Notes under the pieces: model-generated | What the model saw: only the letters and a program-made list of their open reading frames with translations | Databases searched by the model: none | Told to the model about the DNA's origin: nothing | Translations under genes and position numbers: made by a program | Shown: piece by piece, positions 1 through 64,000 of the stretch | How the letters are laid out: every line of letters begins with the position of its first letter | How positions within the stretch are numbered: position 1 is the stretch's first letter | Assembly: GCA_020848905.1 (NCBI GenBank) | Contig: JADLHG010000005.1 | Location: 3,423 to 67,422, forward strand | Direction: 5' to 3' | Origin: Deltaproteobacteria bacterium | GTDB taxonomy: Bacteria; Myxococcota_A; Polyangia; GCA-2747355; JADLHG01 | Length of the DNA stretch: 64,000 nucleotides

Positions 1-2
1 CC

Positions 3-1100
3 AGCGCGGCGTGGGTCGGGACCTTCAACCGCGAGAAGAATCGCCGCGGCGCGAACCTCTTCTACAAGATCAACGGCGAGAGCGGAAAGATCGAGGCCTC
101 GGTCACGATGCCCGCGGGGCACAAGTCCTACGGCTGCATGGCCGATTCGAACCACATCATCTGGTCCACCGACATCTACGGCTCGCTGGCCTTCCTCTCC
201 ACGATCACCAACCAGGCGGGGCCGCTCCTCAAGGCGCCGTGGGTCCCCAAGGCCGGACGCGAGTACCACCACTACGGCATCACCGTCGACGGCGACCAGC
301 GCGTCTGGCTCGGCGGGTACCACTCGTCGTGGGTCCTCCGGTACGCGCCCAAGCGGGACAACTTCGACGCGCTCAGCAAGGGTGTCTGGACGCGCATCGA
401 CGTTCCCGACGGCTGGGTCACGCGCGGCATCGCGGCCGACAACCGCGGCAAGGTCTGGGTCGCCATCGAGTCGGGCGCGATTCTGCGGCTGGAGCAGAGC
501 ATCCCCGACGGCGTGCACGACATGACCGGCGTGAAGGAGGGCAAGGACTACTGGCCCATCGCGGCGCGCGAGGTGATCGGCGCGGGCATCGACCTGGCGG
601 GTCACATCTGGGGGGTGGGCAAGGACAACGACACCGCCGCGCGGCTCGACGTGGACGCGCAGGGCAACGTCGTCACGCCGGCGACGGGGAACACGAACAA
701 GGTCACCCTCGGACGCAACCCGTACACCTACAGCGACTTCACCGGCTACGGCCTGATGACCTTCCTCCGCCCGAACGGGCGATACGTCTACCACCACCAG
801 CCGTGCAAGGCCGGCGAGAAGGCGATCTGGCAGTCGGTGACCTGGAACGCCACCGCGCCTGCGGGCACCTCCGTCTCGGTGCGCGTGCGCACCGGGGACT
901 CCGAGGCCAGCATGGGCCCCTGGTCCGCGCCGTTCACCAGCTCGCCCGCCTTCTTCGGACCGGGCTCGCCGCGCGCGATCAGCCCGAATCCGTCGGCCGT
1001 CATGCACGTGGAGGTGAACCTCGCCAGCCAGATCAAGGACGTGACCCCCATCGTGCACGACTACACGGTCGGGTTCGTCTGCGTGGCCAAGACGGGCTAA
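3..1100 (+). CDS. hypothetical beta-propeller-like protein (5' partial, continues upstream of the window)
   Basis: The frame is open from position 3 with no stop and runs to TAA at 1098-1100. Codon third positions are GC-rich. The only family resemblance is a repetitive W/G-rich architecture suggestive of a beta-propeller. Confidence 0.55.
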   Translation, partial: SAAWVGTFNREKNRRGANLFYKINGESGKIEASVTMPAGHKSYGCMADSNHIIWSTDIYGSLAFLSTITNQAGPLLKAPWVPKAGREYHHYGITVDGDQRVWLGGYHSSWVLRYAPKRDNFDALSKGVWTRIDVPDGWVTRGIAADNRGKVWVAIESGAILRLEQSIPDGVHDMTGVKEGKDYWPIAAREVIGAGIDLAGHIWGVGKDNDTAARLDVDAQGNVVTPATGNTNKVTLGRNPYTYSDFTGYGLMTFLRPNGRYVYHHQPCKAGEKAIWQSVTWNATAPAGTSVSVRVRTGDSEASMGPWSAPFTSSPAFFGPGSPRAISPNPSAVMHVEVNLASQIKDVTPIVHDYTVGFVCVAKTG

Positions 1101-1209
1101 CGGCCCCGCCCGCTCGACGCCGCCGCGCAACGCCGCGCTTGTCATCGCCTGCCCGAGGGACCACAATCGGCCTCGCTTGGCCGCCGCACCCGCGCCCCAC
1201 GGAAGAGGA

Positions 1210-2118
1210 ATGCCGAAGAGCCTCCCCCCGGAGACCGATCCGTTCAGCCAGATGTTCGACCGCCGTGACCTGATCCTCGTCACGGGCAAGGGGGGTACGG
1301 GCAAGAGCACCCTCGTCGCCGCGCTGGCCGAGCTCGCCGCCCGGCGACGCGGCTCGGCGGTGGCCGTCGAGATGTCCGTGCACCCCCACCTGCCGGAGCT
1401 CCTCGGACCGAGCACCCAGGTCCAGACGGTCTGCGTCGACCTGGAGCAGGCCGTCCCGGCGGCGATGGGGCGTCTCCTCCGGCTGCCCGCGCTCGTCACG
1501 CGGGTCTTCAACAACCGCTTCATCCGGCTCTTCATTCGCACCTCGCCCGCGGTCCGCGAGATGATCCTGCTCGACGAGCTGCACCACCTCGTGGAGGTGA
1601 ACTCGCGCCGCAGAACACCGGTGATCGTGGACCTCCCGGCCTCGGGCCACGCGCTCTCCTTCCTCGACACCCCGCGCGCCGTCAACCGCATGCTGCGCGT
1701 CGGACCGCTGGCTCAGGTGGCGGCGCGCGTCGAGGCGCTGATTCTGGACAGCTCTCGCTGCGAGCTCGTGATCGTCGCGCTCCCCGAGGAGCTGCCGATC
1801 AACGAGACCATCGAGCTCGTCCGCCGCGCCACCGAGATCGGGCTCGCCAGCCGGACCGTGATCGTGAACCAGGTGCCCTCGCCGTCGGTGGATCCCGAGG
1901 ACCGCCCGCTGCTCGACCTCCTCCATCGAGAGGGAGACGCGCAGATCGGCCACTTCGCGAGCATCGCGCGCAGCGGGCTGGACGGCCTGGACCAAGCGCG
2001 CGCGCAGATCGAGCGGCTCCGCTCGGCGCTCGACGACGCCGTGATCGAGCTCCCCTTCCACCTCGACACCGACCCGCGTCGCCGGGTGGCCGCGCTCATC
2101 CGGGCGCTCGTCCCATGA
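1210..2118 (+). CDS. ArsA/GET3-family P-loop ATPase, half-size (first of a split pair)
   Basis: P-loop 'ILVTGKGGTGKST' near the N-terminus and an ArsA signature-like 'DLPASGHALSFLDTP'. ATG at 1210 follows GGAAGAGGA; an alternative TTG start at 1177 is possible. The stop overlaps the next start (ATGA at 2115-2118). Confidence 0.8.
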   Translation: MPKSLPPETDPFSQMFDRRDLILVTGKGGTGKSTLVAALAELAARRRGSAVAVEMSVHPHLPELLGPSTQVQTVCVDLEQAVPAAMGRLLRLPALVTRVFNNRFIRLFIRTSPAVREMILLDELHHLVEVNSRRRTPVIVDLPASGHALSFLDTPRAVNRMLRVGPLAQVAARVEALILDSSRCELVIVALPEELPINETIELVRRATEIGLASRTVIVNQVPSPSVDPEDRPLLDLLHREGDAQIGHFASIARSGLDGLDQARAQIERLRSALDDAVIELPFHLDTDPRRRVAALIRALVP

Positions 2119-3350
2119 CGGCCGCCGGCCTCAAGCAGGTGATCGACGGCGCGCCGCTCGTGGTTTGCGTCGGCCCCGGGGGCGTGGGCAAGACGACGCT
2201 CTCGGCCGTGCTCGCCCTGCACCAGGCGGCCACCGGCGCGCGCTCGCTCGTCCTCACCATCGACCCGGCCCGCCGGCTGGCGGACGCGCTCGACGTGCCC
2301 GGCCTGACCAACGACCCGGTCGCGATCAGCTCCTTCGGCAAGATGCACCCCGGCGGCACGCTCAGCGCGCTGATGCTCGACCCGTCGGCGACCTTCGACC
2401 ATCTGATCGCGCTGCTGGTCGCGGACCCCGACCGGCGACGCGCCCTGCTGGAAAACCGGACCTACCAGTACGTCTCGCGCTACCTCGCCGGAACGCTCGA
2501 ATACATGGCCGTGGAGCGCCTGCACGCGCTGACCCAGGGCGGCGCCTACGACCGGATCGTCCTCGACACGCCGCCCACGAGCAACGCCATCGACTTCCTC
2601 GAGGCCCCGGACCGCCTGGCGACCTTCTTCAGCGACCAGGTGATCAGCCGCTTCATGCCCAAGCAGCAGACCTCGTGGACCTCGCGGCTTCTCAACCGGG
2701 CCAGCTCATCGGTGCTCTCGCTCCTCAACCGCGTCGCCGGAGACACCTTCGTCGAGGACGTCGTCAACTTCGTCTCCACCTTCGGCGACCTCTTCGGCCA
2801 GTTCCGCGAGCGCGGCATCGCGGTGGGCAAGACCCTCCGCGACCCGCGCACGGCCTTCGTCATCGTCTGCGCCCCCGACCAGAACCGGCTCGCCGAGGCG
2901 CGTTCGATCGACGAGCGGCTCCAGCAGGCCGGCTGCCGGGCGCACGCCTTCATCGTCAACCGGGTCGACGCGCCCTTCCTCTCCACCCCCGGGGACGACG
3001 CGCTCGCCCGCGCCACGGTCCTCCTCGGGGGAGCGGCGGAGCGTCCGCGCGTCCAGGCCTTCATCGAGCGCCTCGAGCAGCTGCGACGTAGCTACGACTC
3101 CTCCGCCGCGACGCACGCGCAGGCGGTCGAGTCGCTCCGGGCCTACGCGGCGCCGCGGCCCGTCTTCACGGCCCCCCGCGTCCCCCCCGGCGAGAGCCCT
3201 CGCGCCGCGCTCCTGGCCCTCTACCTCGGCCTCTTCGCCGACACGACCGACACGACCGACGCGACCGCGGCGGGCGCGCCCCCCCCGCTCCCGCCCGACG
3301 ACGGAGCGCGCCGCTCGATTTTCGGTCGCCGTCGAACGGACCGGCCGTGA
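2115..3350 (+). CDS. ArsA/GET3-family P-loop ATPase (second of the split pair)
   Basis: P-loop 'VCVGPGGVGKTTL' and ArsA-like 'DTPPTSNAIDFLEAPDRL'. Start and stop are both coupled by 4-bp overlaps: ATGA with the upstream gene and GTGA with the downstream KAS III. Confidence 0.8.
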   Translation: MTAAGLKQVIDGAPLVVCVGPGGVGKTTLSAVLALHQAATGARSLVLTIDPARRLADALDVPGLTNDPVAISSFGKMHPGGTLSALMLDPSATFDHLIALLVADPDRRRALLENRTYQYVSRYLAGTLEYMAVERLHALTQGGAYDRIVLDTPPTSNAIDFLEAPDRLATFFSDQVISRFMPKQQTSWTSRLLNRASSSVLSLLNRVAGDTFVEDVVNFVSTFGDLFGQFRERGIAVGKTLRDPRTAFVIVCAPDQNRLAEARSIDERLQQAGCRAHAFIVNRVDAPFLSTPGDDALARATVLLGGAAERPRVQAFIERLEQLRRSYDSSAATHAQAVESLRAYAAPRPVFTAPRVPPGESPRAALLALYLGLFADTTDTTDATAAGAPPPLPPDDGARRSIFGRRRTDRP

Positions 3351-4408
3351 CCCTCTCGGCCAAGATCGAGAGCCTCGGCGTCTACCTGCCCGACAAGTCG
3401 CTCACCACCGAGGAGCTCCTCGGCGCCTGCCGGCACCGGCCGCGGCTCGACTTCGAGCGCATCACGGGCATCCACGAGCGCCGGGTCGCCGAGGGCGAGT
3501 ACTCGATCGACCTCGCGGTCAAGGCGGCCCAGCGCGCGCTGAAGATGTCGCGATACTCGGCCGAGGACCTCGACCTCTTGATCTGCACCAGCATCTCGAA
3601 GCACCACCGGCAAGACGAGTTCACCTTCGAACCGGCCACGGCCGTGCTGGTGCGCCGAGCCATCGGGGCCCGCAGAGCCCTCTGCTTCGACGTCGTGAAC
3701 GCCTGCGCCGGCATGCTCAACGGCATCTACGTGCTGCAGGGGATGCTGCGCAGCGGCGCCATCCGCTGCGGCATGGTCGTGAGCGGGGAGCAGAACATGC
3801 CGCTCGCCTGGACGGCCACGCGGGAGATCCGGCACCGCCTCGACCGGCAGCTCGCCTCGCTGTCGCTGGGCGACTGCGGCGCCGCGCTCATCCTCGACGG
3901 TGCGGAGGACGACGCGCGCGGCTTCCGTCACCTGGAGCTGATCACCGGGGCCAAGCACTCGCACTACTGCCACTCGCAGCCCTCGTCGCGCGGCTCCGGC
4001 GGCGTGCTGATCACCAAGGCCATCGGCCTGCAGCGCAAAGGGGCCGAGCACTTCCCCTTCTACTTCAAGGAGGCCGTGCACAAGAGCGGCTGGGGCCTGG
4101 AGGAGCTGGACCACATCATCCCGCACCAGGTCTCGGTGCGCGCCATCCGGCGCGGGATCAAGGAGGTCAGTCGCTTCATGGGCTGCGAGCTGCCCGACCG
4201 CTACCTCTGCTGCGCCGAGAAGTACGGCAACACGACCACCACCAGCCACTTCCTCGTGCTGCACGAGTTCATCCTCCGCGGCCAGATCCAGCCGGGGCAC
4301 AAGCTCCTCTTCGTCAGCGGCGCCTCGGGGATCGTGATCACCCATGCGACCTACGCCATGGACGACCTCCCCGACCGCTATCGCCGCGCGCAGGAAGCGG
4401 AGAGCTAA
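3347..4408 (+). CDS. 3-oxoacyl-ACP synthase III (FabH-like KAS III), catalytically complete
   Basis: Begins 'ESLGVYLPD...', typical of FabH. Catalytic Cys is in 'FDVVNACAGMLNG', His in 'IPHQVS' and Asn in 'YGNTTTTS'. GTG start at 3347 overlaps the upstream stop (GTGA). Confidence 0.85.
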   Translation: MTLSAKIESLGVYLPDKSLTTEELLGACRHRPRLDFERITGIHERRVAEGEYSIDLAVKAAQRALKMSRYSAEDLDLLICTSISKHHRQDEFTFEPATAVLVRRAIGARRALCFDVVNACAGMLNGIYVLQGMLRSGAIRCGMVVSGEQNMPLAWTATREIRHRLDRQLASLSLGDCGAALILDGAEDDARGFRHLELITGAKHSHYCHSQPSSRGSGGVLITKAIGLQRKGAEHFPFYFKEAVHKSGWGLEELDHIIPHQVSVRAIRRGIKEVSRFMGCELPDRYLCCAEKYGNTTTTSHFLVLHEFILRGQIQPGHKLLFVSGASGIVITHATYAMDDLPDRYRRAQEAES

Positions 4409-4409
4409 G

Positions 4410-5291
4410 ATGCTCCGTTGCCGCATGGCCAGCCTCGGGGCGAGCCTGCCGGGGCCCCGCTGGCGCCGCCGGGGCTCCCTCTGGCACGCACAGAAGGCGG
4501 GAAAGGAGTGCCTGGCCCGCTCGCCGTACCGACCCTCCGACGTCGAGGTGCTGATCAACACCGGCGTGAACCGCGACGGCCACACCTGCGAGCCGGCCAT
4601 CGCGACCTACGTGCTCAAGGCCCTGGGCATCAACACCGACTTCCGCGGGAGCCGGACGCTCGGCTTCGACCTGCTCAACGGCGGCTGCGGGATGCTGAAC
4701 GCCGCCCAGGTCCTCGCGACGTTGATGCAGAGCGGCCAGGCCCGGGTCGGGATGGTCGTCTCCAGCGAGGCGAACAGCGACCGCGACCCCGACCCTGCCT
4801 ATCGCTACCCGCCGAGCGGCGCGGCGGTGCTCCTCGACATCGCGCCCCTCTCCGGAACGGGCTTCGGCGCCTTCGCCTTCCGCACCCTCGACGAGCACGC
4901 GGACCTCTACTCCTCGGTGGTCAACATGACCGGGAAGCACGGACGCCTGCTGCTCCGTCGAAAGGACGAGCTCGACGCGGCCTATCGCCAGGGCGCCGCC
5001 GAGGTGGTCGAGGAGGTGCTCTCCCAGGGCCACCTGGCGCGAGATGACCTGGACCTCGTCATCCCCGCCCAGCTCTCGGGGCCCTTCCTCGCCGAGCTCC
5101 CGGCCGCCATCGGCCTGCCGCGCGAGAAGGTGCTCGACCTCTCCAGCGTCCTCGAGGACACCCTGACCACCTCGGTCTTTCTCGCCACGCACCACGCCCT
5201 CGAGACGGGCCGGGCGGGCCCCGGAAAGACCGCCCTGCTCCTGGCCTTCGGCTCCGGCGTGACGGTGGGAGCCGCCACCTACCGCTTCTGA
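4410..5291 (+). CDS. FabH-like (KAS III fold) protein lacking catalytic His/Asn, probable non-catalytic heterodimer partner
   Basis: Thiolase/FabH fold with Cys retained in 'LLNGGCGMLNAAQ'. 'IPAQLSG' replaces the PHQ motif and 'EDTLTTS' replaces GNT. It starts 2 nt after the upstream stop; an alternative start at 4425 is possible. Confidence 0.7.
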   Translation: MLRCRMASLGASLPGPRWRRRGSLWHAQKAGKECLARSPYRPSDVEVLINTGVNRDGHTCEPAIATYVLKALGINTDFRGSRTLGFDLLNGGCGMLNAAQVLATLMQSGQARVGMVVSSEANSDRDPDPAYRYPPSGAAVLLDIAPLSGTGFGAFAFRTLDEHADLYSSVVNMTGKHGRLLLRRKDELDAAYRQGAAEVVEEVLSQGHLARDDLDLVIPAQLSGPFLAELPAAIGLPREKVLDLSSVLEDTLTTSVFLATHHALETGRAGPGKTALLLAFGSGVTVGAATYRF

Positions 5292-5377
5292 GCGGCCCCC
5301 GGGTCGCCAAGGGGTGTGGTCGCCTGGCCCTCTCCGTGCTACCTCGTCCGGTGTAAACGCGGCGGACGGAGGGCTAG

Positions 5378-7519
<2,142 letters not shown>

Positions 7520-7703
7520 GCTCCGAAAAGGAACGCGCACTTCTTCTTTTGAATGGCCACGCGCATCGAGAGTGCGCGCGCGACGTCTCGATCCGCGAGC
7601 CATCTCCCCCGATTCGTGCGAGCGAAGCCGTTGTCACCGCCTGGCATGCTTGGTGCACCTAATCTTCCTGTTCTTGGGCAAGGGGAGTGCGGTGACCTTC
7701 AAC

Positions 7704-7864
7704 CAGAGCGTTGCGTAAGTTCGTTGGCAGTTGATTCGATGATGGTCCTTCCCAAACTCGGAACGCTCGCGTTCCCCCTCCATACCCCGACACTCACTCT
7801 CTATCGAGAGTAAACAACCGGTGCCTCCTCGCCGGAGCTGCCAACGAACTTATGCAGCGCTCTG
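7704..7864. repeat. 27-bp imperfect inverted repeats (25/27 match) flanking about 105 bp, with a nested palindrome, inside a 470-bp AT-richer intergenic region
   Basis: Left arm 7704-7730 'cagagcgttgcgtaagttcgttggcag'. Right arm 7838-7864 is its reverse complement with 2 mismatches. The internal palindrome is 'ggaacgctcgcgttcc'. Confidence 0.7.
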
Positions 7865-7989
7865 CTTCGCAGGGCGCTGCCGCGTCCGGAGGGGTGACCT
7901 CGTCTCGGGGACCCGCTCGCCCGGACCCCCTCCCGCGCAATCCCGATCGGCTATACTGCCTGCCACTTGAGAGACGAAGTGCGCACGCC

Positions 7990-9795
7990 ATGACCACCCG
8001 CAAGACCATCACCCAGCTCCTTCACGACCAGGCCGAGCGCTACGGCGATCGCGTGAGCCACTACCACTGGGAGCGCGGCCAGTGGCGCAGCATGACCTGG
8101 AGGCAGGTGCGCCAGGTCTCGCGCGAGGTGGCCTTCGGGCTCTGGAGCCTGGGCTGCCGCAAGGGGGACAAGGTCGGACTCGTCAGCGAGACCCGCTGGG
8201 AGTGGACCTGCATCGACGGCGGGTGCCTCGGCTTCGGCGCGGTCGTGGTGGGCATCTACCCGACGAGCACCCCCGAGCAGGTGGCCTACATCCTCGCGCA
8301 CAGCGAAGCGAAGGTGGTCTTCGTCGAGAACGCGGCCCAGCTCGCCAAGCTGAACGAGCTCCGCGATCGCTTCCCCGCGCTCCAGGCCGTGGTGGTGATC
8401 GATCCGCCCGACGGCGGCAAGCCCGACGGGTGGTTGACCCTCGAGGGCCTGCGCGAGAAGGGACGCGCGCTGGAAGGACAGGAGCCGGCGCTCCTCGACC
8501 GCGCGCGCGAGGCCGTGCTCCCCGAGGACGTGGCCACGCTGGTCTACACCAGCGGCACGACGGGCCCGCCCAAGGGGGTCGTCTGCACCCATCGCGCCTT
8601 CTTCGACATCGCGGACCTGAGCGTGCGGCACCTCGGCTTCGGCGACGAGGACGTGAGCGTGGTCTTTCTGCCCCTCGCCCACTCGCTCCAGCGCGTCAGC
8701 CTCTACGGCGGGGTGCGCGCGGGGATGACCGGCTACTACGCGCCGAGCCTCGACCGCCTGATGGAGACAGTCCAGGCCGCGCGGCCCACCACCATGGCCA
8801 GCGTGCCGCGCATCTTCGAGAAGGTGCACAGCCGGATCGTGACCGGGCTGGCTCAGCAGCCCGAGCGGCGGCGCAAGCTCTTCACGGCCGCGATGAAGGT
8901 CGGTCGAGCCCGGAGCCGCTGTCTGCAAGAGAGGCGCCCCGTCCCCCTGCACCTGCGCCTCGGCTACGCGCTCTTCGACCGGCTGGTCTTCAGCAAAGTC
9001 CGCGCGCGCCTCTTCGGCCCGCGCCTGCGCTTCCTCGTCTCGGGGGGCGCGCCGATCAGCCGCGAGCTGCTCGAGTTCTTCCACGCCATGGGGATCCTGA
9101 TCCTCGAGGGCTACGGCCTGACCGAGACGAGCGCCCCGGCCACCGTGAATCACCCCGACGACTTCCGCTTCGGGACGGTGGGCAAGGCGCTCAAGGGGGT
9201 GGGGATCAAGATCGCCCCCGACGGGGAGATTCTGATCAACGGTCCCGGACTCTTCCGCGAGTACTACAAGGATCCGGCCGCCACGCGCGAGGCGATCGAC
9301 GAAGAGGGGTGGTTCCACTCGGGCGACATCGGCGAGCTGGACGCCGACGGCTTCTTGCGCATCACCGACCGCAAGAAGGACCTGATCATCACCGCGGCCG
9401 GCAAGAACGTGGCCCCGCAGAACATCGAGAACCTGATCAAGACCGACCGCCACATCAGCCAGGTGATGGTGCACGGCGACCGCCGGAACTACCTCGTAGC
9501 GCTCGTGACCCTCGACGCCGACGAGCTGGCCGCCTGGGCCAAGTCGAACGGCAAGGCCGGGGCGCGCCTCGAGCAGCTCGCAGCAGACCCGGCGGTCCAG
9601 GGACTCGTGGCGAAGATCATCGACGAGAAGAACGCGCAGCTCGCCCGGTACGAGACGGTGAAGAAGTTCCGCGTGCTGGCGGAGGACTTCACCGTCGAGA
9701 ACGGCATGCTCACGCCGACCATGAAGGTCAAGCGCCGGGTGATCGAGAAGAGGTACCGGAGCCTGCTCGACGAAATGTACGGGGAAGGAGGGTAG
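7990..9795 (+). CDS. long-chain fatty-acid--CoA ligase (AMP-binding, FadD-like)
   Basis: AMP-binding motif 'LVYTSGTTGPPKGV' and 'GYGLTETS'. The ATG at 7990 is the first Met after the intergenic region. Confidence 0.85.
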   Translation: MTTRKTITQLLHDQAERYGDRVSHYHWERGQWRSMTWRQVRQVSREVAFGLWSLGCRKGDKVGLVSETRWEWTCIDGGCLGFGAVVVGIYPTSTPEQVAYILAHSEAKVVFVENAAQLAKLNELRDRFPALQAVVVIDPPDGGKPDGWLTLEGLREKGRALEGQEPALLDRAREAVLPEDVATLVYTSGTTGPPKGVVCTHRAFFDIADLSVRHLGFGDEDVSVVFLPLAHSLQRVSLYGGVRAGMTGYYAPSLDRLMETVQAARPTTMASVPRIFEKVHSRIVTGLAQQPERRRKLFTAAMKVGRARSRCLQERRPVPLHLRLGYALFDRLVFSKVRARLFGPRLRFLVSGGAPISRELLEFFHAMGILILEGYGLTETSAPATVNHPDDFRFGTVGKALKGVGIKIAPDGEILINGPGLFREYYKDPAATREAIDEEGWFHSGDIGELDADGFLRITDRKKDLIITAAGKNVAPQNIENLIKTDRHISQVMVHGDRRNYLVALVTLDADELAAWAKSNGKAGARLEQLAADPAVQGLVAKIIDEKNAQLARYETVKKFRVLAEDFTVENGMLTPTMKVKRRVIEKRYRSLLDEMYGEGG

Positions 9796-9798
9796 ACG

Positions 9799-10854
9799 AT
9801 GCTTCACCTGACGACCTTGACCTCGTTCCGGCGGGCCCGGACCCTCGCGGCCCAGCTGCCCCCCTTGGGCGCGCGCTTCGGCGTGCGCGGCTGGGAGCAG
9901 GTCCAGCGGGACCTCGCGACCGTGGTCCGCGGCTGGCTCCACGGCGAGCACTTCCAGTTCGACGTGCGCTCGGCCGGACTCATTCGCCCGGACCTCTCGC
10001 TCCCTACCTACGCCGGCCTGGTGCCCGAAGGGGGGCTCGCGCCGATCTACAACCTCCTCGACCGCACGGGCGGCGCCACGCTCTACACCACCCGCGTCAG
10101 TCGAGGTCGCGCCCGCGACTTCCGCGGCGGTCGCCTCTCGTACGACGACCACCGTGGGACGGACTTCGTGACCCCCGTGGGCATGCCCATCGTGGCGGCG
10201 GCGCCGGGGATCGTGGCGCTCGTGCGCGACCGCTGGCTGCGCGGCGGGCTCACGCTCTCCGTCGACCACGGCCACGGCGTCGTGACGCAGTACTCGCATC
10301 TGTCGCAATCGCTGGTCGAGCTCGGCCAGATCGTGCGCCGCGGCGAGCCCATCGCGCTCGGCGGCGCGTCGGGCTACGACCTCGTGCAGTTCTTCCCCTA
10401 CGTCCCGCCGCACGTGCACTTCATGGTCTGGATGGACGGCCAGCCGGTGGATCCCTTCCTCGCCCCCGGCGAAGCGCCCCGCCCCGGCTGCTGGTGCGAG
10501 GAGAACCGGCCGCTCCCCAGCGGGCCGCTCCCCGACGACCCCCTCCCCGAGGCGAGCCCGGTGGACGAGCTCGCGCTCGAACGCATTACTTCCGCCTGCA
10601 TCGACCCGCTGCTGCGCGAGGAGCTCGCGCAGGCCGCCGCGAGCCCGGTTTCCCTCGCGGCGCTGCTCGAGGACGCGCTGCACCACCAGTTCGAGTCCTG
10701 GCCGCAGGCCTTCTGGCACGAGCGGGTGCGACCGCCGCTCGACCCCGACCGGGCCGCGCGCGCGCTGCGAGTGCGGATCAGCCTGCCGCTACCGTCGAGC
10801 GAGTACACGGGGGCCCGCTTTGCCGACGCCCCCTGGACGGCACCTCCCGCGTGA
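9799..10854 (+). CDS. M23 family metallopeptidase (LytM domain)
   Basis: 'HRGTDF...', 'SVDHGHGVVTQYSHL' and 'PHVHF' fit HxxxD/HxH zinc-ligand motifs. RBS GGAGGG precedes the ATG, which lies 3 nt after the fadD-like stop. Confidence 0.8.
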   Translation: MLHLTTLTSFRRARTLAAQLPPLGARFGVRGWEQVQRDLATVVRGWLHGEHFQFDVRSAGLIRPDLSLPTYAGLVPEGGLAPIYNLLDRTGGATLYTTRVSRGRARDFRGGRLSYDDHRGTDFVTPVGMPIVAAAPGIVALVRDRWLRGGLTLSVDHGHGVVTQYSHLSQSLVELGQIVRRGEPIALGGASGYDLVQFFPYVPPHVHFMVWMDGQPVDPFLAPGEAPRPGCWCEENRPLPSGPLPDDPLPEASPVDELALERITSACIDPLLREELAQAAASPVSLAALLEDALHHQFESWPQAFWHERVRPPLDPDRAARALRVRISLPLPSSEYTGARFADAPWTAPPA

Positions 10855-11474
10855 GGCGCGCGCCGGCGCTGGCCCTCGCGCCCCTCGCCCTCCTGCCGCT
10901 CCCCGCCGCGGCTCGACCGCTCCTCGAGCTGCCGCTCCGCGTGCGCGTGGCCGAGTGCGCCGGTCAGGCCGTGAAGCCACCCGGCTGGATCGCCGCCCAC
11001 GTGGCTGCCGCAAATCAGGTCTTGCGCCCCCACGGGGTGCGGCTGGCGGCGCGACTGGACCGCTTCCGGCCTCCGCGCTGCGGCCTGACGGACAGGGACG
11101 ATCGCCACGCCCTCGCCCGCTTCGTCGACCCGCAGGAGGTGACGGTGCTGGTGCTCGAGCGCGTGCGCGACCTGGACCTGACGACCTACGATCTGATGGG
11201 CGTGCACTGGCGCTACGAGGGGTCCGACGCCGCCCTCGCGGGTCGCCGGTGGATCTTCCTCACGGCCCGCGCCGAGCCGCCCGTCCTGGCCCACGAACTC
11301 GGACACTACCTCGGCCTCGCGCACGACCCGCGCGGCGGCAACCTGATGACTCCCGGACCCTCGGCCCCGATCTGGCGCCGCCCGGGGAGAAAGCCCCTCC
11401 CCTTCGCGCCGCGCTTCACCGCGGCCCAGGGTCGCCGCGTGCGCAAGGCGGTGGCCGCGCTGCTCGGCCGCTGA
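10851..11474 (+). CDS. small secreted metzincin-like zinc peptidase (HExxHxxGxxHD)
   Basis: GTG start overlaps the M23 stop (GTGA). N-terminal signal peptide 'RRAPALALAPLALLPLPAAA'. Zinc motif 'HELGHYLGLAHD'. Confidence 0.65.
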   Translation: MRRAPALALAPLALLPLPAAARPLLELPLRVRVAECAGQAVKPPGWIAAHVAAANQVLRPHGVRLAARLDRFRPPRCGLTDRDDRHALARFVDPQEVTVLVLERVRDLDLTTYDLMGVHWRYEGSDAALAGRRWIFLTARAEPPVLAHELGHYLGLAHDPRGGNLMTPGPSAPIWRRPGRKPLPFAPRFTAAQGRRVRKAVAALLGR

Positions 11475-11668
11475 CTGACCTGGCACCCTGCGGACCGGTC
11501 AGCGGAGACGCCACCTCGAGCCCCCCGAGGAGCCGTTTTCAGCACTTGTTGTAAGCAAGATCCATAACTTACACGGCATCTTGGCGTGGCATGGGCAGTG
11601 CAAACGGGAGGCGTCAGTCCGCAGCCGCGCCGGCGCGCACGCGCGCCGACGCCAGGAGGAGGTCGTTC

Positions 11669-12544
11669 ATGAGCCGTCACGCCGTCGCATGCCTCGGGAT
11701 CTCCGCCTGCCTCCTGGCAGGCGCCACGAGCACCGCCTGGGCCGCCGACAGGACTCGCGCCGTAGCGGACGCCCGCGTGGTTCGGGACTACGGCAACATC
11801 CGGCGCTACGTCGGCAAGCTCGGCAGCGGCCGGATGAGCCACGAAGCCAAGCAGCGCTTCCTCGCTACCGTCGAGGTCCTCTACAAGAACCGGGACGGCT
11901 CGTTCAAGGATCGCGACCACGCCCCGACCGTGCGCTTCGCGGGCGGCTCCGGGATCGGCCTGATGGGGATGCTGAAGAAGATCGTCTTCGGCGCACCGAG
12001 CAAGATGGAGATCTCCTCGCACGAGAACCGCGTGCGCGCCGAGGGACCGTTCCCCGCCTTCATCGGCACGGAGCCCCAGATGGCCGCGGTCGACGGAACG
12101 CTCGCGCAGCTCGCCGAGCGCGTGGGTCGCGCGGCCGCTCCGGATCAGCGCTCGCGCATGGGCCTCGTCATCGGCGATGCCCTTCGCGCGGCTCGCGTGA
12201 ACGGTCCTCTCGCCGGGCTGGCGGCCGCCTACGCCACGGCCGCGACGATTCGCTCCACCCAGGACGGCGCCTCCCTCATCGGCGTCATCGAGGTGCAGGA
12301 TGCCGGTCGTCGCGGGGCGCTCGGCGCCGCGATGAAGGTCCTCGAGCGCGAGCATCGCGGCTTCGTGGACCCGAAGGCCGCGCTCACCGTGGTCGAGACG
12401 ACCTGGCTGTGGAAGAACACCGCCATCGGACGGCCCAGCATCGGCACTCAGGACGTGACCCTGAAGGACGGCACCACGCACTCCACCTTCCAGTACTACA
12501 GTGCCGGCGCGGACGGCGCGCTCTTCTGGACGAACGGCCGCTGA
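11669..12544 (+). CDS. secreted hypothetical protein
   Basis: ATG follows AGGAGGA. Signal peptide 'MSRHAVACLGISACLLAGATSTAWAAD'. GC3-rich frame; no family recognised. Confidence 0.55.
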   Translation: MSRHAVACLGISACLLAGATSTAWAADRTRAVADARVVRDYGNIRRYVGKLGSGRMSHEAKQRFLATVEVLYKNRDGSFKDRDHAPTVRFAGGSGIGLMGMLKKIVFGAPSKMEISSHENRVRAEGPFPAFIGTEPQMAAVDGTLAQLAERVGRAAAPDQRSRMGLVIGDALRAARVNGPLAGLAAAYATAATIRSTQDGASLIGVIEVQDAGRRGALGAAMKVLEREHRGFVDPKAALTVVETTWLWKNTAIGRPSIGTQDVTLKDGTTHSTFQYYSAGADGALFWTNGR

Positions 12545-12562
12545 CCCCCCGGCCACGCCCCC

Positions 12563-13885
12563 TCAGAGCAGGATCAGCTCGATCCCCGAGAACATACCAA
12601 AGACGTGTCCCCCGACGTCGCTCCCCTGCACCGAGCGCGTCACGTACCAGAGCTCCTGTACCGAGAGGTCGAGGTGGAGCCAGCCCGGGATGACCCCCCA
12701 GGGGCGCAGGAAGCTCGCGCGCGCGCCGAGCGCGAAGGTGTGGCGGTCGCAGTCGTAGGTCGGCAGGTCGGTCGATCGGATCGGCGAGCGCTCGAAGGAG
12801 TACCCCGCGCGCCCCGTGAGCCACGAGACGAGCTTGTACTCGGCACCGACGCGCGGGACGAGCATGTCGGTCCAGCGGATCTGCGGCTTGAGCGGGTCGA
12901 GGAGCTTCGCGTTGGGGCCGAGGAAGAGCCGGAGCCCGGGGTCCTTGGCGAGCTGCTCGATGTCGAGCGAGATCTTGGGGTACGGGATCTCGAAGTTGGT
13001 GTAGTCCACCCAGGTCAGATCGGCCGAGACGAGGAGCCGCCGCCCGCGATACGACACCCCGAGGCTGACCTGCTGCGGATGGTACTTCGAACGGATCGTC
13101 GCCTTCGCCTTGACGGGCATGTTGATCTTCGTCGTGTCGGAGACCGAGAGCCGCGTGTACAGATCGAGGGGGAGCTCGACGGAGACGAACTGCGGACCGC
13201 GGTAGGTCGCGCCGATGCGGAAGCGCCCGAGGAAGGCCATCGCCCCGCCGGTGAAGAAGGCGTCGGTCGGCACGTCGGCGTTCATCCAGGCTTCGAGCCG
13301 CAGGTCGGGGTCGGCCGCGCCTCCCCCTCCGCCACCCGGCTGGAAGGGGGCGTAGAAGCTGACCGCGCCGTAGACCGCTCCGGCGAGCTGGAGTCCGGCG
13401 CCGAACGCCAGCCAGCGCAGGGGTCGCCACGGAACGCGGCCCCCGAAACCCACGCGCAGCTGAAAGACCTGCACCGCCGAGTCGTACATCACGAAGTAGG
13501 GCTCGCTCTTCTGATAGAGCCGCGACTCGAAGAGCTTGCCGGTGGGCAGGTTCAGCGAGAAGCCGAAGGCCAGGTACTCCTTGAGTCGGCCCGAGAGGGG
13601 CAAGCCGAGGTGCAGGTAGGTCGAGGTCTCGGTGGGCATCCCGACGCTCGCCCCGTTCTCGACGAGCCGCGGAGCCCCGAGGAGAAAGCCCGCCCCGATG
13701 GTCATCCCCTGGAGCTGCACCAGCCCGGCGGGGTTGTAGTAGAGCGCCGCGACGTCCTCGGCCACGGCGGTGTACGCGCCCCCGAGCCCCATCGAGCGCG
13801 GGTGCATGCCGAAGTGGCTCGCCAGGTCGGCCCGGGCGGTATGGGCCGCGAAGAGCAGCCCCAGAACGACGGGTACACGACGCAC
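12563..13885 (-). CDS. outer-membrane transport protein of the FadL/OMPP1/TodX family
   Basis: Family N-terminal motif 'GLGGAYTAVAEDVAALYYNPAGL'. GTG start at 13885 is preceded by AGGGAGG, and the signal peptide is 'RRVPVVLGLLFAAHTARA'. Confidence 0.8.
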   Translation of the reverse strand: MRRVPVVLGLLFAAHTARADLASHFGMHPRSMGLGGAYTAVAEDVAALYYNPAGLVQLQGMTIGAGFLLGAPRLVENGASVGMPTETSTYLHLGLPLSGRLKEYLAFGFSLNLPTGKLFESRLYQKSEPYFVMYDSAVQVFQLRVGFGGRVPWRPLRWLAFGAGLQLAGAVYGAVSFYAPFQPGGGGGGAADPDLRLEAWMNADVPTDAFFTGGAMAFLGRFRIGATYRGPQFVSVELPLDLYTRLSVSDTTKINMPVKAKATIRSKYHPQQVSLGVSYRGRRLLVSADLTWVDYTNFEIPYPKISLDIEQLAKDPGLRLFLGPNAKLLDPLKPQIRWTDMLVPRVGAEYKLVSWLTGRAGYSFERSPIRSTDLPTYDCDRHTFALGARASFLRPWGVIPGWLHLDLSVQELWYVTRSVQGSDVGGHVFGMFSGIELILL

Positions 13886-13896
13886 GGGAACCTCCC

Positions 13897-14643
13897 TCAC
13901 TTGCCCTTGGCGGGTACGTACTGGACCTCGTCGCTGAGCTCGCTCTGCGTCGCTCGACGAAAGGCCTGTACGGCGAAGTAATAGGTGCGGCCCGGAACCA
14001 GGCCTTGCAGACGAAGTCGCGGGCGCATGGCCGGCGTCGGAGAGGGGACGTCGCCCGCGTCGGTGTAGCTCGGTACCCGATCCAGACACCAGGCCTCGGG
14101 GACCTCGAGCGGCGACGCGGCGGGCATACCGGGCAGTCGCCCCGGCTGCGCAGCGGAGCTGTCCTTCGCTCCCGCATCCCGGGGTGTTCCATCGGAGCGA
14201 GCGTCGCTTGCACCGAGGTCCACGCGGCCATCGCGCGCTCCGCCGTCCTGCGACCGCCCGTCGCGCGACGTGCCGTCTCGGGGTCCCGCGTCGCGCGGGC
14301 CGTCCGGCAGCCGCAGATCGGCCGCGATGGTCGTCGTGGGGCCGATGCTGCCGTCGAAGTCGCCGCAGCCCGTCGGCCACGCTACCCAGGAGAGTCCGCG
14401 CCCCTCGTAGGGGACCCCCGCGCGATCGTCGTCGAAATGCAGCCGATAGCCGTCCACGCGCACCACGAGCTTCCAGGAGAGCTCCACCGTTCCCGGCGCC
14501 GCCCCTACGACCGGCGCCACCACCAGCTCCGTGGGTTTGGGCAAGGGGATCGTCTCGCTGCATCCCGCGATCCCGACGAGCGCGAGCAAGACCGCGCCTC
14601 CGGCTGCCTCGCGAGCTCCCCCGCTTGCTGCGTGTCTTTTCAT
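13897..14643 (-). CDS. hypothetical lipoprotein, co-oriented immediately upstream of the FadL-family gene
   Basis: Signal peptide with lipobox 'LLALVGIAGCS'. The stop is 12 nt before the FadL-family start. Confidence 0.55.
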   Translation of the reverse strand: MKRHAASGGAREAAGGAVLLALVGIAGCSETIPLPKPTELVVAPVVGAAPGTVELSWKLVVRVDGYRLHFDDDRAGVPYEGRGLSWVAWPTGCGDFDGSIGPTTTIAADLRLPDGPRDAGPRDGTSRDGRSQDGGARDGRVDLGASDARSDGTPRDAGAKDSSAAQPGRLPGMPAASPLEVPEAWCLDRVPSYTDAGDVPSPTPAMRPRLRLQGLVPGRTYYFAVQAFRRATQSELSDEVQYVPAKGK

Positions 14644-14680
14644 GCGACGTGCTCGTTCCAGGCCGCGAAGGCCCTCTGTC

Positions 14681-16597
14681 CTATTTCACCTGGCGAAGCG
14701 CGAGCTGATACCGCCCCGCCCCGTCGGCTCCATCCACCACGACGAAGTACGGCCCGGGCTTGGGCGAGGGGACCGACAGCACGAGCGGGGCCCCGGCCGC
14801 GCCGACCTTGCACGCGAGCTCGGTCTTTCTGTCGGCGCAGCTCCCCTGACGCACGTAGGCCACCGGCGCGAAGCCGACGGCGTTCACCGTCACCTCGAGC
14901 GCCTTGAGCCCGGCGGTCTCCAGCCGATAGAGGTGCACGCGCTCGCCGCGCTGGCCGCCCCCGCAGCTCCCCGCGAGGGCCGACGCCGCCTCGAGCGTCC
15001 CCGTGGCGAAGCCCCGCGAGGCGTCCACGCCGAAGATCCCCTTGCCGCACACGTCCGGGTAGAGCGATTGCGCGAGCCAGGGGCTGGCCCGCAGGATGCG
15101 CACCTGCCCCTCGGTGAGGCTGAGCGGGTCGCTCGTCGGAAAGAAAGGAAACATCAGGTTCCGGTAGTCCGGGCAGTCCTTGATCTGCGTCCCGGTCGGA
15201 CAGCTCGGCGTGTCGCTCACGGGGTCGCTCGCGCCGTTCGACTCGGTCGTGTGCCAGAGCCCGAGGAAGTGTCCGACCTCGTGCGCGGCGAGCGTCCCGG
15301 TCCCCTGCGGCGTCCCCTGCTTCTTGAGCACGATCCCGCTCCCCGGCCCGCCGAAGACTCCGGGGGCGCCGGGGATCCCCCCCGCGAAGCCCCCCGCGAA
15401 GGTCAGGTTCCCGACGAGGTAGAGGTTCACCGACAGGCCGCGCGGCCCGGGCTTCGAGTACTTGGAGCAGATGGCCTGCGCCTGCGCGCCGCTCGACACC
15501 TCGTTCTCCGCCGCCGTGAGGTCGCCGTAGGAGACCTCTCCGAGCGCGAGGCCGGCGAGCTGTCGGTAGAGCTGATCGAAGCGCGACAGGAGCTGCTGCA
15601 CCTGCGGGTCGCTCTCGGCCGTGGCGGCCTTGAGCCCCGTGCTCGGGGCGAAGTGCAGCGCCAGGTCCACCGTTCCTCCGTCGAGGAGCCGCGGTCTGAG
15701 CACCACCGCCACGCGCTCGAGCTGTCCGGCGACCGGCGCGAGCTTGTCCGGCTGCGCCGGGTCGTAGGTGGCGAAGGTGGCCTGGTAGCGCCCGGCTCGC
15801 AGCTGGGCCTTCGGGTGGTCCGTCCCGGGGACGAGCACCGTGCCGACGCTCACGTCGATCGACGGCCGCGCGAGCGACTGGGCCGCGTTCTCGGCATCCA
15901 CCACCACCGTGCCGTCGGGCCCCACGAGCCTCTTCACCGCCACCCGCAGCCCCTGCTTGTCCTCGCCGAAGAGGATGAAGGCGCCGTGGCGCGCACTCAC
16001 CTCGAAGGTCACGGGAGCGCTCCCGCCGACGGGCGTCGGCACCGCGCCGAGCTCCAGCACCTCGCCCGAGGTCGAGAAGCGGCAGAGGCCCGCCCTGACG
16101 GTCAGCTGACTGCGCGTGACGGTTCGCTGCTCGCAGAGCCCCGGCTCCGGACAGGTCCCGCAGGCCTCCGTGCAGCGCCCTCCCTCGCAGAGGCCGCTCG
16201 CGCACTGGGCGTCGCCCGCACACGCCTCGTCGAGAAAACGCTCGCCCGGCGTCCCCTTCTGGCAGACGAAGCGCAGCGTCTTCTCCGCGGACCCCTGCAC
16301 CGGCGACGGAAGACAGAGTCGCCCCTCACCACAGCTCGCGCTCGCCTCGCACGCGAGCAGGCAGACCTTCCCCGCCCCGACGTCCCCGCAGAGCTTCGTC
16401 TTGCACGCCGCGTCCCCCGCGCAGCTCTTCCCCTCGTCGAGGAGCTCGCTCGGCGCGACGCAGCGCCCGTCGGCGGCGCAGATCGCCGGGGCCTGGCACT
16501 GCTCGTTCGTCGTGCACCGCTGCCCGCTCGGCGTCTCGCCGCAGCCGAGGAGGAGGAGTATCGCGCCGCAGGTCGCGAGCCGTGGGAGGAACGTCAC
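14681..16597 (-). CDS. secreted zinc metalloprotease lipoprotein with a Cys-rich N-terminal region
   Basis: Zincin motif 'HEVGHFLGLWHTTE'. Lipobox 'AILLLLGCGE'. The N-terminal ~150 aa are Cys-rich repeats (EGF-like CxxxC spacing). GTG start overlaps the upstream stop (GTGA). Confidence 0.7.
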   Translation of the reverse strand: MTFLPRLATCGAILLLLGCGETPSGQRCTTNEQCQAPAICAADGRCVAPSELLDEGKSCAGDAACKTKLCGDVGAGKVCLLACEASASCGEGRLCLPSPVQGSAEKTLRFVCQKGTPGERFLDEACAGDAQCASGLCEGGRCTEACGTCPEPGLCEQRTVTRSQLTVRAGLCRFSTSGEVLELGAVPTPVGGSAPVTFEVSARHGAFILFGEDKQGLRVAVKRLVGPDGTVVVDAENAAQSLARPSIDVSVGTVLVPGTDHPKAQLRAGRYQATFATYDPAQPDKLAPVAGQLERVAVVLRPRLLDGGTVDLALHFAPSTGLKAATAESDPQVQQLLSRFDQLYRQLAGLALGEVSYGDLTAAENEVSSGAQAQAICSKYSKPGPRGLSVNLYLVGNLTFAGGFAGGIPGAPGVFGGPGSGIVLKKQGTPQGTGTLAAHEVGHFLGLWHTTESNGASDPVSDTPSCPTGTQIKDCPDYRNLMFPFFPTSDPLSLTEGQVRILRASPWLAQSLYPDVCGKGIFGVDASRGFATGTLEAASALAGSCGGGQRGERVHLYRLETAGLKALEVTVNAVGFAPVAYVRQGSCADRKTELACKVGAAGAPLVLSVPSPKPGPYFVVVDGADGAGRYQLALRQVK

Positions 16598-17544
16598 GAC
16601 TGGATCGACGGAGAGGACGTGCGCTTCATGACCTTGTCGCCGCCCTTGAGGTGCGCCGCCTTCAGGGCCGCCGTGGCGTTGCGGATGAGCTTCGAGAAGG
16701 TCAGGTCGTCCCCTGCCGTGACGCCCGCGATCCCCACGCTCGCGGTGAGCTGGGCCGTCCCGTGCTCGCCCCGATAGGTGATGCGCTTGATGCGCCGCTT
16801 GATGCGCCGCCCGACCTCCACCGCGCCGTCCAGCTCGGTGTGCGGCAGGAAGACGAGGATCTTGTCGTCGGCGTAGTGGATCGGCAGATCGATGACCCGG
16901 ATCGACTGGGCGATGGCCACCGCGAGCCCGGCGGTGATCTCGCGCTGCAGCTCGGAGGGCCGGTCGGGCTGGCCCTCGGCGGTGGGGTCGAGTCCGACGA
17001 GCAGCACGGAGAGCGGATACCCGTAGCGCTTGGCCCGCCGCACCTCCACCACGAGCAGGTCCTTGATCTCGTCGAAGCGCCGGAAGCCGGTGCGCGTGTT
17101 GGCCGGCGCCGCGCGCGAGGCCTGGGCCTGCACGAGCACGAGCGACTGCTCGGCCTGCGCGAGCTTGTTGCGCGTCGCGATCAGCGTCTTGCCGAGGGTG
17201 ACGAAAGCCTCGAGCGCTCGCGGGTCGAGCGGCTGCCTGAGCACCGCGTCGGCCCCCATCTCCTCCTGGGCCGCCGCGGGCGCGCTCTCGTCCTCGGCCA
17301 CGAGCACCGCCAGCGGAGCCCGCAGGTTCGTGAAGTCCCGCACGTAGCGCGCGAGCTCGATCCCCGCCGCGCTCTGCGCCACGACCAGCGCCTCGAGGCG
17401 CCCCTCCTCCTCCAGCATGCCCGTAGCCTCTTCGATCGTGGCCGCGGGCAGCGGGACGCACCCGGCCTTCTCCACCACCTGCACGTGTCGCTTCAGCGCC
17501 GCCGCTACGGAATCGAAAATGAAGACGCCAGGCCCGGTTGCCAT
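16594..17544 (-). CDS. receiver-like domain protein with a degenerate GGDEF domain (GGDEF replaced by YADDK)
   Basis: The GGDEF-domain core 'RYGYPLSVLLVGLD...IRVIDLPIHYADDKILVFLP' lacks the GG(D/E)EF residues. The N-terminal CheY-like region has no clear phospho-acceptor. Confidence 0.7.
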   Translation of the reverse strand: MATGPGVFIFDSVAAALKRHVQVVEKAGCVPLPAATIEEATGMLEEEGRLEALVVAQSAAGIELARYVRDFTNLRAPLAVLVAEDESAPAAAQEEMGADAVLRQPLDPRALEAFVTLGKTLIATRNKLAQAEQSLVLVQAQASRAAPANTRTGFRRFDEIKDLLVVEVRRAKRYGYPLSVLLVGLDPTAEGQPDRPSELQREITAGLAVAIAQSIRVIDLPIHYADDKILVFLPHTELDGAVEVGRRIKRRIKRITYRGEHGTAQLTASVGIAGVTAGDDLTFSKLIRNATAALKAAHLKGGDKVMKRTSSPSIQS

Positions 17545-17650
17545 GGGCACCCCACCACGCAAACTGCCCTTTTAGCCCCGCCTCCCGGGGCGGTCAAGGC
17601 CCGCGAAGACCGAACACCAAGGCAGCGGCGACCGGGCGAGGTCGATACCC

Positions 17651-18583
17651 TCACCCTGGCGTCTGGTACGGCATCTTCGCCCAGTAGGCGTAGAAGCCGT
17701 CGTCCGCCTTCCTCCAGCCGGCCGCCACCTCCGGCAGGTTCTCCTCGAGCCACCGCACGAAGTGCGGCCGGGTTCCGTCTGCGTCGTTGACGCCGTACTC
17801 CTCGGCGAGGTCCCAAGACGCGAACACCCGACCATTCTTCTGCGCCACGTCCGGGTCACCGGCGAGGGCAGCTACGCACCGGCCGACGAAGAGCGGCGTC
17901 TCCGAGGCGATGAACTCCTTCACCTTCGTCGCGGCGTCGCGCCAGTTCGCTTCGGTGACGCCGAAGTGATCGAGCATCCACTCCGAGCGGAGGAAGCCCG
18001 GCGTCACGGCCACCGCGGGGATGCCGCGCTCCTTCAGCTCCTGCGAGAGCGCGAAGGCCATGCGGATGACCGTGGTCTTCACGAGGTCGTAGAAGAAGTG
18101 CCCCCGGTAGAAGAAGGCGTCGCCGTCGGTGATCTCGACGACGAGACCGCCCGGCCGCAGGCGCGGCAGCCCGTAGTAGCTAGTGATGATGTGCGTCTTG
18201 ATCGCGCGGTCGATGAGCAGGAGACCATCCTCGAGCTTCGTCTCCCAGAGCTTCTTGCCCCACTCGACGAGATCGTCGCCGCCCCAGATGTCGTTCACGA
18301 GGATGTCGAACTCGCCGACGCGCTCGAACAGACTCGCAACCTCTGCCGGAACCGTGTGGTCGACCCGGAGGGCGATCCCGCGGCCGCCACGCGCGGTCAC
18401 GAGCTCGGCCGTCTCGTTGATCGTCTCCGGACGGTTCCTCATGCCCGGGCTGCCGGGAACGCTCCGGCCGGTGCAGTAGACCGTCGCCCCAGCCTCACCG
18501 AGTGCGGTGGCGATCCCACGCCCGGCTCCGCGGGTCGCGCCGGCGACGACGGCAACCTTCCCTTCGAGGTGCAAGGAGGTCAT
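17651..18583 (-). CDS. SDR-family oxidoreductase
   Basis: Rossmann motif 'GKVAVVAGATRGAGRGIA' in a 310-aa protein. ATG at 18583 overlaps the xseA stop (ATGA). The long upstream extension of this ORF in the six-frame track is a GC-driven artefact. Confidence 0.8.
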   Translation of the reverse strand: MTSLHLEGKVAVVAGATRGAGRGIATALGEAGATVYCTGRSVPGSPGMRNRPETINETAELVTARGGRGIALRVDHTVPAEVASLFERVGEFDILVNDIWGGDDLVEWGKKLWETKLEDGLLLIDRAIKTHIITSYYGLPRLRPGGLVVEITDGDAFFYRGHFFYDLVKTTVIRMAFALSQELKERGIPAVAVTPGFLRSEWMLDHFGVTEANWRDAATKVKEFIASETPLFVGRCVAALAGDPDVAQKNGRVFASWDLAEEYGVNDADGTRPHFVRWLEENLPEVAAGWRKADDGFYAYWAKMPYQTPG

Positions 18584-20178
18584 GTGTCCGCGCCAGCCCC
18601 CTCGTCCTCGTCGGCCGCATGGACCTCCGTCACCGTGCAACCCAGTCGACCTCGGTGCAGCCGCACCGTCAGCGCTTCCCCCACCGCCAGCGAACCGGCC
18701 TCGCGCACCACAGTGCCTCGCGCATCCTGCACCACGCTGTAGCCGCGCCCGAGCACGGCGAGGGGACTCAGCGCGTCCAGACTCGCCGCGAGCTGGCCGA
18801 GGCGCCGCCGACGGGGCTCGAGCAGTCTTTCCCCCATGAGCTCCAGCGCCGCGACGAGCTGCTCGAGGCGTCTCCGGCGCGGCTCGAGCGCGCGTTCGGC
18901 CGCGGCCTCGAGGCGCGCCGCGACCTCCACCAGCGTCGCGCGGTCCCGGGCGAGTCGCACCCGCGGCTGCTGCGCCTCGAGCCGCAGACGCAGGCCCCCG
19001 AGCTCCCCCTTCTGCCGCGCGAGGCGGCGGGTGAGCAGCGTCTCGAGCCGCCCCGCGAGCTCGTCGAGGAGCTGTCGCTCGCGATTCAGTCGCTGCGCCG
19101 GAGTGCCGAGCCGCCGCAGCGCCCGCTCGAGCGCGAAGTTCGCGTCCGTCAGGCGCTGGCGCAGCGCGCGCCCGAGGCGCACCCCCAGGACCTCGAGCTG
19201 CGCCTCGAGCTCCGCGAGCACCGGCACCGCCATCTCCGCCGCCGCCGACGGCGTGGGGGCCCGCAGGTCGGCCACCCAGTCGGAGATGGTCACGTCCACC
19301 TCGTGCCCCACCGCCGAGATGCACGGGGTGCGCAGCGCGAAGATCGCGCGCGCCACCTCCTCGGTGTTGAAGGCCCAGAGGTCCTCGAGGCTCCCCCCAC
19401 CGCGCCCGCAGATGATGAGGTCCGCGCCGAGCGCATCCGCGCGCCCGAGCGCCGCCACGAGCTCGGCCGGCGCCTCGACCCCCTGCACGGCCGTCGGGCA
19501 GACCACCACCCGCACCGGGCAGCGCGTGTGCAGGACGCGCAGGATGTCCTGCAGCGCCGCTCCCGTCGGCGAGGTGACCACCGCGATGGTCCGCGGCAGG
19601 AGCGGCAGGGGCTTCTTGTGCCGCGCCTCGAAGAGCCCCTCGGCCTCGAGCCGCCGCTTGAGCTGCTCGAAGGCCAGCTGGAGCGCACCGAGTCCGCACG
19701 GCTCCGCCAGGTCCGCTAGGAGCTGAAACTTCCCCTGCGCCTCGTAGATGCTGAGCCTCCCGCGGAGCCTCAGGCTCTGGCCGTCCTCGAGCTTGAAACG
19801 CAGCCGCGAGATCGCCGACCGGAACATGGTCACCGAGAGCTGCGCCCCCGCGTCCTTCAGGGTGAAGTAGGCGTGCCCCGAGCTCGGCACGCGCAGGTTC
19901 GAGACCTCCCCCTCGACCCAGACCTGCGGGTACTCGCGCTCGAGCTGCCGCGAGACGCGCTGCACGAGCTCGCTGACGGTGTAGATGTGCGGCTCGGCTG
20001 GCGCCTCCACGGGCTCGGCTTGGACCGCGACGACCTCGGAGTGCGCCTCCACGGGCTCGGCTGGCGCGACCGCCGGCGCCGAGAGCTCCGGCGACGGCAC
20101 CCTCACCCGCTCGAACCCGAACGCGCCCTGCGCCGGTCCCTCGGAGTCCGCCCCCTTGCCGCGCCCCCGCCCCGCCAT
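18580..20178 (-). CDS. xseA: exodeoxyribonuclease VII large subunit
   Basis: An OB-fold N-terminal region 'IYTVSELVQRVSRQLEREYPQVWVEGEVSN' is followed by the catalytic region and a C-terminal coiled coil. Confidence 0.9.
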   Translation of the reverse strand: MAGRGRGKGADSEGPAQGAFGFERVRVPSPELSAPAVAPAEPVEAHSEVVAVQAEPVEAPAEPHIYTVSELVQRVSRQLEREYPQVWVEGEVSNLRVPSSGHAYFTLKDAGAQLSVTMFRSAISRLRFKLEDGQSLRLRGRLSIYEAQGKFQLLADLAEPCGLGALQLAFEQLKRRLEAEGLFEARHKKPLPLLPRTIAVVTSPTGAALQDILRVLHTRCPVRVVVCPTAVQGVEAPAELVAALGRADALGADLIICGRGGGSLEDLWAFNTEEVARAIFALRTPCISAVGHEVDVTISDWVADLRAPTPSAAAEMAVPVLAELEAQLEVLGVRLGRALRQRLTDANFALERALRRLGTPAQRLNRERQLLDELAGRLETLLTRRLARQKGELGGLRLRLEAQQPRVRLARDRATLVEVAARLEAAAERALEPRRRRLEQLVAALELMGERLLEPRRRRLGQLAASLDALSPLAVLGRGYSVVQDARGTVVREAGSLAVGEALTVRLHRGRLGCTVTEVHAADEDEGAGADT

Positions 20179-20190
20179 CGTCCGGACGCC

Positions 20191-21252
20191 CTACGCCGCC
20201 CCGCCGTCGTCGCGCAGCCGCGCCGCGACCCGGTCGCCCACCTCCCGCGTGCTCAGGTGTCCCCCGAGGTCCGCCGTCGTCTCCCCCGCCAGCAGCGCGC
20301 GCCGCACTGCCGCCTCGATGCGCCGCGCCTCCGCCGCGTGGCCAAGGTACTCGAGCAGCATCCCCGCCGCGAGGATGGCCCCCATCGGATTCGCCTGCCC
20401 CTTGCCCGCGAGGTCCGGGGCCGAGCCGTGCACCGGCTCGAAGAGCGAGACCTGCCCCGGATGGATATTCGCCGACGCGGCCAGCCCGAGTCCCCCGACG
20501 AGTCCGGCCCCGAGGTCCGTGATGAGGTCGCCGAAGAGGTTCGAGGTCACGATGACCTGGAAGCGCTCGGGCTGCTGCACCATGCGCATCGCCAGCACGT
20601 CGGCGTAGAGGTGCTCGGCCTCCACCTCGGGGTACTCGCGGCGCAGCTCGGCGAAGACCCGCCGCCACAGGCCGTGGGCGTACTCCATGGCGTTGCTCTT
20701 GTCGCTCATGCAGAGGCGCAGCCCGTGGGCGCGCGCGTGCCCGAAGGCGGCCCGCTGGATCCGCTCCACCCCCTTGCGCGTGTTCAGATCCTCGTTGATC
20801 GCCACCTCGTCGGCCGTGCCAACCTTGAAGTTCCCGCCCATCCCCACGTAGACCCCCTCGGTGTTCTCGCGGAAGCAGATCATCCGGATCTGCTCCTCGC
20901 TCTTGTCGCGCAGGGGGGTCAGCCGCCGGTCCAGCAGCACGACGGGGCGCAGGTTGATGTAGAGGTCCAGCTTGAAGCGCAGACCGAGCAGGATGTCGCG
21001 CGCGTGGCGGTTGTCCGGAACGCGCGGGTCCCCGAGCGCCCCGACGAGGATCGCGCGGTAGTCGCGGCGAAACTCCTCGATCGCCGCGTCGGGCAGCGTC
21101 ACGCCGTCCCGCAGGAAGCGGTCGGCGCCGTAGTCGAAGGTTCGAAGCTCGAGTCTCACCGCCGAGCTGGCCTGGATCGTCTCCAGCACCTTCGTCGCCT
21201 CGGCGGTCACCTCGGTCCCGATGCCATCCCCGGGAATCACGGCCACGCGCAT
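20191..21252 (-). CDS. 3-isopropylmalate/tartrate dehydrogenase family (LeuB-like) oxidoreductase
   Basis: 'MRVAVIPGDGIGTEV', 'NLFGDLITDLGAGLVGGLGLAASAN'. 353 aa. Confidence 0.8.
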   Translation of the reverse strand: MRVAVIPGDGIGTEVTAEATKVLETIQASSAVRLELRTFDYGADRFLRDGVTLPDAAIEEFRRDYRAILVGALGDPRVPDNRHARDILLGLRFKLDLYINLRPVVLLDRRLTPLRDKSEEQIRMICFRENTEGVYVGMGGNFKVGTADEVAINEDLNTRKGVERIQRAAFGHARAHGLRLCMSDKSNAMEYAHGLWRRVFAELRREYPEVEAEHLYADVLAMRMVQQPERFQVIVTSNLFGDLITDLGAGLVGGLGLAASANIHPGQVSLFEPVHGSAPDLAGKGQANPMGAILAAGMLLEYLGHAAEARRIEAAVRRALLAGETTADLGGHLSTREVGDRVAARLRDDGGAA

Positions 21253-21257
21253 CGTGC

Positions 21258-21812
21258 TCACTTGCCTCTGAAGGTTTCCACCGCTTCCCGCACGCTCGTG
21301 AGGTCGCGAATCGCGCGCAGCTTCTGCTCCTCGAGCTGCTCCCGCCAGCCGCAGTAGACCCACCCGTCCCCTTGCTTGCAGAAGGGCACCGCGCGGTTCC
21401 CGGCGCGCATGGTCACGCGCTCCCCGCTCCCCTCGGCCCTGGCTCCCTCGGGGAGACCGGTCAGCGCGGCCAGCGCCCCCGTCTGCTTGACGTACCCGAC
21501 GAAGAAGACGTTCACGTCCGGCGACTGGCGCGCGAGCTGCACCCGCTCGAGCTCTCGCGCCTGCCGCTCGGCGGGGTAGCCGGAGCGCACCAGCTCCGCG
21601 ATGCGCCCCTGCGCCTCGAAGATCGACATCACCGCATATTGACTGTCCCGGTCGACGAGCTCGAAGACCCGCACCAGGTTGCCCTTTTTGATCGCCCCCG
21701 CCACCTCCCGGTAGGCCTCCTCCGGGCTCTTGGGCAGCTGGAGCTTCCCCCGCGTCCGGCAGCCGACCGGAGCGAGCGCGACGAGCACGACGAGCAGGAG
21801 ACGCATCCGCAT
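21258..21812 (-). CDS. hypothetical lipoprotein
   Basis: Signal peptide and lipobox 'LLLVVLVALAPVGCR'. The longer ORF 21258..23033 in the track is an artefact antisense to ispDF. Confidence 0.5.
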   Translation of the reverse strand: MRMRLLLVVLVALAPVGCRTRGKLQLPKSPEEAYREVAGAIKKGNLVRVFELVDRDSQYAVMSIFEAQGRIAELVRSGYPAERQARELERVQLARQSPDVNVFFVGYVKQTGALAALTGLPEGARAEGSGERVTMRAGNRAVPFCKQGDGWVYCGWREQLEEQKLRAIRDLTSVREAVETFRGK

Positions 21813-21896
21813 GGTGCCTCGCTCGTAGCAGCAAAGGCCCGCTGTCGTCAACGCGAGCGCCTTGTCTCGCGGCGCGGCGTGGGCTACAACGCGCCC

Positions 21897-23060
21897 ATGC
21901 ACTGCTCGGGGCTCATCGTCGCCGCGGGGAAGGGACAGCGCATGGGCGGCCCGCTGCCCAAGCAGTTCCTCACCCTCGGCGACCGCCCCGTCCTGGCCTG
22001 GACGCTCCAGGCCTTCGAGGCGTGCGACGCGGTCCACTCGGTGGTGCTCGTGGTAGCCCCCGGCTCCGAGGAGGAGGTGCGCGAGCTCCTCCGTCCCTTC
22101 GGGCTCACCAAGCTCGTCGCCGTGCGCGCGGGGGGCGCCGAACGCGCCGACTCGGTCCGGCAGGGCCTGGACGCGCTCCCCCAATCGGCCACGCACGTGG
22201 CGATCCACGACGCGGCCCGGCCGCTCGTTCGCCCCGAGCAGATCGCGCGCGCGGTCTCCGCCGCCGTCGAGACGGGCGCCGCGCTGCTCGCCTTGCCCGT
22301 GCGCGACACCGTGAAGCGGGGCGAGGGCGGCCTCGTCGCGGAGACGCTCGACCGCCGCACGCTCTTCCTCGCCCAGACGCCGCAGGTCTTCGCCCTCCCG
22401 CTCCTCCGCCGGGCCTACGCGACCTGGAACGGCGACCCCGTCACCGACGACGTGCAGCTCGTCGAGCGCCTCGGACACCCGGTACGCCTCGTCGAGGGCG
22501 ACCCGTCGAACCTCAAGATCACCGTGCCCGAGGACCTGCCGCTGGCCCGGGCCTTTCTGCCGGAGAGTGCGATGAAGGAGCGCTGGCCCCGCGTGGGCGT
22601 GGGCTACGACGTGCACCAGCTCGTCCCCGGCGGGCCGCTGATCCTGGGTGGCGTGGAGATCCCCTTCTCGCACCACCTCCTCGGCCACTCGGATGCCGAC
22701 GTGATCTGTCACGCGGCGGGGGACGCGCTCCTCGGCGCGGCGGCCCTCGGCGACCTGGGGAAGTTCTTTCCCCCCGGCGACCCACGCTACAAGGGCGCCT
22801 CGAGCCTCGACCTCCTGGCGGAGATTCGCGCGCGCGTGGCGGAGCAGGGCTACCGCGTGGGGAATCTGGATACGATGGTGATCTGCGAGCGCCCGAAGCT
22901 CAGCCCCTTCGTGCCGACCATGCGCGAGAGGATCGCCCGGGTGCTCGAGGTGGAGCCCGAGGTCGTGAGCGTGAAAGCCACCACCAACGAGGGGCTCGGC
23001 TTCACCGGCCGGGGGGAGGGGATCGCGGCGCACGCGACGGCCCTCCTCGTCCCTAGATAG
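21897..23060 (+). CDS. ispDF: bifunctional MEP cytidylyltransferase / MEcPP synthase (fused IspD-IspF)
   Basis: The IspD N-terminus 'GLIVAAGKGQRMG' is followed by the IspF core 'RVGVGYDVHQL...GHSDADVICHA'. Confidence 0.9.
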   Translation: MHCSGLIVAAGKGQRMGGPLPKQFLTLGDRPVLAWTLQAFEACDAVHSVVLVVAPGSEEEVRELLRPFGLTKLVAVRAGGAERADSVRQGLDALPQSATHVAIHDAARPLVRPEQIARAVSAAVETGAALLALPVRDTVKRGEGGLVAETLDRRTLFLAQTPQVFALPLLRRAYATWNGDPVTDDVQLVERLGHPVRLVEGDPSNLKITVPEDLPLARAFLPESAMKERWPRVGVGYDVHQLVPGGPLILGGVEIPFSHHLLGHSDADVICHAAGDALLGAAALGDLGKFFPPGDPRYKGASSLDLLAEIRARVAEQGYRVGNLDTMVICERPKLSPFVPTMRERIARVLEVEPEVVSVKATTNEGLGFTGRGEGIAAHATALLVPR

Positions 23061-23158
23061 ACGGCGGCGGCAGCCGTGACCAGCGGGCTATGAACCCCAC
23101 CATTAATGGTATGATGCCGACCGGTCGCCGCCAGAGCATCATGTCCGACTAGAGAATC

Positions 23159-24385
23159 ATGTCCGACGAGCCCCGCCCCACCGACGCCCCACGACCTCCG
23201 GACCCGGGCCGCCCCGCCGCCCCGGCCGAGGAGCCCGACGTGGACCCGGAGCTCCTGCTCCTGCCCCGCCGCCGACGCGGGCGGCACCCGATCCTGAGCG
23301 TGGCCGTGATCGCGCTCGCAGCCTACCTGCTCTTCATCGTGCGGCTCGAGTTCCTGTACTTCTTCCAGCCCCGCCGGCCGCTCGACCTCGGCGACGTGAG
23401 CGAGGCCGTGCAGCGCGGAACCTTCCGGCCGAACACCTACGTCACCGTGAACGGGGCGCCGGACCGCAAGCACGCGCTGCTGCTGCAGGGCCGGCTCACC
23501 GGCTACGACAGCTTCTTCCGGCTGCTGCAGAGCCGCAGCCGCCTCTTCGTGCAGCAGCACCGCACGCAGCGCACCACCGACCGGACGGTCTCGGGCTCGC
23601 ACAGCGGCCGCCTGGTGCAGTTCGCGAGCCTGCCCTACAAGGAGGCCCTCGCCGCGACCTTCGCACAGGCCATCACCACGGCGCACGACCTGGAGCTGGC
23701 GACGCTCAAGCAGGTCGCCCCCGGCTCCTCCGCGCGCGTGAAGGATCGCGCCGGCGAGGAGGTGGCGCTCGCCCCCGACACGGTGCTCTGGATCAACGCC
23801 ACGTACCCCGAAGAGTGGATCGTCCAGGTCCCGAAGCGCACGCACCCCGCGGCCGAGAGCGCGGCCAAGCTGGTCGCCGGCCTCGGGCTCCCCTTCGCGA
23901 CCGACGACGAGAGCTCGCGCACCTTCCACCGCTTCGTGGTGCTGGCCAGCGACGCGGAGGCCAGCCAGCTCATGGCGCGCTTCAAGGGCCCCGACGCGGC
24001 GGCGGGCGTGGTACGCCGCCAGGTGAGCTACACCGCACGCTGGGACCAGGTGCGCTTCGAGAAGGACGCGCTCGTCGTCACCTCCGAGGATGCGTCGACC
24101 TCCCCGCGCTACCGGCGGCGGCCCGGCGACAAGACGAGGCTCGAGGCGGTGAAGGAGAAGACGGTCTCCATCCCGGCGGCGTCGGTGCTCTACCTCAGCG
24201 TCGGGGCGAAGTTCGTCGTCCCCGAGGACGCCCTGGTGATCGTCGCCGGCGAGGAGCCGGCCGATTACTGGCACTACGTCTTGCTCTACGTCGTGCTCGC
24301 CACCTTCATGCTGATCAACGTGCTCGCCCTCGCGGCACGGTGGCGCGAGCACGCCGCCAGCCGCCGGAGCTCCGCCGCTCGATGA
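23159..24385 (+). CDS. hypothetical membrane protein
   Basis: Pro-rich N-terminus followed by a hydrophobic segment 'ILSVAVIALAAYLLFIV'. The stop overlaps the cysS start (ATGA). Confidence 0.5.
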   Translation: MSDEPRPTDAPRPPDPGRPAAPAEEPDVDPELLLLPRRRRGRHPILSVAVIALAAYLLFIVRLEFLYFFQPRRPLDLGDVSEAVQRGTFRPNTYVTVNGAPDRKHALLLQGRLTGYDSFFRLLQSRSRLFVQQHRTQRTTDRTVSGSHSGRLVQFASLPYKEALAATFAQAITTAHDLELATLKQVAPGSSARVKDRAGEEVALAPDTVLWINATYPEEWIVQVPKRTHPAAESAAKLVAGLGLPFATDDESSRTFHRFVVLASDAEASQLMARFKGPDAAAGVVRRQVSYTARWDQVRFEKDALVVTSEDASTSPRYRRRPGDKTRLEAVKEKTVSIPAASVLYLSVGAKFVVPEDALVIVAGEEPADYWHYVLLYVVLATFMLINVLALAARWREHAASRRSSAAR

Positions 24386-25890
24386 TTCGCATCTACGACA
24401 CCCTCCAGCGCCAGAAGGCCCCGCTCGAGCCGCTCGAACCCGGCAAGCTCTCGATCTACGTCTGCGGCCCGACGACCTACGACTACTGCCACGTGGGGCA
24501 CGCCCGCTGCTACGTGGCCTTCGACGTGATCGTGCGCTTCCTGCGCGCCGCCGGCTTCCATGTGAAGTACGTGCGGAACATCACCGACGTGGACGACAAG
24601 ATCATCGCGCGCGCGAAGGAGGCGGGCGAGGAGCCGCTGGCCCTGTCGGCGCGCTTCACCGAGGAGTTCTGGCGCGACATGGACGCGCTCGGCAACGTCC
24701 GCCCCGACGTCGAGCCCAAGGTGAGCGAGCACCTGGCCGAGATCGAGACGCTGATCCAGAAGCTCGTCGCGCGCGGGCACGCCTACCAGGCCGCGGGCGA
24801 CGTCTACTTCCAGGTGGACACCTTCGCGGCCTACGGCCGGCTGTCGGGGCGCGACACCGACGAGCTCCGCGCGGGTGCGCGCGTGGAGGTGAACGAGCGC
24901 AAGCGCAACCCGCTCGACTTCGCGCTCTGGAAGGAGGCCAAGCCCGGCGAGATCGCGTGGTCGAGCCCGTGGGGGACGGGGCGCCCCGGCTGGCACGCCG
25001 AGTGCTCCGCGATGAGCCACCGCTACCTGGGAGAGCGCTTCGACCTGCACGGGGGTGGGATGGACCTCGTCTTCCCGCACCACGAGAACGAGCTCGCGCA
25101 GTCGCGCGCTGCCGACGGAGAAGGCACCTTCGCCCGCTACTGGCTGCACAACGGCTTCATCAACGTGCGCACGGAGGAGCAGGGGGGCGAGGAGAAGATG
25201 TCCAAGTCCCTCGGCAACTTCTTCACCATCCGAGAGGTCTGCCGGCGACACGACCCCGAGGCGCTCCGGCTCTTTCTCCTCGGCACGCACTACCGCAAGC
25301 CGATCAGCTTCGAGATCGCGCGCAGCGGCGAGGCGGTGAGCTTTCCGGGGCTCGAGGAGGCCGAGGCGAGGCTGGCGTACGCCTACGCCACGCTGGCGCG
25401 CCTCGACGAGCTGCTCTCGACGGGAAAGAGCGCGGGCCCCGGCGAGGTGCTCCCGCCGGTGGACACCTTCGGCGAGCGCTTCACCGAGGCGCTCTCCGAC
25501 GACTTCAACACGGCCCAGGCGCTCGGCCTCACCTCGGAGCTGCTGAGCCTGGCGAACAAGCTCCTCGACCAGCCGAAGAGCGCGCCGAAGGACGTGCGGC
25601 GACGCACGCTCGAACGGCTCCGCGAGGAGGTGGGTCGCGTGAGCTCGGTGCTCGGGATCTGGGCCCAGGCCCCGACGGTGTTCCTGGCCCGCCGCCGCGA
25701 GAAGCTCTGCGCCGCGCGTGGAATCGACCCGGCGCAGATCGAGGCGCGCATCGGCGAGCGAAAGGCCGCGCGCCAGGGTGGCGACTACGCCCGGGCCGAC
25801 GAGATCCGGCAGGAGCTGGCCGAATCGGGGGTGGAGCTCATGGACGGGCCCTCGGGCACGACCTGGTCGGTGTCAGATAAGCCAAGCTGA
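24382..25890 (+). CDS. cysS: cysteine--tRNA ligase
   Basis: 'IYVCGPTTYDYCHVGHAR' (HIGH) and 'KMSKSLGN' (KMSKS). Confidence 0.9.
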   Translation: MIRIYDTLQRQKAPLEPLEPGKLSIYVCGPTTYDYCHVGHARCYVAFDVIVRFLRAAGFHVKYVRNITDVDDKIIARAKEAGEEPLALSARFTEEFWRDMDALGNVRPDVEPKVSEHLAEIETLIQKLVARGHAYQAAGDVYFQVDTFAAYGRLSGRDTDELRAGARVEVNERKRNPLDFALWKEAKPGEIAWSSPWGTGRPGWHAECSAMSHRYLGERFDLHGGGMDLVFPHHENELAQSRAADGEGTFARYWLHNGFINVRTEEQGGEEKMSKSLGNFFTIREVCRRHDPEALRLFLLGTHYRKPISFEIARSGEAVSFPGLEEAEARLAYAYATLARLDELLSTGKSAGPGEVLPPVDTFGERFTEALSDDFNTAQALGLTSELLSLANKLLDQPKSAPKDVRRRTLERLREEVGRVSSVLGIWAQAPTVFLARRREKLCAARGIDPAQIEARIGERKAARQGGDYARADEIRQELAESGVELMDGPSGTTWSVSDKPS

Positions 25891-26036
25891 AACAAGCACT
25901 TTCCGCGCATAACGGCACCCCTGCCATCATCGCTCGTATCGCAGATCACAAAAAAGTCAGTGATCGTTCTTGCGTCAGCGACCGTCCTGGCGGATTCTTG
26001 ATCGGTCCCCCTGGAACGCAGAGCGGAGGGTAGATC

Positions 26037-27347
26037 ATGCAGCTTATTCGGCTAGCTTGCGTCGGCTTTTGCATCCTCGCAGCCGCCTGCGACGGCGCCA
26101 CGACCGTCTATAACGGTCCCGCGGACGGCGGCGTCGACGGCACCGTGGACGGCTCGGGGGGAACGCGCGACGGCGCGCAGCCCGGCGGCGACGGGATACG
26201 CCCCGACGGAGCTTCGCCCACGGACGGAGCCGCCCCCGCGACGGACGGGACCGCGCCCACGGGCGACGGCGCGCAGCCGGGAGGGGACGGCCCGAAGCCC
26301 ACTGGGGATGGCGCTGCGCCCGGCAAGGACGGAGCCGCACCCATCCCGGATGGCCCGAAGCCCACCGCGGACGGCGCGACGCCGAAACTAGACGCCCCGA
26401 CTCCGACGCCCGACGGCCCCAAGCCCGTCGTCGACGCGGCGCCCCCCACGCCCGACGCGCCCGTGACGGTGCGCGATAGCGCGGCGCCGGCCCCCGACAC
26501 CGTACGCATCGGGCCGGACGCGAGCATCACCTGGGGTGAGGCCGGCATCACGGTGAAGGCCGGCCAGTGCTCGGACGGCATCGACAACGACGGCGACGGA
26601 AGGATCGACGCGCAGGATCCCGAGTGCTCGGGCCCCGCGGACAACGACGAGTCGAGCTACGCCACGGGCATCCCGGGCGACAACATGGACGGCTGCAAGC
26701 AGGACTGCTTCTTCGACGGAAACTCCGGGGCCGGGGACGACAAATGCGAGTGGAACCTGAAGTGCGACAAGACCGGCTGCCCGGCTGTGCCGAACCCGCA
26801 GAACTGCGGCCCGGGCGCGCTCCTGCCCAAGCCCTGCCCCTACAACGAAGCCTACGCGACCAACCCGAACGGCAGCATCAATCTGAACAACTGCCCCGCC
26901 ACGCAGAAGGCCGAGTGCCTCCAGCGCTGCCGCCGCATCACCCCGAACGGCTGCGACTGCTTCGGCTGCTGCGCCTTCCCGTATAACGGCGGCACGGTGA
27001 GCGTGATGCTCACGGCCACCTGCAATCCGTCGGTGCTCGGCGACCCGGTGAAGTGCCCCCGGTGCACGCAGGTCGCCGCGTGCCTCAACCCGTGCGACCG
27101 CTGCGAGGTTTGCGTGGGCAAGCCGGCTCCCGACCCGAGCTGCTTCAATCGGACCGACGCCGGCACGGTGGTGCTCAAGGACTCGGGCACCGCGACCGGC
27201 GATGGCGGAGCTGGAACGACGGACGGCGGCGGCGGAAGCGCGCCCTGCCCCTTCGGCTGGCTCTACTGCGGCCCGGGCGGCATCGACCCGAACCAGTGCC
27301 CGGCGCGGACCTACTGCGTGACCGGCTGCTGCGTGCCGACCGAGTAA
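26037..27347 (+). CDS. Cys-rich secreted lipoprotein with an N-terminal DGxxPx tandem-repeat region
   Basis: Lipobox 'ILAAACDG'. About 20 copies of a DG(A/T)xP(x) hexapeptide, then a 200-aa domain with more than 30 Cys. RBS GGAGGG precedes the ATG. Confidence 0.6.
26100..26480 (+). repeat. imperfect 18-bp tandem repeats (gacggcgcNccNacNggc-like) encoding DGxxPx
   Basis: Visible periodicity in both the nucleotide and protein sequence. Confidence 0.7.
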
Positions 27348-27463
27348 CCCGGCTCCCGGAGTAGACCGCACCTCCGGCTGCATCCCGCCGCGGGGCTCAG
27401 CTCATCGAGGCGAGCCCCGCGCGTCCCGCGCGTCCCTCTGCCGTGGCTCGAACGCGTCGCGCG

Positions 27464-29785
27464 CTACTTCGGTCGGTTCGGGTCCGTGTCCTCGGCCAGG
27501 TACTCGAGGATCACCTCGTCCAGGCTGCGCTCGGTGATCAGGTCCGAGCCGAATAGGCTGGGCAGGCTGCGCGAGGCCGCTCGCGGGGCCTGGCGCGCGG
27601 ACCCGGGAGCCTGCCGCGCAGGAGCTCCGGTCGGCGCCTTCTGCAGCGGGCCGACGACGTCGCGCGGCGGCGGGGTCTCGGAGCGAGGCCGGTCGAGGAT
27701 CACGGCGGGACGGGCGATCACCGGGGCCTGCCCCCCTTGCTGTCCGGGGCGACGCCGCGCGGGCTGGGCCGCACCGCTGCTCAGGATCGGGTAGACGCCG
27801 GACTTGGGAATGTTGCGAGCGGCCGCGGGCGGCGGAGCCACCGCGGGCTGAGGCGGCGGCGTGGGCTCGCCCGGCGCGTAGTCGAGGTCGCCCGGCGAAG
27901 GCGTGTACGAGCCCGTCGTCCGCCGCGGCCTGGGCTGCGTCCACGGGTCGGGGGGGGGGTCCACCGCCGGCTTCTTGCGCGTCGGCGCCGTATAGCGCTG
28001 CGGCGTCGACGCCTGCGGAATGCGCGAGAAGCCCGCCGGACCCGCCAAAGGTCCCTTGGCGCGCACGCGCGGGTCCGGATGCGCCGCCCGCCCCGGACCT
28101 CCCCCCGTCACCTGGAACACTCCCGAGGAGCGCTGCCGCGCCGGATGCCCCACGGCGGGAAGCATCTCGTCCGGGGTAGGAAGCTGGGCCTCCTTCGGGA
28201 GCGGCTTGTCAAAGATCCCCGACGACTGCCGCTTCGGCCTGTCCAGCGCAATGGAGCCCAGCGGCTCGGGGACCGGCATCGCCGTGGGGGCCTGAGGCCC
28301 GATCGTGCCCGTGCTGGCGGAGCCGGTCCCGCTGTACCGACTCGGATCGATGGGCCCCTCGGCCACGATGGGCACCATGACGCGGGGCGGGGACTTGTCG
28401 GGCGCGCCGGGCCAGCGCGTCGCCGGCGGGGGTGAGGGCTCCGGCGGCACGGTGGTCCGCAAGGTGTCCTCGACGTCGTGCAGCCCGGGAATCGGCGAGG
28501 CGGCCGCGCTGATCCGTCCGCGCGAGGGCGTCGACGGTGCGAGCGGCTCGGGCGCGAAGTCGGGCGGAAGATCGACGCGGTCGGTGCGGTCCTCCTCCTC
28601 GGGCGCGAGCGGCAGCTCAGGAGACGAGACGGAGGCCAGCAGGGCAGCGAAGCCCGGCGGCGGCTCGGCGGTCTTCTGAACCGACGGCGCCGACGGCGTG
28701 CTTGGCGAGGCCTCGGCGGAACGCGCTACCGGCGCACTCGGCAAGGACGCGCTCGGTCGTGCGCTCGGCAGCGGCGCGCTCGGCCGTGCGGTCGTCGCGC
28801 TCGCCGGCGCCTCCGTGGATCGTGCGCTCGGCAGCGGCGCGCTCGGCCGTGCGGTCGGCACGCTCGCCGGCGCCTCCGTGGATCGTGCGCTCGGCAGCGG
28901 CGCGCTGGGTCGTGCGCTCGTCGCGCTCGCCGGCGCCTCTGTGGATCGTGCGCTCGGAACGCTCGGCAGGGGCGCGCTGGGTCGTGCAGTCGGCACGCTC
29001 GCCGGCGCCTCCGTGGATCGTGCGCTCGGCAGCGGCGCGCTCGGCCGTGCGCTCGCGAGCGGAGCCGCAACCGGAGGAGCCGCAACCGATGGAGCCGCCG
29101 CCCTCGGAGCTGCAACCGGCAGCGCCGGAGTAGGTGTCGCGGCCACCGGCGAAGCGTCGGCCTCCGCAAGAGGCGCCTCGCGCAGGGCACCGGTCGCCGC
29201 GGCGCGCTTGACCACGTCCTCGTCGGTGTCCTCGGGCGCGCTCTCCTCTCCGTCCCCGAGCTCGAGGTCCTCCACCTCGGCGAGCTGCAGGTCGATGCGC
29301 TCTTCCAGGCTCAGCATCGCCCGAGGCAGCGGCGTTCGGCCCGCTGCGCTCGCCCCCCCCGCTTCGGCCAGAGCAGCGGCCGCGGATGACGCGCTGACGG
29401 CCTCCGTCGCGGCCAGCACCCCCGGCCCGGCCCCTTCGTCGGCGCCGGCTCCAGCGCCACGTCCCTCCTCGAGGAGGGAGGACTCCGGCGGCTCCAGCAC
29501 GCCCAGCCGGACCGTGATCTTCTCGTCCAGGTCGCCGCGCTTGAGCTGACGCATCAGCTCCTTGTGCTGCGCCTGCATCACCTTGCGAACCTGGACCTGA
29601 TGGTCCGGCAGCTCGATGAGGTGGGTGTAGTCGCTCTTCGCGCTCGCGAGAATCACGCCGCCGTGGAACAGGTGCGTGTAGATGTGCGGATTGTCGACGC
29701 CCGAGTCCTCGGTCTGGACGTGATAGATCCGGTTGCGGTAGCGAACGTTGTGGTTGTAGCCGTGGAGCGGCGCCCGGGAGGCCAT
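27464..29785 (-). CDS. hypothetical protein with a conserved-looking N-terminal domain and five Pro/Ala/Ser-rich 20-aa tandem repeats
   Basis: N-terminus 'MASRAPLHGYNHNVRYRNRIYHVQTEDSG...'. The middle carries repeats 'RPSAPLPSARSTEAPASVPTA'. The best start is the ATG at 29785, preceded by AAGGGG; upstream in-frame ATGs extend to 29908. Confidence 0.55.
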   Translation of the reverse strand: MASRAPLHGYNHNVRYRNRIYHVQTEDSGVDNPHIYTHLFHGGVILASAKSDYTHLIELPDHQVQVRKVMQAQHKELMRQLKRGDLDEKITVRLGVLEPPESSLLEEGRGAGAGADEGAGPGVLAATEAVSASSAAAALAEAGGASAAGRTPLPRAMLSLEERIDLQLAEVEDLELGDGEESAPEDTDEDVVKRAAATGALREAPLAEADASPVAATPTPALPVAAPRAAAPSVAAPPVAAPLASARPSAPLPSARSTEAPASVPTARPSAPLPSVPSARSTEAPASATSARPSAPLPSARSTEAPASVPTARPSAPLPSARSTEAPASATTARPSAPLPSARPSASLPSAPVARSAEASPSTPSAPSVQKTAEPPPGFAALLASVSSPELPLAPEEEDRTDRVDLPPDFAPEPLAPSTPSRGRISAAASPIPGLHDVEDTLRTTVPPEPSPPPATRWPGAPDKSPPRVMVPIVAEGPIDPSRYSGTGSASTGTIGPQAPTAMPVPEPLGSIALDRPKRQSSGIFDKPLPKEAQLPTPDEMLPAVGHPARQRSSGVFQVTGGGPGRAAHPDPRVRAKGPLAGPAGFSRIPQASTPQRYTAPTRKKPAVDPPPDPWTQPRPRRTTGSYTPSPGDLDYAPGEPTPPPQPAVAPPPAAARNIPKSGVYPILSSGAAQPARRRPGQQGGQAPVIARPAVILDRPRSETPPPRDVVGPLQKAPTGAPARQAPGSARQAPRAASRSLPSLFGSDLITERSLDEVILEYLAEDTDPNRPK
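28740..29065 (-). repeat. about 5 copies of a 60-bp tandem repeat (one copy 69 bp) within the CDS
   Basis: Near-identical units 'gtgcgctcggcagcggcgcgctcggccgtgcggtcg...gcgcctccgtggatc' on the + strand. Confidence 0.8.
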
Positions 29786-29988
29786 AATCCCCTTGCCCGC
29801 GGCCGGCGTCCCACGACCGCCCGCGACGACCATCTTCACTGATCGACTTGCGATCATGGTATCATCGAGAACCAGAGGTCGCCAATAGACGCGCACCACG
29901 GCCGGCACTGGCGATCCGTCAGCGTGCGGTTGCTTTTGCAGCGTCCCTGTGCCTACAAGGGTTGCTCTTTTTTTCGGAGAAGGAGGAG

Positions 29989-30576
29989 ATGGCCGCAGCG
30001 GTCGATGAGAAGCAGTTTATTGAGCGATTACGGGAACTTCTTGTCACTTTGCCGTACGACTTGAAGGTCCTGCACGAGATCCTGTGCGATGAGGATCTCC
30101 CGAAGGAGGCGCGCAGGCTGGCCGCGGGAGCGGTCGTCTACTGCCTTTCTCCGTCGGATCCAATCCCCGATCAGACGGGCCTCGTGGGCTTCGTGGACGA
30201 CGTCGTGCTCGTCCGGTCCGTGCTGCATCGGGTGCTCGAGATGGGGGGCGACGACGCTGCGGACTACCCGGCGCGCTTCGGCGACCAGTTCAACGGCCTC
30301 GCGGAGGATCTGTCCCTCTTCCGCTCACAGCTTGGAAGCAGCATGAACTGGATCGACGCGCGCCTCGAGCGCCTCACCGAGCCCAAGTACAAGGGCAAAA
30401 CGATCGCCATGCTGGTGGACGACGACGAGGCGCGTGAACTCCTCTACGAGGACAGCCTCGCCTTCGGCACCGAGTACGAGATCGACGACGAGAAGGCGCG
30501 CCGACTCGCGAGCGCGAAGCCCGTCGTGGACGCCTTTCGCAAGCGCCAAGAAACGGAAGACCTCCGACGGCGCTGA
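29989..30576 (+). CDS. hypothetical acidic protein
   Basis: Strong RBS AGGAGGAG immediately before the ATG at 29989. It is divergent from the repeat protein and reads straight into murI. Confidence 0.55.
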   Translation: MAAAVDEKQFIERLRELLVTLPYDLKVLHEILCDEDLPKEARRLAAGAVVYCLSPSDPIPDQTGLVGFVDDVVLVRSVLHRVLEMGGDDAADYPARFGDQFNGLAEDLSLFRSQLGSSMNWIDARLERLTEPKYKGKTIAMLVDDDEARELLYEDSLAFGTEYEIDDEKARRLASAKPVVDAFRKRQETEDLRRR

Positions 30577-30584
30577 CGCGCGAC

Positions 30585-31409
30585 ATGTCTGACCTTCGAG
30601 CAGCGCCGATCGGCGTCTTCGACTCCGGTCTCGGCGGTCTCACGGTCGTGCGCGCGCTCGAGAGGGCCCTTCCCGACGAGAGCATCTGCTACCTCGGGGA
30701 CACGGCGCGCGTCCCCTACGGCACCAAGTCCCCCGCCACCGTGGTGCGCTACAGCCTGCAGGTGGCGCACTTCCTCCTCGACCGCGGGGTGAAGTACCTC
30801 ATCATCGCGTGCAACACCGCCTCGGCGCATGCGCTCGAGGCGCTGCAGCGCGAGCTCCCGCTCCCCGTGATGGGCGTCGTCGAACCGGGCGCGCGCCTCG
30901 CGGCGCACCTCACGCGCAGCGGCCAGGTGGGGGTCATCGGCACGCTCGGCACGGTGGCCTCCGGCGCCTACCAGCGGGCGCTGCAGGCCCTCGACCCGAG
31001 CCTCGTCGTCTTCACCCAGGCCTGCCCGCTCCTCGTCCCCCTCGCCGAGGAGGGCTGGATAGACCACCCCGTCACGACGCAGGTGGTGCGGCACTACCTG
31101 CTCGAGCTCCAGGCCGTGGCCGGGGACCTCGACACACTGGTCCTCGGCTGCACGCACTACCCGCTTCTGCGTGGCGCGCTCACCCGGCAGGCCGCCGAGA
31201 TCTTCGGGCACCCGGTCGAGCTCGTGGACTCGGGCGAGGCGGTCGCCGCCGCTGTGGCCGAGGACCTCGCGGCCCGTGGGCTCCGCCGTACGACCCCCGC
31301 ACCGCCTGAAGAGGACCGCTTCCACTTCACGGACGTGAGTCGCTTCTCGGAGCTCGCCACGCGCTTTCTAGGCCGCCCGATCGGCCACCCCGAGCTGGCC
31401 GACCTCTGA
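30585..31409 (+). CDS. murI: glutamate racemase
   Basis: 'IGVFDSGLGGLTV', 'YLGDTARVPYG', 'IIACNTAS', 'LGCTHYP'. Confidence 0.9.
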   Translation: MSDLRAAPIGVFDSGLGGLTVVRALERALPDESICYLGDTARVPYGTKSPATVVRYSLQVAHFLLDRGVKYLIIACNTASAHALEALQRELPLPVMGVVEPGARLAAHLTRSGQVGVIGTLGTVASGAYQRALQALDPSLVVFTQACPLLVPLAEEGWIDHPVTTQVVRHYLLELQAVAGDLDTLVLGCTHYPLLRGALTRQAAEIFGHPVELVDSGEAVAAAVAEDLAARGLRRTTPAPPEEDRFHFTDVSRFSELATRFLGRPIGHPELADL

Positions 31410-31419
31410 CGAGGAACCA

Positions 31420-31470
31420 GGCCCTCGGGGCCCCCCAACGCCCGCTGCGCCGCCCGGCCCCACCTTTTTT
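31420..31470 (+). terminator. putative intrinsic terminator after murI
   Basis: GC hairpins ('ggccctcggggcc'; 'ggggcc...ggcccc') are followed by 'acctttttt'. Confidence 0.45.
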
Positions 31471-31482
31471 CGCCGCACGATC

Positions 31483-31510
31483 TTGACTTTGTACCAATAC
31501 CCTTTATAAG
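31483..31510 (+). promoter_or_regulatory. sigma70-like promoter TTGACT-N16-TATAAG in an AT-rich island
   Basis: Near-consensus -35 and -10 hexamers with a 16-bp spacer. They are oriented toward the small ORF and the HD-domain gene, and followed by a G-rich leader of about 150 nt. Confidence 0.4.
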
Positions 31511-31662
31511 GCTCCCTGACTGTCGATGGGGAGAGGGTAGTGGGGAGTCATTGGTCGCAGAGGGAGTGGATGGATTCGGACGATACGAAACCTCCGTTGT
31601 GTAGCTCACAACCCTAATCCCCCGCACGCCGGCCCAGGCATCGCCCCCGGTCGCGGGGCTTG

Positions 31663-31872
31663 ATGACCGAGGAGAAGTCCCTTGGGGAGTACCGGCGTAG
31701 TACCCAAACTGTGATTTTTTTCGGCAAGGACCGCGTAGACACCAAGCGGCGGGCGCTGGACTACTGGTACCGTGCGCCGCGGCGCGCCGGTGTCACGCTG
31801 CGCGAGTTCCTCGAGCACTGCCGCATGGCGCCGAGCGAGCGCGAGATCACCTTCTACCCGCTGGGTAGGTAG
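31663..31872 (+). CDS. small hypothetical protein (about 70 aa)
   Basis: The frame is GC3-rich and consistent with coding. It lies between the promoter-like element and the HD-domain gene. No strong RBS; a TTG at 31660 is also possible. Confidence 0.4.
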   Translation: MTEEKSLGEYRRSTQTVIFFGKDRVDTKRRALDYWYRAPRRAGVTLREFLEHCRMAPSEREITFYPLGR

Positions 31873-31917
31873 GCGGAGGCGCGAGCGGCGCATCGGGCTT
31901 CGAGGCCCACGGTCGCC

Positions 31918-32871
31918 ATGGAACAGATCATCGCCCAGCGGCGCGAGGCCGAGGAGGCGCTCAGGTTCGCCGCCACCGTGGCCCACGGCGGGGCATCTCC
32001 GTCGGAGGAGCTGGCCCGTCGCGCCCGCGAGGTGGCGGCCGACGCGGGCTCGCTGCCCGGTCCCCTGGCGCAGGGGCTGCTCGAGCAGCTCCTCCTCGGA
32101 CCGCGCGTGGACGAGGGCCTGGAATGGCTGCAGCAGGCGGGGCTGCTCGCCGTGCTCCTCCCCGAGCTCGAGGCCACCGTCGGCTTCACCCAGGAGATGG
32201 GGCGGCGGCACAAGGACGTCTGGAAGCACACCAAGCAGGTCGTCGCGCAGTCCGCACCCCTGCCGGCGGTGCGCTGGGCCGCGCTGCTCCACGACGTCGG
32301 CAAGGTCCCCACGCGGGGCAGCACTCCCGACGGAAAGGTGACCTTCCACGGCCACCCGGAGGTCGGCGCGCGCATGTTCGACCGACTGACGAAACGCCTG
32401 CCCTTCCCGTCGGCGCTGCGGACGCGCGTGCGCTTCCTCATCCTGCACCACCAGCGCGCGAACAGCTACGCGAGCGGGTGGACGGACTCCGCGGTGCGGC
32501 GCTTCGCCCGCGAGATGGGCGAGTCCCTCGACGAGCTGGTCCTGCTCGCCCGCGCGGACATCACCTCCGCCCGGCAAGAGAAGCGCGACCAGGCGGCGCG
32601 CCAGATCGACGAGCTCGTGGAACGCATCCGCGTGATCCGCGAGCTCGACGCGCAGCGGCCGCCGCTGCCGTCGGGGATCGGCGACGTGCTGATGGAGAAG
32701 TACGCGCTCCCTCCCGGCCGCTGGATCGGCGACCTGAAGCGCGAGCTCGAAGCGGCGATCGACCGCGACGAACTCGAGCCGCACCAGGAAGCCAGCTACT
32801 ACGTCGAGCACCTCGAGCGCACCGGTCGCGCGGAGGCCCTGCGCGCCGACGCCGCGAAGGCTCCGCGGTGA
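31918..32871 (+). CDS. HD-domain phosphohydrolase (CCA-adding enzyme/poly(A)-polymerase C-terminal HD-like)
   Basis: 'HKDVWKHTKQV...AALLHDVGK...HGHPEVGA' matches the HD motif. Confidence 0.75.
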   Translation: MEQIIAQRREAEEALRFAATVAHGGASPSEELARRAREVAADAGSLPGPLAQGLLEQLLLGPRVDEGLEWLQQAGLLAVLLPELEATVGFTQEMGRRHKDVWKHTKQVVAQSAPLPAVRWAALLHDVGKVPTRGSTPDGKVTFHGHPEVGARMFDRLTKRLPFPSALRTRVRFLILHHQRANSYASGWTDSAVRRFAREMGESLDELVLLARADITSARQEKRDQAARQIDELVERIRVIRELDAQRPPLPSGIGDVLMEKYALPPGRWIGDLKRELEAAIDRDELEPHQEASYYVEHLERTGRAEALRADAAKAPR

Positions 32872-33587
32872 CCCTGGCTCACGCCGCGCGCGAGCTCTGT
32901 CGGGAGGTGGCGCGGCTTCGCTTCGCCCCCCCCGTGACGCACGTCTACAACCCGCTCGCCTACGCCACCGAGCTCCACGAGGCCTACCTCGCGCGCTACG
33001 GCGCGGGCCCCAAGGAGGTGGTGCTCCTCGGCATGAACCCGGGCCCCTTCGGCATGGCCCAGAGCGGCGTCCCCTTCGGCGACGTGCGCCTGGTGCGGGA
33101 GTTCCTCGGCCTCGACGGCAAGGTGGGCCGTCCCGCGGTCGAGCACCCGGAGCGACCGGTCACGGGGCTCGCCTGCCCGCGCAGCGAGGTGAGCGGCACC
33201 CGCCTCTGGGGAGCGGTGAGGGACCACTTCCGCACCCCCGAGGCCTTCTTCGCGCGCTTCTTCGTGGCCAACTACTGCCCGCTCGCCTTCATGGAGGCCT
33301 CGGGCCGAAATCGCACGCCCGACAAGCTGCCGACCGAGGAGCGCGACGCGCTCTACGCCGCGTGCGACCGACACCTCGTGCGCGTGGTCGAGACGCTCGC
33401 GCCCCGACACGTCGTCGGCGTGGGCGCCTTCGCCGAGCAGCGCGCCCGCGCCGCCCTCTCGGGGCACGACCTCCGCGTCGGCCGCATTCCGCACCCGAGC
33501 CCGGCAAGCCCGGCGGCCAACCAGGACTGGGCCGGCGCCGCCCGCCGCGCGCTCGAGCAGCTGGGCATCTGCGGCGAGAAACGATAA
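32868..33587 (+). CDS. SMUG1-family (family 3) uracil-DNA glycosylase
   Basis: 'VVLLGMNPGPFGMAQSGVPFGD' and 'HPSPAS' are family motifs. GTG start overlaps the upstream stop (GTGA). Confidence 0.75.
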   Translation: MTLAHAARELCREVARLRFAPPVTHVYNPLAYATELHEAYLARYGAGPKEVVLLGMNPGPFGMAQSGVPFGDVRLVREFLGLDGKVGRPAVEHPERPVTGLACPRSEVSGTRLWGAVRDHFRTPEAFFARFFVANYCPLAFMEASGRNRTPDKLPTEERDALYAACDRHLVRVVETLAPRHVVGVGAFAEQRARAALSGHDLRVGRIPHPSPASPAANQDWAGAARRALEQLGICGEKR

Positions 33588-33596
33588 TTTCGGCGC

Positions 33597-35684
33597 ATGG
33601 TGCGCCCCCGCCCCCCGATCCCCGAGGCCGAGCTCGAGGCGATGGACCTTCCCGCGCTCGAGGCGGCGATCCGGCATCACAACCACCTCTACTGGGACCT
33701 CGACCGCCCCGAGATCTCGGACACCGACTACGACCGCCTGGTCGAGCGGCTCCGGAAGCTGGCTCCTGCTTCCCCGCTCCTCGAGAAGCTCGGCCCCGCC
33801 GAGGAGGAACGCTACGGCCAGCCCGTCCCGCACAGCTCGCCGATGCTCTCGCTCGACAAGTGCTACACCGACGGCGACCTCGAGGAGTGGGCGGGCAAGT
33901 TCGCCGGGGAGGTGCTCGTCACGCCCAAGATGGACGGCATCGCCGCGGCCCTCCGGTACGATCGCCAGGGACGGCTCGTCCTCGCCGCCACGCGCGGCCG
34001 CGGGCACGAAGGGGACGACATCACGGCCAACGCAAAGACGATCGCCGACATCCCACACCGCATCTCTCTGGGCCTGCTCGCGCCGGGTCTCCTCGCAGCG
34101 AAGGGGCAGCGCTCGCTCTTCGAGCCCGCCGCCGGCACGCCCGAGCTGCTCGAGGTGCGGGGCGAGATCTACCTGCGTCTGAGCGTCTTCCGCGTCACGA
34201 AGAAGGACCCCGACTCCGACGAGAGCTTCGCCAACCCGAGGAACCTGGCGGCGGGCGCCATCAAGCAGAAGAGGCCCGAGGGGTGCGCGCGCTACCAGCT
34301 CTCCTTCTTCGCGTACGACCTGCTCTACGCCGGACTCCCCACCGAGCAGGCGAAGCTGGACGCGCTCCACGCCCTCGGCTTCCCCGAGCTCGAGCACCGG
34401 CTGGTGGAGCGCTCCGCGCTGCGAGAGGCCTACGCCCACTACGCCGCGAAGCGCGACAGCCTCGACTTCGAGATCGACGGCGTGGTCTTCAAGGCCAATC
34501 GCGTCGACGAGCAGGAGCGACTCGGGAGCACCGCGCACCACCCGCGCTACGCCATCGCCTACAAGTTCCAGGGGGAGTCGGGGACCACGACCCTCGAGGC
34601 CGTGGAGTGGAGCGTGGCGCGCACCGGAGCGGTCACCCCCGTGGCGCTGATCCGGCCGATCACGCTCTCGGGGGCGCAGCTTTCGCGCGCGTCGCTGCAC
34701 AACGCGGGCTTCATCGACAAGCTCGGACTCACCCTCGGCGCCGAGGTCGTCGTCACCCGGCGCGGCGGAGTGATCCCCAAGATCGAGGAGGTCGCCAAGC
34801 CCGGGCACACGAGCGTGACGCTCCCCGAACGCTGCCCCTCCTGCGGCGGCCCGCTCGAGCGCCGCAAGGACGTCCTCTACTGCGTGCGCCCCAGCGCGTG
34901 CCGGCAGGCCCAGATCGGCGTCGTCGCCGACTACTGCCGCGCGCTCGACCTCGACGGTCTCGGCGACGTGCTCCTCGGCGTCTGCTACGACAGCGGCATC
35001 CTGCGCACGCCCGCCGACCTCTATGCGCTCGAGCCCGCGGCGCTCGCACCGCTCAAGACGGGCAAGAAGTCCAAGACCGGCAAGGACCTCACCGTCGGCG
35101 CGAAGGTCGCGGAAAAGATCGTGGCCGACATCCGGAGCAAGCGCACCGTCTCCCTCCCCGTCTTCTTGCGGGCCCTCGGCATCGACGACCTCGGCCCGCA
35201 GGTCTCGCTCGCCCTCGCGCGCCACTACGGCACCTTCGAGCGGCTCGCCGAGGCGCGCCCCGAGGAGATCGAGGCCCTCCACGGCTTCGGCGCGATCATG
35301 GCCCAGTCGATCGTCGAGGGGCTGCGCGAGAAGGCCGAGCTCGTGGGCGCGCTGCGACGGCACGTCACGGTCGCGAGCGAGGAACCGGCCGGCGCGGCGG
35401 CGGAGGGGCCGCTCGCGGGGCAGAGCTTCGTCTTCACCGGCGCCCTCACGACGTGCGACCGCAAGACCGCGCAGCGCAAGGTCCAGGCGCTCGGCGGAGA
35501 GACCCCGTCGGGAGTCAGCCGCGAGCTCACCTACCTCGTGGTCGGAGACGGCAAGGGGGAGGGGGAGAAGGGGGAGGGCACGAAGGGGAGCAAGCTCACC
35601 AAGGCGGAGAAGCTCGTGGCCGACGGCGCCGCGCTGCGAATCATCTCGGAGAGCGAGTTCCTGGCCTTGCTCGGGGAGAAATGA
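33597..35684 (+). CDS. ligA: NAD-dependent DNA ligase
   Basis: Adenylation domain 'KMDGIAAALRY', OB fold, Zn finger 'CPSCGGPLERRKDVLYC', HhH motifs and a C-terminal BRCT domain. Confidence 0.9.
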   Translation: MVRPRPPIPEAELEAMDLPALEAAIRHHNHLYWDLDRPEISDTDYDRLVERLRKLAPASPLLEKLGPAEEERYGQPVPHSSPMLSLDKCYTDGDLEEWAGKFAGEVLVTPKMDGIAAALRYDRQGRLVLAATRGRGHEGDDITANAKTIADIPHRISLGLLAPGLLAAKGQRSLFEPAAGTPELLEVRGEIYLRLSVFRVTKKDPDSDESFANPRNLAAGAIKQKRPEGCARYQLSFFAYDLLYAGLPTEQAKLDALHALGFPELEHRLVERSALREAYAHYAAKRDSLDFEIDGVVFKANRVDEQERLGSTAHHPRYAIAYKFQGESGTTTLEAVEWSVARTGAVTPVALIRPITLSGAQLSRASLHNAGFIDKLGLTLGAEVVVTRRGGVIPKIEEVAKPGHTSVTLPERCPSCGGPLERRKDVLYCVRPSACRQAQIGVVADYCRALDLDGLGDVLLGVCYDSGILRTPADLYALEPAALAPLKTGKKSKTGKDLTVGAKVAEKIVADIRSKRTVSLPVFLRALGIDDLGPQVSLALARHYGTFERLAEARPEEIEALHGFGAIMAQSIVEGLREKAELVGALRRHVTVASEEPAGAAAEGPLAGQSFVFTGALTTCDRKTAQRKVQALGGETPSGVSRELTYLVVGDGKGEGEKGEGTKGSKLTKAEKLVADGAALRIISESEFLALLGEK

Positions 35685-35758
35685 CCCCCTCGCGTTGACG
35701 CCCCTTTGGGCCGCGTCTACACTCTCTGGGCTTCGGCACAGCAAAGGAGAGTCCGCAC

Positions 35759-36949
35759 ATGGGCATTGGCGATTTCCTCAAGCGCGGCGTCGCGGAGATG
35801 ATGGTGGCCCGTCCCGACGAGGCCAAGAACCAGATCATCTACAAGCACCCGGACCGCACCATTCCGACCAAGGCCCAGCTCACCGTCGACTCCGACGAGG
35901 TGGCCCTCTTCTTCAAGGACGGCAAGATCGTCGGGCTCGTGCAGCCCGGGCGCCACACCCTCGAGACCTCGAACATCCCGTTCCTCTCGAACCTCATCGA
36001 CAAGTTCACCGGCGGCAACGTGCTGATGGCCGAGGTGTTCTTCGTCACGCTGCGCGAGATGACGGACTTCAAGTTCGGCGGGCGCATCGGTTCGATGGAG
36101 GATCCGAAGTCGGGCGTACCGGTCGAGACGATGGTGCACGGCACCTACTCGCTCAAGGTGAGCGACCCTCAGAAGCTGCTCCTCGGCCTGGTGGGGATGC
36201 AGAAGGCCGACAACGCCACCTTCACCGGCTGGTTTCGGGATCTGCTGCTGAAGGTGATCCGCGACCGCATCGCCGAGCTGCTGGTGAAGAAGAAGTGGCC
36301 GCTGCTCGACGTCACCTCGGGGGCCTACACCGAGGAGGTGGAGGAAGAGGTCCTCACCGGCTGCAAGCGGCACATCGACGACTACGGCCTGACGATCATG
36401 CGGCTCGGCAACTTCGTCGTCTCCATCAAGGAGGAGGACGAGGCGAACCTGAAGAAGCTCTACACCGACGCGGCGTACATCCGCATGGCGGGCGGGATGC
36501 AGGGCTACCAGCAGTTCGCGGCGGGCAAGGCCATGATGGGCGCCGGGGAAGGGATGGCCAAGGGCGGGGATGGCGGCGGAGGTGGCGGTGGTCTCCTCGG
36601 CGGTGCGGGGCTCGGCGTGGGTTTCGGCCTGGCCTCGATGTTCCAGCAGAACATGGGCGGTCACGGCCAGGCGGCCCCCAGTGGGCCGGGCGGCGGGTTT
36701 CCGCAGGGGAGCGCGGGGGGCGGCCCGGGTCAGGTCCAGGGCTCCGCAGGAATGCCCGCGCCGGGCGGCGGAGTCGCAGGCTCCGGCGTGGCCTGCGCGG
36801 CCTGCGGTGCCACCGTCGCGCCGGGTCGCTTCTGCTCCGAGTGCGGCCAGACGCTCGCCGCGCCCAAGAAGTTCTGCACCAACTGCGGCGGCGAGCTGGC
36901 CAGCGCGGCGAAGTTCTGCGCCGGCTGCGGCACCGCGGCTCCTCGGTAG
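35759..36949 (+). CDS. SPFH/Band-7 domain protein with a Gly-rich linker and a C-terminal triple zinc-ribbon
   Basis: SPFH-like N-terminal 250 aa, then 'GGDGGGGGGGLLGG', then three CxxC-N-CxxC ribbons 'CAACG..CSECG..CTNCG..CAGCG'. Confidence 0.75.
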   Translation: MGIGDFLKRGVAEMMVARPDEAKNQIIYKHPDRTIPTKAQLTVDSDEVALFFKDGKIVGLVQPGRHTLETSNIPFLSNLIDKFTGGNVLMAEVFFVTLREMTDFKFGGRIGSMEDPKSGVPVETMVHGTYSLKVSDPQKLLLGLVGMQKADNATFTGWFRDLLLKVIRDRIAELLVKKKWPLLDVTSGAYTEEVEEEVLTGCKRHIDDYGLTIMRLGNFVVSIKEEDEANLKKLYTDAAYIRMAGGMQGYQQFAAGKAMMGAGEGMAKGGDGGGGGGGLLGGAGLGVGFGLASMFQQNMGGHGQAAPSGPGGGFPQGSAGGGPGQVQGSAGMPAPGGGVAGSGVACAACGATVAPGRFCSECGQTLAAPKKFCTNCGGELASAAKFCAGCGTAAPR

Positions 36950-37094
36950 CTCGCCCCGACGCGAGATCCTTCCCCGCGGACAGTCGTCCGCCCTTCATTC
37001 GACGCTGAGACCAGAACCAAGCAGGGAGCTACGAGCGAGGAGGGGAGAACGACGCCCCCCGGCGAACCGAGGGGCGTCTCTCGTCGAGGCGACC

Positions 37095-39596
37095 TTAGCT
37101 CCGGCGACGCCGGCGGCCGAAGAGGAAGAAGAGGCCCAGCACGAGCCCGAAGGTGGACGCCGAACCGGTGTCCGCCACCTCGCAGCCGCAGCCGCCGGAA
37201 TCCGTCGGCGCCACGTCGCCCGCCGGCGGAGGACCATCGGTCACGCCTGCGTCGCTCGTCGGCCCGGCCTCGGCCCCCGGCCCGGCATCGACCGCCCTGG
37301 CGTCTGGCTTGCCGGCATCCGCCTTCCGCGCGTCAGAGCCCGCATCTGCCTTCCGCGCGTCGGGCTGAACGGCGTCCACGATCCGCGCATCCGCCGGCCG
37401 GGCATCCGCCGGCCGAGCGTCCGCCACCCGCGCATCCGCCACTCGCGCGTCGGGGGTCGGCGGCGCGCTCACCGTGTAGGCCGCCGAGCGGCTGTTGTTG
37501 GTCTCCGTGCTCTCGGAGACGCCGCACTGCGAATCGGCCAGCGCGTGCGCCGTATAGGTCCCCGGCGGTACCGTGACCTGCGTCCAGGTCTTCGTCTCGC
37601 AGCCCTGCACGAAGAGCTGGCCCACGCTGGCCGTCACGTCGGGCGTGTCGAGGCAGGTGGTCGACGGCGCGGTCGTGCGGGAGTACCAGAGACCCACCTG
37701 CGACGCCGGCGAGAGCGCCGTGCCCTCGTTGCAGACCTGCGCCGAGTAAGTGACCGTGCTGCCCGTCACGGTGGCCGTCAGGTTGCGGACGACGAGGTCC
37801 GGATTCGTCGGAGGCAGGACCGTGTAGTAGTCCGAGGCCGTGTTGTTCACCTCGCTGAACTCGGTCACAGCGCAGCCGCGGTCCACCATGGCCCAGGCCT
37901 GATAGCTTCCCGACGTAGCGCCGGTTCGCACGTGCGTGAGAGTCCGGCACGCCCCCTGGCCCAGGCCGCCCGTCACCGTATCCGCGTGGTCGAAGGTCGT
38001 CACGCAGCCCGGCACCGACGAGCCGTTGAAGAGCAGCCCCACGCTGAAGTCGGAGCTCACCGCCGTGCCCGCGTTGCAGACCATCGTGGTGTAGGTGACC
38101 TGGCTCCCCACCACGACCGCGTTGATCGACGCCACGAAGAGGTCCGGCTGCGACGGAGCGATCCCGTAGGCCGAGAAGTCGGTGTTGTTCGCCTCGTCCG
38201 CCTCGGAGACGGCGCAACCGCTGTCCGCCAGGATCCACGCCGTGTAGCTCCCCTGCGGCGCGGCGTTTCGCACCCAGCTCAGCGTGGTGCAGCCGCCGTT
38301 CGAGAGGCCGGAGACGGCCCAGGTGTGGTCCGGCGTGAGACCGCAGACGGGAGCGGAGCTCCCCGAGTAGTAGAGCCCCACGAGGAACGAGAGCGTCGTG
38401 TCCGAGCCCTGGTTGCAGACGGTCACGTCGTAGGTCACGTCGGTGCCCGATACGGTCGAGGTGAACGACTGGACGTAGAAGTCGGCCCGCGGCACGGCGT
38501 AGGACTTGGAGCGCACGTTGTCCCCCTCGTTAGCCTCGGTGACGGCGCAGTCCGAATCGGCATAGACCCAGGCCAGGTAGCCGCCGCCCACCGCGTTGGT
38601 CCGCGTATGGGTCAGGGTCGTGCAGCTCGTCGCCGGCGTCGTGCCGAGGCTGCCCACGGTCCAGGTGTGGTCGGGCGCCGTGCTCATCGAACAGGTCGGC
38701 CCGGTGGCCATGTTGTACCAGAGCGCGGTCTTGAACGAGCCCGTGCTGGTGCTCCCGAGGTTACACACCGAGACGGTGTAGTTCACGGTGCTGCCGTTCA
38801 CCGACACGATCACGTCGGGGGAGACCCAGATGTTCGGTCCCACGCCGTAGGCCGACGAGGCCTGATTGTCCCCCTCGTCGCTCTCGGTGAGCGCGCAGCC
38901 CGAATCGGCAAAGGCACGGGCGGTGTACTGCCCCGCCGCCACGCCAGTACGCGTGATCGTGAAGTCCTGCGTGGCCTGAGGCGCGAGGCTGGAGATGGTC
39001 CAGCTCTGGTCGGCCGCAGCACCGCACGCAGGCGCGCTCGCCGCGTCGAAGTAGAGACCCACGCCCACGGAGGAGGTGATGGCGGAGCCGAGGTTTCGCA
39101 CCCGGAAGCTGTGCGTCACCGTCGTGCCGCTCACGGTGGTCGTGAAGTTCTGCACCTGGAGGTTCGGCCGCACGCGGTAGTAGGCGCTGACGTTGTTATT
39201 AGCCTCGTTCTCCTCTACGACGGCGCAGTTCCAGTCCGCGCGGGCCCAGTTGGTGTAGTCCCCCGGGGCCACGCCTCCGAGCGAGAAGGCCAGCGTGGAG
39301 GAGCAGGCCCCCGGGGCCAGCGCGCCAATCGTCGCGGTCTGCGCAGGCGTGTCGCTGCAGCCCGGCGCGGTCCAGGTGTTGAAGTAGATGCCGAGCGTGG
39401 AGGAGGGAGCCGAGGCCACGGAGCTGCCGTTGCAGACGCGCGCCGTGACGGTCACCGTATTGCTGCCGCCGGCACCGTAATTCACGCTGGTCCCCAGGAT
39501 CTCCGCCCGGAGGTCCTGCGCCAGCGCGCGTGCAGGCAACGCCCCAAGCGCCCCGATGATGCACAGCTTCAACCACCTGCTCCCGTTGTGGCTCAT
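37095..39596 (-). CDS. secreted protein with about 8 CARDB repeats and a MYXO-CTERM-type C-terminal sorting tail
   Basis: RBS GAAGGAGGG precedes the ATG. Signal peptide. About 100-aa units repeat 'VCN.G......Y..........C...D..C.V.E..E.NN'. The C-terminus is 'GGCGCEVADTGSASTFGLVLGLFFLFGRRRRRS'. Confidence 0.75.
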   Translation of the reverse strand: MSHNGSRWLKLCIIGALGALPARALAQDLRAEILGTSVNYGAGGSNTVTVTARVCNGSSVASAPSSTLGIYFNTWTAPGCSDTPAQTATIGALAPGACSSTLAFSLGGVAPGDYTNWARADWNCAVVEENEANNNVSAYYRVRPNLQVQNFTTTVSGTTVTHSFRVRNLGSAITSSVGVGLYFDAASAPACGAAADQSWTISSLAPQATQDFTITRTGVAAGQYTARAFADSGCALTESDEGDNQASSAYGVGPNIWVSPDVIVSVNGSTVNYTVSVCNLGSTSTGSFKTALWYNMATGPTCSMSTAPDHTWTVGSLGTTPATSCTTLTHTRTNAVGGGYLAWVYADSDCAVTEANEGDNVRSKSYAVPRADFYVQSFTSTVSGTDVTYDVTVCNQGSDTTLSFLVGLYYSGSSAPVCGLTPDHTWAVSGLSNGGCTTLSWVRNAAPQGSYTAWILADSGCAVSEADEANNTDFSAYGIAPSQPDLFVASINAVVVGSQVTYTTMVCNAGTAVSSDFSVGLLFNGSSVPGCVTTFDHADTVTGGLGQGACRTLTHVRTGATSGSYQAWAMVDRGCAVTEFSEVNNTASDYYTVLPPTNPDLVVRNLTATVTGSTVTYSAQVCNEGTALSPASQVGLWYSRTTAPSTTCLDTPDVTASVGQLFVQGCETKTWTQVTVPPGTYTAHALADSQCGVSESTETNNSRSAAYTVSAPPTPDARVADARVADARPADARPADARIVDAVQPDARKADAGSDARKADAGKPDARAVDAGPGAEAGPTSDAGVTDGPPPAGDVAPTDSGGCGCEVADTGSASTFGLVLGLFFLFGRRRRRS
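37300..37450 (-). repeat. 15-bp (ADARx) and 30-bp tandem repeats in the C-terminal stalk of the CARDB protein
   Basis: 'catccgccggccggg'-type units on the + strand; the encoded protein reads 'ARVADARVADARPADARPADARIVDA'. Confidence 0.7.
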
Positions 39597-39960
39597 TCTG
39601 TCCCTCCTTCTACATAAGCCAAGCTTCAGGCTCGTCAGGCCCCCGTGCGCGGGTGCCGGCAAGACCTCAGGTCCAACGTCGATGGACTAAGGCGTAGACG
39701 ACTTTATCCCCATTCCTCTTCCCGCGCGCAAGAGAAAGGCCCGCATTTTTTGTGTACTCTGCCTGACTGGTGGTGCGTGTACCCGATCAGCACCGCCCAC
39801 CCTACATCCGAGGGGGCAGACCAGCGGCGCCCGGCCCGTGGGGCAGAAACGCGCTCCAAAGGCGTCACCGGGGCCGTGCGAGAAGCGACCCGGCTTGACG
39901 CCCCGGTGCCCCCGGCGGCAAGCTACGCCGCGTTCGTCCCCCCCCGCGGAGCTCGAGGAA

Positions 39961-40371
39961 ATGCCCAAGTCCATCCGAGTGGTAGCCGCCGTGATCGAGC
40001 GAGACGGACAGTTCCTCATCACCCAGCGACGCCCCGAGGCCGTCCTGCCCCTCCTCTGGGAGTTTCCGGGAGGCCGCGTGGAAGAGGGTGAAACCGACCA
40101 GGGAGCCCTCGTCCGCGAGCTGCGCGAACGGCTCGACGCGGAGGCCGAGGTGGGAGACCAGCTGGCCAGCATGGTGCACGACTACGACGGCTACTCGGTG
40201 ACCCTCGTGATCTTCAAGACGCAGCTCGGCACGGGCGACCTCCGGCCGGTACGGGTGAACGACTTCCGCTGGGTGGCCTCCGGCGACTTCGAGAGCTACC
40301 AGTTTCCGCCCGCGGACCAGGCGACGATGGACAAGCTCCTCGGCTTCCCCGCGGAAAAGATGACCTCATGA
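39961..40371 (+). CDS. NUDIX hydrolase (MutT-like)
   Basis: Nudix box 'GGRVEEGETDQGALVRELRERLDAEAEV'. Confidence 0.8.
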   Translation: MPKSIRVVAAVIERDGQFLITQRRPEAVLPLLWEFPGGRVEEGETDQGALVRELRERLDAEAEVGDQLASMVHDYDGYSVTLVIFKTQLGTGDLRPVRVNDFRWVASGDFESYQFPPADQATMDKLLGFPAEKMTS

Positions 40372-40440
40372 CCCGCAAGCGCCGGCCGCCTCGGTTCCCA
40401 CGCGCCTCCCGGCGGTCCATCCGGTCTATGATGGGAGTCG

Positions 40441-43400
40441 ATGTCGGCGTCGGCTGAAGGAGCGCGCGGGGTCCAAGACGACGGCGCGGAGCACCTCGGG
40501 CGCGTCGAACGCGGGATCGCACACCACGCCGCGGGAGGCGACCCCACCGTCCTGGCGAGCCTCCACTTCCAGGCGGCGCAGCTCATGCTTGCGCGTCGCC
40601 GCGATGGGGACATCGACACCGCGATTCGGCACCTCTGGGAGGCCTGGCGCGCGCAGCCGGGGAACCTGGACACCCGTCTGCTCCTCCACCACTGCCTTGC
40701 CGAGGCCGGTCAGGCGCGACCCCTGGCGGAGCTCCAGGTGCAAGCGGCCGAGCTGGCGACGGACGGCGAAGAGCGCGGAGCCCTGTTCCTGAGCGCCGCC
40801 GAGCTGCTCGCGGCGACCGGCGACCCCGACGGAGCGGTTCGCCTCTACCAGCGCACCATGGGCCTGCGCGGCGAGGCGCTCCGCCGGATGCGCGTCACCG
40901 CGGCCCGCCGTGCAGAGGCCCTGCTCGACGACGGCGGGAGCCTCGAGGGGCAGGTATGGACCCTCTCGCTGGTCTTGCCGGACCTGCAGGACGACGACCC
41001 CCTCGAGTGCGCGCTGCGCATGGCCGAGCTCCAGCACCGCCTGGGCCGGGAGTCGGACGCCTACGCCTCGTACCGGCTCGCGCTCTCCTTGCAGCCCGGC
41101 GCCCCGCGCGCCCTCGCCGCCGCCCGACGCCACCTCGAGACGCACGAGCAGTGGGAGGAGCTGGCCGAGCTCCTCGCCACGAGCGCCCCGGCCGCCGCGT
41201 CCTCCACAGAGAGAGCTGCCCTCTGGCGCGAGCTCGCGCGCCTTTCGGAGCTGCGCCTCGGAGACCGCGAGCGCGCCTGCCAGGCCTGGTGGCACGCGTG
41301 GGACGAGGAGCAGCTCGGAGAGGAGCCGACCGAGCTCAAGCGGCTCTACGCGCAGGGAGAGGACTGGGGGCGCTACCTGCAGGTCCTCCAGCGCGAGACA
41401 CTGCGGGCCGTGGAGGTCCCGCGCAAGCTCGCCGTCTATCGCGAGCTGGCCACGTTTCAGCGCGAGATGCTCGAGGACGAGCTGGCCGCCGCCGAGACGT
41501 ACGGGCTGATGCTTCAGCTCGACCCCGACGACCTCGCCGCGTTGCGCGAGCGGGTCGAGATCTTCGAGCGCAGCGGGCGCACCGAGCAAGCGGTGATCGC
41601 CCTGCGGCGCTACGCGAACCAGCAGGTGGTCCCCGAGCACCGCGACGAGGCGCTGCGCCGGCTGGTGGAGCTCGAGCGCACGCGCGGACGGCTCGACCAG
41701 CTCGAACGCCTCGTAGCCCGTCTGGACCCCACGAATCCAGCGAATCACGCCTTCGCCGCGGCGCTGCTCGCCCGTCTCGACCCGGCGTCCCGAGAGCGCC
41801 ACGCCATCGGCCTGCGCCTCATGAGCATGCGGCAGGCGGCGGGACTTCCGGCCGGCGAGTACCTGGAGCTGCTGCGCGACCTCGCCGAGCAGTCCCGGGA
41901 GCGTGGCGAGACGGGGGCGGCCGCCGAGCTCTACCGCCGGGTGCTCGCGGAGCGGCCCGAGGACCCCGCGGCGCTCGCGGCTCTCGCCGGCTTGCGGGCC
42001 TCGGAGCGCGTCGAGGACCCCGGGGTGGCCGAGCTTTCGGGCCGCGCGGAGGCGCTCGCTGCCGCCCATCCGGAACAGGCGGTGCGGCTCCTCATCCAGG
42101 CCGCGCACCGCGCCGACGCCGAGGCCGACGACGCGCAGGCCGGACGCAACGAGCTGCTGAAACGCGCGCTCGACCTGTGCCCGCCGTCGGCCACCGCCGA
42201 GCTGCGGCTCCTCGAGGACGCGCTCCGCGAGGCGGGCCTACGCCTCGAGCTCGGAGAGCTGCTCGCCACGGCCGCGCGCCACGAGTCGCGCGCCGACCGC
42301 AAGAAGGACCTGCTCCAGGCGCTCGCGCACCTCTTACGCGACGAACTCGGCGATCCGGTGCGCGCCGTCGAGGCCTTCGAGCAGGCGCTCACGCTCGATC
42401 CGCGCGACACCGCCGTGGCGCAGGAAGTCCGACGGCTGCATCGCGTACTCGACAACCACGCGGCCCTCGCCCGGACGCTCGAGGACCTGCTCCCGCGCAC
42501 CACCGACCGCGAGCGCATCCAGCTGCTCGAGGAGCTCGGGGGGCTCTACGCCGGGCCGCTGCGGGACGCGGCGGGCGCGCTCCGGCACTACGGCGACCTC
42601 CTCTCGCTCGTCCCGGATCACGACGAGGCCCTCGCCTACTGCCGCGCCCACGACGAGGCGAGCGGCGACTACCGCTCGGTGGCCGTGTTGCTCAGCCGCG
42701 CGGCGGAGGCCGCCGACGACCCCGTGTCGCGCGCCGAGCTTCACCGCAACATCGCGCAGCTCGCCGAGCAGCACCTGCACGACCTCGATTTCGCCGCGGC
42801 GCAGTGGCGTCGCGTGGTCGAGCTCTGCCCGACCGACGGCGCCCCGCGGAGCGAGCTGAGGCGGCTCCTTTCGGCCCTGGGCCGCCTTCGAGAGCTCGAG
42901 GCTCTCCTCCTGAACGACATCTCCCGCTCGCTGAAGCCCGAGGAGAAGATCCCGGTCTACCTCGACCTGGCGCGGCTCGCCGCGGACCAGATGCAGGACC
43001 TCCGCACGGCGGCCGGGTACCTGCGCAACGCCCTGCAGCTCGCCCCACAGCACCGCGAGGTGCTCGGCCGCCTCGTGGAGGTCTACGAGAAGCTCTCCCA
43101 GTGGCGCGAGCTCGCCGCGATCCTGCGGCGCTGCGCCGAGCTGGAGCCAGACCTGGAGCGGAGGAGCCGGCACCTCACCCGCGCGGCGCGCGTCCTTGCC
43201 GCGCACCTCGGGCGGGACGACGACGCGCTGGCTCTCTGTCAGAAGGTGCGCGAAGCCCGCCCCGGCGATCGCGCCGCGGCCACACTCCTCGCGGAGATCT
43301 TCGCGCGACGTGGAGCGTGGCGCGAGCTCGCGCTTCTCATCGGCGAACAGATCGGCGTAGAGAGCGATCCGCTCGAGCTCGCCCGGCTGCACCTCGACAT

Positions 43401-45015
43401 GGGTCGCCTGCTCCTCGAGCGGCTGAACGACCCGGAAACCGCGGCCACGCACTTCGAGCAGGCGCTCGAGCTCGACGCAGGTCGCGGAGACATCCTCCCG
43501 CTGCTCCGTCGGCTCTACACGGCCCTCGGCCGCTGGGACCTGCTCGTCGCGCTGATCCGCCGCCGCGCGAGCGCCGACGAGCTGCCCCCTCTCGAGCGGG
43601 CGGCCGCGCTCTGCGAGATCGGCCGCATCTGCGCCGAGCAGCAGTCCGACGTCGAGGGGGCCAAAGAGGCCTTCGAGCGCGCCGTGCACCTCGCCCCCAC
43701 CTATCGCCCGGCCGTTACCGCGGTGCGGCAGCTCGCTCTGGCCCAGCAGCAGTGGCGGGACGCCGTGGCCGCCGCGCGCCTCGAGCTCAAGCTGATCGAG
43801 GACCCCGCCGAGCGCACGGAGCTCCTGCTCCAGACCGCCGACATCCTCCTCAAGCAGCTCAACCGGCCGAGCGCCGCCGCGGAGGCCCTCGAGGAGGCGC
43901 TCCAGGCCGACCCCAAGAACGCCCAGGCGGCGGAGCGCCTCTCGGCCATCTACTTCGAGGCCGGCGACTATCAGCGCGCGGGAGACCTCCTCGAACAGGT
44001 CGTCAGCTCGGGGGCAGAGCTGCCCGACCTGCACGACTACTTCTACCGGCTGGGCTTCGCGAGCGAGCAGCTTGGCGACGAGGACCAGGCCTTCTCCTAT
44101 TACGTGAAGTCCTTTGGTCGCGAGCCGATGTACCTGCCGACGTTGAACCGGCTGGTGGAGCTCTGCTACCGCAGGCGGCAATGGGACAACACCCTGCGCA
44201 TCGCCGAGGCGTTGATCGAGACCTACACCGATCAGAAGTCCCCCGAGGAGATGGCGGAGCTCTGGCTGAAGGTGGGACTCTGCCACCTGCACCTCGCGCA
44301 GCGCGACGTGGCCGTGCGGCGTCTGCAGGAGCTCGTGCTCCGCCCCGGCGAGGTGCCGCGCACGCCGCTGCAGGCCTGGCAGGACGTGGCCGAATCCTGG
44401 GCCTCGACGCCGCTCGAACCGCAGCTCCTCGGCCAGGTGGATACCAGCGTCCTGTCTCGCGTGATCAAGGCCATGGAGCAGGTGCTCGTGTCCGTCCCGC
44501 AGCACGGAGGAGCGCTGCAGGTGCTTGCCGCGCTGACCCTCTCGCGGGCCGACTGGGACCGGAGCCTCCGCTACCTCGAGCGCGCCGCGGAGGTGCCGCG
44601 CCTCGACCGCAAGACGCAGGCCGCCCTGCTCCTGTCGGCGGGGGACGTCGCCGCGCGCCGCCTGCTCTCGGCGCAGCGCGCGGAGGGCTACTACCGTCGC
44701 GCGCTGGCCCTCCTGCCCGGCTCGGTGCGAGTCAGAGAACGGCTCGAGCAGCTCACCGAGGGTCGTCGTGCACCGGGCCGACCCGCAGCCGGAGGTCTCG
44801 GGGCGGTCTCGACGCTGCGGCGCGAGCTCGGGCCGCGCCCCGGGCCTTTGCCCCCGTCGCCGGTTCCGCTCGCACGGCGCGCGCCACCGCCGCCCCCTCC
44901 GCCCCTACCCATGCCGCCGGTCCCCGCCGCCGAGCCCGAGGACGAGGACGCGACGCGCCCGAAGCTGGACGCCCGCTCGTCGCAGCCCCGCATTCGCCGC
45001 CCGCCCGAGGATTGA
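40441..45015 (+). CDS. giant tetratricopeptide-repeat protein (1524 aa) with a Pro-rich C-terminal tail
   Basis: Recurrent 34-aa TPR-like helical units, for example 'AFEQALTLDPRD'. It ends with '...PPPPPPLPMPPVPAAEPEDED'. RBS GGGAG precedes the ATG. Confidence 0.7.
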   Translation: MSASAEGARGVQDDGAEHLGRVERGIAHHAAGGDPTVLASLHFQAAQLMLARRRDGDIDTAIRHLWEAWRAQPGNLDTRLLLHHCLAEAGQARPLAELQVQAAELATDGEERGALFLSAAELLAATGDPDGAVRLYQRTMGLRGEALRRMRVTAARRAEALLDDGGSLEGQVWTLSLVLPDLQDDDPLECALRMAELQHRLGRESDAYASYRLALSLQPGAPRALAAARRHLETHEQWEELAELLATSAPAAASSTERAALWRELARLSELRLGDRERACQAWWHAWDEEQLGEEPTELKRLYAQGEDWGRYLQVLQRETLRAVEVPRKLAVYRELATFQREMLEDELAAAETYGLMLQLDPDDLAALRERVEIFERSGRTEQAVIALRRYANQQVVPEHRDEALRRLVELERTRGRLDQLERLVARLDPTNPANHAFAAALLARLDPASRERHAIGLRLMSMRQAAGLPAGEYLELLRDLAEQSRERGETGAAAELYRRVLAERPEDPAALAALAGLRASERVEDPGVAELSGRAEALAAAHPEQAVRLLIQAAHRADAEADDAQAGRNELLKRALDLCPPSATAELRLLEDALREAGLRLELGELLATAARHESRADRKKDLLQALAHLLRDELGDPVRAVEAFEQALTLDPRDTAVAQEVRRLHRVLDNHAALARTLEDLLPRTTDRERIQLLEELGGLYAGPLRDAAGALRHYGDLLSLVPDHDEALAYCRAHDEASGDYRSVAVLLSRAAEAADDPVSRAELHRNIAQLAEQHLHDLDFAAAQWRRVVELCPTDGAPRSELRRLLSALGRLRELEALLLNDISRSLKPEEKIPVYLDLARLAADQMQDLRTAAGYLRNALQLAPQHREVLGRLVEVYEKLSQWRELAAILRRCAELEPDLERRSRHLTRAARVLAAHLGRDDDALALCQKVREARPGDRAAATLLAEIFARRGAWRELALLIGEQIGVESDPLELARLHLDMGRLLLERLNDPETAATHFEQALELDAGRGDILPLLRRLYTALGRWDLLVALIRRRASADELPPLERAAALCEIGRICAEQQSDVEGAKEAFERAVHLAPTYRPAVTAVRQLALAQQQWRDAVAAARLELKLIEDPAERTELLLQTADILLKQLNRPSAAAEALEEALQADPKNAQAAERLSAIYFEAGDYQRAGDLLEQVVSSGAELPDLHDYFYRLGFASEQLGDEDQAFSYYVKSFGREPMYLPTLNRLVELCYRRRQWDNTLRIAEALIETYTDQKSPEEMAELWLKVGLCHLHLAQRDVAVRRLQELVLRPGEVPRTPLQAWQDVAESWASTPLEPQLLGQVDTSVLSRVIKAMEQVLVSVPQHGGALQVLAALTLSRADWDRSLRYLERAAEVPRLDRKTQAALLLSAGDVAARRLLSAQRAEGYYRRALALLPGSVRVRERLEQLTEGRRAPGRPAAGGLGAVSTLRRELGPRPGPLPPSPVPLARRAPPPPPPPLPMPPVPAAEPEDEDATRPKLDARSSQPRIRRPPED

Positions 45016-45023
45016 GCTGCCGA

Positions 45024-45593
45024 TCACGCGGGCAGGATCTCGAAGAGGTGCCGCGCCACGCGCTCCCCCGCGAAGCACCGATAGTAGCGGCCGAAGCGCC
45101 GGATCCAGATGCGAGAGGCCCCGACGCGCGCGTACTCCCAGTAGGCCCCTTCCCCCGCCGAGAAGCCGACGGCTCCGGCCACCTCCACCTCGGCGTGGCC
45201 GCTCCGCTGCAAGCGGTAGACAGCCCCCTCGTGCTCCAGCATCTCGGGCGGCTCTCCCGCCGCCACCAGGCCTGCCACGAGCCGCCCGACGAGAGCACCG
45301 TCCTGATCTTCGGCGTGCACGACCACCCAGCTCTCGCCCGAGCCGTCGTCGGCGCGCACCTCGCACCAGTGTCGCGTGCCGTCGCGCAGCACGGCCACGC
45401 CCTTCACGATCAGGTCCCGCCCGTCGAGGACCAGCACGTCCTCGGGCTTCAGCGCCGCCAGCGAGGGCTCAGAGGGCTCCGCAACCACCGCGACCGCCTG
45501 AACCTGGGTCCCGCCGCGTCCCCGTCGTCGCGCGAGGTGCACGCCGAGCGACAGGCACCCTCCGGCGAGGAGCATGGCGACCAACACTTCCAT
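45024..45593 (-). CDS. hypothetical protein (about 190 aa, possibly DUF4178-like)
   Basis: Hydrophobic N-terminus. It is convergent with the TPR gene. Confidence 0.5.
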   Translation of the reverse strand: MEVLVAMLLAGGCLSLGVHLARRRGRGGTQVQAVAVVAEPSEPSLAALKPEDVLVLDGRDLIVKGVAVLRDGTRHWCEVRADDGSGESWVVVHAEDQDGALVGRLVAGLVAAGEPPEMLEHEGAVYRLQRSGHAEVEVAGAVGFSAGEGAYWEYARVGASRIWIRRFGRYYRCFAGERVARHLFEILPA

Positions 45594-45602
45594 GCGTTCA
45601 GC

Positions 45603-46190
45603 TTAGCGCGTGGAGAGGAGGCGGCGCAGCTCGTTGTAGGCCGTCGTCAGGCGCTGGCTCAGGTCGGTCGCCAGGCGCTGCTTCTCGGGGTCCCCCGAAT
45701 GCATATCGGGGTGGTACTTCCGCATCAGGACCCGGTACTGCTTGCGCACCGCCTCCTGGTCCGCGCCGTAGGGGCATTCGAGCTGCGCGTAGAGCCGCGC
45801 GATGCGCTCGTCCTGTCCCGCCGGCCGGGGACGCGCCGCCGCCTGCGGCCCCCCGGCTCCCCCGCGACCTGCGCTCGCCGTGCTCCCGGCGTTCCCGGTG
45901 CTCCGGGGCTGCGGCCCGGCCTCGCGCCGGGTCTCCGCGCCCGGTCGGCGGCCGGGCTGCCGTAGGGCCTCCTCGACCTCGTCACGCGCTTGAGCGTCCA
46001 CCGATCGCGCCGCCCCTCGCTCGGCTGCCTCGCGCCGCTGCCGCCGCCGCGCCATCTCGGCCTCCAGCTCGCGGTCCGAGAGCTCCTCGAGAGCTCGCCC
46101 ACCCGGGGCGTGGCCCCCATCCCCCGCGCGGTCGAGGAGCGCGTTCAGGTTCGAGCGCATCAGGTCGACGAAGCGCTTGCCGATGCTCAC
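45603..46190 (-). CDS. J-domain (DnaJ-like) protein
   Basis: C-terminal J domain 'YAQLECPYGADQEAVRKQYRVLMRKYHPDM'. GTG start overlaps the PilZ stop (GTGA). The longer ORF upstream is an artefact. Confidence 0.65.
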   Translation of the reverse strand: MSIGKRFVDLMRSNLNALLDRAGDGGHAPGGRALEELSDRELEAEMARRRQRREAAERGAARSVDAQARDEVEEALRQPGRRPGAETRREAGPQPRSTGNAGSTASAGRGGAGGPQAAARPRPAGQDERIARLYAQLECPYGADQEAVRKQYRVLMRKYHPDMHSGDPEKQRLATDLSQRLTTAYNELRRLLSTR

Positions 46191-46492
46191 GGCTTCCTCG
46201 CGAGCAGCCGCTCGATGAGCCGCTGGCTGTAGGAGGTCAGCTCGACGAAGGCCACGCCCATCCCCGGCGGGTTGTGCGAGACGCGAACCACCTCGCCGAT
46301 CCCCTCGATGGTCTCGATCTCCTCGATGATCACGCTGAACCGCAGGTTGACCTTCGTCCCGGGAGGGAGCGGGTCTTTCGAGCGGATGAAGACCCCGCTG
46401 CGCGAGATGTTCGTGACGTACTCGCTGATGAACTGCTCCACGCTCGCGAACTCGTGGTTGATGGTCACGCGCTGGTCCCGGGGCACCCTCAT
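46187..46492 (-). CDS. PilZ-domain c-di-GMP-binding protein
   Basis: PilZ motifs 'RVPRDQR' (RxxxR) and 'NISRSGVFI' (D/NxSxxG). The start is at the second Met; an alternative start at 46543 is possible. Confidence 0.75.
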   Translation of the reverse strand: MRVPRDQRVTINHEFASVEQFISEYVTNISRSGVFIRSKDPLPPGTKVNLRFSVIIEEIETIEGIGEVVRVSHNPPGMGVAFVELTSYSQRLIERLLARKP

Positions 46493-46549
46493 CGCACCAC
46501 CCCGCCGCGGCCAAACATCAGAAAGCTGATTAATCCCAGGCACATGATT

Positions 46550-48064
46550 CTACTTAACATGGATCTCGAATTGCTCAAGGTGAAAGTTCTGCTGCGCCTC
46601 CACCTGCAGCGCCTTGCCGTAGCGCCGCTCGAGCACGAGCAGGTGATCCTGCTCGGATTCGGCGAGCAGGTCGGCCACGTCCGGATGCACGCAGACCAGC
46701 ACCCCCTGCCCCGGCAAGGTCGGGGCCTGCCGACGGATCTCGCGCAGGACCTCGTAGCAGACGGTGAGGGCGCTCTTCACGAATCCGCGCCCCTCGCAGT
46801 ACGGACAGGCCTCGGTGAGCTGCCGGCTCAGGCTCTCGCGCACGCGCTTGCGCGTCATCTCCACCAGGCCTAGGGCCGAGATCTCGAGCACGTTGGACTT
46901 CACCCGGTCGGCCTGCAGGGCCTGCTCGAGCGACCGGCCCACCTTCTGGCGGTTGGCCTCCCGGTCCATGTCGATGAAGTCGATCACGATCAGGCCGCCG
47001 ATGTTGCGCAGCCGGAGCTGCGCCACGACCTCCTTCACCGCCTCGAGGTTGGTCTTGGTGATCGTGTCCTCGAGGTTGCGCCGCCCGACGAAGCGCCCGG
47101 TGTTGACGTCGATCGCGGTGAGCGCCTCGCCCTGGTCTATGATCAGGTACCCCCCCGACTTGAGCCACACCTTGCGGTCGATGGCGCGATCCAGCTCGAG
47201 CTCCACCCCGTACGCGTCGAAGAGCGGCTCGTTGCCCTGGTAGAGCTCGAGCGCGGGCAGCCTTTGCGGCAGAAACGCCGAGACGAAGTCCGTCACGCGC
47301 GCGTACTCGCCCTGGTCGTCGATGATCAGCCGCTCGACGGCGTCGGAGAAGAGGTCCCGCACCGCCCGCAGCGAGAGGTCGAGGTCGCTGTAGAGCAAGG
47401 CGGGCGCCTTCGCCCCTTCGGCCCGGCGCTGGGTCTCCTCCCAGAGCTTCACGAGCAGCTCCATGTCGGCGCGCAGGCTCTCCTCGGAAGCTCCCTCGGC
47501 GACCGTCCGGACGATGGCCCCCGTCCCCGGCGGTCGCATCCCCTCGACGAGCTCCTTGAGCCGCCGCCGCTCCGCCTCGCTCGTGATGCGGCGCGAGATG
47601 CCCACGTGGTCCACGGTGGGCATGTAGACCAGGTGCCGCCCCGGCAGCGAGATGTAGCTCGTGACCCGCGCTCCCTTGGTGCCGATCGGCTCCTTGGCCA
47701 CCTGGACGAGCAGCTCCTGCCCTTCGCGCACGCGGTGCTGGATCGGCACCTGCTCGACGACCTCGCGCTCGAGCTCCTCTCCCTCGGGCGCGCTGTCGGA
47801 GCCGACCGACGAGCGTCCCTTGCGCGGCTCGTCCTCGCCACCGGGGGCGTCCCCGGCGTAGAGGAAGGCCGCCTTGCTGAGCCCGATGTCGACGAACGCG
47901 GCCTGCATCCCCGGAAGGACGCGCACCACGCGCCCCTTGTAGACGTTCCCCACGATCCCGCGGTCCCGGCTCCGTTCGACGTAGACCTCCGTGAGGTCCC
48001 CGTTCTCGAGGAGCGCCACGCGCTTCTCGGGCCCGTCGGCGTTGATGAGGAGGAGGCAGCTCAT
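46550..48064 (-). CDS. rng: ribonuclease G/E family endoribonuclease
   Basis: S1 domain 'GNVYKGRVVRVLPGMQAAFVDIG', the DNase I-like core and the Zn-link 'CPYCEGRG'. Confidence 0.85.
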   Translation of the reverse strand: MSCLLLINADGPEKRVALLENGDLTEVYVERSRDRGIVGNVYKGRVVRVLPGMQAAFVDIGLSKAAFLYAGDAPGGEDEPRKGRSSVGSDSAPEGEELEREVVEQVPIQHRVREGQELLVQVAKEPIGTKGARVTSYISLPGRHLVYMPTVDHVGISRRITSEAERRRLKELVEGMRPPGTGAIVRTVAEGASEESLRADMELLVKLWEETQRRAEGAKAPALLYSDLDLSLRAVRDLFSDAVERLIIDDQGEYARVTDFVSAFLPQRLPALELYQGNEPLFDAYGVELELDRAIDRKVWLKSGGYLIIDQGEALTAIDVNTGRFVGRRNLEDTITKTNLEAVKEVVAQLRLRNIGGLIVIDFIDMDREANRQKVGRSLEQALQADRVKSNVLEISALGLVEMTRKRVRESLSRQLTEACPYCEGRGFVKSALTVCYEVLREIRRQAPTLPGQGVLVCVHPDVADLLAESEQDHLLVLERRYGKALQVEAQQNFHLEQFEIHVK

Positions 48065-48553
48065 GGTGCGTGTGGCCTGTCGGTTCGGCGGCGCAGGGGC
48101 TCTGCTGGAGGAGACGGGCTCCCCGCCGCAGAGGTACTCCGTCGGCGGCGAGACGTCTACGACCTTTCGCGCAGGGCGCCCGGTGGGAACGCAGGGGGGG
48201 CGCGCCAGCGCGTCACACAACGCAATACAGTGTTAATTCAACACTATAAACAGTAATCCGCGTCCTCTCCGGGCCTCACCCGACCCCGGGTGGCTGACAC
48301 GGATGTCGCGCTCCGGCCGGCCCCGACCTGCCCCCTCGCCGGCGTTAGTTTTTTAACTGTGGGGACTTAGCGAACCGGCGCCCCTGTGGCACATCCGTTG
48401 CTAATTTGTTGCCCCGTCAACACGGTACGGTACGCTCCCTTACGACCCATACTGAGCGACCGGCCGTGTCCGTGGGACGGGTTGACGGCTTAGACTTTGG
48501 ATAGACTAGCTTTTTCTTAGACTTCTCGCTTAGCTAAATCTTCAGGTGTTGGT

Positions 48554-48592
48554 GAACCCCCCAGGACAAGAGCCGGGGGGTTCCGCTTTTTT
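48554..48592 (+). terminator. strong intrinsic terminator-like hairpin (9-bp G/C stem gaacccccc/ggggggttc, then a T-tract)
   Basis: 'gaaccccccaggacaagagccggggggttccgctttttt' sits at the 3' end of an ORF-free AT-richer region of 550 bp. Confidence 0.5.
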
Positions 48593-48614
48593 GGGGGCTA
48601 GCGCCAGGCGCGGG

Positions 48615-49862
48615 CTACGACGGTGAGGCGACGCTGCCGTGGGCGTGCGGGGCGTCGGCCGTGCGCGCCACGATCCCCTCGAGCCAGACCGTTCCGGCCG
48701 CCACGCACTCCTCGCTGAACCCCGCCACACGCTCGAGGTAGCTCGTCGCGCTCCCCTGCTCGAGTGCGCGACGAAAGCGCTCGAAGGCAGGGCGGTCGTG
48801 CTCGCCGCGCTCGACGTAGGCCTCGAGGTGCGCCCCGAGGGCCGGCCACGCCGCGGCGAAGGCACGCTGCTCGCCGAGCTCGGTCTGGCCCCGACCGGTG
48901 TCGGCCTCCAGCTCGGCCATCGACTCCCCCATCCCGTCGGCCAGATCGGCGAGGCGCTTGATGCGCTCCTTGATGCCGCTCGCGATGGCCGCCTGCGCCC
49001 GCCGGTACAGCGCGCGGCGCAGCGCGTCTCCCCCGGCGAGGGGGAGACGGACGGCTTCGTACCAGTGCCAGAGCGCCGCCAGGTTGCCGATGTAGCGCAG
49101 GTTCTTCTCCACCTTGGCGCGCACGCGCCCGTAGCGCTTGGGAGAGAAGGCCCGCTTCATGACGGGCAGCGATTCGCCGACCACGAGCTCGTTCGGGCCG
49201 TAGTCCCGCCGATAGACGAACCCGGCGGCCAGGACCGTGCCGTAGTCGATCGTCAGCGGACCCACGAGGCCCCCCTGCCCGCCGAGAAAGACCCGAGGCG
49301 AGCGGAGCATCACCCCCCGCGGAACATCCCCGATGAGCGACGCCGTCGCCTTGTCGCCGTGCTTGCCGAACGGCGTGTAGTTGAAGTGAATGAACGAGCT
49401 CCCGACCTCGCTGTGGTCCTTGCGGCTCGTGCCGCCGGCCATGAGCGCGTCGCAGAAGTTGATGAGGCTGCCGAGCGTCACGAAGGGCAAGAGCACCGTC
49501 TGCTTGAGCCCCACGGTGTGCGCGCCGTTCGCCTGCTCCTCGAGCAGCGTTCCCCCGCGCACGTGCGCCCCCGACCCCATCGACGCCCCGTCGAGGAAGA
49601 CCGCCTCGGAGAAGTACCCGCCGTGCAGCGAGACCCCGGGACCCACGGCGCAGTTCTCCACCGTCGCGGGCGCCTCGAAGCCGATCCGCGCCCCCGGGCA
49701 GATGAGCAGGTCCTTGCCGAAGAGCTTGGTGCCGGCGTGCAGCACCGTGCCCGGCCCATGGAGCTGTTCGAGCCGCACCTCGGGGCCGAGCTCCACCGCC
49801 TCCGGCGCCGGCAGCTCCACGCCCTGCGCCCTGAGCTGCGCCACTCTCTCGGTGTGTTGCAT
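48615..49862 (-). CDS. left-handed beta-helix (hexapeptide-repeat) protein
   Basis: Repeated [LIV]GxxxxI hexapeptide pattern, for example 'ICPGARIGFEAPATVENCAVGPGVSLHGG'. Confidence 0.6.
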   Translation of the reverse strand: MQHTERVAQLRAQGVELPAPEAVELGPEVRLEQLHGPGTVLHAGTKLFGKDLLICPGARIGFEAPATVENCAVGPGVSLHGGYFSEAVFLDGASMGSGAHVRGGTLLEEQANGAHTVGLKQTVLLPFVTLGSLINFCDALMAGGTSRKDHSEVGSSFIHFNYTPFGKHGDKATASLIGDVPRGVMLRSPRVFLGGQGGLVGPLTIDYGTVLAAGFVYRRDYGPNELVVGESLPVMKRAFSPKRYGRVRAKVEKNLRYIGNLAALWHWYEAVRLPLAGGDALRRALYRRAQAAIASGIKERIKRLADLADGMGESMAELEADTGRGQTELGEQRAFAAAWPALGAHLEAYVERGEHDRPAFERFRRALEQGSATSYLERVAGFSEECVAAGTVWLEGIVARTADAPHAHGSVASPS

Positions 49863-49880
49863 CCCTCCCCACCTCCATGC

Positions 49881-51011
49881 TCAGAAATAGATCTGCGCTC
49901 CGTGTTGGCGCTCGCGTCGCGCCACATGTTCCAGCAGGCGCCGCTTCTGCGCCAGGACGATCGCCACGTGCTCCCGCTCGACGAGCCAGCCTCTGTTCGG
50001 CCGGTGCCAGAGCGTCACGAGCTGCTCCTCGGTCAGGTGCCGGATCCGCTCCACGAGCGTGCGTCGGAAGAGCCCGAGCTCGGCGAGGAGCGCCTTGCAC
50101 AAGCGCTTCTTGCGCGGGCTGGCCGACAGGCCGTCCCCGAAGTCGATGGCGAAGAGCCGGACGCCGTCCGGAGCGTGTCGCACGCTGCCGAGGTTACGCC
50201 GCCGGTCGTTGTTGTAGACCAGGAAGTCGAGGACGAACACGTCGGCGATCTCCTGCAGCAGGGCGCTCCTTCGCACCTCCTCGCGCCGCGCAGGGGCGAG
50301 GAAGGAGGCGAGCGCGAGGAGGTTCTGGCGGGTCGCGCGGTGCGTCCCGAGCCGGTCCACGTAGGCGGGAGCCCAGACGCGGAAGAAGCCGTAGAGGCTC
50401 GGCCCCTCGGGGCCCTCCTCCCAGAGCAGGTTCTCGCGCAGCTGCTCGGGGACCCGGGGGAGGGCCGCCTCGAGCGCCTTCCGGGGGACCACCCGCTCGT
50501 GGCAGGGGGCGATGCGCACCCTGAGGTGGCGCGCGAGACGGCAGACGGCCGTCTCCGTGGCCCAGTCGCGGTACCCGCGCTGTCGCGGCTTGAAGAACAC
50601 CTCCACCGGGGGATGAGGTGGAAGCTGCACGCCGAGCCGGAACATCACCGACGGCTCGGTGGGCTTCTTGCGCACGAGAGCCTTCACCGCCGGCCTCCCG
50701 GGGGGTCTCACGAGCTTGCCGCGCGCGAGCACCTCCTCGGCCAGGCCGGGGTCGTCCATCAGCCGCAGCACGAAGGGGTTCTCGAGCGGCTGCTCGCTGC
50801 CGGGACGAAAGCTCGGCGGTCGCGTGGCGGAAATGGTGGCGGGCGGGTCCGGCTCCTCCGCGCGCACCCCCGGCGGCGCGACGAGCGGCGCGCCCAGCAG
50901 AACGACGGCGATTACGAGAATGGCAGGGCGGAACGAGCACTGCCCCTGGGGGCATCGGCGAGGCACGGCGCGGCGCGGACTAGTGCTCGTCCTTGTACTT
51001 CGCCACCTCAT
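49881..51011 (-). CDS. secreted atypical kinase-like protein (PI3/PI4-kinase-like catalytic motifs)
   Basis: Signal peptide. Catalytic-loop-like 'VLDFLVYNNDRRRNLG' and DFG-like 'FAIDFGDG'. Its start overlaps the downstream gene by about 30 nt, so the true start may be an internal GTG. Confidence 0.5.
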   Translation of the reverse strand: MRWRSTRTSTSPRRAVPRRCPQGQCSFRPAILVIAVVLLGAPLVAPPGVRAEEPDPPATISATRPPSFRPGSEQPLENPFVLRLMDDPGLAEEVLARGKLVRPPGRPAVKALVRKKPTEPSVMFRLGVQLPPHPPVEVFFKPRQRGYRDWATETAVCRLARHLRVRIAPCHERVVPRKALEAALPRVPEQLRENLLWEEGPEGPSLYGFFRVWAPAYVDRLGTHRATRQNLLALASFLAPARREEVRRSALLQEIADVFVLDFLVYNNDRRRNLGSVRHAPDGVRLFAIDFGDGLSASPRKKRLCKALLAELGLFRRTLVERIRHLTEEQLVTLWHRPNRGWLVEREHVAIVLAQKRRLLEHVARRERQHGAQIYF

Positions 51012-52236
51012 CCAGCACCGCCTTGCGCGCCTCGCGGTACTTGACCCACGCCTGCCCGACCTCGTTCAGATCCTTGTCGAAGAAGCCCTTGTTGGCCCGC
51101 TTGAAGCAGTCCTCGAGAGCCGAGCGGTCGCGGTCGTCGCCGGCCATCTTCTTGTGGACCGCCGCGTGAGCCGGGTGCTTCTTGCCCCCCTCGAGGCCGG
51201 CGTAGCACTCCTTGCGCAGCTTGTCGGCGTAGCTCGGCTCGGCCTTGCAGGTCTTGAAGATGTGCTCGATGAGCAGCTGCGTGTCGGGCGCCTTCTGCAC
51301 CTTGGCGGCCATCTTCGGCAGGTCGGGCACGGCGCAGGCGAGGAGACTCACGTAGCCCCACGACTTGGTCTGATCCGACTGCTGCGCATCGTGGAAGGCC
51401 GCGCTCGCCGCGAGGATCGCCTGCTCGTTCGCCGCGAGCTGCTTGCGGCTGTCGAGCTTGTTCGCGTAACCGTCGAAGACGCTCTTCACGGCCGGAAAGA
51501 CCGCCTTCAGGGCATCCAGTCGGGCCGCGAAGCCCGACGGCGGCTTGACCTGGCCGAAGCTCGCCGCGATGGTGTCGAGGAGCGGCAGGCACTTCTTCTT
51601 CAGGTGGTCGGGCTGGCTCTTCGGGAAGGACTTGAAGGCCTGTTCGAGCCCGTTCGTGAGGAGCATGTTGTCGGGCGCGAGCCGCACGTCCACGCCCTTC
51701 GACCGCACCACGCACTTCCAGAACTCGTCCACCTCGCCGTCGTCCACCTTGCGGAAGGCCGCGACGAACTGGCCGACCTCCTCGCGCAGCGCCTTCTTCT
51801 GCGAGCTGCGGTAGCCGAGGAAGCCGAGCACCGCCACCACCAGACCGACCGCCACCACCCAGACCATCGCCTTGTTGCGCTTCTTGGCCTTCTGCGCCTG
51901 CATGAAGGCGCTCACGTCGGCGGACCCGGCGTCCAGGCCCACCATCCCCCCGAGGCCACCGGCCGGCGCGTAGCCGAACGACCCGTCCGGTGAACCGAGG
52001 GCCGACGCGTCGCCGTAGGCCCCTTGCCCCAGCGTCGGGGCAGGGGAGGCCGGGAGGTCGGAGGGCGCGGGGGCGTAGGCCATCGGCGCGGCCGACGGTG
52101 ACGCCTGCGGCGCGGCGGGCGCCTGCGCCCGGTCGAGCGCCTGCGCGAACTGCTGCGCCGCGAGCGCGGTGCCGCAGGCCATGCACGCGGCGCTGCCATC
52201 CGGATTGGGAACGAGACACTTGGGACAGGTGATCAT
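50980..52236 (-). CDS. zinc-ribbon membrane protein with a Cys-containing extracytoplasmic domain
   Basis: N-terminal 'MITCPKCLVPNPDGSAACMACG' zinc ribbon, a Pro/Ala-rich linker, the TM segment 'AMVWVVAVGLVVAVLGFLGY', and a C-terminal domain of about 280 aa. Confidence 0.55.
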   Translation of the reverse strand: MITCPKCLVPNPDGSAACMACGTALAAQQFAQALDRAQAPAAPQASPSAAPMAYAPAPSDLPASPAPTLGQGAYGDASALGSPDGSFGYAPAGGLGGMVGLDAGSADVSAFMQAQKAKKRNKAMVWVVAVGLVVAVLGFLGYRSSQKKALREEVGQFVAAFRKVDDGEVDEFWKCVVRSKGVDVRLAPDNMLLTNGLEQAFKSFPKSQPDHLKKKCLPLLDTIAASFGQVKPPSGFAARLDALKAVFPAVKSVFDGYANKLDSRKQLAANEQAILAASAAFHDAQQSDQTKSWGYVSLLACAVPDLPKMAAKVQKAPDTQLLIEHIFKTCKAEPSYADKLRKECYAGLEGGKKHPAHAAVHKKMAGDDRDRSALEDCFKRANKGFFDKDLNEVGQAWVKYREARKAVLDEVAKYKDEH

Positions 52237-52283
52237 GCGAGGCACCCTATCATAGTCCGCGCGCGCGTCGCCACGACGGCGGG

Positions 52284-54275
52284 CTACGCGCTCTGCCCTC
52301 CCTGAAGGCGGGAGAAGGTCTCGGGGCCGTGGCGCCTGATGGCCTCCACGATCCCTCCGTGTTGCGCCAGCGCCTGGACCATCGGCGAGAGCGGCCGCGC
52401 GCGGAAGACCTCGCCCGTCGCGAGGGCCGTGACCGTCCCCGCGCCGAGATCTAGCTCGAGCTCGGCCCCCTCGGTGGCGAGGGCGTAGAAGCGGTCGTCG
52501 GTGACGACCATGTACGGAAGCGCTTCGTTGACCAGGTTCCGCTTGTGGATGAAGGCGAAGGATCGCGCCACTACCGCGCGGATGCCGGCTCCCTTGAGGG
52601 CCCACACCGCCTGCTCGCGCGAGCTGCCCGACCCCCACCCTTCCCCGGCCACGACGATCGCCCGTCCGCCACGCGCGCGTTCGGCGAACTCCGGACGCAC
52701 GTGATGGAAGCAGCGCGCTCCGAGCTCGGCCACGTCGGTGAGGTGGCAGAACTCGCCGGGGATGATGGCGTCCGTATCGACGTGGTCGCCGAACCGCTGT
52801 ACGGCGCCGCGGAGCCTCGCGGGTGCAGCGTCGCCGCCGAGGGTGGCCGCGCCGACCGCCCCCGTCACTGCCGTCGCCGACGGAGCAGGCTGGTCGCGAC
52901 GCACCTCCGGAAGCGCCGCGCCGGTCCGGCCGAGGAGCCGGTCGTAGCGCGCCCGATCCACGCGTTCGAGTACGGGGCGCGGGTCGGCCACGCGCAGCTC
53001 CAGCGCCGAGGCTGCCACGGTCGCCGCCGAGGAGAGCCAGGCCAGCGACCCGCGGCCCATGCGGTTCTCGAAGTTGCGGTTCTGCGAGCTGAGCCAGACC
53101 TCGCCCTCGCCCGCGCGGTCCGACGCCACGCCGAGGCACATGCTGCAGCCGGGCGGCCCCACGCGAAAACCGGCCTGCTCGTACGCGGCAAGCAGCCCCG
53201 CCTCGCGCAGCCGACCGGCGATCTCCAGGTTCCCCGGCACAACGAGCCGCTTCCCTTCGGCCGGCACGGGCCGCTTCCCGTCGGCGAGCAGCCGCTCGAG
53301 CACGAGCGCCCCCAGCACCAGCTCCTCCTCGGTCGTGGTGCACGCGCCGATGAACGCGCCGTGGAGGGCGGTCCCCGCCACCTCCTCGACGGCGGCCACG
53401 TTGTCCGGCGCGAAAGGCTTCGCCACCTGGGGCCCGAGCCGCGCGAGGTCGATCGGGTAGCGCGCCACGTACGGCGCGTCGGGGTCCGCCGCGAAGAAGA
53501 GCCCGTCGCGATGCTCGGCGCGCCGGCCGAGCAGCTCGCCCACTCTGCCGTCGGGGGCGAAGATGCCGTTGAGCCCGCCGAACTCGGCCGTCATGTTGCA
53601 GATCGTGAAGCGCATGTCGGTGGAGAAGCCCCGCGCCGCGTCGCCGCCGAACTCCACCGTGCGCTCGAGGGCCACGGTGTTGCGGCCGAGCTCACCGAGG
53701 GTCCGCAGGATCACGTCCTTGCCCCCGATGCCGAAGGGGAGGCTGCCGCGGTAATCCACGGCGATCGCCTCGGGGACCTCGATCCAGGTCTCGCCGAGCA
53801 CCATGGCCACCGCCACGTCGGCGCCGCCGAGTCCGATGGCAAAAGCGCCCACCCCACCATGCGAGCTGGTGTGCGAGTCGGCCCCGAGCACCAGGTCCCC
53901 GGGACGCACCAGGTCGCGGTAGAACGTGGTGTGCATGATCGTGACGTTGGCGTCGTAGAAGTAGCGGAGCTTCGCCTCCTTCGCGAAGTCGCGGGCCAGC
54001 TGGGCGAGCCGCTGCGTGCGCGGATCCCGCGCCAGGGTCACCGGATCCACCGTGTGGTCGAGGGCCAGATAGAAGCGGTCGGGGTCGGCTAGCGTGGGCC
54101 GGCCGAGCTCCTCGTAGGTCCGATTCATACCGTTCCAGGCCAGCTCGCTCGCGATGGTCCAGTCCACGCGCACGCGCAGGAGGTCCCCCGCTTCGACCCA
54201 GGGCCGACGGGGCGCGATGGCGTGGTGGTAGAGGATCTTGCCGGTCAGGGTCATGGGGGGGATAGGCGTCGTCAT
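52284..54275 (-). CDS. aconitase-family dehydratase with fused large (LeuC-like) and small (LeuD-like) subunit domains
   Basis: '[18 protein letters not shown]' and '[10 protein letters not shown]...PGCSMCLG' supply the Fe-S ligands. The C-terminal swivel domain is '[18 protein letters not shown]'. Confidence 0.8.
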
Positions 54276-54446
54276 GCGCGGCGTACATTAGCCGCCCCGC
54301 GCCGCCCGATCAACGAGTGGCGACAGGCCACGCGCGAGGCGGCCCGGAGCCCCAGCACGGGCGCGCGGCGCCTCGTCGGGTCACAATTGACAAATTCGCG
54401 GCCCACGCTATCTAATGCCGCGTCTCAACCACGGAGAAGCACCATC

Positions 54447-55610
<1,164 letters not shown>

Positions 55611-55631
55611 CCTCGCGCCTCCGCTCTCCTC

Positions 55632-55669
55632 GGCCGCAGACGGTGCGGCCGCCCCAGTGATCGTTTTCC
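55632..55669 (+). terminator. weak terminator-like hairpin after metK
   Basis: 'ggccgcagacggtgcggcc' is followed 10 nt later by 'cgttttcc'. Confidence 0.3.
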
Positions 55670-55723
55670 CGTCCTCGACCCACCTCCTCCGTGCGAGGCC
55701 CAGCTCGGCCCGATGGAGGACGG

Positions 55724-57598
55724 ATGATGCGCGGCTCCCTGTACGCCCTCGTGGCTCTCTCTTTGTCCCTCCTCGGCTGCTCGCCGCCCTCTGCGCCGTC
55801 CGCTGAAGAAGGGGGGACGCGGGGCCGCTTCCTGCGAACCTCCGGGATCGTGGTCGACCACACCACCGTGGCCCTCTTCGATCAGATCCCCCCCGAGTAT
55901 CTGGCTGCCGCGAGCGCCCTGCGAATGCACTTTTTCGACCGCTCGGTGGGGGACAACATCAGCAACGCGCTGAACTGCTTCCCCTACCCGAGCTACGAGG
56001 CCGCCCCCTCTCGGTGCAAACGGAACCTGGCCGAGGTGGGCGAGACCTTCCGGCCCAGCCTGGCCTACGACCGCTCGCGCTGGGCCTATTCCTTCTCGGG
56101 CGGTAGCTACTGGCACGAGAAACTCGCGGACTTCATCGCGGTCACGACCGCCGAGGCGGCGAGCTACGACGTCTTCAACCTGCAGCTCAGCTACCTCGAG
56201 GTCTCCGAGCAGGACGACATCGCGAGCCCCACCACGGGCTACTTCGTTGACCAGCCGAACCGGCCGGACGTGCACGACCTGGTCGCGCACGAGGCGCGCC
56301 TCCCCGGCAAGGTCTTCATCTATTCGACGAGCAGCCTCTCCCGCGGGATCGGAACCCAGGTCTCGGAGCGCTTCAATAGCGACCTGCGCGCCTGGGCCCG
56401 CGCGAACGACAAGATCCTCTTCGACATTGCGGACATCGAATCCCACGCCCCCGACGGACGCCCCTGCTACGACAACCGCGACGGGGTCTACTACTCGAAC
56501 GGCAACGCCTGGGAGAACCACCCCGACGACGGGCTCGACCTGGCCGCGATCTGCCCCGAGTACACGAGCGAGGCCGACGGCGGACACCTCGGGAACCAGG
56601 CCACGGGTGGCATTCGCCTGGCGAAGGCCTTCTGGGTGGTCATGGCGCAGATCGCCGGGTGGACTCCCGGCGGCGGGCCGGCGGCCAACCAGGCGCCGGT
56701 CGTGAACGCCGGCTCGGACGCCTCGGCCCAGCTCCCGAGCGCGACGCTGCGCCTCGCGGGCGCGGCGAGCGACGACGGACGCCCCACCGGCACGCTCACC
56801 ACCACCTGGAGCGTCTCTTCGGCCCCCGCCGGCGGCAGCGCCGTCTTCTCGAACGCAGGGCTCCTCGACGCGACGGTGACCTTCGGCGCGGCCGGAACCT
56901 ACGTCCTGCGCCTCGCCGCGAGCGACGGCGCGCTGACCAGCCACGACGAGCTGACCGTCACGGTGCACCTCGCCGGGAGCGGCGGCGGCACGCTCACGCC
57001 GAGCGCGCACTGGCCCTTCGAGAGCGGTTCGGTGGCCGACGTCATCTCGGGCTGCGCCGACTGCCAGAATCGGGGCGCCACGCCGCTCTCGGCCGGCAAG
57101 GTCGGCGGGGCCTTCGACCTCGACGGCGTGAGCTCGTACCTGGACCTCGCCGCGCAGAGTCGGCTCGAGGGGCGCAGCGCCTTCACCTTCGTGGCGTGGA
57201 TCAAGCCGGCCTTCGGCACGACGGCGTCCCGTCGGCACCACCTCCTCGCGGATGGCGACGCGATCCAGCTCTTCTACCTGGACGCAACGCGAGGCTGGCG
57301 CGGCGCGGTGCGGACGCCCACGGGCACCTACCGCGTGGATGCCACCGGAGCGAGCTGGACGGCGGAGACCTGGCACCAGGTGGCGCTCGTCTTCTCGAGC
57401 TCGGGGCTCAGCATCTACTTCGACGGCGTGCGACGCGCGACGCGCGCCTCCTCGGGCGCCGCGGTGACGCACAACCTGCACGTCAGCCTCGGGCGCTCGG
57501 GGGCCGGGGGGGACTACTTCGACGGTGCGGTGGACGAGGTCAAGATCTTCGACAGGGCGCTCACCGACGCGGAGGTCGCGTCGCTCTTCACTCCGTGA
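55724..57598 (+). CDS. secreted lipoprotein with a C-terminal LamG/concanavalin-like domain
   Basis: Lipobox 'SLSLLGCS'. The C-terminal 200 aa, 'FTFVAWIKP...LGRSGAGGDYFDGAVDEVKIFDRALT', is typical of LamG. Confidence 0.6.
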   Translation: MMRGSLYALVALSLSLLGCSPPSAPSAEEGGTRGRFLRTSGIVVDHTTVALFDQIPPEYLAAASALRMHFFDRSVGDNISNALNCFPYPSYEAAPSRCKRNLAEVGETFRPSLAYDRSRWAYSFSGGSYWHEKLADFIAVTTAEAASYDVFNLQLSYLEVSEQDDIASPTTGYFVDQPNRPDVHDLVAHEARLPGKVFIYSTSSLSRGIGTQVSERFNSDLRAWARANDKILFDIADIESHAPDGRPCYDNRDGVYYSNGNAWENHPDDGLDLAAICPEYTSEADGGHLGNQATGGIRLAKAFWVVMAQIAGWTPGGGPAANQAPVVNAGSDASAQLPSATLRLAGAASDDGRPTGTLTTTWSVSSAPAGGSAVFSNAGLLDATVTFGAAGTYVLRLAASDGALTSHDELTVTVHLAGSGGGTLTPSAHWPFESGSVADVISGCADCQNRGATPLSAGKVGGAFDLDGVSSYLDLAAQSRLEGRSAFTFVAWIKPAFGTTASRRHHLLADGDAIQLFYLDATRGWRGAVRTPTGTYRVDATGASWTAETWHQVALVFSSSGLSIYFDGVRRATRASSGAAVTHNLHVSLGRSGAGGDYFDGAVDEVKIFDRALTDAEVASLFTP

Positions 57599-58403
57599 AC
57601 GCCATGTCCGACCGGTAGGTGAGCGACAGCTCGGAGCTGGCCTCGCGCTCGAGGCGCCCGAGGTCGCTCACCACGTAGAGGTCTCCCTCGCGGGCGACGA
57701 GCCCCTGGGCCCGCCAGAGCCGCATCGTCTTGGCCACCGCCCGCCGCGTCACACCGAGAGCCCCGGCCATCTCGTCCTGCGTCACCGGTAGGCGCGCCGC
57801 GTCCCCCTCGCGCGCGAGCCCGTAGAAGTGCGCGTACGAGACGAGGAAGGTGGCCAGGCGCTTCGGCACGTCGTAGAAGGCGAGCGCCTTCTCGTTCGCG
57901 CCCGAGATGCAGAAGCGGTGACACACGTCGCGGAGCAGGGCGAGCGCGAAGCCGTGGCAGCTCTCGAGCGCCTCGAGGAAGGCCGCGCGCGGGAGCAAGA
58001 GCAGCGTCGCCGGCTCGAGCGCCGAGACGTGCTCGAGATGCCGAAGGCCCGCGAGGAGCTCCATCTCGCCGAAGACGGCCGGGGGCCCGAAGAGCTTCGC
58101 CAGGACCTCGAGCCCGTCGTCGTCGAGGTGGTAGACCCGCACGCTCCCCGCGAGGAGGACGTAGAACCAGTCCGCCGCGTCGCCCTCTTGCAGGATGCGC
58201 TCGCCCGAGGCGTAGAGGCGAACCTTGCCCTGCGCGGAGAGCCGGCGCCGGGCCTCGGCGTCGAGCGCCGAGAAGACCGGGTTCCCGCGCAGGGGGTCGC
58301 CGAACGGAGGCCGCACGGGGAGGTTACGTTCGGCGGGTCGCTTCGGGTTGAGCTGCGGAGCCACGGCGGTACCTCGGGCTAGACCGGGGCCGTGGAGGTG
58401 CAA
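57588..58403 (-). CDS. Crp/Fnr-family transcriptional regulator
   Basis: cNMP-binding 'FGEMELL' and C-terminal HTH 'VTQDEMAGALGVTRRAVAKTMR'. Its 3' end overlaps the convergent lipoprotein gene by 11 nt. Confidence 0.75.
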   Translation of the reverse strand: MHLHGPGLARGTAVAPQLNPKRPAERNLPVRPPFGDPLRGNPVFSALDAEARRRLSAQGKVRLYASGERILQEGDAADWFYVLLAGSVRVYHLDDDGLEVLAKLFGPPAVFGEMELLAGLRHLEHVSALEPATLLLLPRAAFLEALESCHGFALALLRDVCHRFCISGANEKALAFYDVPKRLATFLVSYAHFYGLAREGDAARLPVTQDEMAGALGVTRRAVAKTMRLWRAQGLVAREGDLYVVSDLGRLEREASSELSLTYRSDMAFTE

Positions 58404-58706
58404 GGTCGGTGCCCGGGCCAGGGCGCGAGGCTACCCGCAGGACTGGAAGGCCCGCCGAGCCGTGGCCCCTCGGCCTGCGTTCCCGCAGCCGGACCTTGGT
58501 TGTCGCCCCTGGCGCCTCGGGCCGCCTGGCCTTCGATTTGCGGAGGGGACGCCGAGACTACAACGGTTGATGGGCTCCGCTCTCGCGCCGGCCCCTGCGA
58601 TCCAGCGCCCCTGGCGATCGGCACGACGCGTGCTTCGCTCCGCCCGGTTCACGCAATCGTCACGCGGTACAACATCCCGGTCAGGGAACAACGAGGGAGG
58701 ATGGTC

Positions 58707-59144
58707 ATGGTGCGGTTTGGGATCGCAATGCTCACGGGCGTCGCCTTGCTGGCGGTGGTGGGGCTGGGTTCGGCGGAGGCCACGGGCCGCCTGTCGGATA
58801 ATGCACAGCGCACGGCGAAGGCCGCGGCGCTCAAGGGCGCGGCGTTCTACCTCAACCACGGAAAGTACGGCAACGTCCTGCGGGCGTACTTCGGCCGGGA
58901 GATCCACGCCAGCCAGCTCGTGAGCGTGAAGGTCCTCTCGACCTCCGCCACCGGCGTTCAGCGCTGGCTGATCAAGACCCAGCGTCAGATCCCCGGCCAG
59001 AACGTGGCAGTGGCCAAGGTGCAGGTGAGCGTGAAGCAGCTCGCGAACGGCAAGTGGGCGGCGTACACGGGCGGCACCGGCAGCAAGAACGTCACGATCG
59101 GGCTGCCGTTCGGCGGCGTGGGCCAGGGACTGCAGGGATCGTAG
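58707..59144 (+). CDS. small secreted hypothetical protein
   Basis: RBS GAGGGAGG precedes the start, and the signal peptide is 'MVRFGIAMLTGVALLAVVGLGSAEA'. An alternative ATG at 58701 is possible. Confidence 0.5.
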   Translation: MVRFGIAMLTGVALLAVVGLGSAEATGRLSDNAQRTAKAAALKGAAFYLNHGKYGNVLRAYFGREIHASQLVSVKVLSTSATGVQRWLIKTQRQIPGQNVAVAKVQVSVKQLANGKWAAYTGGTGSKNVTIGLPFGGVGQGLQGS

Positions 59145-59150
59145 TGCGGC

Positions 59151-60406
59151 CTAGGTGCCCGCGGAGTAGTCCGTGGCGTACTTCACCTGCTCGGCGGTCA
59201 GCTTGTCGATCGCGACCCCCATCGTGCCGAGCTTGATCGCCGCCACGTCCTGGTCGAGCTGCTCCGGCAGCACGTAGACCTCGTTCTTCAGCTTCTTGCC
59301 CTCCTCGGCGAGCGTCTTCAGCGCGAAGAACTGGTTCGCGAAAGACATGTCCATCACCTCGGAGGGATGGCCCTCGGCCGCCGCCAGATTCACGAGCCGT
59401 CCCTTGGCGAGGACGTAGACCCGACGCCCGTCGGAGAGCGAGTACTCCTCGTTGTTCGGCCGCATCTCGCGAACCCGCCCCTTGCAGAGATCCTCGAGGT
59501 CCTTGAGGTTGATCTCGCAGTCGTAGTGACCCGTGTTGCAGACCACGGCGCCCTCTTTCATGGTCTCGAAGTGCCGCTTGACGATGATGTCCTTCATGCC
59601 CGTCGCGGTGATGAAGATGTCGCCGAGCTTCGCGGCCTCGTCCATCGGCATGACCTCGAACCCGTCGAGCACGGCCTTGAGCGCGGTCGTAGCTTTCACC
59701 TCGGTCACGATCACGCGAGACCCCGCGCCACGGGCGCGCATCGCACAGCCGCGGCCGCAGTGGCCGTAGCCGGCGACGACGAAGGTCTTGCCGGCGAAGA
59801 GAATGCTCGTCGCGCGCAGGATCCCGTCGAGCGAGCTCTGCCCGGTGCCGTAGACGTTGTCGAAGTCGCACTTGGTGATCGAATCGTTCACGGCGTAGAC
59901 CGGGTAGAGCAGCGCGCCGTCCGACGCCATGGCGCGGAGCCGCTTCACTCCCGTGGTCGTTTCTTCCGTCCCGCCGATCACCGTCTTGGCGAGCTCCTTA
60001 TGCTTGCTGTGGACGGTGAAGATCAGGTCCGCGCCGTCGTCGAGCGTCAGCGTGGGCTTGAACTCGAGCGTCTTCTCGATGCACCAGTAGAACTCCTCGC
60101 TGTTCATACCGTGCCAGGCGTAGATCGAGGTCCCCTCGGCAGCCAGCGCCGCGGCCACGTCGTCCTGCGTGGAGAGCGGGTTGCAGCCCGACCAGCTCAC
60201 CTCGGCCCCCGCGGCCTTCAGGGTCCGCACGAGCACCGCGGTCTCCTTGGTGACGTGCAGGCACCCGGCGATGCGCATCCCCGCCAGCGGTTTGGTCTGG
60301 GCGTACTTCTCGCGGATCGCCATCAGCACCGGCATCCGGGATTCGGCCCATTCGATGCGACGTCGGCCCGCGTCGGCCAGCCCGAGGTTCGCCACCTTGT
60401 AGTTCA
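59151..60406 (-). CDS. ahcY: adenosylhomocysteinase
   Basis: 'KIAGCLHVTKETAVL', NAD-binding 'VVAGYGHCGRGCA' and 'NTGHYDCEI'. RBS AAGGAG precedes the ATG. Confidence 0.92.
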
Positions 60407-60469
60407 TCTCTCGCTCCTTCGCCTCAAAGAGCCTGGTGAGTACAGCGGATCGAATTCGCAAGTCAAGGC

Positions 60470-61571
60470 GTTGATCCCTGTGCGGATCTTGGCTACACCG
60501 GCAGGCGTGGTGCTCGCACGTTATCTCGCGGCGCTGGTGCTCGTGCGGCTCGCGCTCGCCTGGCCGGTGCTCACCGCGATCTACCTGGCCTTCGACCTCG
60601 GAGATCAAGGGCGGCGGCTCGCCTCCGAGGTGGGCTGGCCCGCGGTGCTCCGGGCCGCCCTGCTCCACCTGCCACACATCGCCGTCCAGCTTCTACCGGC
60701 CGCGCTGCTGCTCGCCATCGTGCTGGCCCTAGGCACCCTGCGCCGACGCCACGAGCTCCTGAGCCTCTACGCGGCCGGGGCCTCTCCGCTCCGCCTCGGG
60801 CTACCGCTCCTCGGCATCGGCCTCGGGTGCGCCGCGCTGGCCTACCTCGTCCTCGAGTTCGCCGTACCGCCGGCCGAGCGCCGCGCCGACGCCCACTACG
60901 CCGGACGGCGCGCCTCCGCCCTCCTCGGAGCGCACCCCTCCTCGACCTGGACGCGCTCGGGATCCTGGCTCGTGCAGCTCACCCGCCGCGCAAACGAGCT
61001 CCACCTGCTCGCCCTCGAGCGCGACCCCCGCGGAGCCATCGGCCGCCGCCTCGAGGGACGCGTCTCCCCGTCGGACCCGACCCGCGTGCTCGAAGCGCGC
61101 GAGCTCCGCCCGTCCCCCTCCGGGGGCTGGACCGTGGCCCACGCGCGCGAACGGCGCTGGCCGCTCCTCGCCGAGCTCGGGCCCCTCGTCGTCGCCGCCC
61201 CGCCGCGCCCCGAAGCCCTCACCTCGCGCGAGCTGGCGCAGCTCATCGCCCGCGCTCGAGCCGCAGACCGGCCTAGCGCCGCGCTCGCGGTACTCCTTCA
61301 CACCCGCGTCTCCTTTCCCCTCTTCGCGCTCGTCGCCGCGCTCCTCGGCTGGAGCTTCGGCCTCGGCGGCGCAGCCCGACCGCTCCTGCGCGACCTGACC
61401 CTCGCGGTCGGCTTCATCGTGGGGCTCTGGCTACTTCTCGCGACCGGGTGGCTGCTCGCGCGCGCAGGCACGATCCCACCACCGCTCGGCGCGTGGCTGC
61501 CCGTCGGCCTGGCCCTCTCCGGCGCGATCCTCGTGCTGCGTCGTCGCTGGCCACGCCTGACTGCCAGCTAG
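60470..61571 (+). CDS. LptF/LptG-family (YjgP/YjgQ) permease
   Basis: Six hydrophobic segments with a periplasmic loop between TM3 and TM4. The start is uncertain: GTG at 60470 or TTG at 60461 or 60479. Confidence 0.65.
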
Positions 61572-61595
61572 GCCAGCTAGGCCAGCTAGGCCAGC
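61563..61595. repeat. 9-bp tandem repeat (gccagctag) x 3.6 spanning the permease stop codon
   Basis: 'ctgccagctaggccagctaggccagctaggccagcg'. Confidence 0.8.
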
Positions 61596-61658
61596 GTTGC
61601 CGTCCGCCCGAGGGCGCTGCTATCCTTCCACCTCGGATCCTCGACATCCCGCGAGCGA

Positions 61659-63362
61659 GTGGACGTGCCTTTCCTGCTCTCGATCACCGGACCGGACGGC
61701 AAGACCCGCGAGTTCAAGCTCGTCGAGGGTGAGACCACCGTCGGCCGGGATGCGACCAACGCCCTCGTGCTGGACGGTCGCGGCGTCTCGCGGCACCACG
61801 CCACGCTGGTCGTGGACAGCGACCGGGTAGCCATCGTGGACCTGGGTTCGACCTACGGCACCAAGGTGAACGAGCTCCCCGCGGTACGCCGCGAGCTCTC
61901 GACGGGCGACCGCGTGAAGATCGGCATGCACCAGCTCACGATCCGCCGCGTGGAGCGCACGAGCTCGGCGGAGCTGCGTCCCGGCGCGCTGGCGCCGACG
62001 GGCTACTCCGTGGACGACGTCACGCTCGACCCCGCGCCGAGCATCCACGAACGCAAGACCGTGCAGGTCAACCGCGCGGCGGTCCAGTTCGTGCTCGACA
62101 ACCCCGACACCAAGGGGCACGCCGTGACGGTCCTCTCCCGGCGAGAGAGCTCGCTCGTCGAGGCCGTCGAGCGGCTCGGAGCCGACCGTCCGACCCCCGT
62201 GGTCGGGATCCCCATCTCCGGCCTCGAGACCCCCACCGCCGACTACCAGGCGCTGATCCTGATGTATCGCGTCAGCCAGCAGCTCGCCGCGGCGGCCGAC
62301 CTCGACGGCTTCCTGGCTCCGGTGGCCGACATGGTGATGGAGGAGGTGGGCGCCGACACCGTGGTCGTGCTGCTCGTCGACCGAGCGGGCGAGCTCAAGC
62401 CGCGCGTCGTGCGGCACCGGGGCGAGCTCGGCCCCGACGAGCTCCCGGTGAGTCGCACGGTCGTGGACCTCGTGCTGCGCGAGAAGGAGACGGTGCTGAG
62501 CACCGACGTCGGCCACGACCGCCGCATCAACGCCGGCGACAGCCTCGCGCTCTACAACATCCGCTCGGTGGTCGCGTCGCCGATCCTGGTCCACGGCACG
62601 GTCCGCGGCGTGCTCTACCTGAATCGCGCGGGTGGCGTCCCGTTCGCCAGCACGGAAGGCGACCTCGTCACGGCGCTCGCCTCGCTCCTCTCGAGCGGCG
62701 CCGACCGCGCCGAACTCAAGGAGAGCATCGCCGCCGAGAGCCTGCGGCGAAAGGCGCTCGAGCGCTTTCACCCGCCCGAGGTGGTGGACCGCATCTTCCA
62801 GCGCGGGGGTCGCGTGGGCGACATGGAGGAACACCACGCCACGGCGCTGGTCTGCGACCTCCAGGGCTTCGACGCGCTGGTCGGGCAGGTGGACCCCCAG
62901 GAGCTGGCCACCGTCCTGCACGACTACTACGGCATGGTCTACGAGCAGGTCTTCGCCAACGGGGGCAGTCTGGTCAAGCTCCACGGCGGCTACGCGCTCG
63001 CGCTCTTCGGCGCCCCCGAGTCGCGCGACCGCGACGCCGTCTGGGCGGCGGAGGCGGCGCTGCGCCTCTGCGAGGAGCTCACCTCGGCGGCCGCGCTCTG
63101 GCCCCGCGGCCAAAGCCTGGCTCTCCGCTGCAGCCTCGATACCGGCTCGCTCGTGGCCGGCATTCTCGGCCCCGCGGACCGCCTCGAGTACGTGGCCATG
63201 GGCGGCCCCATCGCGCTGGCCTCGGAGCTCGCGCGCCGGCACAGCGGCACGGCGGTGCTTGTCACGGAAGCCACCCTGCGGCAGCTCCCCTCCGCCCGCT
63301 ACCACGGCGACGAGCTCGCCCTGCTGCCCGACCGGCGGACCTATAGGCTGCTTCAGCGGTAG
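61659..63362 (+). CDS. FHA-GAF-adenylate/guanylate cyclase (class III) signalling protein
   Basis: FHA 'TTVGRDATNALVLDGRGVSRHHATL', then a GAF-like middle domain, then cyclase 'TALVCDLQGFDAL...GGSLVKLHGG'. GTG start. Confidence 0.75.
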   Translation: MDVPFLLSITGPDGKTREFKLVEGETTVGRDATNALVLDGRGVSRHHATLVVDSDRVAIVDLGSTYGTKVNELPAVRRELSTGDRVKIGMHQLTIRRVERTSSAELRPGALAPTGYSVDDVTLDPAPSIHERKTVQVNRAAVQFVLDNPDTKGHAVTVLSRRESSLVEAVERLGADRPTPVVGIPISGLETPTADYQALILMYRVSQQLAAAADLDGFLAPVADMVMEEVGADTVVVLLVDRAGELKPRVVRHRGELGPDELPVSRTVVDLVLREKETVLSTDVGHDRRINAGDSLALYNIRSVVASPILVHGTVRGVLYLNRAGGVPFASTEGDLVTALASLLSSGADRAELKESIAAESLRRKALERFHPPEVVDRIFQRGGRVGDMEEHHATALVCDLQGFDALVGQVDPQELATVLHDYYGMVYEQVFANGGSLVKLHGGYALALFGAPESRDRDAVWAAEAALRLCEELTSAAALWPRGQSLALRCSLDTGSLVAGILGPADRLEYVAMGGPIALASELARRHSGTAVLVTEATLRQLPSARYHGDELALLPDRRTYRLLQR

Positions 63363-63383
63363 GGGTGTTTCCGACGACGCGAA

Positions 63384-64000
63384 TCAGGCGGGGTCGCGGA
63401 CCCAGGCCGGCACGTGCTCGCCGCGCGTCAGGTCCTCGAGGGATTCGCGCTCGCGCACCACCGCGAACTCCTCTCCCTTGACCATCACCTCCGCGGCCCG
63501 GGGGCGCGAGTTGTAGTTCGACGACATGACGTAGCCGTAGGCCCCGGCGGACATCACCGAGAGCAGATCGCCCACCTCGACCGCCGGCAGGGGCCGGTCC
63601 TGCGCGAGGAAGTCGCCGCTCTCGCAGATCGGGCCCACCACGTCGACCACCACGTTCTCCGCCCCGGCGCGCCGCCGCACCGGCCGAATGCTGTGAAACG
63701 AACCGTAGAGCGCGGGACGGATGAGGTCGTTCATCGCGCCGTCGATGATCGCGAAGCGCTTCTGCTCGTTGTGCTTCTCCCCGATGACGCGCGTGAGCAG
63801 CACCCCGGCGTTGCCCACGATGACCCGCCCCGGCTCGCAGATCAGCGTCACGCCGAGCCCCTTGAGCTCGCCCACCACCTCGGCCAGCGCTCGCCCGTAC
63901 TGCTCCGGGGAGGGAGGCGTCTCCTCGGAGTAGCGGATGCCGAGCCCGCCCCCCACGTCCAGGTAGCGCAGCGCCACGCCCTTCTGCTTCAGCTCCTCGG
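63384..64000 (-). CDS. lysA: diaminopimelate decarboxylase, C-terminal part (the gene continues beyond the window)
   Basis: 'LDVGGGLGI', '[13 protein letters not shown]', '[10 protein letters not shown]'. Confidence 0.85.

Follow-up and report, generated by a model that had tools for sequence, protein, structure and literature searches.

What have two half-size ATPases of the ArsA type to do with a pair of ketosynthase-like proteins encoded directly behind them? This question is raised by a tightly packed four-gene block, A1-A2-K1-K2, which occupies positions 1210-5291 on the plus strand of the window (the whole 64-kb stretch of DNA analysed); the junctions between its genes were read directly from the sequence. 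To answer it, we considered the layout of the block, the affinities of its proteins, and the company that these genes keep in other genomes.

Layout of the four-gene block

The features of the block and of the spacer in front of it are as follows.

1139..1167, plus strand: promoter-like site, TTGTCA-17-CACAAT; a consensus match only, weak evidence
1210..2118, plus strand: A1, BagA-like half of a predicted heterodimeric ATPase of the Get3/ArsA superfamily, 302 aa; its ORF begins at TTG 1177
2115..3350, plus strand: A2, BagB-like half of the same predicted ATPase, 411 aa; ATGA overlap with A1
3347..4408, plus strand: K1, putative catalytic LstA/OleA-like subunit of the KAS III family, 353 aa; GTGA overlap with A2
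4410..5291, plus strand: K2, truncated, triad-less LstB/NltB-like putative partner subunit, 293 aa; starts 1 nt past the K1 stop

The A1 start is likely ATG 1210, giving a 302-aa product: a Shine-Dalgarno-like GGAAGAGGA lies immediately 5' of this codon, the product is 100% identical to the publicly annotated P0241, and a 302-aa A1 is likewise called on the near-identical contig L064. An earlier reading of the sequence alone had described all four genes as translationally coupled, which held for two of the three junctions. A1 and A2 share an ATGA (ccATGAcg at 2115) and A2 and K1 a GTGA (ccGTGAcc at 3347), but K1 ends with TAA at 4406-4408 and the K2 ATG follows one nucleotide later at 4410; the K1/K2 junction is therefore a 1-nt gap without overlap. 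The K2 start is backed by family length, 293 aa being found in most of 120 homologues. The promoter-like site, which lies within the 109 nt that separate A1 from the preceding gene, was the sole sigma-70-like match in positions 1-8000, where shuffled sequences lead one to expect 0.2. The best explanation of this arrangement is that the block genes are transcribed and translated together and encode two asymmetric heterodimers.

Affinities of the two protein pairs

Pfam ArsA_ATPase matched both A1 (4.8e-14) and A2 (8.6e-25), and together with the PDB and NCBIfam matches this bore out the view that they are two single-domain ATPases of the ArsA/Get3 superfamily, belonging to the ArsA/Get3 clade and not to ParA/MinD/NifH. 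The likeness to ArsA and GET3 themselves extended only to the superfamily, however, as the closer relatives are BagA and BagB, the heterodimer of 6BS3. The best PDB match of A1 was 6bs3_A, Rv3679 (2.7e-14, against 4.7e-5 to Rv3680), and that of A2 was 6bs3_B, Rv3680 (2.2e-48, against 2.2e-9 to Rv3679). The top NCBIfam matches were BagA (NF053622, 73 bits) for A1 and BagB (NF053621, 243 bits) for A2; since the respective cut-offs of 400 and 521 bits were not reached, A1 and A2 are taken as homologues within the BagAB family and not as equivalogs of the mycobacterial proteins. The assignment of A1/A2 as a BagAB-type ATPase of the Get3/ArsA superfamily, not as generic ArsA halves, is well supported by these profile comparisons.

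Like A1 and A2, BagA and BagB of M. tuberculosis (Rv3679/Rv3680; PDB 6BS3-6BS5) are encoded by adjacent genes in the same order and consist of single Get3/ArsA-like domains. Rv3679 has GKGGTGKST in common with A1, to which it is only distantly related, and in Rv3680, as in A2, the Walker A has no signature Lys and the motif DTPPxxN(A)xDFL (DTPPTSN in A2) no GH. A DxPxxGHxxxFL motif had been ascribed to each of the two ATPases in the window; A1 has it (DLPASGHALSFL), but A2 reads DTPPTSNAIDFL at the same place and lacks the GH. The Walker A of A2, GPGGVGKTT, is also without the signature Lys. Signature Lys and GH switch motif are thus both present in A1 and both gone from A2, which retains the Switch-I Asp; Rv3679/Rv3680 are asymmetric in the same way. 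GKGGTGKS and GH were unchanged in 21/21 A1 orthologues, and the Walker Lys and DPAR Asp in all 30 A2 orthologues; A2 itself is 100% identical to P0121. A1 and A2 very probably form a heterodimer, as judged from the solved homologue 6BS3, from natural A1-A2 fusions of ~675-720 aa in related genomes, and from the ATGA overlap.

With ArsA and Get3 (TRC40), A1A2 has in common the P-loop fold, the deviant Walker A and the logic of a dimer or pseudodimer, and the relatives that fuse A1 to A2 resemble the single chain of ArsA. Unlike in ArsA and Get3, the A1 and A2 halves are strongly asymmetric. An arsenite-pump ATPase was rejected (TIGR04291 gave 39 and 51 bits where 650 are required), with neither ArsB nor Acr3 among the genes flanking the block. 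Get3/TRC40 was rejected as well (TIGR00345 gave 46 and 82 bits where 135 are required), and no CxxC was visible in A1 or A2.

The second pair proved to be KAS III-like with one triad-less subunit, as had been proposed. K1 matched Pfam ACP_syn_III and ACP_syn_III_C, and K2 only the latter. The Cys, His and Asn of K1 (motifs NACAG, PHQ and GNT) were unchanged in 56/56 orthologues, and a Glu within FEPATA in 55/56. In an alignment with X. campestris OleA, this Glu falls within the LEPSTAS segment, where FabH proteins have Phe, and we take it to be the counterpart of the residue called Glu117 of OleA. Glu117 of OleA has been reported to act from the partner chain. At the triad positions of K2, homologues carry G/A, A/P/S and D, and the K2 of the window has Ala and Asp at the His and Asn sites, so that the canonical residues are indeed missing from it. 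Its Glu61 (CEPA) was unchanged in 60/60 sequences and corresponds to E60 of LstB and E57 of NltB, which are essential in those truncated, triad-less subunits, active only as heterodimers.

Like K1K2, LstAB (lipstatin) and NltAB (nocardiolactone) are encoded by adjacent genes, one for a Cys-His-Asn A-type subunit and the other for a truncated, triad-less B-type subunit. That K1/K2 is an OleA-like thiolase of the LstAB/NltAB type is well supported by sequence, the likeness to LstA/LstB being drawn from published descriptions. OleA shares the thiolase fold but is a homodimer, whereas in K1K2 catalysis and the donation of the Glu appear to be divided between two different subunits. The pairs recovered from the actinobacteria Streptomyces, Kitasatospora and Mycobacterium, which may or may not belong to lst or nlt clusters, were ~38-40% identical to K1 and 27-33% to K2. 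The best NCBIfam match of K1 was PRK09258 (6e-41), and among its PDB matches, which also included PqsD and PqsC, FabH (4.9e-23) stood slightly ahead of OleA (5.1e-18). The earlier comparison with PqsBC and dialkylresorcinol (DarB)-type enzymes was not upheld, K1/K2 being nearer to LstAB/NltAB, with the catalytic Glu apparently coming from the 'dead' subunit. A PqsBC-type enzyme was rejected because PqsC matched K1 far behind FabH and OleA (2.5e-9) and PqsB was absent from the K2 matches; no pqs-type neighbours were found around the block.

K1 and K2 have a large family of relatives, with 400 clusters at 50% identity and E<=1e-30, and K1 lay immediately 5' of K2 at every locus having upstream DNA. 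A C-terminal K2-like domain is also found in proteins of 1200-3900 aa and in others of ~660-700 aa, the latter having the length and the two regions of similarity expected of K1 fused to K2. Such a fusion was directly seen at one locus (L151) and, with NRPS domains too, at another (L055).

The condensation cassette and its linkage to the ATPase

The K1-K2 pair is spread over many phyla and as a rule follows genes for an OleD-like reductase and a FadD-like CoA ligase. The reductase adjoins K1K2, or is separated from it by A1A2 only, in ~35/60 loci, and the ligase adjoins in ~20 of the same 60. The reductase best matched the 2-alkyl-3-oxoalkanoate reductase model of NCBIfam (1.8e-58), and OleD is thus its best-matching family, though below cut-off (198.5 bits against 580). 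A reductase gene of the OleD/LstD/NltD type beside the pair is common to Lst, Nlt and most K1K2-related loci. The AMP-binding enzyme of the relatives' cassette was closest to long-chain fatty-acid-CoA ligases (498 bits) and to CoA ligases in the PDB, and no OleC-type model was among its 25 best NCBIfam matches. Unlike Lst and Nlt, the K1K2 cassette has no OleC/LstC/NltC-type beta-lactone synthetase, NRPS or formyltransferase; OleB and OleC of the OleABCD system are absent from the block, and a synthetase of this type was not found anywhere in the 64-kb window. A beta-lactone pathway was rejected for the cassette on the absence of the OleC-type gene from the window and the ligase-like nature of the relatives' enzyme. 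The hosts differ also, being uncultured Myxococcota, Acidobacteriota and others for K1K2 and actinomycetes for Lst and Nlt, and no ATPase partner is reported in the literature examined on the Lst and Nlt pathways.

The window itself contains no OleD-like or FadD-like orthologue, so these genes must lie outside the 64 kb, if they exist at all. The block is flanked there by a weak propeller, a DUF255 protein, a FadD11-like ligase and a FadL/TodX outer-membrane protein. The sequence-only reading had identified these genes correctly and taken them as fitting a lipid pathway, but apart from the window only the near-identical contig L064 has them alongside the block; the conserved partners are instead the OleD-like reductase and the FadD-like ligase. 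No other conserved gene family, a membrane-protein client included, was found around the block across loci, and near K1K2 neither ACP nor malonyl transferase nor anthranilate genes were conserved.

A1-A2 is joined to this cassette in only one clade, in Myxococcota-type MAGs. K1K2 with HSD and ligase but without A1A2 was found in Acidobacteriota, Aminicenantes, Gemmatimonadota, other phyla and one Myxococcota MAG (L044); as the cassette lacks A1A2 in most phyla, the ATPase is a lineage-specific accessory, dispensable for the chemistry. Within its lineage, the predicted synteny of the four genes was confirmed: beyond chance, at least 11 distinct related loci have the block, as such or rearranged. 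The link is kept in at least five gene orders, namely [AMP]-HSD-A1-A2-K1-K2, A1-A2-K1-K2, A2-K1-K2-TM-A1, HSD-K1K2(fused)-A1-A2 and HSD-A1A2(fused). In a neighbour-joining tree, which carries no support values, all linked A2 sequences formed one clade, whose sister clade (L066, L148, L152) is unlinked, and one MAG carries both a linked (L011) and an unlinked (L148) locus. The linked clade comprised 15 distinct loci, 11 of which adjoin K1K2 and 2 more HSD only, and the contigs of L067 and L150 have neither. Both modules were already known, and it appears to be their recurring pairing in one Myxococcota lineage that is undescribed; a literature search of limited extent found no published description of A1A2 with K1K2.

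To our knowledge, mycobacterial bagAB genes do not stand beside condensing enzymes; unlike them, A1A2 forms a seemingly dedicated paralogue clade inside a lipid-condensation cassette. Adjacency could nevertheless arise without shared function, if A1A2 were a general BagAB-like housekeeping ATPase whose gene order was kept by shared ancestry. BagAB-like pairs are found widely, mostly among unrelated genes (K1K2 was adjacent in 0/80 metagenome loci), the close relatives L067 and L150 are unlinked, and K1K2 functions without A1A2 in most phyla. Shared ancestry of gene order does not sit well, however, with a link that persists through rearrangement, including orders in which A1 and A2 are split around K1K2 or A1A2 stands beside the reductase alone, with the separation of linked copies from an unlinked paralogue clade when both types occur in one MAG, or with the overlapping start and stop codons in the window. 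We consider this explanation unlikely, and a functional link between A1A2 and the condensation pathway is moderately supported.

Proposed function and its implications

Taking these results together, we propose, with a probability of roughly 0.55, that A1A2 is a dedicated BagAB-type ATPase assisting a pathway to 2-alkyl-3-oxo/hydroxy long-chain acids, by a mechanism that we infer as follows. K1 would supply the Cys-His-Asn site, and K2 the Glu base reaching into it. By analogy with LstAB and NltAB, from which this chemistry is inferred, the pair would join two fatty acyl-CoAs head to head in a non-decarboxylative condensation that gives a 2-alkyl-3-oxo acid. In the relatives, the FadD-like ligase would provide the acyl-CoAs and the OleD-like reductase would convert the product to a 2-alkyl-3-hydroxy ('mycolic-like') acid. 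One paralogous A1A2 clade may then have become dedicated to this pathway in a Myxococcota lineage. More speculatively, A1A2 might use ATP to handle a very hydrophobic client, either the long-chain product or intermediate or an aggregation-prone K1K2 enzyme, and might couple cytosolic condensation to membrane delivery.

The client could also be a protein, with A1A2 inserting or targeting, in the manner of Get3, a small or tail-anchored membrane protein required by the pathway, for instance an exporter or acceptor of the lipid. Membership of the Get3/ArsA superfamily is consistent with this, and candidates are present: in L149 and L011, K2 and A1 are separated by a 144-aa protein with several hydrophobic segments (~4 by eye), a homologue of which stands 3' of K2 in L018, and CcsA-like membrane proteins occur near the block in L061, L003 and L149. 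However, the 144-aa protein appears to be multi-pass, not tail-anchored, and in L018 is present without A1A2; no membrane or tail-anchored family is conserved over the linked loci and none lies beside the block in the window, and the missed TIGR00345 cut-off and the lack of a visible CxxC also argue against it. A protein client thus seems quite improbable. Very improbable is a decarboxylative FabH/PqsBC-like ketosynthase that uses malonyl-ACP or a different activated acid to prime the synthesis of fatty acids or of alkylquinolone-type products, since, although FabH enzymes are the top PDB matches of K1, PqsD and PqsC match too, and PqsBC is a KAS III heterodimer with one dead subunit, both K1 and K2 have Glu in place of the FabH Phe in the segment aligned with LEPSTAS, the invariant K2 Glu matches the essential residue of LstB and NltB, the commonest neighbour is the OleD-like reductase, the genes expected for such synthesis are not conserved nearby, and the PqsC match is weak.

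For the reading of A1A2 as a dedicated ATPase of the condensation pathway, the main interest lies in the BagAB family. Its structure has been solved and its phenotypes in M. tuberculosis are clear, BagAB protecting against glycerol and nitric-oxide toxicity with no client reported; the pairing described here hints at what BagAB-type ATPases act on. A dedicated paralogue in an interpretable lipid cassette, linked to it through rearrangements, makes it testable whether the ATPase binds the condensing enzyme or its product. A wider and rather unlikely generalisation is that BagAB-type Get3 homologues chaperone lipids or lipid-synthesising enzymes, not tail-anchored proteins, and that the dedicated paralogue here would receive the extremely hydrophobic 2-alkyl-3-oxo/hydroxy acid from the LstAB-type synthase and use ATP to hand it to the membrane. 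If true, this would give the BagAB family its first molecular client, and the mycobacterial phenotypes might then have their basis in lipid handling.

Furthermore, split OleA enzymes of the LstAB type, hitherto studied in actinomycete beta-lactone pathways, belong to a large family. In uncultured Myxococcota, Acidobacteriota, Aminicenantes and Gemmatimonadota, the K1K2 type is linked with genes for an OleD-like reductase and a CoA ligase but not with one for a beta-lactone synthetase, and this combination suggests that these phyla make an as yet uncharacterised class of 2-alkyl-3-hydroxy ('mycolic-like') lipids.

The four-gene block and its condensing pair

The claim of a four-gene operon was confirmed from the open reading frames (ORFs) and the directly read junctions. 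The block lies in a region of about 70% G+C, with the following features:

1139-1167, spacer before A1: promoter-like site (weak evidence)
1177/1210-2118, + strand: A1, ORF of the BagA-like ATPase half
2115-3350, + strand: A2, ORF of the BagB-like ATPase half
3347-4408, + strand: K1, ORF of the catalytic condensing subunit
4410-5291, + strand: K2, ORF of the triad-less condensing subunit

A Shine-Dalgarno-like GGAAGAGGA, read directly in the sequence, precedes the A1 ATG at 1210, from which a 302-aa product is encoded; the publicly annotated protein P0241 is 100% identical to it, and gene calling on the near-identical contig L064 gives the same product. The overlaps of the sequence-only reading held for A1/A2 (ATGA) and A2/K1 (GTGA), both read directly; at K1/K2, the K1 stop TAA (4406-4408) is followed by a 1-nt gap and the K2 ATG at 4410. 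Most K2 homologues are 293 aa long, and the K2 start was therefore not placed at 4344, where a longer ORF opens. A spacer of 86 nt lies 3' of K2.

The Cys-His-Asn triad of K1 is complete and invariant in 56 of 56 orthologues. K2, shorter by about 60 residues, has Gly/Ala, Ala/Pro/Ser and Asp at the triad positions; the window copy has a Cys one position past the triad site, where many relatives have Val. K2 is strongly conserved (mean column identity 67%), and Glu61 in its CEPA motif is invariant (60/60) and kept also in distant actinobacterial homologues. In the alignment, the equivalent Glu of K1 (FEPATA) lines up with LEPSTAS of X. campestris OleA, a segment that we take to hold the Glu117 base, and FabH proteins have Phe at this position. 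A catalytic subunit combined with a truncated, triad-less, Glu-bearing subunit is exactly the arrangement of LstAB and NltAB. LstA has the triad C128/H271/N305, LstB and NltB, both truncated, have no triad but carry an essential Glu (E60 and E57, respectively), and neither Lst/Nlt subunit is active or soluble by itself. The LstAB/NltAB heterodimer condenses two acyl-CoAs into a 2-alkyl-3-oxo acid without decarboxylation (Zhang, Zhang & Liu 2019). A review describes counterparts of LstB as widespread and in every case clustered with LstA. Judged by these residue patterns, K1K2 is an LstAB-type split OleA. A decarboxylative FabH/PqsBC-type reaction would be the alternative, and a PqsBC-type comparison had been drawn from the sequence alone; it was not borne out, as PqsBC is a much weaker match for K1K2 and the LstAB/NltAB arrangement fits.

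When the full library was searched with a profile of the K2 alignment, 400 clusters (50% identity) matched at E<=1e-30. In many cases the match was C-terminal in a protein of 660-700 aa, with a size and two matched stretches consistent with a K1-K2 fusion; in others it was C-terminal in a protein of 1200-3900 aa. A K1K2 fusion was found directly in locus L151 (679-aa protein). The actinobacterial loci L055 and L057 were considered as Lst/Nlt comparators and rejected, as neither is an lst or nlt cluster: their cassettes are NRPS-fused and PKS-associated. L055 (Mycobacterium sp. GA-2829; 5486-10813, + strand) gives a second directly observed fusion, a 1775-aa ORF in which condensation, adenylation and thiolation domains of an NRPS are followed by LstA-like and LstB-like domains.

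The ATPase pair

Both A1 and A2 were assigned to ArsA_ATPase in Pfam. The best matches of A1 were BagA (NF053622) in NCBIfam and chain A of 6BS3 in the PDB (Rv3679, 2.7e-14); those of A2 were BagB (NF053621, 243 bits) and chain B of 6BS3 (Rv3680, 2.2e-48). The scores of both proteins were below the BagA/BagB equivalog cut-offs and far below those of ArsA and Get3, and A1/A2 are, by family matching, BagAB-type homologues and not orthologues of the mycobacterial proteins. Entries 6BS3-6BS5 each hold both chains, and Rv3679/Rv3680 is therefore a solved heterodimer.

The halves of A1/A2 are asymmetric in the same manner as the mycobacterial pair. GKGGTGKST is common to A1 and Rv3679, whereas the signature Lys is missing in both A2 (GPGGVGKTT) and Rv3680 (GAGGVGKTT), as is the GH of the DTAPTGH-type motif (DTPPTSN in A2, DTPPSRN in Rv3680). 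The DxPxxGHxxxFL motif ascribed earlier to each ATPase is accordingly present in A1 and absent from A2. A2 retains the Walker Lys and the Asp of DPA(R/K)R, and these motif features of A1/A2 are kept across the aligned orthologues. A1-A2 occurs as a single 675-720-aa chain in about 10 homologue clusters and in loci L067, L069 and L147, natural fusions that give independent support for an A1/A2 dimer. From 6BS3 and these fusions, we infer that A1A2 is an asymmetric ATPase dimer like Rv3679/Rv3680.

In the A2 family, a hydrophobic stretch (ALLALYxGLF) is conserved at or close to the C-terminus (window 3180-3350, A2 residues ~356-411) and may serve in binding to the membrane or to a partner; the window copy is extended by a tail of ~45 low-complexity residues in which Thr, Asp, Pro and Arg abound.

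The wider cassette and linkage of the ATPases to it

A genome scan with the K2 profile gave 60 loci, hosted by MAGs labelled Myxococcales or Deltaproteobacteria, Holophagales, Thermoanaerobaculia, Aminicenantes, Gemmatimonadota, Rokubacteria, Neomarinimicrobiota and others, and by a few actinomycetes and planctomycetes at about 30% identity. K1 was directly 5' of K2 in every locus with upstream DNA. A 330-aa 3-beta-HSD-family reductase, with OleD (2-alkyl-3-oxoalkanoate reductase) as its best NCBIfam match (1.8e-58, below cut-off), was directly 5' of K1, or of A1 if A1A2 was inserted, in about 35 of the 60 loci, and a highly conserved 565-aa AMP-binding enzyme was 5' of the reductase in about 20. 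The latter matched long-chain fatty-acid-CoA ligases and, in the PDB, CoA ligases, not beta-lactone synthetase, and because this partner is of CoA-ligase type, the beta-lactone (Ole/Lst/Nlt) pathway was rejected as a complete match. A1-A2 was present in 9 of the 60 loci, all of Myxococcota type, inserted between reductase and K1.

In the acidobacterial locus L062, an HpnL-like/LPG_synthase_TM flippase-like membrane protein (6038-7159, + strand) precedes a ligase-K1-K2 cassette without reductase. L001, from a MAG with the record title 'Phycisphaera mikurensis' (73% G+C), carries reductase-A1-A2-K1-K2 with 66-77% identity to the window block and is its closest relative, L064 excepted. Its gene relatives are all labelled Myxococcales or Deltaproteobacteria, and the planctomycete bin label may be wrong.

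Linkage was also examined from the ATPase side, through the contexts of A2 homologues. Distant BagB-like genes (35-47% identity) were nearly always 3' of a BagA-like gene, and their other neighbours were unrelated. Among close A2 homologues (at least 57% identity), the gene-neighbourhood check suggested by the sequence-only reading found that A1-A2-K1-K2, or a rearranged link to the pathway, recurs in related loci in five layouts:

Layout 1: [ligase]-reductase-A1-A2-K1-K2
Layout 2: A1-A2-K1-K2 (window, L064, L050)
Layout 3: A2-K1-K2-[144-aa membrane protein]-A1 (L149, L011)
Layout 4: reductase-K1K2(fused)-A1-A2 (L151)
Layout 5: reductase-A1A2(fused), no K1K2 nearby (L069, L147)

All five fell within one clade of the A2 neighbour-joining tree. 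Among the 15 distinct loci of this clade, 11 were K1K2-adjacent, two were next to the reductase only and two had neither on the contig (L067, L150). The sister clade (L066, L148, L152) had no K1K2, and its members always had an alpha/beta hydrolase and a Tricorn-like protease as neighbours; one MAG holds both types (L011 linked, L148 unlinked). Adjacency of A1A2 and K1K2 by chance was considered as a rival; the layouts, clade structure and counts together argue against mere hitch-hiking, and the linkage pattern is as would be expected of a paralogue recruited to the pathway. Against this stands the occurrence of K1K2 and the reductase in the absence of A1A2, both in most phyla and in a single Myxococcota MAG (L044); the ATPase is therefore accessory.

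All-against-all ORF clustering of 14 linked loci gave no further conserved gene family, including any membrane or tail-anchored client. Beyond the six pathway genes, the recurring clusters were all ORFs on the opposite strand or out of frame that overlap these genes, as are expected to arise spuriously at high G+C.

Lipid-related neighbours and proposed role

The flanking genes of the window had been identified correctly (DUF255, FadD11-like ligase, M23 peptidase, FadL/TodX), but they accompany the block solely in L064, which is 93-97% identical to the window and the sole contig sharing them; the best other match in the genome scan is 66% identical. No orthologue of the OleD-like reductase or of the 565-aa ligase was found within the 64-kb window. 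A weakly propeller-like gene precedes A1, and L064 ends at the same gene. Similarity of this gene (108-1100) to the Tricorn/PD40 genes flanking other A1A2 pairs was not detectable, and an alternative long ORF (11-1273) had no family match. On the strand opposite to the block, and not conserved with it, lie the gene for the FadL/TodX-type outer-membrane protein (12563-14563, - strand; Toluene_X, 1.2e-11) and an ORF of 1005 aa whose C-terminal domain is a short-chain dehydrogenase (17651-20668, - strand).

Lipid-related neighbours recur at other BagAB-like pairs, namely FadD11-like ligases, a GDSL lipase, alpha/beta hydrolases and a PfaD enoyl reductase. The window and four distant, otherwise unrelated loci each have a FadD11-like long-chain acyl-CoA ligase less than 8 kb from a BagAB-like pair:

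Window, 7852-9795, + strand: FadD11-like ligase
L065, 3828-5630: FadD11-like ligase
L072, 51-1754: FadD11-like ligase
L083, 10590-12341, - strand: FadD11-like ligase
L146, 15655-17460, - strand: FadD11-like ligase

These are 40-43% identical to one another, with AMP-binding_C_3 confirmed in the window and L065 copies, and may represent a recurrent association. In L066, L148 and L152, the alpha/beta hydrolase is divergently transcribed 5' of A1 on the opposite strand, with a large Tricorn/PD40 protease-like gene also present, and in L066 a GDSL lipase lies just 3' of A2. In L147, a PfaD-family enoyl reductase of PUFA/polyketide synthases (10105-11715, + strand; TIGR02814, 627 bits, above cut-off) is directly 3' of the fused A1A2 (8001-10043), with the OleD-like reductase 0.9 kb upstream; it is another lipid-pathway neighbour of the linked clade. 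The ~144-aa protein directly 3' of K2 in L149 (11101-11535) and L011 (~10891-11295), which are of the A2-K1-K2-x-A1 type, has several hydrophobic segments (~4 counted by eye) and a 30%-identical homologue 3' of K2 in L018 (10901-11314; Neomarinimicrobiota, without A1A2); it is possibly a membrane partner of K1K2.

Starting from the observed gene structure, family assignments, residue patterns and synteny of the block, a scheme can be proposed. By analogy with LstAB, NltAB and OleA, K1K2 would join two acyl-CoAs head to head, with K2 Glu61 acting in the K1 site, and the OleD-like enzyme would then give a 2-alkyl-3-hydroxy acid. More speculatively, A1A2 would spend ATP handling a client of high hydrophobicity (the C20-C40 product or an aggregation-prone K1K2) and would hand it over to the membrane. 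This handling role is proposed because A1A2 belongs to the Get3-type superfamily, because LstA and NltA, if produced without their partners, are reportedly insoluble, and because no conserved protein client was found near the block, a point that also counts against the rival view of a protein as the client of A1A2.

The earlier description was largely right, with its comparison set, A2 motif claim and reading of the flanking genes corrected. Each module is already known: the BagAB structure is solved, and LstAB and NltAB are characterised biochemically. In the limited searchable literature, no description of a conserved BagAB-LstAB pairing was found. BagAB is reported to protect M. tuberculosis against glycerol and nitric-oxide toxicity, and the published BagAB reports examined name no client. 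The pairing offers a concrete route to what a BagAB-type ATPase acts on.

Follow-up and report, generated by a model that had tools for sequence, protein, structure and literature searches.

The locus considered here lies in a window of 64,000 nucleotides (the whole stretch of DNA that was analysed, G+C content ~70%) and raises the question of what a KAS III paralogue deprived of its catalytic residues contributes to the intact KAS III encoded directly upstream of it. The gene in question, kasB (positions 4410–5291, forward strand), encodes a 293-aa protein of the KAS III fold without a Cys-His-Asn triad, and its neighbour kasA (3347–4408, forward strand) encodes a 353-aa protein in which Cys120, His260 and Asn295 are all present. 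In a preliminary description KasB was regarded as a FabH paralogue that keeps the Cys, has lost the His and Asn, and shapes the acyl-binding tunnel as a non-catalytic, PqsB-like subunit. The reading preferred here, with a probability of roughly 80%, is that KasB and KasA are the beta and alpha subunits, respectively, of a heterodimeric OleA-type thiolase that would condense two acyl-CoAs without decarboxylation, with Glu61 of KasB acting in trans.

The open reading frame at 4410–5291 had been recognised correctly, and the strings NGGCGMLNA, IPAQLSG and EDTLTTS, on which the preliminary description was built, are all found in its translation. It starts 1 nt past the TAA stop of kasA and is preceded by GGAG ~9 nt upstream. 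A search of 5.8 billion proteins gave 370 matches to KasB, the best 120 of which provide at least 120 homologues of 55–93% identity; 91 of these 120 are exactly 293 aa long. With so many homologues, most of them equally long, the gene can be taken as real, as can its start codon. Among 63 family sequences of 55–65% identity, 41 alignment columns are invariant and ~60 near-invariant. Searching 1.84 billion cluster representatives with the family profile extended the set to 5662 relatives at E ≤ 1e-3, with 421 at E ≤ 1e-30. The sole genome-contig match to the single KasB protein was one distant relative (25% identity) in a betaproteobacterial MAG. In the databases KasB itself (NCBI MCC6746614.1, from a 350-kb contig of a MAG labelled 'Deltaproteobacteria bacterium') is annotated as a 'hypothetical protein'. 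Its homologues carry the JGI label '3-oxoacyl-ACP synthase III', a misleading name where the triad is absent.

The KAS III fold of KasB is evident from the match to Pfam ACP_syn_III_C (E = 3e-14) and from the AF2 model (pLDDT 88.9, pTM 0.90), which Foldseek superimposes on FabH and OleA structures with TMq values of 0.80–0.85. Against the PDB, FabH structures (TMq ~0.85) are ranked at the top and OleA appears at rank 48. The fold alone is thus uninformative as to OleA versus FabH, and the link to OleA rests on motifs and on the identity to NltA and NltB discussed below. The NCBIfam KAS III models score KasB at only 52–77 bits overall, with cut-offs of 249–292 (TIGR00747, 52 bits against 292; NF006829, 60 bits against 249). 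An identity of KasB as an active FabH is ruled out by these scores, far under the cut-offs, together with the absent triad. Additionally, KasB is missing ~35 N-terminal residues, the stretch by which CoA is bound in FabH.

The register of the nucleophile motif decides whether KasB keeps a catalytic Cys. The KasB segment FDLLNGGCGML aligns without gaps with FDVVNACAGML of KasA, FDVAAACAGF of Escherichia coli FabH, FDVANACLAF of Xanthomonas campestris OleA and FDVSNACAGML of NltA. In every alignment the residue in the Cys column is Gly92, and the Cys of the preliminary description, Cys93, comes one residue later (codons of Gly92 and Cys93 at 4683–4688, forward strand); the statement that KasB keeps the Cys therefore has to be withdrawn. 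This register is agreed upon by MAFFT, phmmer, the family profile HMM and tblastn, and the C143S and C143A variants of OleA present in the PDB mark the column of Cys143, with which Gly92 aligns, unambiguously. In 121 close members of the KasB family the Cys column contains Gly in 98, Ala in 17, Asn in three and Ser in three, and the +1 column Cys in 73, Val in 44 and Ala in four. None of 138 more distant KasB-like domains has a Cys in the Cys column, and their +1 position is generically hydrophobic (L/V/I/A/T/C/M). In the AF2 model DSSP places the beginning of the helix at residue 95, and residues 81–90 have a pLDDT of 64; the choice between Gly92 and Cys93 is settled by the sequence alignments and conservation, not by the model.

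The other two triad positions are occupied by Ala220 (codon at 5067–5069, forward strand) in the column of FabH His244, and by Asp250 (codon at 5157–5159, forward strand) in that of FabH Asn274. The alignments bear out the replacement of His by Ala; the column contains Ala in 96, Ser in 24 and Pro in one of the 121 close homologues, and Pro in 103, Ser in 13 and Ala in 12 members of the wider family. As for the Asn, its absence stands, and the view that it was simply lost does not, for it is substituted by an Asp that is invariant in all 121 close homologues and recurs in 123 of the 138 KasB-like domains of the wider family. Such strong conservation of Asp250 in a supposedly dead pocket is worth mentioning, as is the Asp at the Asn position of NltB. 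The preliminary description had also considered that the His and Asn might merely have shifted elsewhere in the fold, and this is not what was found. The other invariant His and Asn of KasB, His58 and Asn50, sit in the segment around Glu61, outside KasB's own catalytic pocket; in OleA the equivalent segment is given to the active site of the partner. In four independent alignment methods Gly92, Ala220 and Asp250 stand in for the nucleophilic Cys, the His and the Asn, all three of which are gone from KasB.

What KasB has instead is revealed when its N-terminal half alone is used as a query, the top PDB matches then being X. campestris OleA structures. The OleA segment SRDY--LEPSTA aligns with NRDGHTCEPAIA of KasB, which brings Glu61 of KasB (codon at 4590–4592, forward strand) onto Glu117 of OleA (CEPAI and LEPST, respectively); in FabH this position, located at the dimer interface, is held by Phe87. 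Glu61, the proposed trans-acting catalytic base, lies in an 'EP' motif (CEPA) and is shared by all 121 close homologues and by 130 of 132 KasB-like domains from the wider family. Glu57 of NltB (TVEPAV) falls on the same position, and E60 of LstB is equated with it via the literature, not by the LstB sequence. The residues that precede Glu61, His58, Thr59 and Cys60 (codons at 4581–4589), include two, His58 and Cys60, that are invariant in the 293-aa clade; in the wider family F, Y or H is found at position 58 and S, C, A or F at position 60. His58 and Cys60 may line the active site of the partner.

KasA has the features of an LstA/NltA-type alpha subunit: besides its intact triad it has a Glu of its own, Glu95. 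Its PDB matches include OleA structures (E = 5e-18), the match to PqsC being weak (E = 2.5e-9), and it is 47% identical to NltA over residues 5–144. KasB is ~38% identical to NltB over residues 7–144, the only part aligned by BLAST, the C-terminal half having been aligned by eye. The NltA and NltB genes were taken from the supplement of the Nocardia paper as machine-read (OCR) DNA that contains frameshifts. Within the segment FDLMNGATG, NltB has Ala in the Cys column, and Asp stands at the FabH Asn position (GDPHTA).

The description of KasB as a triad-less KAS III paralogue and partner of the adjacent intact KAS III is well supported by the related loci. In all 46 of those with enough flanking sequence a kasA gene lies directly upstream of kasB. 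Furthermore, among the 150 listed of the 5662 relatives there are at least 81 natural fusions (for example P0128, P0130, P0135, P0136 and P0139, within P0128–P0270), in which a Cys/His/Asn domain is followed by a triad-less, Glu-bearing domain, always in the same order as the two genes. A physical interaction of KasA and KasB is thereby strongly, if indirectly, supported, and the spacing of only 1 nt between the two genes points the same way. KasB almost certainly works as a partner, probably an obligate one, of the adjacent intact enzyme. Several of the fusions form the C-terminal didomain of NRPS modules (C-A-T-KASIII-KASIII'), an arrangement that suggests a function in off-loading or condensation where non-ribosomal peptides are combined with lipids.

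The division of labour proposed for KasA and KasB has precedents. In OleA, a homodimer, the alpha-carbon is deprotonated by a Glu that the other chain extends into the active site. The lipstatin and nocardiolactone pathways divide the roles of OleA between two adjacent KAS III genes, lstAB and nltAB. LstA contains the triad C128/H271/N305; LstB and NltB are truncated and lack the Cys-His-Asn residues, and their E60 and E57, respectively, were found to be essential by mutagenesis. Both pairs are soluble and active only when the subunits are co-expressed, and their product is a 2-alkyl-3-keto acid. Counterparts of LstB are widespread and always adjoin an lstA gene.

By analogy, KasA and KasB would form a heterodimer with one active site, that of KasA, the only one with a complete set of Cys120, His260 and Asn295. 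An acyl-CoA would acylate Cys120 of KasA, and Glu61 of KasB, situated on a segment predicted to cross the KAS III dimer interface and thus to reach into the active site of KasA, would be supplied in trans and remove the alpha-proton of the acyl chain attached to that Cys. The resulting carbanion would then attack a second acyl-CoA in a non-decarboxylative head-to-head Claisen condensation, giving rise to a 2-alkyl-3-keto fatty acid. This acid could be reduced by a reductase encoded elsewhere, or could decarboxylate to a ketone; for most relatives, conversion to a 2-alkyl-3-hydroxy acid by an adjacent OleD-like reductase is expected, with acyl-CoAs supplied by an adjacent FadD-like ligase. The preliminary description had predicted unusual starters such as long or branched acyl-CoAs, and long-chain acyl-CoAs are indeed the likely substrates of KasA and KasB.

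The alternative that survives best, though it is unlikely, is the one preferred in the preliminary description, namely that KasB is a purely structural, PqsB-like partner contributing no catalytic residue, while KasA handles an unusual starter by FabH- or PqsC-like chemistry. It would account for the loss of the whole triad, as in PqsB, and for the constant pairing of KasB with an intact KAS III, and the weak match between KasA and PqsC mentioned above also fits it. However, similarity between KasB and PqsB was detectable neither by sequence nor by profile: PqsB is not among the PDB matches of the single KasB sequence (E ≤ 0.01) or of the family profile (E ≤ 1e-5), and there are no pqs genes near kasAB in the window. 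KasA is far closer to NltA than to PqsC. PqsC lacks the Asn and works as a Cys-His dyad enzyme, whereas KasA keeps Asn295. To our knowledge, PqsB does not supply a catalytic Glu. The near-universal presence of Glu61 in more than 250 KasB-like sequences likewise speaks against a structural role alone, the equivalent Glu being essential in LstB and NltB. Since KasB retains the Glu that serves as the catalytic base in OleA, LstB and NltB, it is probably not merely a scaffold that shapes the tunnel.

Very unlikely is that KasB, alone or within the dimer, acts as a KAS III-like acyltransferase of the CerJ/ChlB3/DpsC type with Cys93 as its nucleophile. A Cys right beside the canonical position, a weak PDB match to ChlB3 (E = 6e-4) and the Asp in place of the Asn would be in keeping with such an activity, Asp replacing Asn in some KAS III-like acyltransferases (DpsC). 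Nevertheless, Cys93 is variable among the close homologues and mostly L, V or I in the wider family, and the Cys column proper is occupied by G, A, N or S, the last of these in only three of 121 sequences. Moreover, the pocket contains no His, and the N-terminal segment by which FabH binds CoA is deleted. Finally, the notion that KasB is a decaying, non-functional leftover from the tandem duplication of a KAS III gene, to which the loss of all three catalytic residues and the 'hypothetical protein' annotation could lend some credence, is effectively refuted by conservation, that is, by the strict length of 293 aa, the 41 invariant and ~60 near-invariant columns in 63 sequences, the 421 representatives at E ≤ 1e-30, the retention of the domain in at least 81 fusions and the confident AF2 model.

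Returning to the OleA-type reading of KasA and KasB, the surroundings of the two genes were inspected for enzymes acting before or after the condensation. kasA and kasB are the last two genes of an apparent four-gene operon, the first of which (1177–2118, forward strand) encodes an ArsA/Get3-family ATPase with BagA of Mycobacterium tuberculosis as its best NCBIfam match. The second (2115–3350, forward strand) encodes an ATPase of the same family for which M. tuberculosis BagB is the best NCBIfam match; it matches Pfam ArsA_ATPase and scores 243 bits with NCBIfam NF053621 (cut-off 521). The two ATPase genes overlap by 4 nt, as do the stop of the second and the start of kasA (ATGA and GTGA). Upstream of the BagA-like gene a promoter-like site is discernible at 1139–1167, albeit on weak evidence. 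Directly upstream of the operon, where relatives carry an OleD-like reductase gene, the window contains a 330-aa open reading frame (108–1100, forward strand). It was considered as the missing reductase and ruled out, having no Pfam or NCBIfam match.

Directly downstream of kasB lies a gene (5378–7519, forward strand) for a 713-aa DUF255/Thioredox_DsbH protein with a weak GlcNAc 2-epimerase-like region; as a neighbour it is conserved only in the closest relative, locus L005, and is therefore probably unrelated to the kasAB pair. It is followed by a gene (7852–9795, forward strand) for a 647-aa FadD-type long-chain acyl-CoA ligase with AMP-binding and AMP-binding_C_3 domains, which also follows the pair in L005, a locus of 93% identity. 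Beyond these two comes an M23 peptidase gene, and at 12563–14563 on the reverse strand a FadL/TodX-family outer-membrane transporter is encoded. Transporter and ligase, both encoded less than 10 kb downstream of kasAB, might import fatty acid substrates and activate them. When the 64-kb window was searched by tblastn for orthologues of the OleD-like and FadD-like genes of the relatives, none were found, the sole match being the unrelated ligase at 7852–9795 with 25% identity.

Altogether 87 related loci were examined, the counts below referring to those with enough flanking sequence. In 24 of 38 loci the gene that directly precedes kasA encodes an OleD-like SDR, and a FadD-type acyl-CoA ligase gene is present upstream in 17 of 32. 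The top NCBIfam match of the SDR is NF042422 (2-alkyl-3-oxoalkanoate reductase OleD), with 187–231 bits against a cut-off of 580, and HpnA scores nearly as high as OleD. The adjacent AMP-binding enzyme of the relatives scores as a FadD-type acyl-CoA ligase. In the gene lists read for the related loci neither an OleC-type beta-lactone synthetase nor OleB was seen, and the window does not contain a cluster of the Ole/Lst/Nlt type, with an OleD-type reductase and an OleC-type synthetase. As no synthetase of the OleC/NltC/LstC type was seen beside the pair, its product is probably not a beta-lactone.

A pair of BagA/BagB-like ATPase genes is located directly upstream of kasA in five of 38 loci (L002, L005, L006, L014 and L067), and ATPase genes are found directly downstream of kasB in two more, both of them in L077 and only the first in L087. 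The ATPases thus adjoin kasAB in seven related loci and in two gene orders, a recurrence that suggests a functional link between them and a lipid-condensing enzyme. In the literature on Rv3679/Rv3680 (BagAB) nothing was found tying these ATPases to KAS III enzymes, and the association may be regarded as a testable hint on the function of a poorly understood ATPase pair. A more far-reaching and rather doubtful interpretation is that the KasAB enzymes of this Myxococcota/Acidobacteriota clade stand outside any beta-lactone or olefin pathway and produce a membrane lipid resembling mycolic acids, a 2-alkyl-3-hydroxy compound (or a ketone). In the lineage of the window this synthesis might be functionally linked to a Get3/ArsA pair of the BagA/BagB type, which would deal with the product itself, a very hydrophobic one, or with a membrane protein that it requires. 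If this were true, His58 and Cys60 would be extra residues delivered in trans to the active site of the partner.

The significance of KasB lies partly in correcting an easy misreading, for the Cys of 'NGGCG' resembles the FabH nucleophile and is one residue out of register. A gene annotated as a 'hypothetical protein' or a '3-oxoacyl-ACP synthase III' moves with this correction into a small class, recognised only recently, of split OleA-type thiolases, where the triad comes from one subunit and the base from the other. The kasAB clade is frequent among Myxococcota and Acidobacteriota from the environment, and since no beta-lactone synthetase was seen with it, its products may be long-chain branched lipids of a family not yet characterised.

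Among the known systems, PqsBC of Pseudomonas aeruginosa resembles the pair in that a triad-less subunit of the KAS III fold, PqsB, is combined with a catalytic one; KasB differs from PqsB in the absence of detected sequence similarity, and the gene order and operon context differ as well. FabH shares with KasB the overall fold and the Pfam C-terminal domain; unlike FabH, KasB has none of the Cys, His and Asn residues, contains Glu in place of Phe87 and has the N-terminal CoA-binding segment deleted. The resemblance to OleA of X. campestris (PDB 3ROW, 4KU3 and 5VXD, among others) extends from the fold to the succession of the motifs 'RD..EP' and 'FD..NxC'. However, OleA pairs two identical chains, both of which contain the triad and the Glu, whereas in KasA and KasB these roles appear to be split, with one active site per dimer, and there are no oleBCD genes in the window.

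The greatest likeness is to NltA/NltB of Nocardia brasiliensis and LstA/LstB of Streptomyces toxytricini, in which the two KAS III genes are likewise adjacent, alpha preceding beta. As in LstB and NltB, the beta subunit is the shorter one, lacks the triad and has an 'EP' Glu near residue 60 (E61 in KasB, E57 in NltB, E60 in LstB). In KasA, as in NltA and LstA, the alpha subunit carries Cys-His-Asn, and related kasAB loci contain an OleD/NltD-like reductase gene. Judging from these sequence features, KasB would belong to the already known LstB/NltB class, within which it sits in an uncharacterised environmental clade. In contrast to the Nlt and Lst systems, a beta-lactone synthetase of the OleC/NltC/LstC type is not seen beside kasAB in the gene lists read, the window is without a reductase gene, and kasAB share an operon with BagA/BagB-like ATPase genes. 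The hosts differ too, those of Nlt and Lst being actinomycetes and that of kasAB an uncultured Myxococcota-like organism represented by a MAG. Finally, the KasB clade is set apart from NltB and LstB by the invariant His58 and Cys60 that flank its Glu.

Follow-up and report, generated by a model that had tools for sequence, protein, structure and literature searches.

Sigma-54 control is pervasive in Myxococcota, and to our knowledge few RNA regulators have been described in this phylum. Correia elements of Neisseria and ERIC elements of enterobacteria are MITE-like repeats that are co-transcribed with neighbouring genes and cut as hairpins, and flgB of Clostridioides difficile has an invertible switch within a long 5' UTR. 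A near-perfect stem of 29 pairs is unusual in riboswitches and sRNAs and typical of inverted repeats that act at the level of DNA, such as terminal repeats and recombinase sites. For the sRNA Pxr of Myxococcus xanthus, transcription seems to depend on a sigma-54 promoter; Pxr is about 108 nt long, consists of three consecutive stem-loops and a terminator and is located beside the enhancer-binding regulator nla19 (PMC5568312).

Here we analysed an intergenic element in a 64-kb stretch of DNA from a Deltaproteobacteria bacterium (the window). Like Pxr, it belongs to Myxococcota, is intergenic and lineage-restricted, has a predicted sigma-54 promoter upstream and is predicted to form an RNA with multiple stem-loops. 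Judged from its sequence, a 210-nt block around a long inverted repeat probably functions as a structured RNA whose family has not been described.

The spacer and its inverted repeat

The GC content of the window is about 70%. A first-pass annotation of this DNA had reported a 470-bp non-coding and GC-poorer spacer at 7520-7989. This was borne out, with a GC fraction of 0.58-0.62 in the region (7500-7899) versus 0.68-0.75 in the flanking genes. The features of the locus are collected in Table 1. For comparison we used the only related genome fragment found (L081; ENA sample ERZ27258500), which has the same gene order and 95.2% identity over 11.3 kb.

Table 1. Features of the spacer region and its flanking genes, with differences from L081 where applicable
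Feature	Position	Strand	Remark
DUF255/Thioredox_DsbH gene	5378-7519	+	upstream neighbour of the spacer
Probable intrinsic terminator of the DUF255 gene	7496-7550	+	predicted from fold and sequence
Two similar motifs, 21 bp apart	7589-7624		CGATCCGCGAGCC (7589-7601) and CGATTCGTGCGAGCG (7610-7624); read from sequence
Sigma-54-type -24/-12 motif	7642-7657	+	TGGCATGCTTGGTGCA (GG-N10-GC); predicted transcription start near 7668
Block under strong constraint	7689-7898	+	1/210 differences (G7738A)
5' arm of the long stem	7701-7730	+	0/30 changes
Hairpin 1 in the loop	7760-7775	+	GGAACG-CUCG-CGUUCC; predicted fold
Hairpin 2 in the loop	7796-7811	+	ACUCUC-UAUC-GAGAGU; predicted fold
Hairpin 3 in the loop	7818-7835	+	CCGGUG-CCUCCU-CGCCGG; predicted fold
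3' arm of the long stem	7838-7867	+	0/30 changes
Alternative 12-bp hairpin, loop UUC	7854-7880	+	7854-7865 with 7869-7880; 12 pairs, one G-U
GGAGGGG	7888-7894	+	complementary to CCCCUCC of the multiloop (7775-7781); read from sequence
Unconstrained, hypervariable linker	7899-7925		17/27 positions differ, plus a 12-nt indel; both sides conserved
Conserved stretch before the ligase start (translation initiation region)	7926-7989	+	2/64 changes; TATACT at 7952-7957
Long-chain-fatty-acid-CoA ligase gene (AMP-binding)	7990-9795	+	downstream neighbour of the spacer
M23 peptidase gene	9799-10854		after the ligase gene

The same annotation had described the genes of this genome as tightly packed. This holds for the first 11 kb with gaps of -65 to +86 bp, while spacers of about 190-400 bp occur elsewhere in the window. 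The spacer 7520-7989 is the largest clean spacer of the window, not the sole one. A Pfam scan of about 35 window genes showed them to be of the housekeeping type (LigA, IspDF, XseA, MetK, AhcY, aconitase, RNase E/G). There was no transposase, recombinase, reverse transcriptase or sigma-54 activator (Sigma54_activat) among them.

The open reading frames of the spacer all have a GC3 of 0.47-0.73, compared to 0.93-0.95 in real genes. Because these values are far below those of real genes, none of the reading frames is credible. Two of them, 7553-7813 (+) and 7794-8012 (-), had been explained as mirror images produced by the repeat, and indeed they read the two arms as the mirror peptides ERCVSSLAV and ERCISSLAA. 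A small protein from a 24-codon reading frame at 7739-7813 was rejected: it lacks a ribosome-binding site, has a GC3 of 0.64 and is constrained at all three codon positions.

The start codon of the ligase is ATG 7990, not 7991. The ligase protein has the same sequence as MCC6746616.1, encoded in a Deltaproteobacteria bacterium MAG, and its next-closest homologues are proteins of Myxococcales or Myxococcota MAGs with 61-64% identity. A second ATG, at 7852, lies within the 3' arm and shares the reading frame of the ligase, with no stop codon before 7990, and this frame survives the 12-nt indel seen in L081. An N-terminal extension of the ligase from this codon was discarded, as its GC3 is only 0.67 and the homologues begin at 7990. 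Thus ATG 7852 (7852-7989, +) is a trap for gene callers, not a real extension. At another ligase locus (L083, 6001-6530) the 778-aa call for the homologue P0003 seems to be N-terminally over-extended by about 175 codons. A true start near 6518 is suggested because the homologues have about 600 aa and a lipoprotein-like reading frame is located on the opposite strand of this stretch.

The DUF255 gene probably ends in an intrinsic terminator, where GGUGCGCG (7496-7503) would pair with CGCGCACU (7534-7541), enclosing a small hairpin and followed by UCUUCUUUU. This structure suggests that U-tract terminators are in use in the genome. Because it would part the upstream gene from the spacer, a spacer transcript probably begins anew near the start predicted from the sigma-54-type motif.

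The inverted repeat 7704-7730 / 7838-7864 was confirmed with 25 of 27 matching positions, and a repeat search lengthened both arms to 30 nt with 27/30 matches (90%). The distance between the arms is 107 nt and not about 105, as given before. The nested palindrome reported as perfect, GGAACGC-TC-GCGTTCC, does have arms of 7+7 nt, but its 2-nt centre is non-palindromic, so it is nearly but not strictly perfect. With no gaps and no more than two mismatches allowed, the longest inverted repeat of the spacer measured 27 nt; in 100 dinucleotide shuffles of the spacer this length averaged 12.9 nt and reached 16 nt at most. The repeat is the strongest of the 64-kb window, and no other comes near. Thus it is real and far above chance. 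Two further candidates were dismissed: an outer inverted repeat at 7535-7557 / 7962-7984 (78%) was judged to be at chance level, and a palindrome at 7565-7571 / 7586-7592, considered as a conserved site, is degraded in L081.

Conservation and the sigma-54-type motif

Between the window and L081, 308 of 3064 third codon positions in seven genes are changed (10.05%), as are 49 of 422 positions in other intergenic DNA (11.6%). Against this background the near-identity of the 210-nt block corresponds to a binomial P of 5e-9 and a Fisher P of 2e-8, in an alignment of uneven conservation, where 4.4% of the 211-nt windows in the mostly coding 11 kb have two or fewer differences. The contrast with the adjoining non-coding DNA is sharp on both sides. 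Because the block equals first and second codon positions in its degree of conservation, we conclude that it is functional, which is our strongest result.

The conserved block exceeds the repeat arms by 12 nt at the 5' side and 31 nt at the 3' side, where it takes in 7869-7880 and GGAGGGG. Between the hypervariable linker and the ligase start conservation returns. No sigma-70-type promoter passed the scan ahead of the ligase. That the predicted loops are almost completely conserved is more than structure alone accounts for, and argues against an RNA reading. A direct repeat GGTGACC is present at 7691-7697 and 7893-7899, i.e. at both borders of the block; a 7-mer repeat of this kind is expected by chance in a region of such size.

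The sigma-54-type motif is located 45 nt upstream of the inverted repeat and points into the element. The pattern TGGCAYN6TGCW has four matches in the window, all on the + strand, versus 0.14 expected. Two of the other three matches lie in spacers at sensible positions, and we take the one inside a tRNA synthetase gene as chance. The motif departs once per half from TGGCAC-N5-TTGCW, which we take to be the consensus. In particular, its -12 element reads GTGC instead of TTGC, which counts against a promoter. On the other hand, positions 7640-7660 carry 0/21 changes versus L081, while changes flank the motif upstream (7632, 7636, 7639) and downstream (7661, 7662, 7666). Just upstream of the motif there is a conserved island with one difference in 7589-7631 against seven in 7540-7588. 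The motif pair located there may be an activator-binding site. Enhancer-binding activators are often unlinked to their promoters.

Another sigma-54-type motif at 11587-11602 (+) is found 68 nt upstream of a gene at 11669-12544 (+). This gene has a strong ribosome-binding site, AGGAGGAGG, and its protein has no Pfam match and an N-terminus that looks like a signal peptide. The next gene, 12563-14563 (-), codes for a FadL/TodX-family outer-membrane fatty-acid transporter. FabH-like genes at 3347-5291, the ligase and the FadL/TodX gene give the neighbourhood a lipid theme.

A further motif, TGGCACATCCGTTGCT at 48387-48402 (+), resides in an AT-richer spacer of 394 bp between two minus-strand genes. 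About 150 nt past it a clean U-tract terminator, AACCCCCC...GGGGGGTT CCGCTTTTTT, is located at about 48555-48592. The region 48387-48592 (+) is a candidate sRNA of about 180 nt, for which Rfam yielded no match. It is located immediately upstream of the RNase E/G gene (46550-48220, -) and points away from it, and would therefore be antisense to any long RNase E/G leader.

Predicted fold and distribution

Both arm mismatches appear as U-G and G-U on the + strand and as A-C and C-A on the - strand. Because both are G-U pairs there, an RNA of the + strand forms an unbroken stem of 29 pairs, while the stem of the - strand has two internal mismatches. Folding, which had been proposed as a check in the first-pass annotation, gave -82.7 kcal/mol with z = -8.5 for the + strand and z = -6.2 for the - strand. 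The 107-nt interior folded alone had a z of -2.0 on the + strand and -1.15 on the - strand; on the + strand it is C-rich and G-poor with 37% C and 20% G. The chance of two random substitutions both giving G-U on one named strand was estimated at about 0.06-0.11. The mismatch pattern is only suggestive of a + strand RNA.

Within the loop three hairpins of six pairs are predicted. The loop of hairpin 3, CCUCCU, would correspond to an anti-Shine-Dalgarno sequence. The alternative hairpin is built from the outer half of the 3' arm and for this reason cannot coexist with the 11 outermost pairs of that stem; folding of 7845-7930 yielded -47.7 kcal/mol and z = -3.7. No U tract follows this hairpin (CGCGUCCGGAGG comes next), and a terminator scan found none between the element and the ligase. 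In addition, GGAGGGG may pair with CCCCUCC as a pseudoknot at the 3' edge of the conserved block.

The search of Rfam suggested by the earlier annotation lent no support: at up to E = 10, Rfam 15 produced only five weak matches in 7300-8200, all to unrelated families, and the best of these scored 14-22 bits versus gathering thresholds of 34-83. At gathering score there was no match in the whole window. A second copy of the element was absent from the 64-kb window in searches with 16-mers allowing three mismatches, with word-7 blastn and with a covariance model built from the window and L081 copies. A multi-copy repeat had been considered as well, yet no second copy was present in the DNA searched, i.e. 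the window, L081, 31+2 loci and metagenome, viral, plasmid and phage DNA.

Seven ligase orthologue loci (61-64% identity) possess neither the sigma-54 motif nor the element; the ligase gene there either overlaps its upstream neighbour or is separated from it by up to about 190 nt. At two of the seven the ligase is immediately preceded by a ThiF-like gene, and one of these two keeps the pair of ligase and M23 peptidase. Because the element is missing at these loci, it is not an ancient regulator of the ligase gene. It was likewise absent by blastn or nhmmer from 80 more distant ligase loci (at most 49% identity) on reference genome contigs, and the two-copy covariance model detected nothing on 19 of these. 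Recurrence across lineages with covariation, by which riboswitches and conserved cis-regulatory leaders are recognized, was thus not observed upstream of these 87 orthologues.

A search of JGI metagenome contigs for the two-arm pattern resulted in a single match, L084 (61% GC), which is unrelated and shares only 13-mers. This contig contains two adjacent long palindromic units at 2247-2336 and 2381-2509 with common motifs such as GGGATCCTTCGAC, which resemble a repeat family belonging to that organism; the 13-mer GTTCGTTGGCAG(C) arms recur in one of the units by coincidence. Viral contigs gave 55 single 15-mer matches and no paired arms, therefore these are chance only. In plasmids and phages blastn found no copy. 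No target-site duplication abutted the arms: the adjoining sequences read GACCTTC and CGCAGGG, and the two copies of GGTGACC are separated from the arms by 3 nt and 25 nt.

The two known copies are 99.5% identical, and therefore covariation is absent and the structure is supported by thermodynamics and the two G-U pairs. Of the grounds that the first-pass annotation had named for giving up its proposal, a single copy and a lack of covariation formally apply, but only because the comparison covered no more than two near-identical genomes.

Several known element types were compared with the locus and rejected. A retron msr-msd does not fit, with an AMP-binding ligase as the downstream gene and no reverse transcriptase among the scanned genes. 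A Tn3-type 38-bp end (GGGG...TAAG) fits on the left side only and is unmatched on the right. The outer flanks considered as an IS66-type GTAAG end are inverted, not direct, repeats.

Readings of the element and known systems

The first-pass annotation had offered a mobile remnant, a structured RNA or a two-site operator. Of these options the structured RNA gained support from the G-U pairs and the z-score of the + strand, the conserved promoter-type motif and the strong constraint. A + strand RNA is indicated by the G-U pairs, the fold, the composition and the promoter-like motif in combination. Thus we tentatively favor, as the most plausible single reading, a structured RNA that is confined to this lineage and made from a sigma-54 promoter, most likely the 5' leader of the ligase operon. 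Observed directly are the inverted repeat, its folding energies, the enriched promoter-like motif, the sequence constraint and the lack of coding potential; transcription itself, the two ends of the transcript and any regulatory effect are inferred.

In such a leader transcription would start near 7668 from the sigma-54-type promoter, and the element would be the core of about 320 nt preceding the coding region on the mRNA of ligase and M23 peptidase. The 29-pair stem with its two G-U pairs would close a C-rich, G-poor multiloop carrying the three hairpins, one of which would present CCUCCU in its loop. A duplex as long and regular as 29 pairs is a natural substrate of RNase III, and RNase III could cut it here. 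If the outer half of the 3' arm paired with 7869-7880 instead, two mutually exclusive conformations would result, and these could determine how the ligase message is processed, how stable it is or whether read-through occurs. The unpaired C-rich segments would be free to bind protein, Rho or Shine-Dalgarno-like sequences. A more elaborate version appears highly improbable, namely that the element is the sensing domain of a new riboregulator, in which a leader made under sigma-54 control exchanges its 29-pair stem for the alternative hairpin, or the reverse, in response to a ligand or protein linked to fatty acids or acyl-CoA and so controls the ligase. We know of no lipid-related riboswitch.

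We consider it unlikely that the element is instead a stand-alone, trans-acting sRNA of about 210-230 nt, extending from about 7668 to about 7900, driven by the sigma-54 promoter and ended by processing or Rho. Here the C-rich loops (CCUCCU and CCCCUCC) would pair with the Shine-Dalgarno regions of targets and the ligase would have its own promoter in 7926-7989. The evidence from promoter, strand and constraint is common to both readings. The constraint ends abruptly at 7898 and is followed by the unconstrained linker and a second conserved stretch with TATACT, which speaks for an sRNA with a separate ligase promoter, and the C-rich, G-poor interior is in keeping with target pairing. Moreover, the window contains another likely sigma-54-driven non-coding transcript, the one at 48387-48592, and Pxr is a precedent for a sigma-54-dependent sRNA in Myxococcota (PMC5568312). 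Yet the 3' hairpin of the element has no U tract, whereas the candidate at 48387-48592 and the DUF255 gene have clear U-tract terminators. The scan passed no sigma-70-type promoter for the ligase, and a perfect stem of 29 pairs is atypical of trans-acting sRNAs. Because the element has no terminator behind it in a genome where U-tract terminators are used elsewhere, we prefer the leader to the stand-alone sRNA.

Because a near-perfect long repeat and a conserved 'loop' sequence also fit DNA sites, readings at the DNA level have to be weighed against the RNA leader. One of them is a MITE-like palindromic repeat, either still spreading or domesticated, that has inserted between promoter and ligase, measures about 167 bp and ends in inverted repeats of 27-30 bp. 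Size and arm length would agree with this, and terminal inverted repeats are present (30-nt arms, 27 matching). Such an origin would also suit the confinement to one lineage, the lack of a comparable spacer at ligase orthologues elsewhere and the 7-nt direct repeat GGTGACC at the edges of the conserved block, and recent spread could equally explain the near-identity of the two copies. We nevertheless regard it as quite improbable. No second copy was found in the window, L081, JGI metagenome contigs, viral contigs, plasmids and phages, no direct repeat abuts the arms and no transposase is encoded among the scanned window genes. Both genomes have the element at the same site and therefore it predates their split; one change in 210 positions versus a neutral divergence of 10% is not expected of an unselected, decaying remnant. 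Conservation also runs 12 nt and 31 nt past the arms. Thus the mobile remnant of the first-pass annotation gained nothing. An invertible DNA switch, in which a recombinase flips the 107-bp segment so that the leader allows or blocks ligase expression depending on orientation, would be consistent with near-identical inverted repeats around a short leader segment between promoter and gene. The conservation of arms and interior at the sequence level fits a DNA site, and the interior, C-rich on one strand, could act as an orientation-dependent Rho site. This reading is very doubtful, since both assemblies have the same orientation and no recombinase gene is present among the scanned window genes; G-U-compatible mismatches and conservation past the arms are not predicted by it. 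Finally, two operator sites 137 bp apart, start to start, at which a regulator loops the DNA downstream of the promoter, would account for two near-identical, inverted 27-bp sites conserved in both genomes. Yet the 107 nt between the sites are as strongly conserved as the sites, there is no adjacent regulator gene, 27-bp sites without an internal dyad are unusual and the strand-specific G-U pattern would be unexplained. Nothing specific spoke for this part of the earlier proposal and we consider it extremely unlikely.

If transcribed as proposed, the leader would add an undescribed structured RNA to Myxococcota and tie sigma-54 control to a gene of fatty-acid activation. One difference in 210 positions against 10% at neutral sites is a concrete ground to treat the block as functional and not as junk. 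The practical value is limited for now, with an uncultured organism and only two near-identical copies.

With respect to the systems mentioned at the outset, the element differs from Pxr by its length of about 210 nt, its 29-pair closing stem and the absence of a terminator, of a nearby regulator gene and of an Rfam match. With Correia and ERIC repeats it has in common the unit size (about 150 bp), the length of the inverted ends (about 26-30 bp), the position between promoter and gene and a long RNA duplex that would suit RNase III. Those repeats, however, occur in tens to hundreds of copies with defined target duplications, while here we have one known copy, no duplication at the arms and strong constraint. 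Invertons such as the flgB switch likewise have imperfect inverted repeats of about 20-30 bp around a segment of about 100-150 bp, a long leader and a promoter upstream; here no recombinase was found among the scanned window genes, both assemblies have a single orientation and the phylum is another one. The CCUCCU loop and additional unpaired CCUCC/CCCC segments are reminiscent of the CcsR or 'cuckoo' RNAs of alpha-proteobacteria and of RsaE/RoxS of Firmicutes, which differ in being short hairpin arrays with terminators. The RNase III-controlled leaders of E. coli pnp and rnc have no sequence relation to the element and no counterpart to its three-hairpin multiloop with C-rich linkers, yet they resemble the proposed ligase leader in that a long, near-perfect duplex is located in the 5' leader of an mRNA.

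Follow-up and report, generated by a model that had tools for sequence, protein, structure and literature searches.

The protein encoded at 49881..51011 on the minus strand of the window (the whole stretch of 64,000 nucleotides analysed here) is, as judged from sequence comparisons and its predicted fold, a Fam20-like atypical kinase and not a PI3/PI4 kinase proper, because fold, profile and aligned conserved catalytic residues favour Fam20. The reading that we prefer, and which we regard as fairly probable, is that it represents a Sec-exported, probably competent atypical kinase from a branch of the Fam20 lineage (Golgi casein kinase / xylosylkinase) that is bacterial and largely of Myxococcota type.

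Relationship to Fam20 kinases

49881..51011, minus strand: Fam20-like atypical kinase gene, an open reading frame of 376 amino acids from the ATG at 51011; the alternative start GTG 50966 gives 361 amino acids.

The AF2 model of the kinase (pLDDT 82, pTM 0.79) was compared with the PDB using Foldseek, which returned Fam20C/A/B as the best match (E 6e-8). Among the best 50 of the 51 matches with E ≤ 0.001, ranks 1-27 and 47 were chains of the Fam20C, Fam20A or Fam20B type (probability 1.00, TM about 0.45, E values between 6e-8 and 8e-4), and the remaining 22 were VPS34 chains with E values of about 1e-4 or weaker. An earlier note on this DNA had proposed a comparison of the fold with PI3K/PI4K, CotH, Fam20 and HipA; indeed, kinase-like matches were obtained, and Fam20, itself on that list, was the best of them.

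The sequence matches the Pfam family Fam20C (PF06702) at residues 249-331 with 16.3 bits (E 0.008), which is below the gathering threshold of 26.8 bits, and hhalign of the narrow family directly against FAM20C gave a probability of 15% in the C-lobe only. PDB sequence searches with the protein itself and with a profile of seven sequences yielded nothing relevant. Since the Pfam score lies below the cut-off and the direct hhalign comparison is weak, the membership in the Fam20 lineage rests on transitive homology together with the predicted fold. The profile built from the seven closest proteins recovered 316 cluster representatives at E ≤ 1e-3. Pfam Fam20C is matched by 41 of 70 superfamily members, with relatives from bacterial MAGs scoring above the cut-off (P0080, 34.9 bits; P0061, 32.9 bits; P0036, 32.5 bits), and the profile of the 70 members aligned with human FAM20C at E 3.7e-27 over chain residues 107-429.

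Every relative recovered is an unnamed protein from a metagenome, and most come from "Deltaproteobacteria/Myxococcales" MAGs. The closest homologues (n = 7) share 40-50% identity and belong to a narrow family of about 10 representatives, which is characterised by the motifs NNDRRRNLG and IDFGDG, by the pair Cys157/Cys170, conserved in this narrow family only, and by a position behind a gene for a zinc-ribbon/TM protein. With the patterns used, neither of two scans of 185,579 species-representative genomes gave a confirmed relative, a metagenome scan gave just two distant fragments, and a word-indexed protein search with the superfamily profile added almost no members. NCBIfam, PADLOC and a plasmid tblastn with the kinase returned no match, and neither a second Fam20-like gene nor a PD40 propeller was found in the window.

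Gene structure and genomic context

The 376-amino-acid open reading frame represents a genuine gene that is conserved in relatives, and its codon composition is native: its GC3 of 0.91 is similar to that of the neighbour genes, which rules out a recent horizontal insertion. The open reading frame, its two motifs, the upstream gene with zinc ribbon and TM helix and the downstream hexapeptide-repeat gene were all found as the earlier note had described them. The overlap of about 30 nt with the upstream gene, which had also been described, amounts to 32 nt, but only if the ATG at 51011 is the start, and it is not conserved, as the gene calls at six of six homologous loci lack it. The NCBI gene call for the identical protein P0001 (361 amino acids) starts at GTG 50966, 13 nt past the stop of the upstream gene, and the codon-position GC pattern of the 15 extra N-terminal codons, a small sample, is that of the upstream gene's frame. 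The neighbouring features are as follows.

50980..52236, minus strand: upstream gene for a bitopic membrane protein of 418 amino acids (open reading frame; AF2 pLDDT 85).
52174-52227, minus strand: zinc ribbon of the upstream protein (residues 4-21, CxxC...CxxC), to which Pfam zinc-ribbon families match weakly.
51871-52158, minus strand: disordered Pro/Ala linker of the upstream protein.
51811-51870, minus strand: TM helix of the upstream protein, residues 123-142.
50983-51801, minus strand: all-alpha, C-terminal extracytoplasmic domain of the upstream protein, 270 residues with six Cys.
48615..49862, minus strand: downstream gene, encoding a cytoplasmic protein of 415 amino acids with a left-handed beta-helix, similar to the GlmU C-terminal domain.

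In the upstream protein C175, C216, C301, C344, F281-H282 and D367/R369/D370 are invariant, and a comparison of its extracytoplasmic domain with the PDB gave no significant fold or sequence match. A PADLOC match to PD-T4-6 was disregarded, being weak and located within the low-complexity/TM region. The downstream gene has its own GGAGG-type ribosome-binding site and begins 18 nt past the kinase stop, and the upstream gap is either -32 or +13 nt. No convincing promoter or terminator was found between the three genes, and Rfam detected no RNA family in the window. The kinase gene thus probably lies in one transcription unit with the zinc-ribbon/TM and beta-helix genes.

The earlier note had also proposed the upstream protein as a membrane-tethering partner of the kinase and had asked for the co-occurrence of the pair. 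The zinc-ribbon/TM gene is located immediately upstream of the kinase gene at all seven loci with the closest homologues (the window and six others), which supports the pairing. However, the same gene is followed directly by the beta-helix gene, its usual neighbour even without the kinase, at at least four loci (L009, L010, L011 and a JGI contig), among which L010 is colinear with the window and has 5 nt in place of the kinase. Because the zinc-ribbon/TM gene also exists without the kinase, a specific tethering role is no more than a hypothesis. No partner residues specific to kinase-bearing loci were found, loci with and without the kinase do not form separate groups in the zinc-ribbon/TM phylogeny, and the more distant relative P0009 (42-44% identity) is encoded behind an unrelated membrane protein.

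These observations bear on the strongest of the alternatives, which we consider unlikely, if still worth serious attention: the kinase could be functionally unrelated to the zinc-ribbon/TM protein, an accessory gene that lies within, or was inserted into, a conserved housekeeping string and whose product acts elsewhere, for example secreted onto matrix or prey. The kinase-free loci, a partner whose identity does not track the presence of the kinase, and the other gene contexts of both P0009 and P0011 speak for it. What weighs against it is the identical position with tight spacing at seven of seven loci despite only 40-50% identity, the native codon composition, so that the gene is not a recent insertion, and the prediction that the main domains of the two proteins face the same side of the membrane. 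At sister loci, a PD40 beta-propeller with a signal peptide is encoded just after the kinase.

Predicted export

50859..50966, minus strand: predicted Sec signal peptide with an Arg-rich n-region, a hydrophobic core and cleavage after VRA51, based on sequence and homologues.

The N-terminus of the kinase consists of an Arg-rich stretch and a 20-residue hydrophobic core (residues 30-49; 50865-50924), followed by VRA|EE, so that cleavage is inferred after Ala51; the mature N-terminus is acidic. The homologues carry classical signal peptides (...VSA|EKE, ...ANA|D, ...SLA|AP). These features bear out the signal peptide that had been ascribed to the 376-amino-acid protein, and we predict that the kinase is exported via Sec. 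Export via Tat was rejected, since the RR pairs are distant from the hydrophobic core and missing in the homologues. At the level of the superfamily, an N-terminal hydrophobic 12-mer was present in 96 of the 122 full-length members (79%), compared with 8 of 122 when an internal segment served as control, and a lipobox-like motif occurs in 39 full-length relatives. These results weaken the statement of the earlier note that exported kinase-fold proteins are rare outside effector contexts, because the bacterial superfamily comprises 316 cluster representatives, most of them with N-terminal signals.

Catalytic residues and alternative activities

50580..50645, minus strand: N-lobe ATP-binding elements F124-R125 and FFKPRQ (K141), from the profile-to-FAM20C alignment.
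50553..50567, minus strand: DWATE with the helix-C Glu153, aligned to the Glu of the Fam20C AEIAAF segment; model helix 148-162.
50187..50228, minus strand: catalytic loop DFLVYNNDRRRNLG, residues 262-275, aligned to Fam20C FDFLMGNMDRHHYE.
50130..50147, minus strand: IDFGDG, residues 289-294, with the DFG-type metal-binding Asp290, aligned to Fam20C LDNG (Asp478).

The kinase-like fold that had been suspected is supported, with the two motifs corresponding to the catalytic loop and the DFG/metal-binding loop; both align with Fam20C catalytic residues and both are invariant in seven of seven closest homologues. More generally, four elements align with Fam20C: the FKP Lys, the AE(I/T)A Glu, the FD(F/Y)L..N.DR loop and the D(F/N)G Asp. 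The first critical Lys of Fam20C falls opposite F124-R125, and Lys271, within its FKPMKQ segment, opposite K141; Lys271 and Asp478 of Fam20C are needed for ATP binding and activity (PMC5413348). The key residues of the catalytic loop are D262, N267, D269, R270 and N273. Across the 70 superfamily members K141, E153, D262, D269, R270 and D290 are invariant or nearly so; D262, R270 and D290 are invariant throughout, N267 and D269 reach at least 90%, and K141, E153 and D269 are invariant among the 24 closer relatives. The HHYE tail of the Fam20C loop is not conserved in the window protein (DRRRN). From the pattern of conserved residues, the kinase is probably catalytically competent.

A kinase fold that performs no phosphotransfer, either as a pseudokinase or scaffold (as Fam20A for Fam20C) or in AMPylation or glutamylation as for SelO and SidJ, seems improbable to us. 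It would be consistent with the position of the Fam20-specific essential Glu, which is Glu213 in ceFam20 and Gln258 in Fam20A, a pseudokinase (PMC5413348): in the profile alignment, this Glu aligns with Arg148 of the window protein, and only the neighbouring Asp149, which is invariant in the narrow family, could replace it. Likewise, a periplasm without ATP argues against a classical kinase cycle, and other chemistries are known for atypical kinase folds (references in PMC7948968). On the other hand, these chemistries likewise require a nucleotide, and the Lys, the helix-C Glu, the catalytic Asp and the DFG Asp are kept across about 70 diverged relatives, which is a pattern typical of active enzymes.

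It is still less probable, indeed very unlikely, that the protein is a PI3K/PI4K-type lipid kinase which adds phosphate to the head group of a lipid at the periplasmic face of the membrane. The resemblance that the earlier note had seen is genuine as far as the kinase superfamily is concerned: DRRRN and IDFG recall the DRHxxN and IDFG of PI3/PI4 kinases, VPS34 is matched by Foldseek at about 1e-4, the superfamily profile matches PI4K type II alpha (PI4K2A) at E 9e-4, and 3 of the 70 relatives show weak PI3_PI4_kinase Pfam matches. The nearest relationship, however, is with Fam20, which scores far more strongly in both fold (6e-8 vs 1e-4) and profile (3.7e-27 vs 9e-4). Moreover, VPS34 reaches a TM-score of only about 0.36, PF00454 is not matched by the window protein, helical accessory domains are absent, and the Asn is located at +4 and not at +5 from the catalytic Asp. 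The HipA catalytic loop is similar to the N.D..(K/R)N pattern; despite this likeness, weak HipA_2 Pfam matches in 13 of 70 superfamily members and a CotH domain in the relative P0022, a HipA-like toxin of a toxin-antitoxin pair or a CotH-like spore-coat kinase was rejected as highly improbable, given that Pfam matched neither HipA nor CotH in the window protein, that no such structure is among the 50 listed Foldseek matches (of 51 with E ≤ 0.001), that a toxin acting in the cytoplasm would not carry a signal peptide, and that neither a HipB-like neighbour nor a defence-system match was found.

Proposed mechanism and significance

For the exported Fam20-like kinase that we favour, we infer an activity, a location after export, a partner and a substrate from the fold, the homology, the conserved catalytic residues, the export signals and the gene order. 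Once the signal peptide is removed after Ala51, the periplasm or cell envelope would contain a kinase domain of some 325 residues. A nucleotide could be bound via Arg125 and Lys141, the latter paired with the helix-C Glu153, a metal would be held by Asp290 of the DFG motif, and Asp269 of the NNDRRRN loop would serve the transfer of phosphate to a hydroxyl of an envelope substrate. The acceptor might be a protein Ser/Thr, as for Fam20C, or a sugar, as for Fam20B; the known acceptors of Fam20 kinases are secreted proteins (S-x-E) or xylose. The most likely docking partner or substrate would be the all-alpha extracytoplasmic domain of the zinc-ribbon/TM protein, and the PD40 beta-propeller is another candidate at the sister loci. 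As ATP is generally considered absent from the periplasm (PMC7391070), the phosphate donor of an exported kinase has no ready explanation, which counts against the reading that we favour.

Fam20 kinases are described as confined to animals in reviews (PMC7948968, PMC5865150), and a kinome survey places FAM20 among eukaryotic- or Metazoa-specific clusters (PMC9758233). In the literature consulted, the sole mention of a link to Myxococcota is a passing remark in a 2026 phylogenomic preprint, which names FAM20B as a possible Myxococcota contribution (10.64898/2026.05.08.723234). Against a view of Fam20 as animal-only, and of a periplasm that in general is taken to contain no ATP, an exported bacterial Fam20 relative is notable. 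A bolder model, which we consider doubtful, is that Myxococcota-type bacteria perform ATP-dependent phosphorylation in the periplasm or envelope by kinases that are homologues, and perhaps ancestors, of the Golgi Fam20 kinases of animals, and that the zinc-ribbon/TM protein connects the kinase through the membrane with a partner in the cytoplasm. If this were true, periplasmic phosphorylation by Fam20 homologues would imply an unrecognised nucleotide supply beyond the cytoplasmic membrane, and a kinase family now described as animal-specific would have a bacterial origin. With its catalytic residues intact, a compact form from bacteria would provide a tractable model of the minimal Fam20 core, would bear on the origin of secretory-pathway kinases and would raise the testable question of phosphate donors outside the bacterial cytoplasmic membrane. 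If the protein is inactive or cytoplasmic, it would merely be another uncharacterised kinase-like protein.

Comparison with known systems

The best fold and profile match of the window protein is the group of Fam20C, Fam20B and Fam20A (PF06702; PDB 5yh3, 4kqa, 5xom, 5wrr). As in Fam20, a signal peptide points to action outside the cytosol, which is here predicted, and the same order of elements is found, namely the ATP-binding Lys, the helix-C Glu, FD(F/Y)L..N.DR, the D(F/N)G Asp and a long C-terminal helix. In contrast to these animal secretory-pathway kinases, the window protein is bacterial; its domain of about 325 residues lacks the two Fam20C insertions (13 and 32 residues), it has DRRRN in place of DRHHYE and DFG in place of DNG, the position aligned to the Fam20-specific Glu holds another residue, and just two family-conserved Cys stand against the Fam20 disulfide pattern. 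The distance is also apparent from 14-16% identity, a TM of about 0.45 and a Pfam score of 16.3 vs 26.8 bits, and the gene adjoins a zinc-ribbon/TM gene.

Class III PI3K (VPS34) and type II PI4K belong to the same protein-kinase-like superfamily, share the DR..N loop and IDFG and represent second-tier fold matches, but their scores are much weaker, and the window protein is without helical or C2 domains and is predicted to be exported, whereas they are cytosolic. HipA/HipA_2 and CotH are bacterial atypical kinases with a related catalytic-loop pattern, from which the window protein differs by its predicted export, the lack of an antitoxin neighbour and the lack of a spore-coat context. Its own group is that of the unnamed bacterial Fam20-like "hypothetical proteins", which have the catalytic residues in common with it and most of which carry signal peptides or lipoprotein signals.

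Genomic setting of the kinase gene

The G+C content of the window is about 70%, and the kinase gene is part of a tight minus-strand gene string spanning 46.2-54.3 kb, from which MetK on the plus strand diverges.

52284-54275, minus strand, fused aconitase-family gene
50980-52236, minus strand, zinc-ribbon/TM protein, 418 aa
49881-51011, minus strand, kinase-like protein, 376 aa
48615-49862, minus strand, left-handed beta-helix protein, 415 aa, resembling the GlmU C-terminal domain
Further genes of the string: RNase G, PilZ protein, DnaJ-domain protein

Proteins identical to the kinase-like and zinc-ribbon proteins are present in NCBI. The aconitase/homoaconitase-family gene, in which the large and the small subunit are fused, adjoins MetK (54222-55610, plus strand), and S-adenosylhomocysteine hydrolase is encoded nearby (59151-60677, minus strand), which places the kinase gene among housekeeping genes, including those of the methyl cycle. 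A 303-aa ORF (45603-46543, minus strand) carries its DnaJ domain at the C-terminus and runs across the PilZ ORF (46187-46543); its true start is probably internal, since the counterpart in the colinear locus L010 comprises 199 aa. The beta-helix gene and the longest RNase G ORF are separated by about 390 nt (48221-48614). This stretch, which could hold the leader or the promoter of RNase G, yielded neither an Rfam match nor a promoter-like site.

The GC3 of the kinase frame (0.91) resembles that of its neighbours (0.89-0.95), from which we conclude that the frame is genuinely coding and compositionally native. The overlap of about 30 nt with the zinc-ribbon gene described in the earlier note is doubtful: it amounts to 32 nt if translation starts at ATG 51011, whereas the NCBI start, GTG 50966, lies 13 nt past the upstream stop. 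Such an overlap is possible but not supported, because it is absent from the gene calls of all six homologous loci and because the codon-position G+C of the 15 extra codons, albeit a small sample, follows the pattern of the upstream frame. The beta-helix gene, correctly noted before as encoding a hexapeptide-repeat protein next on the same strand, begins 18 nt past the kinase stop and is preceded by a GGAGG-type site. No terminator-like site was found between these genes, and whichever start is used, the kinase gene and its neighbours are spaced closely enough for co-transcription.

Profile and fold comparisons point to Fam20

With the single sequence, Pfam returned only a sub-threshold Fam20C match (E 0.008), located exactly over the two motifs quoted in the earlier note (residues 262-275 and 289-294), and searches of NCBIfam and, directly by sequence, of the PDB gave no match. 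A word-indexed search identified seven homologues with 40-50% identity, all metagenomic and unnamed. Their profile retrieved 316 of 1.84 billion cluster representatives at E <= 1e-3, including 15 at E <= 1e-30; the few named relatives are "hypothetical proteins" of Deltaproteobacteria, Myxococcales or Proteobacteria MAGs. Some bacterial relatives exceed the Pfam Fam20C threshold, and 41 of 70 aligned members match Fam20C at E < 0.01. When the profile of these 70 members was scored against solved chains, it matched human FAM20C (E 3.7e-27, spanning chain residues 107-429), zebrafish Fam20C (E 3.2e-23), FAM20A (E 3.4e-21), C. elegans Fam20 (E 5.1e-21) and the Hydra xylosylkinase (E 6.2e-18), whereas PI4K type II alpha reached only E 9e-4. 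Compared directly with one FAM20C sequence, the narrow family of closest homologues gave a weak match (probability 15%, C-lobe only), in which the same motifs align.

A confident AF2 model based on the seven-sequence alignment (pLDDT 82, pTM 0.79) showed disorder in the signal region only. Among the 50 Foldseek matches listed against the PDB, ranks 1-27 and 47 belong to Fam20C, Fam20A or Fam20B-type chains, with E 6e-8 to 8e-4 and TM about 0.45. VPS34 chains fill the remaining 22 places at E about 1e-4 or weaker and TM about 0.36, and HipA or CotH structures do not occur among these 50. The atypical kinase fold proposed in the earlier note is retained, whereas its PI3/PI4-kinase-like reading gives way to a Fam20-like one. 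One metagenomic relative of 1350 aa (P0022) carries FG-GAP repeats as well as a Fam20-like domain (129-436) and a CotH kinase domain (719-897), and so unites two distinct secreted atypical-kinase folds.

Catalytic residues

The two motifs had been read as catalytic and activation-type loops, which is borne out by their alignment with the Fam20C catalytic loop and the LDNG containing Asp478.

Table. Residues of the kinase-like protein and their Fam20C counterparts in the profile alignment.
F124-R125: L-K of the first critical Lys
FFK141P: FKPMKQ (Lys271)
ATE153TA: AEIAAF (helix-C Glu)
LD262FLVYN267ND269R270: FDFLMGNMDRHHYE
ID290FG: LDNG (Asp478)

ATP binding and activity of Fam20C require Lys271 and Asp478 (PMC5413348). 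D262, R270 and D290 are invariant in 70 relatives, in which K141, E153, N267 and D269 are conserved to at least 90%; K141, E153 and D269 are also invariant in 24 closer relatives. In the predicted secondary structure, K141 ends a beta-strand, E153 lies in the next helix and both motifs follow a long helix (249-263), a predicted placement that is what a kinase fold requires. One residue specific to Fam20 lacks an aligned counterpart: where Fam20 has a Glu that the pseudokinase Fam20A replaces with Gln, the protein has Arg148. Its neighbour Asp149, which does not vary in the narrow family, might stand in for that Glu. Based on the profile and fold matches together with the aligned catalytic residues, we regard the protein as a compact Fam20-like kinase that is probably active.

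Export and the zinc-ribbon/TM protein

Export via a signal peptide, as previously suggested, is also predicted here: the N-terminus contains many Arg and a 20-residue hydrophobic core followed by VRA|EEPD, where we infer cleavage after VRA, and the homologues carry short signal peptides of the textbook type. According to the charge distribution, the C-terminal domain is predicted to lie outside the cytoplasmic membrane. In the wider family, 122 members are full-length; an N-terminal hydrophobic 12-mer is present in 96 of them, compared with 8 for an internal control segment, and 39 of the 96 also show a lipobox-like motif.

The predicted architecture of the upstream protein likewise agrees with the earlier description of a zinc ribbon, one TM helix and a Cys-containing outer domain. 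A CxxC...CxxC zinc ribbon is followed by a disordered Pro/Ala-rich linker, the single TM helix, which lies inside a very long helix, and an all-alpha domain of about 270 residues (50983-51801, minus strand), modelled confidently (pLDDT 85). Four Cys (C175, C216, C301, C344), the pair F281-H282 and the patch G366-D367-x-R369-D370 of this domain are invariant in 26 homologues. Neither fold nor sequence searches of the PDB gave a significant match for it, and it may represent an undescribed domain. Given a cytoplasmic zinc ribbon, it must lie in the periplasm, on the side where the kinase is predicted to be.

Gene order across homologous loci

In the window, the zinc-ribbon/TM gene directly precedes the kinase gene, and the six examined loci with other closest homologues (L001, L002, L003, L006, L007, L008) all show the same adjacency. 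In L009, L010, L011 and one JGI contig, however, the beta-helix gene comes straight after the zinc-ribbon/TM gene, with no kinase gene in between. Gene order in L010 matches that of the window all the way from the aconitase gene to DUF4178, with only 5 nt at the kinase position, a clean presence/absence difference. The zinc-ribbon/TM gene and the GlmU-C-like beta-helix gene form a wider conserved pair beside RNase G, PilZ, DnaJ and DUF4178.

The adjacency in seven loci leaves the proposed tethering partner a plausible hypothesis. A dedicated partnership is weakened by the kinase-free loci, by partner similarity, which does not split kinase-bearing from kinase-free loci, and by the contexts of two relatives: P0009 (L012:1454-2961, 42-44% identity) lies behind an unrelated 165-aa membrane protein with a 4-nt overlap, and P0011 in yet another gene context. 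No partner residues specific to kinase-bearing loci were found.

Downstream of the kinase gene, the beta-helix gene follows in the window, L001 and L007, and a signal-peptide PD40/Tricorn-N-type beta-propeller directly in L002 (7083-8366), L003 (2976-4244), L006 (2223-3470) and L008 (2206-3507); in L003, the beta-helix gene comes after the propeller on the opposite strand. The window contains no PD40 propeller homologue. The conserved backbone thus consists of zinc-ribbon/TM, beta-helix and RNase G genes; a kinase gene, in some loci with a propeller gene behind it, occupies a single set place in this backbone or is missing from it.

Discussion

Overall, the earlier observation is confirmed and its interpretation partly supported: sequence profiles and models argue for an exported atypical kinase that is Fam20-like rather than of the PI3/PI4-kinase type. 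Such a protein would be exported by Sec, fold in the envelope, bind nucleotide and metal and phosphorylate an envelope protein or glycan. Judged by position alone, the best candidate for a partner or substrate is the upstream extracytoplasmic domain or, in loci that have one, the propeller. The main difficulty of this mechanism is the phosphate donor, since in the textbook view the periplasm lacks ATP (PMC7391070); however, bacteria release ATP, and periplasmic ATP turnover has been discussed (PMC7432876). Alternatively, the protein could catalyse a different reaction, serve as a scaffold or act outside the cell.

Reviews confine Fam20 to animals (PMC7948968, PMC5865150), and a survey of the Legionella kinome places FAM20 among eukaryotic- or Metazoa-specific clusters (PMC9758233). 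In the open-access literature we found no dedicated description of bacterial Fam20-like proteins, although one may exist elsewhere; the sole exception is a 2026 preprint that lists FAM20B as one of the genes Myxococcota may have contributed to eukaryotes but does not analyse it further (10.64898/2026.05.08.723234). If the predicted assignment is correct, it would matter for kinase evolution and envelope biology. The protein combines the Fam20 catalytic core with a bacterial host, predicted export, a shortened form and a new gene context; FAM20C carries insertions of 13 and 32 residues, which the bacterial proteins lack.
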